Part shown: positions 1-40,903 of the stretch, one piece after another
How positions within the stretch are numbered: position 1 is the stretch's first letter
Layout of the letters: each line of letters starts with the position of its first letter
From: Macrostomum lignano
Lineage: Eukaryota
Direction of reading: 5' to 3'
Assembly: GCA_002269645.1 (NCBI GenBank)
Contig: NIVC01001795.1
Location: forward strand, 171,742 to 212,644
DNA: 40,903 nucleotides
Notes under the pieces: model-generated
Databases searched by the model: none
Seen by the model: only the letters and a program-made list of their open reading frames with translations
What the model was told of the DNA's origin: nothing
Made by a program: the position numbers and the translations under genes

Positions 1-255
1 ATTTCCCCATATTTCTGCATATTTTCCCCATATTTCTCCATATTTCCCATATTTCTGCATATTTCATATTTCCCCACTTCCCCATATTTCTCAATATTTT
101 CCCACATTTCCCATATTTCCATATTTCCATATTTCTGCATATTTCTGCACATTTCTGCCTACTTTTCCATATTTCTCCATATTTCCCCATATTTCCCATA
201 TTCCTCCATATTTCTCCATATTTCCCCATATTTCCCCATATTCCCTCATATTTCC
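1..255. repeat. Pyrimidine-rich ~10-bp tandem repeat (ATTTCCCCAT/ATTTCTCCAT/ATTTCTGCAT), probably intronic, truncated by window start
   Basis: Direct reading of 9-11 bp units. It is followed by TTCCTTCAG|G at 281/282, a plausible splice acceptor. Confidence 0.9.
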
Positions 256-281
256 ATCTGCCCCCCCCAAATTTCCTTCAG

Positions 282-3004
282 GCGGACTTTGCCCGACTGT
301 CATCCGAGCTGTTGCAGCGCAAAGCGGTCAGATTCATTGAGAGCATCGCAAGGATGAGGCGAGGCCTGAGGAGTCTGGGAGACTGCATTGACAGCGGACA
401 GAAGGAATTACGGGACCGGGCTGAGGTTCTCGGTAAGGATGAAGCTGTGATGTTGGGTGATGATGAGGCTGAGATGTTTAATGAGGATGGAACTTGACAT
501 TTTTAATCAGGATGGAGTTGAGATGCTGGGTGAGGCTGAGATGCTGGGTGAGGCTGAGCTGCTGGGTGAGGTCTGGAGAGCTGCGCAGCGAGGCGGGCCC
601 TCCATCGCTCACACGGAGGTGGACCGCATGTCGGGCCTCAGTGAGGAGCGCCGCGCGAAGGCCCGCGTGGAGGAGTTTCTCCGCGAGGTCGGCCGCGACG
701 CTTGGCAGAAGGTGGCGGGTACGATGACGGCAGCGGCGGCGGCGGCGAAGCGTCGAGAGCAGCCGCTGCCGGACTACGCGAGGCGGGCGCGGCCGGGCGT
801 GGCGCAGGCAGCTGACGGTGGCGGCTGGACTCGCCGGATCGTGCTGGTCGGCCGGAAGTAGCGGCTGAGGAGCCGAGAGAGGCGGAAGGCAGCTCGGAGG
901 CGGCGACTACAGAGGCCGCTGAGCTGCTTGTGGGGCTGCAGCTGCTGAACTCAAAGCTGACTGAAGAGCGGCAGAGGCAACGGGAGACTCTCTGGCGGCG
1001 GCGCGAGGCTCGGCAGGTGGCCGCGGCGATGCTGGATGCAGCGAACTGCCTTGAAGGTAAAAGGTGAATAGCGGCCTGTGAGGTGATCTGAAAGTAGTGA
1101 CTTAAGTGACAGTCGGCGAGTGACAGTCGGGTAAGTGACAGTCTGGGAGTGACAGTCAGGTAGTGACAGTCGGGTAGTGACAGTCGGAGAGTGACAGTCG
1201 AGAGTGACAGTCGGGAAGTGACAATCGGGAAGTGACAGTTAAGGAGTGACAGTCGGGTAGTGACAGTCGGGGAGTGACAGTCAGGTAGTGACAGTCGGGG
1301 AGTGACAGTCAGGTAGAGACAGTCGGGTAAGTGACAGTCTGGGAGTGACAGTCAGGTAGTGACAGTCGGGTAGTGACAGTCGGGGAGTGACAGTCGAGAG
1401 TGACAGTCGAGAAGTGACAATCGGGAAGTGACAGTTGGGGAGTGACAGTCGAGAGTGACAGTCGGGGAGTGACAGTCGGGTAAGTGACAGTCTGGGAGTG
1501 ACAGTCAGGTAGTGACAGTCGGGTAAGTGACAGTCTGGGAGTGACAGTCAGGTAGTGACAGTCGGGAAGTGACAATCGGGAAGTGACAGTCGAGAGTGAC
1601 AGTCGAGAGTGACAGTCGGGAAGTGACAATCGGGAAGTGACAGTTAAGGAGTGACAGTCGGGTAGTGACAGTCGGGGAGTGACAGTCAGGTAGTGACAGT
1701 CGGGTAAGTGACAGTCTGGGAGTGACAGTCAGGTAGTGACAGTCGGGTAGTGACAGTCGGGGAGTGACAGTCGAGAGTGACAGTCGGGAAGTGACAATCG
1801 GGAAGTGACAGTTAAGGAGTGACAGTTGGGGAGTGACAGTCGAGAGTGACAGTCGGGGAGTGACAGTCGGGTAAGTGACAGTCTGGGAGTGACAGTCAGG
1901 TAGTGACAGTCGGGTAAGTGACAGTCTGGGAGTGACAGTCAGGTAGTGACAGTCGGGAAGTGACAATCGGGAAGTGACAGTCGAGAGTGACAGTCGAGAG
2001 TGACAGTCGGGAAGTGACAATCGGGAAGTGACAGTTAAGGAGTGACAGTTGGGGAGTGACAGTCGAGAGTGACAGTGGGAGTGACAGTCGGGTAAGTGAC
2101 AGTCTGGGAGTGACAGTCAGGTAGTGACAGTCGGGTAAGTGACAGTCTGGGAGTGACAGTCAGGTAGTGACAGTCGGGAAGTGACAATCGGGAAGTGACA
2201 GTCGAGAGTGACAGTCGAGAGTGACAGTCGGAAGTGACAATCGGGAAGTGACAGTTAAGGAGTGACAGTTGGGGAGTGACAGTCGAGAGTGACAGTTGGG
2301 GAGTGACAGTCGGGTAAGTGACAGTCTGGGAGTGACAGTCAGGTAGTGACAATCGGGAAGTGACAATCGGGAAGTGACAGTCGAGAGTGACAGTCGAGAG
2401 TGACAGTCGGGGAGTGACAGTCGGGTAAGTGACAGTCTGGGAGTGACAGTCAGGTAGTGACAGTCGGGAAGTGACAATCGGGAAGTGACAGTCGAGAGTG
2501 ACAGTCGAGAGTGACAGTCGGGAAGTGACAATCGGGAAGTGACAGTTAAGGAGTGACAGTTGGGGAGTGACAGTCGAGAGTGACAGTCGGGGAGTGACAG
2601 TCGGGTAAGTGACAGTCTGGGAGTGACAGTCAGGTAGTGACAGTCGGGTAAGTGACAGTCTGGGAGTGACAGTCGGGAAGTGACAATTGGGAAGTGACAG
2701 TCGAGAGTGACAGTCGAGGAGTGACAGTCGAGGAGTGAGAACAGTCGGAAGTCAGAGTTTAGAGTATTAACTTCAACACCATCCCTATGTGTCCCCAAGC
2801 AACCGGTGGGCCCAGCAGCGCCAAGAGGACGCTCTGCAGGAGCGGCTGGCAGAGGCAAAGAAGCGCCAGCGAGATTCTGCTGCTGCGGCCGAGCTGCAGC
2901 AAGACGAGCTTCATCAGTCGGAGGCTGAGTTAGAGAATTTGGAGATTCAGGTTTGCAGCGAGTCGAGCCTTCGCTCAACGGACCTGCTGCTGGACTTGGA
3001 GTGA
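282..3004 (+). CDS. Partial multi-exon gene for an unidentified helical/coiled-coil protein (candidate exons 282-425, 589-~1063, 2800-2950 or to the stop at 3004)
   Basis: Exon-like GC-rich blocks translate to ADFARLSSELLQRKAVRFIESIARMRR, SEERRAKARVEEFLREV, LTEERQRQRETLWRRREAR and QQRQEDALQERLAEAKKRQRD. Donor AG|GTGAAT (1063/1064) and acceptor CCCCAAG|C (2799/2800) are both phase 2 and bracket the minisatellite. A frame change around 810-840 is unresolved. Confidence 0.45.
1105..2750. repeat. Intronic minisatellite, 13-15 bp units with core AGTGACA(G/A)T plus variable linker, showing higher-order ordering
   Basis: More than 100 consecutive units such as AGTGACAGTCGGGT, AGTGACAGTCTGGG, AGTGACAATCGGGA and AGTGACAGTTAAGG. 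Confidence 0.97.
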
Positions 3005-3563
3005 TGATGGGGCGACTTTTGAGCGAATGATTCAACCATGGAAACTGTAGCTGTGTCCTAATGTCATTTCCCCATAACTTGAGCCCATGTTGTCTTGGAT
3101 CTTCTTTGAAGATGACCATTCGAAATGGAAATTGAGGTAATTTCAAACCAATGAAGTTTTGTACAAGGAGCTTCACTGCTTTTTGAGAATGAACGGTTAA
3201 ACTATGAGCTACTTGTCAAAACTATGAATTAAGTTGACGTTTGTCGGATTTTGCTTTTCAACGGGTCGCTCTCGTGGCCTTTCACCAGAATTTTATAATT
3301 TTATAACCAGAATGAGAACAAACAAGCTTGTATTTAAAAAATCAACTCAGAAAGTTTAAAAGAGATATAAAGACACATTGCTTTTAATTGGTCCAGAGCT
3401 TCGCTGCCAACAGTTGCGGAAAACGAAAATGCCTGCACACACTTAAATAGCTAATGCTATGCTATGCTATAATGCACGCATTGAAGTCTATTCGTACAAA
3501 TTTTAGGCACAGGTCGCGAGGTTTATTTCACGGAAGCATTGAAAACTGTTCGTCGTCATACCG

Positions 3564-5158
3564 ATGCAGGAGGCAGCTACACCGCTCCAGCGACACTGCG
3601 AGGACAAGCAGGAGCTGACAGCTCGAGACTTTTTGTTTGCCATAGAAGCTGGCGAATTGAGAATGATCGAACGGTGTCTGAACTGCGCCATGAGCGTTGA
3701 TGAGTTCTGCGAGTTCAGAGGAGCAAGGATCTCCCCCCTGCAGCTGGCCTGCGTGGTCGGGCAGCACCGCTCCGTCCGCAGACTGCTCAAAGCAGCGGCC
3801 GATGCTGACATTCATTCTAAACTTGGCGAATCCTCATCGCCCCCATTGTACATCGCAGCCCAGAATGGCCATCTAAACGTAGCGGACTTGCTTGTAAAAG
3901 CTCAAGCCGACGTGAATCTATCAAGTGGATCGAGTGGCACTTCGCCATTGTACGTAGCGGTGCAAAATGGACATATTGACGTCGTGAATCTGCTGATTGG
4001 TGCGCAGGCTGATGTCAATTTTCAAACACTGGACGGATTCTCGCCACTCCACATCGCATCGCAGAACGGGCATCAGCGAGTCGTTGACGCACTCATCAAA
4101 GCGCAAGCCGACGTCAATGCTCGAAACAGCAGCGGCTCCTGCCCAATCTACATCGCCTCTCAAGTGGGGCACGAGCTAGTTGTCAAATCGCTCATCAGTG
4201 CACAAGCAGAAATAAATATTCTCGCAAGCAATGGCTCATCTCCTCTGTGTGTCGCGTCAAGGTATGGCCATGTGAGGGTAGTCGACGCACTCATCAAAGC
4301 AGGAGCCGACGTTAGTCTTCATGAAAAAGTCGAATTGTCTCCACTGTACGCGGCGACACTTGGTGGTCAAGTGCAAGTTGTTGGGCTACTCCTCAGGGCA
4401 CTAGCTGATGTGAACTATTCGACAAGTTTTGGTGACTCTGTCCTACAAATAGCTTCGCTTAATGGCTTTAAAGATATTGTGGACTTGCTCATCAAGTTCA
4501 AAGCCGATGTCGATCTTCAGTCGCGAAAGGGATTTTCAGCTTTGCACAGAGCAGCGCAGCATGGTCACTGGGAGGTCGTCGAGTCCCTGATCGGATCAAA
4601 TGCTGACCTTAATATCCAAACAGTTAACGGTCTCACGGCAGCTCACATTGCTGCACAGAATGGTCACAGCCGTGTGTTAGACTGCCTCATCAAAGCTCAA
4701 GCTGATGTTAACCTCGCATCGAAGTGGGGTTACTTACCACTGCACGCAGCAGTACAGCGGGGTCATCACCTGACTGTCGAGTCTGTCATTAAATCTTCAG
4801 CAGACGTTGACGCTAGGACAGGCATTGGGCACCAACCACTTTACATCGCTTCCCACCATGGTCATGTTAAAGTTGTGAATTCTCTAATCAATGCGCAAGC
4901 TGATGTTCACTCCATTTCGGCCCGGGGTTACTCGGCTTTGCATATAGCCTCACAGAGGGGGCATTGTGATGTAGTGAAATTACTGCTCAAGTCTGGTGCT
5001 GACATTGACCTTAAGTCAAGCAGCGGCGAGCGACCTCTCGATATTGCATTTCGTTTCGGTCATCAGAAAATTGCTCAGCTACTTAACGGAGTGCAACTCG
5101 GTCAACCGGTGATAACTTTTGATGTGAATGGCAGTCCAGTCTCAACTTTACTGGAAAC
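3564..5158 (+). CDS. Exon 1: ankyrin repeat array (14 full repeats plus a partial N-cap)
   Basis: ~33-aa periodic G.(S/T)(P/A)LH.A..GH..VV..LI...ADVN motifs in ORF 3564..5162. The ORF's TAA overlaps a GTAAGT donor. Confidence 0.95.
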
Positions 5159-7143
5159 GTAAGTTAAGGTTAATTTCATGCAGCTGCTTTGAAGTAGGGA
5201 AAATTTATACCTCACACCAATCCATTCGAACTGAATCATTTCAGTGACGCACTCAGTGACTCAGAGCTGAGTATCAAGCTGCACTCAGCTCTTACTCAAT
5301 CTGGATTCGTGGACTCCAGAGCTTCCCTCCAAAGTGCTGTAGCTGATGTATTGCAAGAAATTATGCAAAAAAGACTGAGATACGATGGCATATTTGTGGT
5401 TGGAAGCTACTCAGAAGGCTGGGGCAACAGTCTGAAGACCTTGGACGGTCTAACTGCAAAGGAGTCTGACATAGATGTGATGAGATTGATATAAGGTCGA
5501 ATTCATCACCCGAAAGGACCATGCAAGTGCAACACCCTGACGAGCCTCCAGAATGAGTACCTCAATGGACATATCTCTCGCGATGGATTCGGTAATAATT
5601 TACAATTTCTACACTTATTATAAATCCATTGCTGCTTTGTGTTTTACTTCTGCTTTTTAGAAGATCGCTCTGCCCTAACTGCTGAACTCTTTTAATTGCA
5701 GCCTCAAGCCCGGCACTCGCTTCAGTTGGGTCTGCTCTAAAACCGGCGATTGACAACGTCTTAGCCGATCTTCTTTGCTGCTACCCGAGCATTAGGCCGC
5801 TCCAGCCTCTTCGAGTCTTCAACTCAAACATACCTAAGTCTGTTCTGCAGGCTCTACAACAAGATGTCGACTCCGACTCAACGCCCTGTCACGTGGTGCA
5901 CGCAGCCTCTCCTGGTCGAGGAGGCCAGGAGCTCCGTGTGAGCACCAGCTTCCTGGAGAAGCGGATGCTCAGAAGTCTCACTACTCTCCAAGGCCAGCTG
6001 TTTGTCACTCTCAAGTACCTGGTCAAGAAGGTCATCTGCAGCAAGGACGGCTTCAACCAGCAAGGCCTGAAGCCGTACCACGCGAAGACTACCACGTTCC
6101 GAATGGTGGAGGAGATGCCGGTCGAGCAGTGGAACCTCGTGAGTCTCGTGAGGAGGTCGCTGCAGATTCTGCTTGGCTGTGTGGAGAGCAGTCGCTCGCC
6201 CGACAATGCTCACGGCCGGATCATGGAGCACTTCTTCCTGAGCAATGTAGATCTTTACCTCAAAGGAGTAGGGCAAAAGGATGGAAACATGGACCGGACT
6301 CTGTGCTGTATTGCAATTATATTAAGAACAGTGATTGATCAGCTCCCTCAGCTGCTATTAAAGTTCATTGAGAGTCTCAGGCAAGTAGATGATTCCGGCA
6401 CATTCTACTTCCATCCGTTCCAAATTATGCCGTTTGTAAACACGAATCCGATACGGAAAGCCAACAGCCTCGAGTACTACGAGATCTACGACGTGGTGAG
6501 GGAGTGTCTGGTGCGTCTCTCCCACGGCGACTGCAGCCCGCAGTCTCAGGAGTCGCTCACAGAGCTGATTGCCAGACTGCCAGACTGCGCCCGCTCAGCT
6601 CGGGAGGCTCTCAGAGCGCTGGCCTGCCTGAAGTTTGGCTACCGAGGAACTGCAGAGAGAATCGTGAGTCAGTGCAGAGGCCTCTCGGTGAGCAGAGGCA
6701 TGGCTTGGTCCGCTGAGAGGTCAGCGAATGAGGCAACTACGGAGTTCGTTTGGCGGCATCTGAGAAGCCGGGACTCCGCGTGGAAGTTCTGCTTTGAGTT
6801 CGATCAACGACCCAAATTTCAATTTTTGTCAGCAGTTCTTGCCGAATGCTTTCCAATGCAAGCAACGAATTCCCCAACACAATTTTACATGAACTTCAAT
6901 GCTCTGCTGTGGGCTCTGCGGCATGAGTTGCAGCAAATAAGCGATGAAGTCAGTCGGGCCTGGATCCGGGATGTTTATAATGATGAGAACTCTGATGCTC
7001 AAGAGCTGCTTATTGCGACCGCACATTCTCAGAGTATAAGGCAAGTTTTGGGTCTTGTTGAAAAGTACAAACGTCAGGCTCTGTTGACAGGCACGCCATA
7101 TGTGCTTCGCGAGAAGTTGCGCAAGCTGCACAACTTGTGGTAG
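3564..7143 (+). CDS. Ankyrin-repeat / Mab-21 (cGAS-like receptor, cGLR-type nucleotidyltransferase) fusion, ~1127 codons. Exons 3564-5158, 5245-5591, 5702-7143. One in-frame TAA at 5492-5494 (null allele, pseudogene or sequence error)
   Basis: 14 ankyrin motifs (SPLQLAC to RPLDIAF). Intron 1 AC|GTAAGT..TTTCAG|T (5159-5244, phase 2) and intron 2 G|GTAATA..TTGCAG|CC (5592-5701, phase 1) join all three ORF pieces in one frame. NTase motif GSYSEG-x15-SDIDVM, third acid in PAIDNVLA..CCYP, and Mab-21 motifs LRVSTSFLEK, TLKYLVKK and PYHAKTTTFRMVEE. Confidence 0.8.
5702..7143 (+). CDS. Exon 3: Mab-21 C-terminal lobe plus helical C-terminal extension
   Basis: Open frame from 5704 continuing into ORF 5893..7143. 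YHAKT (cGAS SYHxKT-like) and ST/SFxEK motifs are present. Confidence 0.8.
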
Positions 7144-8279
7144 ATCGACAGTGGCAGTGCGAGAGCGCTGCTAAACTTTGTTCTCCTTGGCCATCTCTTC
7201 ATGGAGACAGTCCTGAATTTAAAATCTTTTACACTCTTTTAACATCCCTGTTCTACATCTACAAATTGCAGCAGTGATCGTGTTTTTAGACCAGAACACA
7301 CACAACAGGTTTTATTTTTTCTGTTATCTTCTGCTTACTGCATGACAGAAAGACTTTCAAACACGCAGGCCTCTAAAGGCCCTATTATGAGTGTGAGACT
7401 TGCGTCTCAAAACGAATATTATTCCAGGCGGTGTATTTTAGGGTTAGCGCTAGCGCAGCAGCTTCTTTCTGTGATGCTGATAGACAACATCAAACCCCCA
7501 AGCATTCGCAGGCCCTCAGCCTCGTTATTTTCTTTTGGGCATTGAGGTCGGCTTGTCTAGAGCCGGTCTGCTTGGATAGCTTTGGCGGTCGTTGCTTTTT
7601 CTATTGCTTACCTACGCCTCAGTTTAAAAATAGATGTCGCGAGCAGTTTTTGTGCATTGACTAATAATAAGTTTTTTCGATCAATACGGAAACCTACGCT
7701 CGTACTCGTAATAAGCTTGTTTGTAGCTTTGAAATTAATGCTCTTAATGCTGCTTATTCGATTAACAAATTTACCAAGTGAAAAAGCCGTATAGATCGTC
7801 TTTGACAGGCATGGCACACAAGCGCGCGGATACGTACGCAGTCATACGTAACAGCGGCACAGGCGCACACACAGGAGTGTAAATATCGTTAGGATGTACA
7901 CTTCACTGTGCTTGGGGGTTGGCCTTCAAGGCCAATTAATTGCAGACCCAAGCCGAGATTCCAATTTCTCCCAAAACTAGCAGTCTAGTACTCCGGCCTT
8001 CGGGGCGCCCAATAAGCAAGGAACAAAAATACTCATGCAAATGAAGCACATTTTCTTAAGAACTAGTTCCTTTTTCAATTTTATTGATTGGGAGAGAGAG
8101 ATAAGAATAACAAGATTGAGCTGGACACAGAGAGAAAGCAGAGTAAACAGAGTACGAGTGAAGGTGAACTAAAGAAATGACTGAGAAAGTCGCAACAACA
8201 GGAAAGTACTAAAAATAAATAAAAGCAGCAAATTTTAATGCTGTACGTAGCGAACAGTTGTTGAACAGTTTTTTGGTTT

Positions 8280-8760
8280 GACAGTTCAAAGTTAGTTCGA
8301 TGGGTATTTAGACGTTCACTTCCCGACACCCAAATCACGGAACTCACCAGTTGTCGCGGACTATCATTTTACCAAGCACATCTTCAGACCAGAGTTTCTC
8401 TTCGATGCCAGATGAAACAGGTCCTGCACGACGCAGTCCACTACCCTTGCCGTCACATGTGCTCAGGTTCATAGAAGCATCCAGTGCACATCGGCGCTGA
8501 TGACTTTCTCCATGACTTTCCGCATTCGCTGACCAAGTGGCATTGCAGCATGCTGAAATAATCCTTCATCGTAGAAGCGCAATAGTGATCACCACGCTTA
8601 CTTCGTGAGATAAACCAATTAAGAACGTACTTCTTATTTGCAGTTTCTTCGTTGCAGTTTCTGCCCATCTTCGTTGTAGTCGCTTGCGGAAGCCAATGGC
8701 AAATTTCCATTTTGGCAAGACAAAGTGCTTCAAAAACAACGCAGTCAGCATCACTCATGT
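8280..8760 (-). mobile_element. Degenerate Crypton-like tyrosine-recombinase (DUF3504-type) remnant
   Basis: Three frames joined by two frameshifts give LNWFISRSKRGDHYCASTMKDYFSMLQCHL ... GKGSGLRRAGPVSSGIEEKLWSEDVLG / NDSPRQLVSSVIWVSGSERLNTHR. This follows the Crypton order F..RK.DG..Y..T....LQRHL, EEKLW..GVLG..SP..L..V, R...EHR. Recognised by motif recall only. Confidence 0.55.
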
Positions 8761-9149
8761 TGAATATGGTTATAAAAATGTCACGGATAAAAACAAAAAA
8801 GATTTATTAGAGACAACTGTAGCGTTTAAATACTCAGTCGTTTTTTAGCAGTGGCCTGAGAACCAGTCAAAATTGAGGTGCAGGGGAACGTGCGTTCTGT
8901 CCTGACACGTGGTGTTATTACGATTGTTTTTAGAAATGAACCGCATGCATGCCAAAAAGAACCGTGTTGATTTCTCTTCATCACAAGCTCATGAGCCTGG
9001 GTCTTGACTTAAATTCACTTAGCTGCAGGGGGCGTCCGGCGGATGCAGCGAGGAAGCGGAGGAGACTGCCCATTTCCCCAGCCCCTGGCGACCAATGACT
9101 TCCAATGAAGTGATGTCGCTCAGGGGGACCCGTTGCTCTCGCCTGCAGC

Positions 9150-9410
9150 ACGGTCCTCCTCACCAGCGGTGGGAAGAAGTCCCTGAGGTACCGGGCGAGC
9201 AGCGGGATGCTCTCGGGCCTGCAAACGTCGGAGGGAACCGGGTTTGGCCCGAGGTGAATGAGCCTGGCCCTGGTGAAAACCGGGAAGTGGCAGATAAAGT
9301 GCTCGGCGTTTTCACTGCCTGAGCGGCAGAAGGCGCACCGCTCCTCGGGTACCTGGCCCTGAAGGAAGCGGTGGCGAGAGAAGCAGCCATACGGAGAGGG
9401 CGAGCTTGGG
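9150..9410 (-). mobile_element. 5'-truncated non-LTR retrotransposon ORF2 C-terminus (zinc-knuckle region, R1/LOA/I-like)
   Basis: The minus frame reads YGCFSRHRFLQGQVPEERCAFCRSGSENAEHFICHFPVFTRARLIHLG, matching the GH..F..H..C..C...E...H...C....R..LG C-terminal motif of these LINEs. Confidence 0.6.
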
Positions 9411-10088
9411 CCTTAATCAGCAGGTACTTTTTACCTGTTACAGGTAAAATAAAAGAAAATCGTGGTTCAGACTATATAGCCGAAAAATAAGAAATTGAAC
9501 TGTACGAATTTGCTCAAATTGCATTGCAAGCAATGTTGTCAGGTATGTTAAACATTTTAAAGAGAAAATTTCGGAGACAGCGAGCATCACTTTTATCTTT
9601 TCAATTTGAAATTTCAAAACATGAAACCAACTGCACAGACAAGCTTGGTGTCACTGGAAAGGAAATGAAAGCCTGCATGGAGTGTGGAGTTGTTGTCGCA
9701 TTCCTAGTGTTTGGTGCGAATATGCATGCGGGCCTGCCCACCTGTACAACCAGTATGAGAAATGGTAATGTGGCTATGCAAGCAAAAATGGAATATCAAA
9801 TACATGGGCCGGCAGTTTTCTTCCAAATGCAACCATTCAGACTTTGTACTGTGTGATGCATATCTGCAGATTTATTCTCGATTCATGTCTGTTTACATTA
9901 AATATTGACAGAATAGTTAACAATTTCTACTGACTTGGTTAAGAGCATTTTTATTCTACGAGACACTAAACTGAAAATTGATGGATCTCAAGCCGAAAAC
10001 ATTGAAATAGTCATAAAGTTGTCGCTACAAGACAGTAAGCTTAAAATTCTTGTCTCGACAGTCTTGTCTTGCAACATACCGTCTTACA

Positions 10089-10732
10089 AATCAAAGGCTT
10101 CAGCAACCAAAGGCTTCAGCAATCAAAGTCTTCAGCAATCAAAGGCTTCAGTAATCAAAGGCTTCAGCAATCAAAGGCTTCAGCAATCAAAGGCTTCAGC
10201 AATCAAAGGCTTCAGCAACCAAAGGCTTCAGCAATCAAAGTCTTCAGCAATCAAAGGCTTCAGTAATCAAAGGCTTCAGCAATCAAAGGCTTCAGTAATC
10301 AAAGGCTTCAGCAATCAAAGGCTTCAGTAATCAAAGGCTTCAGCAATCAAAGGCTTCAGTAATCAAAGGCTTCAGCAATCAAAGGCTTCAGTAATCAAAG
10401 GCTTCAGCAATCAAAGGCTTCAGCAACCAAAGGCTTCAGCAATCAAAGGCTTCAGCAACCAAAGGCTTTAGCAATCAAAGTCTTCAGCAATCAAAGGCTT
10501 CAGCAATCAAAGGCTTCAGCAATCAAAGGCTTCAGCAATCAAAGGCTTCAGCAATCAAAGGCTTCAGCAATCAAAGGCTTCAGCAATCAAAGTCTTCAGC
10601 AACCAAAGGCTTCAGCAATCAAAGGCTTCAGCAATCAAAGGCTTCAGCAATCAAAGTCTTCAGCAACCAAAGGCTTCAGCAATCAAAGGCTTCAGCAATC
10701 AAAGGCTTCAGCAATCAAAGTCTTCAGCAACC
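10089..10732. repeat. 16-bp minisatellite (AATCAAAGGCTTCAGC)n, ~40 copies, ~30 bp downstream of the WSC gene stop
   Basis: Direct reading, with recurrent variants AACC, AAAGTC and CAGT. Confidence 0.97.
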
Positions 10733-10762
10733 ACGAGTCCTTGTTCCGAATCAAGCCGTCCC

Positions 10763-11591
10763 TCACACTCGAACGGCGAATTCTCCAGCCACGGCCTTCA
10801 GCTCGTGCGGCACAACGGGGAATCTCAGCAGGTGGCAGGCGTCCAGGTGGAGCAGCACGGCCTGGCAGCGAATCAGACACTCGTTCAGGCCCATCACGGG
10901 CTGCTCGGTGCGGTAGAAGGGCCCGCTGGAGGAGGTCACGTTCAGGTAGACTCGATCGGCAAAAGTGAAGTACTTGCTACACTGGAAAGACAAATGAGAG
11001 TTCACAGCAGTTCTGGTGAGACTGACTGAGTGAGCAGTTACAATTCAGTAAATTTTGTACTGTACCAGCATGTGTGATTTATCCTGATTTACCACAGTTT
11101 AAATCGGCCTTGAGGATTGCACACCCTCACACGTGCACTCTGAGTTTACTTTGTCATGCCAAATAAATGAATATTATGTTAGAACAATTGAACTCACCTG
11201 GACGAAGGTAGACCTGCCGGTACACGGAGTTTCTCCAATCTGGTCCCCAGACTTGAGCAGAGTTGCCGCCGCAGTTCCTGTTGCAGTCGCTGTCGGCAGC
11301 CTGGCCGAGGGAGCCATACGAGTTTGCACAGAAGCATTCCACTGAAATCTGAATGCCAAAGTACTCAAAGTTTCCATAGGCGCAGATCTCGCTGCACAGT
11401 TCCAGAGTCATGTGGTTGAGGCGGACCATTGACGAGGACACCGAGTACATGTAACGGCCCGATGGTTGACCTGCCTTTGAGTCTCGAGTTGGACCGTCCA
11501 CGAAGCAGCCCACCGGGCCGAATTCGGCGCCCAGCGAGCAGCCGAAAGCGACGCAGCAGCAGAGAAGCGGCAGAATTGATGAGTCCTGCAT
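10763..11591 (-). CDS. Secreted WSC-domain + PAN/apple-like protein; exons 11591-11198 and 11025-10763 (~218 aa)
   Basis: Hydrophobic N-terminus LPLLCCCVAFGCSLGA. WSC motif GCFVD..MTLELCSEIC..YFGIQISVECFC..DCNRNCGG..SVYR. Donor G|GTGAGT (11197) and acceptor CTCAG|TC (11026) are phase 1 and join to ORF 10763..11005 (GLNECLIRC..ACHLLRF). Confidence 0.75.
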
Positions 11592-12214
11592 TGTTAGCGG
11601 CTGTGCAGATGAGGCTTGTGGCTTTTGTATTTTGCTTGGGCTGTCGGCTTTATTAATTTTTCCAAATCACCGGTTGGGTGGCTGGGCGCGACTAGGGCGA
11701 TGCTTAGTAAAATTTATTCTGCGTTTTCGCTGAAATATTGCGTTACCAAAGTGACAGTGTAAACTGCTGTTTACTGGGGGCGGCTTGCAGAATCTGCGCT
11801 CCTGCATCATTGCTTCCACATCACGCGAGGCATCCCATGGTTTATTTTAAGGCATTTTTGAATGAGTTTTCATACTCATTGGTCCCAATGAGAAGTCTTC
11901 CTTTGATTCTTCATATCTGCTTTCTCTGCTGCTTTTGATAGCATAGGCACGCCAGTTTTCTATTCTCAGCCTATTTTTCCTGTCGCGATTCGAAAAAGTC
12001 TATGGATGGAATAAAAAAGTGATTTGAATTATTCTCAATTTTGACCAAAAATTAAGTATCCTTTACGGCTTGTTGTAGCAAATCAAATTTCATTTTCAAA
12101 TCGCGCCCTGCATGCAATCGAGTCTCATCTCAAAATCTCGACATCTCTATAGATTGGAGACATGATGACATCTGCTATGGCAGAAACTTATCAGAGTAAA
12201 ATAGGAACCTAGCC

Positions 12215-12283
12215 GCGCTAAAATGAGTGCCTGCAGCGCTAAAATGAGTGGCTGCAGCGCTAAAATGACTGCCTGCGGCGCTA
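12215..12283. repeat. Three imperfect tandem copies of a 21-bp unit (GCGCTAAAATGAGTGCCTGCA)
   Basis: Direct reading. Confidence 0.8.
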
Positions 12284-12560
12284 TCTCCGGCCATTAATGA
12301 CGTACACTGCGACGTAAATGTAACTCCACCGATAACCAAGTTGTTTACGCTCTTCATGCGCGTACGTGCTTCGCTTAGCTTATCAAGCCCGCTCCAACTA
12401 CATGTACCGCTCCGTTAATTTCCACGTCTTGACCTGGCATAAAAAATAGAAGCCATGCTCGCGCTGGCATGCCAAACAGATCAAATAAGTAGACTAAGTG
12501 AATTTTGAAAGAAAATTTTGCGATCAACCAGTCTCATTCCGTGGGCCATCAATTAAGCAA

Positions 12561-12698
12561 CCAATGGAGCGATTTTGGAACTGTATGCTACAATTGCCGG
12601 TCTGCATGGGCCCATAAAATCTGATGGATTGGCCTAACTCTCACAGACAGCCAATTTAGGTTCAGAGAATGTGAGGAAGCAGGCAATCAGACTCCAAT
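12561..12698. promoter_or_regulatory. Cluster of four CCAAT/ATTGG boxes; candidate promoter between the divergent WSC and Ssdp genes
   Basis: CCAAT at 12561, 12651 and 12694, ATTGG at 12628. They lie in CpG-retaining sequence ~450-570 bp upstream of the Ssdp ATG. Confidence 0.3.
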
Positions 12699-13134
12699 TC
12701 ATTAGAAGTTGTGGCTCTTTAATTTTTCGGCAAGATAGTATAATTATCGCAAAACAAATAATGACAAGCGTACAGACGTTCTGCCGGCTTTCAAAATTTA
12801 TGACATCCGATTCAAACTAAAAGTGTTGGTACCATAGTTATGAGCATAGGACATAAAAAAGAATTATGTTCTGAATGTTTTATTTTCCATAGGTTGGCAA
12901 TATTGCGGTAATTTTTTAAATAAAATTTTGCTTACATGTATGTTACAAATAAATATTTTTCGTAACTTTTCACGACAAAACTTTTTTCTTTTAGCTTTGC
13001 TGTTCTGATAATTGCTGTATAGTGTGTTTCTAAGGAAGGACATCGTTAAGTTTAGCAAATAAAGCAAAAGAATATTGTCTTAAAAATCAATTTCTGATTT
13101 TATTAAGGAGCCATTTTGCTTTGCTCAATACAGT

Positions 13135-16100
13135 ATGTATGCAAAAGGCAAAGCAAATAGTGTTCCTTCTGATGCACAGGCACAGGAGAAGTAAGTTTCA
13201 ACATAACTTTATATTAATAGTAAAAGTCTTACTTATGCTGTAGCTATCTAAAATGAAAATACAAGTATTATATTTTAGTTCTGTATATTTATAAATAATT
13301 TGCATAACAATAAATGATTCTTGATATTATTAGTAAAATTGAGCAATAGCTAGAGGCTTGAAATTAAATGGTGCATATTGTATCTATTGTCATTATGTCA
13401 AATAATAATGGTTTAAAAATTATGAATAGTATAATTATACATTTTATAATTAATCATATACCATAGTTCAGATTTTATATTAGTGTATACAATGCCCCAT
13501 AGTCTAGATCATACTGGATGCACGCCCAAACAAAAATTGAATAATTACAAATACATGCCAAAAAAATTGAGTGCACGCCCATTCTCAAAAATACACTGGT
13601 ATTGCAGTAATAAATGACCTAAGTTATTATATTGCAACAGAAAATGACCCTTTTAAAATTATATATTGAACCCTTTTTGGCAAATAATTTGGTTACTTTT
13701 GATGCTTTTTGGCAATATTATTTATAGCGCAAAATCAATACACACAAATTTGTTTAACTGCTTTGTTATATGCTAAAAACATAAAGCTTAAAATTTACAC
13801 TTAAAAATGAACTTTATTCTACTTTACAACTTTTCCACATAATTGTATTAAGTGCAAGCCAGATAGATATGCATGCATACTATTTTCTTAAAAGTGATGC
13901 ACGCCAATTGTGCCCACCTAATTTTGGCATGCAAAGCCAATGCATACCCAAATTTTCAAGCATATATTGCATGATCTAGAATGTAGTATATGCTAGGTTT
14001 ATTGTTAAAAAATGATAAGACCTCTAGTCTAGGGTCTAGACCATAGTCTAGAAAGTGGCCTTTATGCTAGATTTTCTAGCATATTTTTGCTGACAATATT
14101 GGTGTACACTTGGTGTATAGAATTTTCAGGTTCAACATAAAGTATACACAGTCGGTGTACAAAAAATAGCCAAGTTCAAGGCTAATGTAATTGTGTAATT
14201 AAATATCAACCAATGTTGAAAGATCTTTAAAAATAATTAGAAACTAAAATAGAAAATAATAATACAATCACAAGAAAGTCTAATTAAAACAAAGAATATC
14301 AGTTTTTAGCAACAAAAAGGGTTTTAAAGTTTAGTAAAGGTTTTGAATTCCTAAAAAATATATTCTTCAAAAAATGATATATAAACAATTTTTGTCTTAG
14401 TGGAAATATTTTTTATAATTTTATGTCGGCACAAAATTGAAAAAAACATGAATTTTCATTCTTGCATATGCCTGCCATGATCTGGACTATGGGGTCCAGA
14501 TTGTGTAGCAAGGACTACTTAACAACTCAGGATGCTACACTCGCGAATGGTAGAAATTCTAGAAAAGGCCGCTTGCTTTAGCTGTGTCTATGGTTTTTAA
14601 TAAGCCTTTTGGATAAAGAAGCAAGTACTAAGTGATAGATAATTATAAAAGTTTTGTGCTATAATCATTATTTTTACAGTTAAACAAACAATAAATATAT
14701 GCAAATATTCCTAGCATAAGAATTGTAAATAATAATTGAAAAGTATGATATGCAACAAATTGGAAAACTCTGTACTCCGTACTCTGTATAAGGAAAACAT
14801 AGATGGCTATAACAAAGTTTAAAAATATGCAGGTGTTTGAAAGAAACATTCAGCTAGGCTTAAGTTTGTGGAGTCGGCGAGAGCAAATGGTGGTTGATTG
14901 TCTGGACATCTCGGAATCTCTGTGCACTATGCCTTTATAGATGGAGTTGGCCAGTCTTCGAGACACTCCACCCAGCAGATGTCAGTCCAGTTGAACATGA
15001 AAAATTTTTTGAAGATTTTCTCAATTACAAGCATAGAACCGTTAATACAACGCTGCCAAGAACCAATAGAATAGGCATAATAGAAGCAGGCAAAGACAAC
15101 TAACCATTCAGGCAGATGGCTTAGTTTCCCTCAAGATACAAGCGGGGTGAACTCACTACAAGCATTGGAAGTATCCAGACTAGGCAAACTTGTTGCAATT
15201 GCTCGGTCAGGCAAATTTTCTTTGTGTGAAACGTAGCCACAAATGTAGTAAAGAGAGGCTTTTTCTTCAGTAGAAATTCGAGCAACGGATAAACTAAGCT
15301 CGTCAAAACTGATAGTCTCTTTATCAGTGACATCATGCTGACAACATGCGGATGGCAAGTGATCTGGTGGCAAAACTTGAAGTTGCGCATAGAGCTGCAT
15401 GCAATAGAGGCGAGCACTAGCCATAATCTGATCCACTGATATATAATAGCAGCCTCCATGACCTTGACGATAAAGGGAAAACTCTCCCTCAAATCGGTCC
15501 AACTGGCATTCACCTAAAAGGTTTAGTACAATCACTGTCGATTTTCATAAAAAACAACAGTGTGCATACTCATCTAACAGTTGCTAATTATTAACAAACT
15601 CACCAAGTAGCACATAAGAAAAGCCGTAATCTTGTATGAGATGGCTACTTAAATCTACAAGGCCTCATACAGTTTGGTACAATGCGTTTCGCATCTCTGT
15701 CATCAGTGAATGCAATCATCCTGCTCCTCGGCCGCCTGACATCCCTTTAATCAGAGTAGCAAATTGGAGTAGAAATGTCAAATTTTTGCACTCGTTTGAC
15801 TTTCGCACTCTAGAATTTTAGTACACTTTCAACGAAATCCGCTGTTTCAAGACAACTATTCAAATGAAGAGCAGCAACCGTTTTATCATTGAACACATCA
15901 AGCACTAGTAAAACTTTCTGTTGTTCCAATAGAATAGTTCTTGCCAAATTTTGTGGTGCATCCTCTGCATATCCAATAACGTGGCCTCCACGAAGACGTA
16001 AGGAAGGCTGCACATAAACTTCGTCAAAGACAACCCTATTGCAGCCAAGGTCTGAACCGCGCCGGACGCCCCCCTTTCCCGCGCCAGACATCTACCCGTA

Positions 16101-19100
16101 CTGCGCCAGGGCCAGTCCCCAGGATCAGTGATTTGGTTCAATTAGTCAGTCAATGGCTCGCCGCGCGCTGCGCGCCGCCGCCACACACCACGCCACCGCG
16201 CGCCGCCGCCACGCGCCGCGCCGCCGCCGCGCGCCACGCCGCCACCAGTCCAATCCGCGCCGGACGCCGTCCACGAAAATGGCCATTGGCTGCAATAGGG
16301 AAAGACAATAGAGCAGATACGCTGCAATGGGCTGCAGCACTTTAAATGAGCTTCAATAATAAGCTGACAATATTTATCTATACCAACTGAACCGAGTCCG
16401 CCGATGTGCCGTTTTAGAGTAGCTGGATGAAGCAGACACTATAGTTCTTTCGCAGCTCGGTACGCTTGTCTTCCAGCAAAATATATCTTAGCCGTCATCA
16501 AAATATCTATGCAGTTATACTGAGTGCCACCGGGTGGTTTAAAGCTTAGCTGAAATTGGCGTAGAAGATATTGCTGATGTGGATCAAATGACCCAGACAG
16601 ATCGACTGAAGCGCATCTATGTGTGACTGAGCTGCAGAGCTTGCAGAGATTTCATAGCTCCACGTCCTATTGGCAATTGCTTCCAGCTGATTGTAGCGCT
16701 GCAGCCTGTGCTGAAAACCTAATATGTCAAGCACAAGCACATTTTTACAAGTACAAGCACAAGAACAAACTTAAATTATATCTATAAAAAGAATAATGAA
16801 AAATTTACATTGTTAACAATCTAAATACACTAAATCTCTAATATTAAACTATACAATTTTTATTTATTGTTAATATTAAAGAAGCAAAAAGTTTACCACT
16901 GACTTTTTAGACAATACACATTTTCCTTTATTTTACATAAAATATTGATTTACATTACAATTTTTATGTATGGCATGAATTTATTCACCTAAATTTGTAT
17001 GCAAAAAATGGCATGAATTTGTATGCCAAAATTTGTATGCCAACTTTGAAAGGGATCATTTGTACATCAGAATTTTTCCGCATTCATGTAACCTTCTAGA
17101 GTCTAGCGACACCTCATTTATATTTTTATATGGTAGGTTTTTGCACCAATACAAAAAATTTTCATTGACACAATGTTTCTGCTATGTCATATATGCCAGG
17201 ATATAAGCTGATGTATGCCAAAAAATGTCAAGTACCTTGTTGTAGGCTGGGAAATCTTGGTATATATGTCAACTTCCAAACTATGGATCATATAATGCTA
17301 TAAAATTATAAAATGTTTGGCAATTGTAAGAACTTTAGTAGTTCTACCATAGCTACAAATATAAATCTGGTTATAGGAATGCATATCAATGTGGCCACTG
17401 GCTGAAGTGAAAATTTTAATGTAGCAATAATGAAAAAAATGCAAGAAATTTAGGTGTATATTTCCAAAAGGTCAAACTTTAGTTGTAAAAAGTCAATAAA
17501 AATGATGATAAATTTGGAATTGTTATTTGGCATATATTAAAATACAGAAGCAGATATGGAATGTTTGCTAAAATGTGGAAGATAGAATATTTTCCTAAAT
17601 TATAGATGAGTATGCAAGTATTAATCTAGGCAGTTATCATTTATCCAGAGACCAAATAAATAGCAATGTGGTTATTTGTCAAGTTATTGGATAGTAACTA
17701 TGTTTCATTATTCATCTGGTTAATATCAGATAAATAGGCATTTTGTTATTTGTCTAGTTAAATTGATAATGCTATAATATCTATTTTACAAAAACTACAA
17801 TCAATATTCTTGGACTTTAATGACTTCTTATTCGTATCTTGATTATTATGTTGTTATACTAGTGTACATCTTTATACACTACTAGGCTGCACTTGCAATC
17901 TCATTTTTAGTATATAGGAACTCAAACTGGTTGCAAATGTGAAAGAAAATATTTAAGCAAGTGTAGGCTTAATTGCATATATATTTGCTTTGCTTACATT
18001 AGCTAGTATAACAAAACATTACTTAGGATACAATAAAAGTCTTAAATATCCAGAATATTCATCACTAATAAACAAATAGATACTTATGTCAGCAATTTAA
18101 CTAGACAAATAACAAAATGGCTATTTGTCTAGATTAGACAAATAACTACTTCACTATTTATCTGGTTACTGGACAAATAACAACTGCCATTAATCTAAAT
18201 TGCGTAGGTGGCTATCAAACAAGCTCACAAACAATAATTTAGCTCGTATGACCCCAAAAGTAGCAAAAACCATGCCTTAGTTATTATGACTTACAAGTAT
18301 GGCAAAATCATATAGCTACAAAAATACTACTAGTATGAATTCTAGGAAATTATATAAAAAGGAGAAAAATGCCTATGGACTACTGTTAGTAGGCTAACAA
18401 GTTTGGAATCAATATTTTTGGAATTCAGAATTCATACTAATAGGATTTTTGTTTCTAAAATTCCTAATTCCAACTTTCAACCTTCTTTGCAATACTCTTA
18501 AAAATAATCAATGATCTGAGAATAAGTATTGAACAAGCTGTAAACAATTTAATTGCATGAGCAAGTTGGTTCTCTCTCCCTAAACTTTGCTCCTATTTGT
18601 ATTAACTGAAAGGAGTATATTTTAACAAAAGACTATTATTTGAGAATATTTCAAAAAGTAAAACAACATACATTTTTTGTGCGTAAGTTTGAATTTAAGC
18701 TTTCTAAGAAACCCTATTACATAGAGGACAGAAAAAACTCCTGTAGCAAAATTTTTTTTATGTTTAAAATAAGAACTATTTTTATAATATGTTCTTTATA
18801 AGTAGTGATGGACCAAAATTTGATTTTTATTTTGATATTCAGAATTTTCAAACCTATTTTTGCATCAGAATCATTTTGATTTCAATTTCAAATTTTGACA
18901 CTTTTCATTAAAAAGCATTTCAAAATTTTGGTTATATTTTAACAATTAGACATTCATGACCATATTATACAAGTAGGAAAATCTATAGGAAGTGAAAAGA
19001 AGTGCAGTTCAAAGACTTAGAAGGGAGGCAAGAATTGCCTTTTCTGCAAGAGATTGCACAGTGCACGCACATTGTTCTAGGCTTTGTGCTGCACCCACTT

Positions 19101-22100
19101 ATATCTCCACAGAAGCCCACTGGCTGAACTCATCGGCATGAATTTTAATTTGCTAATGACTTTAAAAGCCTTAATGAAATTGATCTAGATCTCTGATTTG
19201 AACAATAGTAAATTATAATACACTTTCTATTCTTAGTATAATATATAATACACCAGCCTTTTCTATTTCATAATTTTTAAGTGAGAAATTTCAAGTAATT
19301 TTGTTTAAACACCAAAGATATTTTATAAAAAAGCATGTAAGGTCATTTTTAAAAAGGCTTTCTTTGATTGATACTTAAGCTCTGTGTCATCTATATACTA
19401 AACCTGACTTGCCTATTTTTTAAAGATCATAAATGCAGATGCAAGGTATTAAACTTTTTTGCATGATTAGTGAAAATTCAAAAATTTGTTTAACTGAATA
19501 ACATTTTGAGTTTATTTTCAATTTTGATTTCAATTTTAAAGAACCAAAAATTTGGATTTCTATTTCAATACAAAAAATAATTTCAAGCCATCATTTACAA
19601 GTATAACAACGTATAAGGACTTCTTACAAAACTCACTTGCAAAGTCAAATGAGTTTTTAAAGAAAATTTTGTGTAAAATTTTGAAACATTCTATTTTTTC
19701 CTATGTATCTTATTGTACCCTCTGGACTATGGCACCTGCCCCATAGTATAGAAGGTGGCCTTTGTGCTAGAAAATTTTAGCATATCTCTGCCCGTCATTG
19801 ACAATCTTGGCATATATTTGGTATATAGAATTTTTAAGGTCTTACATTAGTATACACAGTTATGTATAAAAAATAGGCAAGTCACGTTTAGTATATAGAT
19901 GACACAGAGCTTAAGTGTCAATCAAAGGAAGCTTTTTTAAAAATGGTAATGCAACTAATAAAACAGAAACAATATTTAACAATATTAAAGCTTGATAAAA
20001 AGATAATTTAAGATAGGGTTTAAGTAAGAATTCAAAGCTAATCAGAAGAAAAAGGCATAGGGAAGAAAATTGAGGATCTAAGAAATGCAAATTTGAATTT
20101 AATTTTAAAGAGGAACAATTTATCTGAAAATACAGAACATTTGTGCTTTGCTTTGATTATTTAAAGTAGTTAAATCAATGACCCCTTGAAATGTTAATGT
20201 AATAAATGGCTGCAACTGCTTGTAGGCTGGCTCTGTACGTGTACGAGTACCTGGTCCACATCGGCGCCTCCAAGGCTGCTCAAACCTTTCTGTCAGAGAT
20301 TCGTTGGGAGAAAAATATCACGCTGGGCGAGCCGCCCGGCTTCCTCTGCTCCTGGTGGTGGTGAGTTCAGCTGTCGCATTCAGTGTCCGCTGCAATTGAT
20401 TATGGGTACCCAGTGCATATTGCCTTTAACTGTATGAACTGCCTTGCAGTGTGTTTTGGGATCTGTACAGCGCCGCGCCTGAGCGTCGGGACACCTGCGA
20501 GCACACCAGCGAGGCCAAGGCCTTTCACGACTATGTGAGTGCGGGTTTGTGCCGACATGAAAATTAAACTCGCATGGGAATCACCTCTGAGTTCACATGG
20601 GAATCAGCTCTAGCTCACATGTGAATCAGCTCTAATCTCACATGAGAATCAGCTCTAGCTCACATGTGAATCAGCTCTAAACTCACATGAGAATCAACTC
20701 TAAACTCACATGAGAATCAGCTCTAATCTCACATGAGAATCAGCATAATCTCACATGAGAGTCAGCTCTAATCTCACATGAGAGTCAGCTCTAATCTCAC
20801 ATGAGAGTCAGCTCTAATCTCACATGAGAATCAGCTCTAAACTCACATGAGAATCAGCTCTAAACTCACATGAGAATCAGCTCTAAACTCACATGAGAAT
20901 CAGCTCTAATCTCACATGAGAATCAGCTCTAAACTCACATGAGAATCAGCTCTAAACTCACATGAGAATCAGCTCTAATCTCACATGAGAATCAGCCTAA
21001 TCTCACATGAGAGTCAGCTCTAATCTCACATGAGAGTCAGCTCTAATCTCACATGAGAGTCAGCTCTAATCTCACATGAGAATCAGCTCTAAACTCATGG
21101 GAATCAGCTCTAAACTCACATGAGAATCAGCTCTAATCTCACATGAGAATCAGCTCTAAACTCATGGGAATCAGCTCTAAACTCACATGAGAATCAGCTC
21201 TAATCTCACATGAGAATCAGCTCTAAACTCACATGAGAATCAGCTCTAAACTCACATGAGAATCAGCTCTAATCTCACATGAGAATCAGCTCTAATCTCA
21301 TGGGAATCAGCTCTAAACTCATGGGAATCAGCTCTAATCTCACATGAGAATCAGCTCTAATCTCATGGGAATCAGCTCTAAACTCACATGAGAATCAGCT
21401 CTAAAAACTCACATGAGAATCAGCTCTAAACTCACATGTGAATCAGCTCTAAACTCACATGAGAATCAGCTCTAAACTCACATGGGAATCAGCTCTAATC
21501 TCACATGAGAATCAACTCTAATCTCCATGGAAATCAGCTCTAAACTCATCTAATTGTTGTCTAAAGAATCACCTGAGGCTTGTATAACTGTCAATACTCT
21601 CACCTGGAATTTGTCTCTAATAAACTCACTTGGTTCGGTCTGAATCAGCAAAAAGCCAGCAGCCACGCCGCCCGCGCACCCTGACCCGCAGGGCTTCGTG
21701 AACACCGGCTTCCCGCCCGGCATGCCGCCGCACCCGAATCCCCAGGCTGGCGGGCCTTCGCCGATGCCGCCGTCCGATTTCTTCCCCGGCGGTCCGCCCG
21801 GTCCCGGCGGCGGCGGCGCTGGCGGGGGCCCGCAGCCCCCGATGGGCCCGGTGGACATCCGCGGCGGCCCGGTGCCCCCCGGCATGCAGCGCGGCGGAGG
21901 CGCCGGCGGCCCACCAGGCGGAGGACCCGGCATGCCGCCTAGACTGCCGCCCCCCAACCCCATGTACCGCGGCGGCCCCCGGCCCGGCTGGAACCCCATG
22001 GGCGGGGCGCCGCCGCCCAGCTCGGGGCCGTACTCTGCGCCCTCGCCCTCGCCCTACAGCGGCGGCCCCCCGCCGGGACCGGGCACGCCTGGCGTGATGC

Positions 22101-22636
22101 CCTCGCCGCAGGACTCCACGGCTAGCGGCGAGTCCATGTACGGGCCGCCGCAGCCGCGCCAGATGAACGTGCCGCCGATGGGGCACCACGGGCCGCCGTA
22201 CATGCACGACGGCTCGCAGATGATGCCGTCCGACATGCCGCCCGGCGGTCACCTGATGAACGGCGGCGGCGGCGGCGGCGGAGGTGGCGCCGGAGGTGGC
22301 GGCGGTGGCCCCGGCGGCGGCCCCGGCGGCGGCCCTGGCGGTGGCGGCGGCCCGTCCAGCAGTCCTCACCCGGGAATGCCGCCGGGCCCGCCGCCGGTCA
22401 GCGAGTACCTGCACTACACGGAGCCGCACATGCACATGCAGCAGTCGCAGGCCATGCAGTCCCACCCTGGCATGGGTGGCCCGCCGCCGCCCTCCGGCCC
22501 GCCCGGGCCGCAGGACCAGAACGACAGCGCCGCCATTCAAAAGATCAAAGAATCGATGCAGGAGGAATCCGAGCGCCTGTTCAAGAAGGAGGGCCATCCG
22601 GGCATAGACACGGAATATGGGTTCGGACAGCAGTGA
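13135..22636 (+). CDS. Ssdp: Single-stranded DNA-binding protein Ssdp/SSBP2-3-4 orthologue (LisH/LUFS domain + Pro/Gly-rich tail), 406 aa. Exons 13135-13190, 20226-20360, 20450-20534, 21692-22636
   Basis: Spliced translation [111 protein letters not shown] is the diagnostic SSDP N-terminus and invertebrate C-terminal motif. All introns are GT-AG with consistent phases (2,2,0). Confidence 0.95.
13495..14500. mobile_element. Cluster of non-autonomous elements sharing CCATAGTC(T/C)AGA(TCAT) inverted termini; class unresolved
   Basis: CCCCATAGTCTAGATCATA (13495) is inverted to CATGATCTGGACTATGGGG (14476-14494) at 17/19. ATGATCTAGA occurs at ~13972. Hairpin TCTAGAC-CATA-GTCTAGA at 14035-14052. 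No TSD found. Confidence 0.4.
14850..16718 (-). mobile_element. Decayed P-element/THAP9-family transposase in Ssdp intron 1 (antisense), with internal deletion, nonsense/frameshift lesions, a 90-bp intron and a MITE insertion
   Basis: Motifs in order: [31 protein letters not shown]|[63 protein letters not shown]|[56 protein letters not shown]. Confidence 0.85.
16034..16300. mobile_element. 267-bp GC-rich MITE with perfect 15-bp TIRs and 8-bp TSD
   Basis: TIR CCCTATTGCAGCCAA (16034-16048) / TTGGCTGCAATAGGG (16286-16300). TSD AAAGACAA at 16026-16033 and 16301-16308. Internal direct repeat CCGCGCCGGACGCC. Confidence 0.92.
16993..17110 (+). repeat. Dispersed repeat (AATTTGTATGCCAAAA subrepeats + CAACTTTGAAAGGG..TAACCTTCT), second copy at ~28605-28775
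   Basis: By-eye alignment of the two copies in the same orientation. Confidence 0.6.
17629..18188. mobile_element. Mutator(MULE)-like MITE, 560 bp, long imperfect TIRs, 9-bp TSD
   Basis: Termini GGCAGTT...AACTGCC. TSD ATTAATCTA at 17620-17628 and 18189-18197. TIR similarity extends ~100-130 bp (e.g. 17727-17763 vs 18095-18131). Confidence 0.85.
19720..19885 (+). repeat. Dispersed repeat, paralogue of ~14035-14175 (CCATAGT-headed element end)
   Basis: CCATAGTATAGAAGGTGGCCTTTGTGCTAGA..AGTATACACAGT..AAAAAATAG aligns by eye with 14041-14175. It is preceded by an imperfect hairpin TCTGGACTATGG/CCATAGTATAGA. Confidence 0.6.
20575..21550. repeat. 23-bp minisatellite (GAGAATCAGCTCTAA(A/T)CTCACAT)n, ~42 copies, filling Ssdp intron 3
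   Basis: Direct reading. It lies between the donor at 20535 and the acceptor at 21691. Confidence 0.97.
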
Positions 22637-23639
22637 CCTGTGATGCCTAGTTTAACCCTTGCTTGTTAACTAAACCCTCTGGCTTAGTTTTAGTTCTTAA
22701 ACTTGTTTTACTAAAGTAGAGTTAATTTGTCAGTTTAAATTGGCGCCATACAAAGCAATAGAACCGGGAAAGTGATTAAAAGCAACCCGGAATGATTTTA
22801 CGAACATTTGGCGCGAATTTGAACCAAATGATTTTTAAAACAAACAATCTCCCAATCCGCTGCGAGTCAGGTGGCGCAGAGTGCGAATATTTGAAAATTC
22901 ACAAGCGTTTTTCTACTTTAGAAATCTAAAAGCAGCTTCTTGTGAATTTATTATTGTCCAATTATTACTGTGCATTCACTGTTCCTATCAATTATTGACG
23001 CGTATACCGAACTTTGCCGTTGTTGCTTTTCTCAATTTTCTTGCTTGTCCCCCTGCTTTTATTCATGTCTTACTGATAGGCCCCAGCAGCCTTCGATTTT
23101 GCGTGTTGTGTTTGCCTGTTCGTTCGGGTATTTGATATGCTGTTATTAACTTATAAATTATTAATACCCCCGTGCCGCCCCCGTGTCTGATCTCTCTGTC
23201 AGTTGAATAATTCCGCCGCTAATTTCATATTCATATCCGAGACTGATCATAAGTTTAAAAAAATTCTGTTTATTTGTGAAAACAAATTCATGATTTGTGT
23301 TATTCGATGTTGTGCATTCTAAGTTTTTATACATTTATCAGGACCTCGCTACGGTATGTTGAAACACCTGCACACTCGACGTACCGGTGTATCGGCATAT
23401 CATTAACTAATGATAGTTCCTTTTTGTGAGCCACCGACTTTCCTGACTGTCAATCTCCTTAAACTCTGTTGGCCTCTATATTGCCAGCTCCTCTGCTTGG
23501 GCTCTTACTCTGGAGAGGCAGAACTGCACTAATAGACAGATCAACCAGCGGGCTTTTGCTTAGCAACTGAATAACTTTGTCATGGATACTGGCCGGCTTC
23601 TCTGAGCGCACTACATATTATTGGATTGGTCCAGCGCCA

Positions 23640-24665
23640 GCCTCCCAGAGTGTCAGTTGCTGGGCCAGCCTTCCAGATTTTTTAGTTGCTGGGCCATCCT
23701 CCCAGATCCTCAGTTGCTGGGCCAGCCTCCAAGATCCTCAGTTGCTGGGCCAGCCCTCAGATTCTCAGTTGCTGGGCCAGCCTCCCAGATCCTCAGTTGC
23801 TGGGCCAGCCTCCAAGATCCTCAGTTGCTGGGCCAGCCTCCAAGATCCTCAGTTGCTGGGCCAGCCTCCAAGATCCTCAGTTGCTGGGTCAGCCCTCAGA
23901 TCCTCAGTTGCTAGGCCAGCCTCCAAGATCCTCAGTTGCTGGGCCAGCCTCCAAGATCCTCAGTTGCTGGGCCAGCCTCCCAGATCCTCAGTTGCTGGGC
24001 CAGCCTCCAAGATCCTCAGTTGCTGGGCCAGCCTCCAAGATCCTCAGTTGCTGGGTCAGCCCTCAGATCCTCAGTTGCTAGGCCAGCCTCCAAGATCCTC
24101 AGTTGCTGGGCCAGCCTCCAAGATCCTCAGTTGCTGGGTCAGCCCTCAGATTCTCAATTGCTGGGCCAGCCTCCCAGATTCTCAGTTGCTGGGTCAGCCC
24201 TCAGATTCTCAGTTGCTGAGCCAGCCTCCCAGATTCTCAGTTGCTGGGCCAGCCCTCAGATCCTCAGTTGCTGGGCCAGCCTCCCAGATCCTCAGTTGCT
24301 GGGCCAGCCTCCCAGATCCTCAGTTGCTGGGCCAGCCTCCAAGATCCCCAGTTGCTGGGCCAGCCTCCCAGATCCTCAGTTGCTGGGCCAGCCTCCCAGA
24401 TCCTCAGTTGCTGGGCCAGCCTCCAAGATCCTCACTTGCTGGGCCAGCCCTCAGATTCTCAGTTGCTGGGCCAGCCTCCAAGATCCCCAGTTGCTGGGCC
24501 AGCCTCCCAGAGTGTCAGTTGCTGGGCCAGCCTCCAAGATCCTCAGTTGCTGGGCCAGCCCTCAGATTCTCAGTTGCTGGGTCAGCTTTCAGATTCTTAG
24601 TTGCTGGGCCAGCCTCCCAGATTCTCAGTTGCTGAGCCAGCTTTCAGATTCTTAGTTGCTGGCTG
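23640..24665. repeat. 27-28-bp minisatellite (CTCAGTTGCTGGGCCAGCCTCC(A/C)AGATC)n, ~37 copies, downstream of Ssdp
   Basis: Direct reading. Each unit carries the interrupted palindrome GCTGG-G-CCAGC. Confidence 0.97.
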
Positions 24666-26319
24666 ACCCAGCTTTGTGCAACTCAGTTTTGCTTGAATGC
24701 AAGTTAATTAATTCCCAGATGAAAAAGACAACAGAAGTCCTCAGAGTCGGGCTCCATTTGCAAGCTTCTGAATTCGCTGAAACTATTCTTATGATCTATT
24801 TTAGCACCTGCTGGTTCCTTGGACCCAGCCAGCATCAGCTCCCCCCCCACAGTTTGTTTCATCAATCTGCATTGTTCCGCACGAATCGTGACAGTGTACT
24901 TTAGCGACTCACACACTGATATTTACTGCGTCTCGAATTTTCTTTGTTGTTTTTGGTCAGACTAATTTTTTTGTTCATCGAATGCTTTGGCAACCGTTTT
25001 TACACGCTTCAACTTTTGCTTCTGTCGAATTTAGCTTTTTTTTCCGTCTGTCTTAAATGCCCGCGTTATTAAGTTTTATTATATCATACTTGTGCGTGTT
25101 AGTGCATGTCTCTATGTGCACACTAAGCCATAACCTGTCTTTTTTCTCTTTTAATCTTCGTCTTGTCCTGAACTGACCTGATTCTTTACGGACGCTCTGT
25201 AAATAAGGCGTGTTTAGTATGCACCGATGTTTGTTGTGTGCAACTTTATCGGCGTAAATGCAGTTTTTCTGCATGCGCACCTGATCTTAGGCTATAATTA
25301 AGTTTTTTTTTGACACTGGCAAGCCTATGTAGCCATTTTATTAATATTATGTTGCTTCTGTATAAGTGTCTGTATAGTGCGATGTAATGTATTAATGGCA
25401 GGAAAATAATTTGCAATATGCGGACTTGCTTGTCTCGCGCAGTCTGCTTAATCTACACAATGATATACCATAGTAGACATGACAGCGTCTAGCTTGCGAC
25501 TAAAAATTTAATAATAAAAGTGCCAGATCGGTTCAAGCAAATATGTTATCATTTTCCAACCGACACCGTCAGCTAACAAAGTTTAATAAACGTTAGTTAT
25601 GAGCTGGGATCACTTTTTCCTGCGCACGAATTCATGTCTAATCTAATCGTCACTTTTATCCATAACCAGTTTTTAAAATGTACTTAATTGTCTTGATCTT
25701 TTGTTATGAGTACAGTCATACACTGAATTTTGTAAAATTCTTCATTATTACCTCTGCAAATTCACGGCAGCTTAGTCCAAAAACTTGCAGTGTACCTTAA
25801 AAATATCGTAACCGGTGGCCTGATATACTTTATTTATGGGCCACTTGAGGAAAATAGTCATTTTATTTCCATCTTAAAATACTAAAACTTAGTGCAGCAA
25901 TGTCGGAGAAATTTTCGTATGTTGCTCATGATATGTCAGTTTAGGGTAAATTTAAAGGTAGCGTTCGGGTGGGGAGAAATAGCTGGCATGTCTTTCAAGA
26001 AAAAATAGGATTATGAAAAGTGATGTAAAAGCTTTTTATATTAAAATATTTTTGTATATGCTGGATGCAAATATTTTTCATATTTCTCTTAGACTTCAAT
26101 TTTGTTAAATCTGATCAATATTCAAGTATGCTTCTTGGAAATCAAAAAGTTGAAAACCGAAAGAAGCGGGTTTATAAGCGGTTAACGAACGTTGCAGTGT
26201 CGCTCTATCCCCTACGTCTATGTTTAAATTGTTTTCTATTGCTAAAAAAATTGATCAATGCTAAAATCGCAACATTCTTTGATTTAAAAACAGACCGTCA
26301 GACGTGATAAAATTCAACT

Positions 26320-29300
26320 ATGTCTTCTAAGTCGTCTAAAGAGACAAGCATAGATAAAAGCATTGAAACCTCTCAGGAATCAAGAGTTCAAATTAATCAT
26401 GTTTCAGATAGCATGACTCTTCTTTTGTATCTGGGTTTACTGATTGTCACTATCCTTACTGTATGGCTTTTTAAGCATCGACGATTTCGGTTTATTCATG
26501 AAACTGGTCTGGCTATTTTATATGGTAAGAAACTATAAAATTCTTTGTATGTAAATGTGATCACAACCTCTTGTTTTCTCCTAGCCATATTAAAACCATA
26601 GGGGGCATAGTCACAATGTATGGCAGGCTAGCCCTCTGTGTGCCCATTTGTCAAGTAGCTATAAGATATTTTTTGACATAGTTCTAGTTTACTTTGTTAT
26701 ATTCCAAACCGCCTACCCTTGATTCCTTGAATAGAGGGCGAAATAATTTAACGCAGTAAACTAGAACTATACCTATTTTTTTTCTACAGATTGTAGGTCT
26801 ACTGATATATTCTGACAAAGGCCTATGACTCAAGCTAGGCCTATGAGTTGCCATTCTGTAGTTCCTGTTACTTTTTAAATGAAGTATATGGTGGCCATGT
26901 CTATAATATTTGAGCTTATACTGTTATAGGCACGGCTATAATCAATATAAAATGCGTTCTAAGGGCTCTCTCACAATCAAATAGTGGCAGAGGCTTAGTG
27001 TAGTGGATAAGACGATTGCCATGATTTTGTGTTACTCTTAAAAATTAAATTAAATTTCATTTAAAAAAACTCTAACTTTTCAATTGATCAATCTTTTCAT
27101 CCAATCAATGATTATATACATAGCATGGCAGCCATGCCTATAAGCTCTAATATTAGAGACACAGCTACCCACCGTGTCTTTACATGTGAACCCATTTTAA
27201 TAACATGGCCACCCACTGTGTTTTTAAGTGTGAACCCATTTAATATTAGGCCTAATAACATGTCTGCCATGCAAGTTTCATTGACATTGTGGCTATGTCT
27301 TCAATAGTGACTAGGGTGCCATCAAAATGGCCACACGTAGAACGGCCATACAACAAAACGGCCACACTGTCAAAACGGCCACACGACAAAACTGCCACAC
27401 AATATAATAATTTGTAATAATAAGAGATAAGAGAAGTGGAGGGTTGAATGTACATTTAAGTAGAAAGATAAATGATGAACAATCGGGGGGGGGGGTGGCG
27501 TACATGGGGGCCGAGGCACTGGTCAATTAAGAATAAAGGTGGATGGTTGCAGAGAGAGGAGCTTATCATTTTACAACAAGAAAGAAATTAGTTGATTTCT
27601 TTATATTCTTTATATTTAGTTGATTTCTTAGTTGAAAATTTTACTTTGTGAACCATTTTAGCATTTTTTAACTTTCTTACATAACTATTTTAGCATATTT
27701 TAAAAATTTGCATAACTGCTGGTCGCTCCATAAAATACAATTTCATCTTCGCTTTCGGATCCTTTTCGGCCTACATAAATTGCATAATATCTCAATGCAT
27801 TCACTTTTTTGCATTTTGATACTGATGCAAGTACCAAAGCTAAAAACAATTAACATAACAAAGCTTCCTTAACATAACAAATAAAACAAAGTTGATCTGC
27901 AACCCTTTTTGTTTTATATGGCCATTTTGGTGGCCATTCCGCGTGTGGCCATTTTAATGGGCATCCTAGTGACTAGGTCCATACTTATAGACATGGTGCC
28001 ATGTTTATAATATAAATACTTATAGATACTTGTATCTCTAAGTATGGATCTAGTCACTATCAGAGACATGGCTGCTGTGTCTATAGGTTTCTGCATTATA
28101 GACAAGTGCCATGTCTCTAAGTGTGGCTTTTTAAAAATTCCTATGAAGCTGCTTAAACCATGTCCTTATTAATCATCAACTAAACTTTATAAAACTAGTA
28201 GACCCAACCCCTAATGCACTAGATGCCCTATTTTTCTATACTAGACTATGTTAATAACATATACCTATATTCTATCCAAGGTCTAGATCATATAGTAGTG
28301 TATACCAGAACAAGAATCCTAGCTCATCTAAATATATAGCAGTGTACGCCAAAAAGGGTAACAATTCCCCTAATATGTATGCCAAAATTTCTTCTAAAAA
28401 AGGTCATTTAGGTTAAAAAAAGCATAAGACAATAGTTACATCCAAATTAATCAATATTACTCAGTTGTCTTCTTTCAGTCATCTAGAAATAGAAATAAAA
28501 AAAAATTTAAACTCATTTTGAAATAGTTCTTGAATTTTTTTTATGTAAATTGCATAATTTATGTTAAAAGTTTCAGGCACAAGTCACATAGCATAAGTTT
28601 GTAGGCAAAAATTTGTCCACCAAAAATGGTAAGACTTTGTTTGTATGCCAAAATTTGTATGCCAAAAATGGCAAGACTTTGTTTGTATGCCAAAATTTGT
28701 ACCCCAACTTTGAAAGGGGTCATTTGTATGCTGGAATTTTCCGACGTACTTGTAACCTTCTGGAGTCTGGTATTCCATATATTCCAGAAAGTATTTAGCT
28801 ATCTAGTAAAGTGTAGACTAGTAAAGTATACCAATTAAGTGTTCTAATGAATTGTATACTAATAATATTGTATGATTAACAAGCATAAAAACAATGCAAC
28901 AAGCAATAAAGGAAGCAAATAATTTCTGCAAAATAAAACCTGTTCTGTACCATTTAAAAAAAATAGAAATAATTAGTAGGCCTAGAACAAAATAGTAAAG
29001 TTTATTTTTGATTGGAATATACGAGGGGTGATCAAAAAGTTCTGCAACCTTTTGTTATAGCTTTTAGTTATAGAATTGGCAAAAGCCAAAAACTTACACA
29101 TATGCGGCTATATCTGTTTGCTATATTTATATGCATTTTTGGCTTCCAAATGTGCTCTAGTAAAATTTCACAGCCATATATTTTCCATGTGTTTTTAGTA
29201 GCTGATGGAAACATCAAAAGATAGTGTTCGCTTCTATATCTTTATGTGCATGCAACTTGGTTGCAAAGTGACTGAGATTCATACCAATCTGGTGAATGTT

Positions 29301-32300
29301 TTAGCTGACTCTGCTCCATCATTTGACATGGTTGCCCACTGGCTGCGCCATTTCTTGGAAGGCTGGGACAGCTTCAACAATGAACCAAGGTCTGGCAGAC
29401 CCTAGACATCTGTGACCAAAGATGTTGTGGCCCATGCCAATGCAATAATTCGTGAGGATTGGAGCATTATGCTGAGATTCATTGCCTATGAGCTTGGTGT
29501 CAGCTATGGAAGTGCTCATAACATCATGCATGAGTGACTGGGCCACACAAAGACCTACGCTTGGTGGGTACCCCATCTTCTCACTCCGGAGCAGCAAGCA
29601 GAGAGGGTGCACATCTGTCACTTGTGGGTGCAAATGTTTGAGGCCCACGGCCCACGACGACTGTTGGATGTCATCACAGGAGACAAATGTTGGATCTCCT
29701 TCTTTTACCATGAAAGATAAGCAGTCCAACATGGTCTGGCTGGCAGAAGATAAGCCAAGGCCTAAGGTGCTAAAGACTGGATTCCGCAGTCAGAAGTGGA
29801 TATTCACCATTTTTTCAACTCTCAGGGTGTTGTATTAGTGAACATCCTTCCAGCAGGTGCCACAGTGACTGCCAGGTACTACGTAGACACTGCTCTGCCA
29901 GGCGTGCTGCAGGAGTGGCAGGAACGTGCGCAAACCAGGCATGGACCACAACTCCTGCTGCACCATGACAATGCGGCACTGCACAGAGCGGCCTCAACCA
30001 TGGCGTGCCTAGAGCAGCAGGGGGTCCGGCTGCTGCCCCATCCACCCTACTCTCCAGACCTAGCACCATGCGACTTTTGGCTGGTCCTGAGGATCAAATC
30101 CGTCATTTCTGGGAGGCCATTTTCATGCATGCAAGACCTTGCCCAAGTGGTACATTCAGCTCTACAGGGTATACCAACTTCAGAGTACCATGACTGCTTT
30201 CAGACATGGTGCACACGCATGCGACGGTGTATAGATATTGATGGAAAGTACTTTAAGGGAATATGACACTGATTAGATGCCTTGGCTGCTGTAGAACTGA
30301 GTTGTGAGGTCACTTGCAGAACTTTTTGATCACCCCTTGTATTCTTCACTAGGAACTATAAAAATACTATTTTATTTAAAAAGCTAACTTATTATTATAA
30401 TTAAAAAATTACTTTTTTTATAACAAATAATTATTTAATATACTTTAGACAATGATATCATATTCTTCTTATGGTTCTATTTGCTACGCCATAAGCTTGA
30501 ACAAATATAGTTAAGAATTTATTTCTTGGGTAACTGGTTGTTTTGCCCATAAACCATTTTGGCTATGGACATTTTGCCCCTACACCATTTTGCCCACAGA
30601 CTGTTTCTTCCATAGCCCATTTTGGCCATGGACCATTTCTAAACTTTACAGTTTGTTAACTCTGTGCTTTGATTTTAAATTTTGGTGACAAATCTTATTC
30701 TTTTAGTATTTCTGGCTTTACCTTGTAATAATTCACAATCATACATGCGCAACCCCCCTGATTTACACTGGCCATGCGACTTACTTTTTGACCAAAAATG
30801 CAACTTACCTGTGAAAGAAACCCTAACGCAATTTTGAGTAAATGGCAGGAGTAACCATGACTGTCTTATAAGGGCTAAATGCCTCGTCATATAATTAGTG
30901 CTACATCTGTATTCTTTAGACTGGGAATTTTTGCGACTTACCCCTGGTCAACCACAATTTATGGTGGCCAGATCGACTAGCAGTTGCGCATATATGTTCA
31001 CAATCATAATGAACAAAATTGCAATAACACAATTGTTGTAGCAACAATTCAGATCATAGTTTTTTTACACATTAAAAAAATTAGCATTGAAAAAAGAAAA
31101 GAAAGATAAATGTATGGCTATATCTCTAAATTATATAATTACCATTTTGGCCAAAATGCTTATAGCCAAACTGGTTTATGGGCAAAATGGACTTATGGGC
31201 AAAATGGTCTAGGGGTGAAATGTCTATGGCCAAAATAGTTTATGGGGTGAAACAACTGGAATTCTATTTCTTTTATTTATATGCTTGTATCTATATATCT
31301 AGATATATACTAGCTGAAGCATTTATATGCTAGAATTTTCTAGCTTATATTACATCTGCAATATGGCCTATATTGCTAAGAGCCAATCTAAATTAAACAC
31401 TATCTACAATAGTGGTTATTCTAATTGGCTAAAATAAGAGACCTAACTATCTATACTAATATCATTAAAATTGGGAACATATAGGCTCCTATGATAAGCC
31501 CAATGATAAGGCCTATCATTGTTCTCATGTTGGCACTTGGTGCAGTTTTGTTCAGAAAAAAATTATTTATTTTAATTTAATAATTTTAACAACTTAAAAT
31601 TGGTTTTGGTTTATAAATTGAAAACTATAATAATAAATATGACTATAGATTAAAAAATAAGTTTAGTAGATTAATAGTTATAGATTTACTAATTAACTAT
31701 ACTCCAAAAAGATGTTATTCTTACTTAAGAATTTTCTAGTATGTACTTAAAATTATCTAAAGTATATTGGATTAATAGTACTTTCTTTATTGGTATTATC
31801 CAAGTTGCATTATTTTTGAACAATATCTTTTTGGTATTAATGGTATTGGTATTTGGTATATTTGGTGTATTTATTTGAAACTCATTAATTATTCTCATTT
31901 GAAACTTATCAGAGAATTATTTTCTTTTTCTGGAAAGCTTGGTGTGCCTACCCCATATCAGCGACAGAGATGGGGAGTTTCAAGAGCAGCTGCACTGGTG
32001 CTCACTTTTTGCATACATTCTGGCTGCTATACAGCTTCCCCTAGCTCTAAGTTAGGCCCCAAAAACAATATGTTTTTTATGCATCTAAAGTTTAAAGTAA
32101 AATAGGTTGCTATGCTCATTGTTATTTGGAATCTATTTAAACTAAACCCTTAATATGTCATGCCCTAGGAGTTTGTTCTAAATAGTACATGATTGTTTCT
32201 TATAGCTAGGTAAAAATCGAGTTAAAATTGAAACCAGCTCCATAAAAGACATAAAGATATATACAGATATGCCGAGAAATACGAATACATTCCGTTTTTT

Positions 32301-35300
32301 TACATACTCCGTCATTATACATTTCATACAGTCCTAAATTACTTGTACAAGATCTGCTTAATAAGTTCGCGAAAAATGAATATCCTTTTCATGCAAATAT
32401 ACTGAAGTTTGTTTATTTCATTCGATGTTAAAACCTTTCATGTAGATTTTCAGCATCTTTGACTGAGATTCTCCGATGCAGTGGCTGAAAGAGTGATGCA
32501 ACCTCATAATCTTTACTGCACTTGATTGACCATGTGTGACAGAGGAGTCGCAATTCTTGTCCAGTTTCGACTTGGCCAGTTTGCCTCGGAATGCGTGCAG
32601 ACGCTTCAACAAGCCCTGAATGATGAAGCCTCATCCTATACAATGGTATACAAGTTGGTCAGGAGGCGGCAGTGGCTAAGATCGACGAGTGAAAGTATCC
32701 GGGTGCTGGGTAACCATCACCTGAACCCAACCCAGATGCAAGTTCATATTGAGTTCGCAACCTTCATCCATAACAAATTCGACAAGGGGGCTTCGAAATT
32801 GATGGACAACATCCTGACAGGTTATGAAACATGGGTGTACTTCTCAGAGACAAAATTCCAGAGCAGGCAGGGGATCGCCTTCGAAGAGGATGCCCCTGTC
32901 AAATTCCTACGAGTGTCGGCAAGGTCTTGGCAGCATGCGGTGTGGCATTCTGCTACCCATCCTATTCGAGGAAGGTGCCACAGTGACTGGTAACTGGTAC
33001 TCAGGTGTCTGCTCACCGCAGGTGCTGAAGTTACTCTCTCAGGAGCGGCCTTGTCCTTGTCCTTATATGACAATTCGACCTCCTATGAGGCATGCCACTC
33101 ATTGGCTTTGAGTCGGTTCCGCGGTGCAGACTTTCCGGTGTCTTGCTATATTTGTCTTCGAGATGCTCTTGCTGCAGCCCGGGCAAGCAATCTTCGCTCT
33201 TCTCGGTGCGTCGGTTGGTTCAGGCCTGTCCGTCGTGTAGGCGTCTTGGTCCTCTTCTTCTTGTTGGTACCCTGTTTGTAGGTCATTGTACTGCGCACAG
33301 TTGCGTATGTGCCTCGCCATGTTGCTGGCGCTCCTGGGCTGGAGACAGTACGGGCATGTCCCTTTCAGGGCGCCTTTACAGATCTAAAGGTGGTTCGTCT
33401 CGCTGGCCTTGTTGTTTAGGATGTCTCCGCATCTTGGGAACTTCTTCTCCTCTTGTCTCTGTTCTCGATGCATCCTGGTGTTGTGTATCTTCAGTCCCGT
33501 GTGAGTCTTGAACTCTCTGTTGCAGATGGTGCAGTATCTGTTCTCTGTTTGCCGTCCTGTTTGGTCCCTTGGCATGACCGTGTTCTTGTTCATTGCTTTC
33601 ACCTCTTCCCATTTTGTTATGTCAGGAGCGGCCAAAGACTTCTTAGCGGACTTCTTCCTCTTCTCGAAGATATCAAGAAGAATCTCAAAGGAAAGCACTT
33701 TGACTCTCGCAAGGAGCTCGAAGAGGAGCTGAGAGCAGAGCTCAGGTGAAATTGAGGGACTGTTTTACAGCATTGGTTTCATCAGATGAAGAAATGCATC
33801 AATCTGTCTGGAAACTACGTTGAGAAGTCTCATTAGATGGGGGTATATGCGGAAAAAAATTAGTGCCAGAATATTTTAAAAGTGTTTTTTTCGCGAACTT
33901 ATTGAGCACTAATCAGTCATCGTAAATGAGCTCCGAAAATTTGAACATTTTCAGGGTTTACTACGAGCTAAATTGTAGCTCAGATTGAGATATTTGTATG
34001 CTATTAGTCTGTCATCATGAATTTTCGATTGTTATCATAATTAAAGAAGCCTAAGACGAAAGCTGCAATATAAGCTGTACTTGTCGAATTAATATATATT
34101 TAGTCGACTATTTTTAAAGCAATGTAAGGGGCATTGCCAGCTTCACAGCTTGATGCAGTACGCCAGCTTGGCAGCGTCTCCGCCGCAGCTGGCAACCAGG
34201 CAGACAGCGATGAGCGGCGGCTTGATGGCCACGCCGCAGCTGATGAGGTTCTTCAGGATGCACATAGAGCTGGAGATGCCGGCGTTCTTGACGCAGTTCC
34301 AGTCCACAGACAGGAAGGGCACAATCTCGTGGACGAGGTCATCCAGGACCTCCTCACGCTGGGCGGGGGTGTATGCAGCGGAGGCCACGGCCACGAGGCA
34401 CAGAAGAGCAATGACGGCCTTCATTCTGTGAATATTCGTAGTAATTGGAATGCAAAATAGTTATATTGCGCTTACTGTGCTACTATCCACTTATTGAGTA
34501 GAGAGTAGAATATTGATTTGTTTTATTTTTAAAAAGGAAGAATGGAAATTATTGTCGACGAAACTTACTTGTTACTGGAGTTGCGCTCTTCGAATTCGGT
34601 TACTGTCGGCTTATGAGTTTTTGTTAATTGGAGATGGCATCTTAAATCAGACTTGCATATATAGACTATCAAAGAAAAGACTGTCGAGTTCACACGATTG
34701 GGCGTATCGCTGGTGCGAATCTTTTTTGACATTCATTGACAGTTCTTAGCTTGTTAACTCTGACGGCTTGTTGGATTGTCCGCTTTTATCTGCACCAGTT
34801 CCAGTTCCTTACTCGAAGATCTTCTGGTGGATTTTTTATCTGGCGTTTCGGCTAGCCGTATTTTGCTACCGTTAATAATTTGAAAGTAACGAGTTTCAAA
34901 ACTTGTTCCTGCCAGACTTTGGTACTCATAACCAATCTTTACTGCTAAATTGGTCTTATTTGGTCAAAATTTATGTATGTAAAGTGAAAACTCAAACAGG
35001 TGTCTATGCTCGTTGCTATTAAGAATCGATTTTCCTTAAACCCACAATATTTCATGCCGTAGCAGTTGGTTTTTAAGCAGTGGATGTTCACTATAGATAT
35101 GTAAAAAAAGGTTAAATAACTGTTCATTGACTCATGTGTGTACTTGAAGTTGCCAGCCGAGAAAGTTTGGAGATGAATTTCTGGTATTCAAATTCAGAGC
35201 TGGTACTTTTTTGCTGCAAATTTTCTCCACTTGTCCATGCTAGATAAAATTCACTCTGAGCTCGCAGGCCGTGAATTACATGGAAATTTATCATTTCTGT

Positions 35301-38300
35301 TTCTACTAATTCAATTAATGACAGTGGTGGACTGTATACAAACTTAATGGCATAGGATAGTTTATATTAATATTGAGAATCACTAACAATTACTTAACAA
35401 AAAGTCTCAGATAGACTTACAAAGTTAGCATTAAATTAAAAATGAAAAGTGAATTTTGAACCCCATCCAGGTGCATCCAGGTGCCACCTAGCAATTGGCA
35501 CCTGGATGCAAAAATGAACCCGAAAAAAACTCCAAAAACTCCGAAAAAATGAACCCAGCCATCATGGCTAATGATTCAAAACTAAAGTACACTCTGTCCT
35601 ATCTCCAACCCAGGTCTCATAGTTGGCGTTATCATTCGCTACGGCTCTCCCAGCTACCAGCCTAGCATCACAATGATCTCTATCGAGGACTCACCCGAGC
35701 AGTCTAACAAGCTGCCGCCGGAGAAAGTCCTCGTCAACATGTCCGTTCTGAACGAATCGCAAATCTACGAGTACGATTATAAGCGGCGTCTCTATGGCAA
35801 CGATATCAACGCCCCGATTTTAGACGAGAAGGCGACGTTTAATCCCGAAGTGTTTTTCAACTTCATACTGCCACCCATCATCTTCTTTGCCGGCTTCAGC
35901 ATGAAGAGGGTGAGGATGGCGTCCCCAATCTCCATGCATCCCCATCTCCATGGCGTTCCCAATGTCCCTTCATGACGTCCCCAATGTGCCTTCATGATGT
36001 TTCCAATGTGCCTTCATGATGTTTCCAATGTGCCTTCATGACGTCCCCAATGTGCCTTCATGATGTTTCCAATGTGCCTTCATGACGTCCCCAATGTGCC
36101 TTCATGATGTTTCCAATGTGCCCTCATGACGTCCCCAATGTGCCTTCATGATGTTTCCAATGTGCCTTCATGACACGACGCTTGCAGGTCCCTTAAATCC
36201 CATCGCATGACCCCAATCCCACTATGAGGCTTTCAAAACGTCATTGATCAGATTATGCTTACAGCTTTTACAAGCAATAAATTTAAAGCCCACATTATTG
36301 TTCCAGAAACACTTCTTTCGCAATATTGGCTCGATTCTGATGCTGGCATTTCTTGGCACCACCATATCGTGCTTTGTTATCGGGTGAGTTCAGCAACCCA
36401 TGTTTCTTGGATTTCATCTGATCTGTCACTTTTGAACTGCATCTTTGATTTCATAAATTGACTCCAGATTTGCAATACTCCCTCATTCCTGATCCCCATA
36501 TAGACACCATCATCCCTGATACCCATATAGACTCCCTCATCCCTAATCCCAATATGCACTCCCTCATCCCTGATCCCCATATAGACTCCCTCATCCCTGA
36601 TCCCCATATGCACTCCCTCATCCCTGATCCCCATATACACTCCCTCATCCCTGATCCCCATATAGACTCCCTCATCCCTGATCCCCATATGCACTCCCTC
36701 ATCCCTGATCCCCATATAGACACCATCATTCCTGATCCCCACATAGACACCATCATCCCTGATCCCCATATAGACACCATCATTCCTGATCCCCATATAG
36801 ACACCCTCATCCCTGATCCCCATATAGACTCCCTCATCCCTGATCCCCATATAGACTCCCTCATCCCTGATCCCCATATGCACTCCCTCATCCCTGATCC
36901 CCATATACACTCCCTCATCCCTGATCCCCATATAGACACCATCATTCCTGATCCCCATATAGACTCCCTCATCCCTGATCCCCATATGCACTCCCTCATC
37001 CCTGATCCCCATATACACTTCCTCATCCCTGATCCCCATATACACTCCCTCATCCCTGATCCCCATATAGACACCATCATCCCTGATCCCCATATAGACA
37101 CCATCATCCCTGATCCCCATATAGAAACCCTCATTCCTGATCCCTATATAGACACCCTCATCCCTGATCCCCATATAGACTCCCTCATCCCTGATCCCCA
37201 TAGAGCAGGGGTTGGAAAACTTCGACCCTCCTGACTTTTGAAAGTTCACAATAGCAATCCGGCCCGGCCTGCTCAAGGTTTATGTCTCTTCTAAGCTCTC
37301 TTTCTCCCCTCTCCTCTGTCTGCTCTCTTTTCCCTTCTCCCTCCTCTCTTCTCTCCCTCATTTATCTTTTCTCTAATCCCTTCTCTTATCCCATTCCCAT
37401 CTCTCTTCTGCAAACCCCTACCATAGAGTCTGCCTCATCCCAGATCCCAACTGTTCTCCCAAATCGCCGTTGAACTCCCGCAGCGGCGTGACATTCGGCA
37501 TCAGCCGGGCCAGCGCCAGGCTCGCCTCGATCGTCAGCCTCAGCGAGTGCCTCCTGTTCGGCGCCTTCATATCGGCCACCGATCCGGGTGAGAATTTTTA
37601 AAACCGCTTCTTTGCCATCGGCATCTGATGTGCTGTCAAGTCAGGCAAGCCTTTGTTTTCATCGCATCCTTCCAGTCACCGTCCTGGCAATATTCAGCGA
37701 CCTCCGCGTCGAGCCCGATCTCTACGCTCTCGTATTCGGCGAAAGCGTCCTTAACGACGCCGTTGCCATAGTGCTGTCCGAGTCTATCGAGACCTACGGT
37801 TCGGCCGCGGCGGCCGGAGAGACCGCCGCCATCTCCGTGCTGAAGGCCATCGGCAGCTTCGCCGGGGTGTTCCTTGGCGCCATCGGCATCGGCTGCCTGC
37901 TGGGCTGCCTCACCGCCCTCATCACCAAGTTCACGCAGGTGAGTCTCGGGTGAGCGTTTTGGAAAGAGAAGAGTCATCTCTGATCCCACTGTAGGATTTC
38001 GGGAGAATCAGGCTACTGATCCCACTGTGAGGATTTCGGGAGAATAAGGCTACTGATCCCACTGTGGGATTTCTATAAGAGTCATTTCCGATCCCACTGT
38101 GGGATTTCTTTAAGAGTCATCACTGATCCCACTGAGGATTTGGGAGAACAATGCTACTGATTCCACTGTGGGGATTTCGGGAGAATCATGCTACTGATTC
38201 CACTGTGGGGATTTCAAGAGAATCATGCTACTGATCCCACTGTGAGGATTTCGGGAGAATCAGGCTACTAATCCCACTGTGAGGATTTCGGGAGAATCAG

Positions 38301-40885
38301 GCTACTGATCCCACTGTGAGGAATTCGGGAGAATCAGGCTACTGATCCCACTGTAGGAATTTCGGGAGAATCATGCTACTGATCCCACTGTGAGGATTTC
38401 GGGAGAATCCTGCTACTGATCCCACTGTGAGGATTTCGGGAGAATCAGGCTACTGATCCCACTGTGAGGATTTCGGGAGAATCAGGCTACTGATCCCACT
38501 GTGAGGATTTCGGGAGAATCAGGCTACTGATCCCACTGTGAGGAATTCGGAGAATCAGGCTACTGATCCCACTGTAGGAATTTCGGGAGAATCATGCTAC
38601 TGATCCCACTGTGAGGATTTCGGGAGAATCAGGCTACTGATCCCACTGTGAGGATTTCGGGAGAATCATGCTACTGATACCACTGTAGGAATTTCGGGAG
38701 AATCATGCTACTGATCCCACTGTGAGGATTTCGTGAGAATCATGCTACTGATCCCACTGTGAGGATTTCGGGAGAATCAGGCTACTGATCCCACTGTGAG
38801 GATTTCGGGAGAATCAGGCTACTGATCCCACTGTGAGGATTTCGGGAGAATCAGGCTACTGATTCCACTGTGAGGATTTCGGGAGAATCAGGCTACTGAT
38901 CCCACTGTAGGGATTTCGGGAGAATAAGGCTACTGATCCCACTGTGAGGATTTCGGGAGAATCAGGCTACTGATCCCTGTGGGATTTAAAAATGCGGGAT
39001 CCGAAAAGTTGATTATGAGCAGGTTCCAGAGGCCACTATCTGGGTTTCTACTATTTCAAATTCAAAGCCTGGCTCACCCATTGCCCAGGTCCGCGAGCAC
39101 CCGCTGCTGGACACAGCCTGTTCGTGCTGATGAGCTACAGCACCTTCCTGGCGGCCGAGGCGGTGAAGAGCACCGGCATTGTGGCCGTGCTGTTCTGCGG
39201 CATCTGCCAGGCGCACTACACCTATAACAACCTGTCTGACGAGTCCAAGGCCACCACAATGTCATTCTTTGGCCTGTTGAATTTTCTAGCTGAAAATTTC
39301 ACCTTTGTGTACATCGGGGTCAGCGTGTTCACCTACAGCTCGCACCTGTGGGACCCGGTGTTCATTGTGGCGGGATTCCTGGCTATGATCATCGGCAGGG
39401 TGCTGTGCGTCTACCCCCTGTGCGGCCTGGCCAATATTGGCCGCAGGCGCAGCAGCGGCTGCGCCATCGGGCTGTCCCGGATGCACGTGCTGGCCTTCTC
39501 CGGCCTGCGGGGCGCCATGGCGTTCGCCCTGGCCATTCGGAACACCTCATCGGATGCCAGGAAGATCATCTTCTCTACCACTCTCATCCTGGTCATGATC
39601 ACCGTGCTGGTGTGCGGCGGCCTCGCCACCCAGATGCTGCAGTGGATGCACATTGAGTAAGCCTGCGGCCAGGGGGGTCCTTCTGCTTGCAGTCTCGTGT
39701 CCCTCGGTCACTTCCTGCAGGTGGCGTTGGAAAAAACCTTGTACACTTGTACACCTGTACACTTGTTCACTTGTACATCTTTACACTTGTACACCTGTAC
39801 ACTTATACATCTGTACACTCATAAAATCTGTACAATTATACATCTGTACACTTATACATATGTACACTTATACATCTGTACACTTATAACATCTGTACAC
39901 TTATACATCTGTACACTTATACACCTGTACACTTATACATCTGTACACTCATAAAATCTGTACAATTATACATCTGTACACTTATACATATGTACACTTA
40001 TACATCTGTACACTTATAACATCTGTACACTTATACATCTGTACACTTATACATCTGTACACTTATACATCTGTACAATTATAACATCTGTACACTTATA
40101 ACATCTGTACACTTATACATCTGTACACTTATACATCTGTACACTTATACATATGTACAATTATACATCTGTACACTTATACATCTGTACACTTATACAT
40201 CTGTACACTTATACATCTGTACACTTATACATCTGTACACTTATACATCTGTACACTTATACATCTGTACACTTATACATCTGTACACTGGGGTCAAGGA
40301 TCATGGGACTAAAAGATCAGCCATCCAAGAACATCTGCTCTGTGTTCAGAACCTCTCGACCTATTTAAGATCATTGATTTCTGCCGTCTTGAGCACACTT
40401 TGAACACTTTTAGAGGCTCAGAAGACGCCTAAGTTTAACTGTCAGTTAGCTATGGGGTGCAAATCGCCAACTCAACGTGTTCTAGGTTAGGGTGTACACA
40501 GGTACACCCCATTCTGCTTTGTTTTCAAATACGGGCGTACAAATAGAACTGACTGTCAACACCTCCACAAGCTGTCCTGAATTTGAGTGTACATAAGAGC
40601 ATACTGTGTGTACCATGCTCAATGACTGTTAACCATTGCGCGCTCATAATTCATATTCACTTGCATCGCAGAGTTGGAGTTGAAGAGGAACCAAATCGTC
40701 AGCGTCTTGACCGGCAAGACTCCACAGGGGAGGTTCGTAACTGCGATTTCTTTGAGTTTTTTTGTCATGCCAATGTTTAGTCTGTCTCTGCAATTTCATA
40801 TTTTTTATTTTTTACAGGCGCTTCCCAGCCGAGCCTGCGCGACAGGTCTTGCATTGCATTGGGATGGCGGATAGATTGACAAGAA
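26320..40885 (+). CDS. SLC9A6/7/9: Endosomal Na+/H+ exchanger (NHE6/7/9, insect Nhe3 group), 3' end beyond window. Exons 26320-26524, 35614-35909, 36307-36383, 37484-37587, 37676-37938, 39089-39656, 40672-40732, 40818-40885. Apparent 1-nt deletion at ~39117 and a disrupted last exon
   Basis: Spliced translation contains [131 protein letters not shown] and [11 protein letters not shown]. Intron phases 1,0,2,1,0,2,0 are consistent. Confidence 0.93.
27314..27966. mobile_element. Mutator(MULE)-like MITE, 653 bp, 9-bp TSD
   Basis: Termini GGGTGCCATCAAAATGGCCACACG / CGTGTGGCCATTTTAATGGGCATCC. TSD TAGTGACTA at 27305-27313 and 27967-27975. AAAACGGCCA subrepeats. Confidence 0.8.
29022..30339 (+). mobile_element. 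Full-length but inactivated mariner (DD34D) transposon, 1318 bp
   Basis: TA TSDs (29020-21, 30340-41). 26-bp TIRs CGAGGGGTGATCAAAAAGTTCTGCAA, 25/26 match. Transposase 29205-30266 has WVPHLL, ITGDK (from TGDE), HHDNA and [13 protein letters not shown] with 34 aa between the last two Asp. Stops at 29403 and 29535, frameshift at ~29810. Confidence 0.95.
30529..31264. mobile_element. Foldback/MULE-like MITE, ~735 bp, ~100-bp internally repetitive TIRs
   Basis: 30530-30640 is inverted to 31165-31264 (CCATTTTG(C/G)CCATA subunits). Flanking duplication TATTTCTT at 30520-30527 and 31265-31272 (8 bp exact, 9 bp with one mismatch). Confidence 0.7.
32348..33922 (+). mobile_element. Second, internally deleted mariner element interrupted by a LINE fragment
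   Basis: Inverted cores AATAAGTTCGCGAAAAA (32360-32376) / TTTTTCGCGAACTTATT, with TA flanks. Transposase pieces [51 protein letters not shown] and [13 protein letters not shown]. Confidence 0.85.
33051..33621 (-). mobile_element. 5'-truncated non-LTR retrotransposon 3' end (RTE-like) with four zinc fingers, nested in mariner 2
   Basis: 12-bp TSD TCAGGAGCGGCC at 33039-33050 and 33622-33633. One minus frame with a single stop encodes [22 protein letters not shown], (C>F)[39 protein letters not shown] and [20 protein letters not shown], then a short 3'UTR ending GGACAAGGACAA. Confidence 0.75.
34143..34424 (-). CDS. Small secreted six-cysteine precursor protein (93 aa), nested antisense in NHE intron 1
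   Basis: Intact ATG-to-stop ORF with strong GC3 codon bias against an AT-rich background. Signal peptide [16 protein letters not shown], acidic spacer, Cys spacing 10-7-11-4-9. 5'UTR intron GTAAGT(34568)..CACAG(34426) ends 1 nt before the ATG. Confidence 0.85.
   Translation of the reverse strand: MKAVIALLCLVAVASAAYTPAQREEVLDDLVHEIVPFLSVDWNCVKNAGISSSMCILKNLISCGVAIKPPLIAVCLVASCGGDAAKLAYCIKL
34657..34663 (-). promoter_or_regulatory. Candidate TATA box of the nested secreted-protein gene
   Basis: TATATAT lies ~90 bp upstream of the 5'UTR donor. This implies a ~60-nt non-coding first exon starting near 34630. Confidence 0.45.
35472..35510. other. Perfect 15-bp inverted repeat with 9-nt loop, ~100 nt upstream of the NHE exon 2 acceptor
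   Basis: TGCATCCAGGTGCCA-CCTAGCAAT-TGGCACCTGGATGCA. Confidence 0.8.
35955..36172. repeat. 22-bp minisatellite (CCAATGTGCCTTCATGA(CGTCC/TGTTT))n in NHE intron 2
   Basis: About 10 units with two largely alternating variants. Confidence 0.92.
36476..37201. repeat. 27-bp minisatellite (ACTCCCTCATCCCTGATCCCCATATAG)n, ~27 copies, NHE intron 3
   Basis: Direct reading. The unit length is a multiple of 3, hence the long repetitive ORFs. Confidence 0.97.
37975..38985. repeat. 37-bp minisatellite (CTACTGATCCCACTGTGAGGATTTCGGGAGAATCAGG)n, ~27 copies, NHE intron 5
   Basis: Direct reading, between the donor at 37939 and the acceptor at 39088. Confidence 0.97.
39740..40288. repeat. 16-bp minisatellite (TCTGTACACTTATACA)n, ~34 copies, NHE intron 6
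   Basis: Direct reading, between the donor at 39657 and the acceptor at 40671. Confidence 0.97.
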
Positions 40886-40903
40886 GTGAGCTTTTTATGT
40901 TTG

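Follow-up and report, generated by a model that had tools for sequence, protein, structure and literature searches.

The window, a stretch of 40,903 nucleotides of Macrostomum lignano DNA, contains a small gene on the strand opposite to an NHE6/7/9-type Na+/H+ exchanger gene, within the first coding intron of the latter (Table 1). The nested gene (34143-34663, minus strand) is located wholly within this plus-strand intron, as the sequence-only reading that preceded this work had proposed. The identity of the host gene is reflected in two results: its first coding exon matches residues 53-110 of human NHE6 (PDB 9s0r; phmmer E=4.6e-15) and NHE9 (E=3.6e-11); and its later exons match the Pfam Na_H_Exchanger profile in profile order. 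A protein search with an NHE exon for the M. lignano orthologue returned only fragments from other animals (<312 aa, at most 62% identity). The intron also contains mariner-like HTH_48 and DDE_3 pieces at 29202-30266. The placement of a small gene within an intron is a common arrangement and is unremarkable in itself.

Table 1. Features of the nested gene and of its host gene, in window positions
Feature	Position	Strand	Basis and remarks
First coding exon, NHE6/7/9-type Na+/H+ exchanger	26320..26526	+	Starts with ATG; GTAAGA donor
First coding intron, 9,087 nt, holding the nested gene and transposon remnants	26527..35613	+	Donor and acceptor in sequence
Weak poly(A)-signal-like hexamer AATATA, 43 nt past the stop	34095..34100	-	Pattern scan
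Coding sequence, 93 codons and TGA stop, single exon	34143..34424	-	ORF listing and sequence; GC3 0.84; homologues by HMMER and profile search
Six-cysteine domain, residues 44-93	34146..34295	-	C-x10-C-x7-C-x11-C-x4-C-x9-C-x3; net +4; GRAVY 1.12; four predicted helices
Anionic N-terminal segment, residues 17-43, net charge -5	34296..34376	-	Predicted amphipathic helix, then P-x-[IL]-x-[VIL]-[DN]
Predicted signal peptide, residues 1-16	34377..34424	-	n-h-c layout, A-x-A at -3/-1; probable cleavage before AYT
Putative 143-nt 5'UTR intron, GTAAGT...cacAG	34426..34568	-	Splice signals in sequence
Putative non-coding first exon	34569..34633	-	Start placed ~30 nt downstream of the TATA-like box
TATA-like box TATATAT	34657..34663	-	Sequence
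NHE exon 2	35614..35909	+	Pfam Na_H_Exchanger profile positions 40-65; AG at 35612-35613

The nested open reading frame is intact and GC3-rich, as first described. Its GC content by codon position is 0.59/0.43/0.84, as compared to ~0.38 GC in the flanks. Length alone is not above chance, because when the surrounding 3 kb are shuffled 300 times, 90 of the shuffled sequences contain an ATG-initiated frame of at least 93 aa. What goes beyond chance is homology: the best relative among 1.84 billion proteins has E=7e-19, and all six cysteines align family-wide. Judged by its sequence, the frame is an intact protein-coding gene, and it is very probably a real secreted-protein gene of a Macrostomum six-cysteine family. 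It has no flanking terminal or inverted repeats and in this respect is unlike transposon cargo.

The signal peptide, acidic segment, and hydrophobic helical six-cysteine domain proposed for the product are borne out by the sequence, the family alignment, and the AlphaFold model. The AYT that would begin the mature protein is conserved across the flatworm paralogues. Two AlphaFold models of moderate confidence were obtained (pLDDT 65 and 74.5). The latter predicts an all-helical mature product of 77 residues, with five helices at mature residues 4-18, 26-31, 37-47, 53-64, and 68-74. A cationic mature peptide is not assured, because the whole mature protein has a net charge of -1 and its sequence has no dibasic cleavage site after the acidic helix.

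The product was originally described as an orphan. This does not hold, as HMMER and profile searches retrieve a multigene M. lignano family with tandem arrays, together with distant non-animal relatives. In a single-sequence word-indexed protein search, the nested-gene protein matched only itself. HMMER matches among 1.84 billion representatives are P0002 (E=7e-19, with a phmmer alignment spanning residues 4-93 of the nested-gene product), P0003 (2e-10), P0005 (7e-9), and P0006 (3e-4); a profile search adds P0008, P0009, P0011, P0012, and P0013. The Macrostomum six-cysteine family is defined here as P0002, P0005, P0008, P0009, P0011, and P0012. All named members are from M. lignano, one more member derives from two sequencing runs (SRR31628394 and SRR31628425), and three distant relatives are located on environmental contigs of a non-animal, ciliate-like eukaryote (JGI samples 3300030741 and 3300030743). 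The window itself has a repeat in common with an M. lignano contig, at 91% identity. The 979-aa P0003, annotated as 'C-type lectin domain-containing', has the family domain only at residues 103-182 and, from its sequence, looks like a merged gene model. The 406-aa repeat protein P0004 was left out as a low-complexity false positive, with seven short stretches around 'CIVAEC'. No member was confirmed in a metagenome DNA scan with the protist subfamily, and tblastn across the whole window identified no further family copy.

The family in M. lignano has at least four subtypes, and in alignment the nested-gene product is 43-48% identical to five family subtypes. In the alignment of nine sequences, the invariant positions are P36, C44, C55, C63, C75, C80, G81, and C90. 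The common plan consists of: a signal peptide; an anionic helix of 24-27 residues; the motif P-x-[IL]-x-[VIL]-[DN]; and a cationic, hydrophobic six-cysteine domain. Charge is split in the same way throughout the family, with a net charge of -3 to -6 on the anionic helix and +1 to +6 on the cysteine domain, the GRAVY of which is 0.6-1.1. The cysteine spacing is 10-7-11/13-4-9 and follows a 27-residue cysteine-free N-terminus. The third loop contains 11 residues in the nested gene and the protist relatives and 13 in the other flatworm members. The family has a CG dipeptide at the fifth cysteine and a C-terminus of the form C-[IF]-[KH]-x, to both of which the nested-gene product conforms. A W before the first cysteine is common to the nested gene and the protist sequences; the latter have an extra CX3C...CX3C pair, at both ends of the cysteine domain. 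These alignments place the nested gene, in diverged form, within a small family of uncharacterised, rapidly evolving secreted proteins that are helical and rich in cysteine. Among the flatworm members it is the most diverged and also the nearest to the protist sequences, with a score of 36 bits (E=5e-4 at library scale).

Some of the subtypes are found in tandem arrays, with five copies or fragments in 15 kb at L007 and three in 10 kb at L008. The coding region is a single exon in all copies. The NCBI Mlig_3_7 gene models were built from RNA-seq and transcriptome assemblies (PMC5730564), which indicates that the array paralogues are expressed genes. The paralogue gene identifiers had no match in the M. 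lignano paper supplements searched, and a full-text search for them returned no paper. Between array subtypes, substitution in the cysteine domain is faster at non-synonymous sites than at synonymous ones, with the cysteines themselves retained. Between L007b and L007d, pN is 0.211 and pS 0.145 in the cysteine domain, against 0.033 and 0.110 in the signal peptide and first helix, a contrast that is drawn from few sites (~5.5 synonymous and 27.5 non-synonymous differences) and in which strong codon bias also deflates dS.

One role that the arrays bring into view is structural: the protein could help to build or package a secretion (such as rhabdite, mucus, adhesive, or eggshell material), assembling via hydrophobic and disulfide contacts rather than attacking targets. 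The near-identical tandem copies and strong codon bias suggest bulk production, and high hydrophobicity with acidic and basic halves could drive self-assembly. Structural secretion proteins are, however, usually larger and repetitive, where the product here is a single 77-residue domain, and the fast non-synonymous change of the cysteine domain would be unusual in a matrix protein. A role of this kind is considered quite improbable.

Upstream of the frame, TATATAT is present on the minus strand and the GT/AG signals of the 143-nt intron are found at 34568/34426, both in agreement with the initial description of the gene. The donor is AA/GTAAGT, with GT at 34568-34567, and the donors of the host NHE gene are likewise GTAAG/GTGAG. 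The acceptor is cacAG; its AG occupies 34427-34426, and a single base separates it from the ATG. Transcription would begin ~30 nt past the TATA-like box at 34663-34657, and removal of the intron would give a ~66-nt leader like those of the paralogues. Without the 143 nt, the distance from TATA to ATG in the nested gene is 97 nt; in six paralogue copies, the TATA-like box (CATAAAT or CATATAAAAT) is 95-102 nt from the ATG. This correspondence indirectly supports the intron model, and on sequence grounds it is plausible that the nested gene has its own TATA promoter. Alternatively, the AG at 34427-34426 could be a spliced-leader acceptor adjoining the ATG, a conceivable arrangement in a species in which 38.8% of the genes undergo trans-splicing (PMC5730564).

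The paralogues L001, L002, L004, and L007a-c have a further promoter module, comprising a GC box and GCGTCA[C/G]CTGCAG upstream of the TATA-like box. GCGTCA[C/G]CTGCAG is absent at up to 3 mismatches from the minus strand of 34425-35100, upstream of the nested gene, which of this module keeps the TATA distance only, provided that the 143-nt intron is spliced out. The pattern scan identified no canonical AATAAA after the nested gene, AATATA being the only poly(A)-like signal; the paralogues have AATAAA or ATTAAA 24-41 nt past the stop. The CpG-retaining island of the sequence-only reading proved weak and was rejected: CpG observed/expected is 0.75 in the ORF and ~0.9-1.2 in neighboring 400-nt windows, as compared to 0.68 for the whole window. 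A scan for bacterial promoters and terminators was at chance level and is not relevant for a eukaryote.

The differences in these control regions, together with an ORF length that is not rare by chance, raise the prospect of a silent or decaying paralogue, with a frame left intact through recent duplication or chance and with coincidental TATA and splice signals. In addition, the exact product is absent from the assemblies searched, although paralogues are present in the NCBI M. lignano assembly; exact look-ups of six other window ORFs on assemblies also gave no match. The protein itself is, however, present in UniRef, and the nested gene is the flatworm member most like the protist relatives. 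Its protein differs by 52-56% from its nearest relatives, and yet the reading frame remains open, GC3 is 0.84, and the signal peptide, the motif, and all six cysteines are still in place, which would be unexpected under drift without selection. Decay is thus regarded as a distinctly doubtful account of this gene.

No known family was matched by Pfam, NCBIfam, a PDB sequence search, or Foldseek on the two AlphaFold models. The lack of a meaningful NCBIfam match speaks against a bacteriocin or RiPP link. Foldseek against PDB gave nothing below E=4 for either model. Against the whole PDB, neither model returned an entry for Histoplasma CBP, to which the sequence-only reading had loosely compared the product; ciliate pheromone structures are contained in PDB as well, and none was present among the rows.

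A highly diverged saposin-like protein (SAPLIP), and hence a member of a known lipid-interacting family, would share with the product a secreted all-helical domain of ~77 residues with six cysteines. One member, P0012, is in fact named 'Saposin B-type domain-containing protein' in UniRef, presumably by an automatic rule, and Foldseek returned a single weak row, 2b8i (E=8.7, TM 0.32-0.37), for the saposin fold, in which the disulfides are nested 1-6, 2-5, and 3-4. This row came from the low-confidence first model (pLDDT 65); the better model (pLDDT 74.5) gave none. The likeness to saposins and CBP is not sustained by the remaining comparisons. None of 9 family members matches Pfam SapB_1 or SapB_2 at E<=10, and hhalign of the family against saposin C/D has a probability of 0.1%. 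The family profile retrieves no SAPLIP in PDB, whereas the saposin C sequence alone, used as a control, retrieves more than 25 SAPLIP entries, including saposins A, B, and D, surfactant protein B, acyloxyacyl hydrolase, and NK-lysin. The cysteine spacing also differs: saposins C and D follow C-x2-C...C-x(about 10)-C...C-x5-C, the first pair of which lies at the N-terminal end of helix 1, a pattern that the family, with 27 cysteine-free residues at its N-terminus, does not have. That the product is a diverged SAPLIP is considered very unlikely.

Taken in aggregate, the data are best read as a gene for a secreted protein of this family that is an extracellular effector, probably acting on membranes or lipids; to this reading as a whole we assign a probability of roughly 0.5. 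The class proposed by the sequence-only reading, a taxonomically restricted effector, is a reasonable one. Membrane-active defense as the specific function is a more tentative suggestion from sequence features, and is held to be less likely than not. In this mechanism, the product would be a secreted protein whose oxidative folding yields a small bundle of helices held together by three disulfides. The first and last helices may be antiparallel and cross-linked, as suggested by the extra CX3C...CX3C pair at the domain ends in the protist relatives. The anionic helix could then either pack on the cationic hydrophobic domain, masking it, or be removed as a propiece. Once exposed, the domain would act extracellularly on membranes or lipids, most likely as an antimicrobial. 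The acidic helix and P-x-I-S-V-D motif are conserved as well as the cysteine domain, which suggests that they are part of the folded protein. The tandem arrays, the strong bias in codon use, and the rapid turnover of residues other than cysteine would fit an arms-race effector made in quantity.

Several of these properties (small, secreted, taxon-restricted, diversified paralogues, and raised dN/dS) are hallmarks of reproductive proteins as well. Ciliate pheromone precursors have a signal-pro-mature layout and are helical and disulfide-bonded, which the layout and six helix-borne cysteines of the present product recall. One possibility would be a seminal-fluid or prostate product, or a pheromone-like ligand for a receptor of the mating partner. 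Consistent with this, an in situ screen in M. lignano is reported to have identified numerous transcripts that are limited to the prostate and encode putative seminal fluid proteins (PMC5977470). The paralogue identifiers are, however, absent from the searched supplements of that screen and of a three-species reproductive RNA-seq study, and no pheromone structure is among the Foldseek results. The cysteine domain (GRAVY 0.6-1.1) is more hydrophobic than is usual in a soluble ligand, and flatworm mating biology is inapplicable to the protist relatives. A reproductive or signaling role is for these reasons viewed as unlikely, and the membrane or lipid effector remains the preferred reading.

The distribution of the family, which among 5.8 billion proteins is confined to Macrostomum and one kind of non-animal eukaryote, may bear on its origin. 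This patchiness, the confinement of the coding region to one exon in every copy, and the lack of a structural neighbor support a speculative proposal, in which the family passed by horizontal transfer between the Macrostomum lineage and a ciliate-like protist, and its fold, helical and rich in disulfides, is one that PDB does not yet contain. Under this proposal, to which we give a low probability, the flatworm copy that has changed least would be the nested gene, since it is nearest to the protist sequences in its 11-residue third loop, its W before the first cysteine, and its best score with the protist profile; the tandem arrays would represent later derivatives that diversified rapidly. 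Instead, the family may be an old one, too short and fast-evolving for detection elsewhere, or ciliate genes may be poorly called by standard-code gene finders.

M. lignano is a transgenic, RNAi-tractable flatworm model, and to our knowledge its immunity and secreted effectors are almost entirely uncharacterised. The family now defined is compact and testable, with a clear architecture, tandem arrays, and signs of diversifying change, and the nested gene, as its most diverged flatworm member, offers a direct experimental entry point. Should the fold prove to be new, or the protist link stem from gene transfer, structural and evolutionary biologists would have reason to take an interest in the family; if this is another lineage-restricted gland protein, it is ordinary.

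Among known systems, SAPLIPs are likewise secreted, all-helical domains of ~80 residues; six cysteines, presumably paired in three disulfides, and a hydrophobic interior or face that suits contact with lipids or membranes are further points in common. In saposins, however, the disulfides staple the N- and C-termini, while the first helix of the family is cysteine-free. Defensin-type prepropeptides, which exemplify cationic antimicrobial peptide precursors carrying an anionic propiece, similarly pass from a signal peptide through an acidic segment to a cationic cysteine-stabilized part, with charges that roughly cancel (here -5 and +4), and are encoded by tandem, fast-evolving gene families. 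The product of the nested gene differs in lacking a dibasic or other recognisable processing site after the acidic helix, and its domain is helical and very hydrophobic where defensins are beta-sheet proteins.

Paired CX3C motifs staple two antiparallel helices one turn apart in plant alpha-hairpinins and CHCH-type hairpins. The protist relatives resemble these in having C-x3-C at the start and end of the domain; the flatworm members, including the nested gene, keep one cysteine of each CX3C pair and have four further cysteines between. The resemblance is one of layout, for which similarity in sequence would not be expected. Euplotes mating pheromones are also made as signal-pro-mature precursors and form small helical bundles with at least three disulfides, and some relatives of the family are apparently from a ciliate-like organism. 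The pheromones are, in contrast, three-helix bundles of ~38-50 residues with other cysteine spacing, as compared to 77 residues and five predicted helices here, and the genetic code of Euplotes is unlike that inferred for contig L006. The putative seminal fluid proteins of M. lignano (PMC5977470) are small secreted products of poorly conserved genes in the same organism; no link between them and the paralogues of the nested gene was found, the identifiers of the latter being absent from the supplements searched.

The minus-strand frame of 93 residues reads as printed in the sequence-only reading, and the TATA element, GT donor and AG acceptor proposed for it all lie where they had been placed. 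The length of this frame alone is unremarkable: when the local 3 kb were shuffled 300 times, an ATG-initiated frame of the same size turned up in 90 cases. The case for coding comes rather from the codon signal (GC of 0.59, 0.43 and 0.84 at positions 1, 2 and 3, in surroundings of ~0.38) and, above all, from homologues. The gene is intact, its coding sequence is conserved in a family, and it encodes a precursor of secreted type. The proposed CpG-retaining island is marginal, with a CpG o/e of 0.75 in the frame and 0.9-1.2 close by, as compared to 0.68 for the whole window. A pattern scan downstream found no canonical poly(A) signal; the sole candidate is AATATA, 43 nt past the stop codon.

The gene had been described as nested antisense in the first intron of an NHE-type Na+/H+ exchanger gene, and the two flanking exons confirm this. 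The first begins with ATG, ends at a GTAAGA donor, and matches residues 53-110 of human NHE6 (E=5e-15), with NHE9 matched too; the second begins behind ...aacccAG. The intervening first coding intron is 9,087 nt, and the window gene lies ~950 nt from the exon 2 acceptor. The same intron holds mariner/Tc1-type transposase remnants, decayed and spread over several frames. A search for repeats flanking the window gene found none. Elsewhere, the window contains eight long arrays of minisatellites, with 10-117 copies at periods of 14-37 nt. They make up a large share of it and produce long spurious ORFs on both strands; four are inside NHE introns. A C2H2 zinc-finger ORF on the same strand, ~450 nt downstream of the window gene, is overlapped by several ORFs within a patch of higher GC and could be what is left of a retroelement. 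A low-complexity ORF of 312 residues may be an exon of a gene for a Q/P-rich nuclear protein.

Coordinates of features in the window and at the loci of relatives (L001-L004, L006-L008)
Feature	Sequence	Position	Strand	Remarks
Window gene, ATG to TGA	window	34424 to 34143	minus	93 residues
TATATAT	window	34663-34657	minus	sequence
Consensus donor AA/GTAAGT	window	GT at 34568-34567	minus	sequence
Acceptor cacAG	window	AG at 34427-34426	minus	one base ahead of ATG
NHE exon 1	window	26320-26526	+	
NHE exon 2	window	35614-35909	+	
Further NHE exons	window	36307-36384, about 37500-37587, 37588-37940, 39124-39657	+	Pfam Na_H_Exchanger, in profile order
Transposase remnants	window	29202-30266	+	
HTH_48 piece	window	29202-29402	+	Pfam
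DDE_3 piece	window	29796-30266	+	Pfam
Repeat	window	27314-27955		91% identity to stretch of an M. lignano contig
Minisatellites	window	1105-2738, 10089-10730, 20565-21548, 23636-24662, 35949-36174, 36477-37202, 37980-38977, 39748-40289		
Ankyrin ORF	window	3564-5162	+	532 aa, uninterrupted, nearly all ankyrin repeats (Pfam Ank_2, E=4e-137)
ORF	window	5893-7143	+	416 aa; Pfam weak, sub-threshold only (Mab-21 C-terminal domain, CRM1_C)
WSC ORF	window	11154-11591	minus	signal-peptide-like start, WSC (carbohydrate-binding) domain, Pfam E=4e-13
Low-complexity ORF	window	21698-22636	+	312 aa, Pro/Gly/Met-rich, 60% GC region; no Pfam match
C2H2 ORF	window	33384-33698	minus	104 aa, single zinc finger
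Promoter module	L001	9916-9968		
Promoter module	L002, L007a-c	about -130 to -95 from ATG		
Promoter module	L004	417-452		
P0005, NCBI model	L002	10001-10384		
tRNA-like end	L004	about 1115-1179		
L007 array	NIVC01000671	1511-13408		four full copies and one fragment in 15 kb
L008 array	NIVC01004760	1919-10288		three copies in 10 kb
P0010	L003	157-450	minus	no ATG; 5' end overlaps P0006 leader
P0006	L003	482-775	+	head to head with P0010, 31 nt between; contig 949 nt
P0013	L006	42-326	+	ends with TGA
Ribosomal protein L6e	L006	610-1200	minus	convergent to P0013; ends with TGA

The product had been called an orphan, which does not hold, as HMMER and profile searches recover a family of relatives. 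A word-indexed protein search returned only the window protein itself, and its UniRef entry is a singleton cluster. HMMER, run exhaustively over 1.84 billion representatives, matched the proteins P0002 (E=7e-19, 46% identity), P0003 (E=2e-10, a merged model matched in its N-terminal part), P0005 (E=7e-9) and P0006 (E=3e-4); P0004 (E=2e-9) was rejected as a repeat-protein false positive. A profile search contributed P0008, P0009 (11 sequences in its cluster), P0010, P0011 (two Logan assemblies, SRR31628394 and SRR31628425; 68% identity to P0009), P0012 and P0013. The named relatives are all from the free-living flatworm Macrostomum lignano, and the coding region is a single exon in every family copy. 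These relatives and the repeat shared at 91% identity place the window in Macrostomum, most probably in M. lignano; exact look-ups of window proteins gave no match, and a search with an NHE exon recovered only short fragments of other animals. In the NCBI assembly, genes of the P0009 and P0012 types are arranged in tandem arrays, and the flanks of the two subtypes cannot be aligned beyond ~30 nt upstream of the ATG. The P0002 gene is solitary, between DIP2-like and PBD-domain genes, and CEP76 adjoins P0005; both loci are genuinely animal. As the NCBI models were built from RNA-seq and transcriptome assemblies (PMC5730564), the paralogues are transcribed. The NCBI model of P0005 omits eight residues (NDIIHEVV) that the genome encodes in frame, a 24-nt stretch apparently taken as an intron, and the models of P0002, P0008 and P0009 start upstream of the true signal-peptide methionine. 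One end of the P0011 contig resembles a tRNA 3' half (…GGTTCGAATCCC) and may represent either a tRNA gene or a SINE derived from a tRNA.

Promoters of the paralogues share a module made up of a GC box, the E-box-containing sequence GCGTCA[C/G]CTGCAG and, at -95 to -102 relative to the ATG, CATAAAT or CATATAAAAT. Its presence in subtypes only ~45% identical in protein, and in a second source (L004), suggests co-regulation of the paralogues in one cell type. Leader introns are absent from the paralogues that carry it. In the window gene, the TATA-to-ATG distance is 240 nt unspliced and 97 nt without the 143-nt GT-AG interval. The latter equals the paralogue distance, which is the best available, if indirect, support for the exon-intron model. 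Alternatively, the AG beside the ATG would be a spliced-leader trans-splicing acceptor instead of that of a 5'UTR intron; trans-splicing applies to 38.8% of M. lignano genes (PMC5730564). A further, less likely reading would make the window gene a silent copy: the GCGTCA[C/G]CTGCAG motif was sought upstream of it and is absent, but its frame is intact and all six cysteines are kept.

Evolutionary rates were estimated pairwise by the Nei-Gojobori method on family coding sequences, the window gene falling beyond its range (dS about 0.65-0.8 to the others). Near-identical array copies give dN/dS of 0.3-0.4, and the P0009 and P0012 subtypes within one array about 1.0-1.4. Between copies L007b and L007d, pN is 0.033 and pS 0.110 across the signal peptide and first helix, and 0.211 and 0.145 in the cysteine domain, with every cysteine retained. 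This pattern is suggestive of diversifying change in the cysteine domain, on small counts and with dS lowered by codon bias.

Three relatives come from environmental JGI samples (P0006 and P0010 from 3300030741, P0013 from 3300030743). They are 27-34% identical to the window protein and have eight cysteines, the extra two creating C-x3-C at both domain ends. Built from flatworm mature sequences only, a profile gives them 26-31 bits, as compared to 14.6 bits for the top of 6,000 shuffles. Conversely, the window gene is the top flatworm score of their own profile (36 bits; E=5e-4, library size 1.84e9). The link holds once the signal peptides and any circularity are taken out. The L6e gene convergent to P0013 scores 192 bits with plant L6, 175 bits with Tetrahymena L6 and about 120-128 bits with animal L6, and has an in-frame TAA exactly at the conserved glutamine of VVFLKQL.SGLLLVTGP. 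Together with its TGA end, this indicates a ciliate-type genetic code, and the environmental relatives are probably from a ciliate-like protist in which TAA encodes glutamine. P0010 is awkward for a strict ciliate code, as it stops at TAA with no TGA close by; its contig may be an assembly chimera of two transcripts, head to head. With its patchy distribution over Macrostomum and a non-animal eukaryote, the family may have undergone horizontal transfer between them.

All members carry a signal peptide and a 24-27-residue segment of net charge -3 to -6, behind which lies the motif P-x-[IL]-x-[VIL]-[DN]. The C-terminal segment that follows (50-52 residues, net +1 to +6, GRAVY 0.6-1.1) has six cysteines and a CG that never vary. 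In the window protein, the two segments carry -5 and +4, and the cysteines are spaced C-x10-C-x7-C-x11-C-x4-C-x9-C-x3. AlphaFold with a nine-sequence alignment gave pLDDT 65 and pTM 0.43 for the full precursor, and 74.5 and 0.52 for the mature part, with helices at mature residues 4-18, 26-31, 37-47, 53-64 and 68-74. The product would be a secreted, compact helical bundle with three disulfides that works on membranes or lipids, defence being the likeliest role; its anionic helix would either mask the cationic hydrophobic domain or be cleaved from it. Other candidate roles are a reproductive or signalling ligand and a structural component of a secretion. What the sequence-only reading observed is sound, and what it made of these observations is borne out in part.

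One paralogue is named 'Saposin B-type domain-containing protein' in UniRef, and saposins were for this reason tested explicitly. Nine family members have no credible Pfam match, SapB_1 and SapB_2 included (0 of 9); NCBIfam gave no match, and neither did PDB sequence searches with the window protein or the family profile. Foldseek against the PDB reached E=4.2 with the first model and 5.3 with the second (TM <=0.37). As a control, a PDB search with saposin C alone recovers, among others, saposins A, B and D, surfactant protein B, acyloxyacyl hydrolase and NK-lysin, so that the saposin family is easily recognised by sequence. In contrast, hhalign gives the new family a probability of 0.1% against saposins C and D, its cysteine spacing differs, and its first helix is cysteine-free. 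By these results the family is no recognisable SAPLIP, and the saposin-like resemblance suggested in the sequence-only reading is not supported. A very diverged saposin is an unlikely rival, and a saposin-like topology could yet emerge from a structure. No relationship to any characterised family is detectable. This is a new family inside the familiar category of small secreted cysteine-rich proteins, and it would gain in interest were the fold to prove new or the protist link to prove gene transfer.
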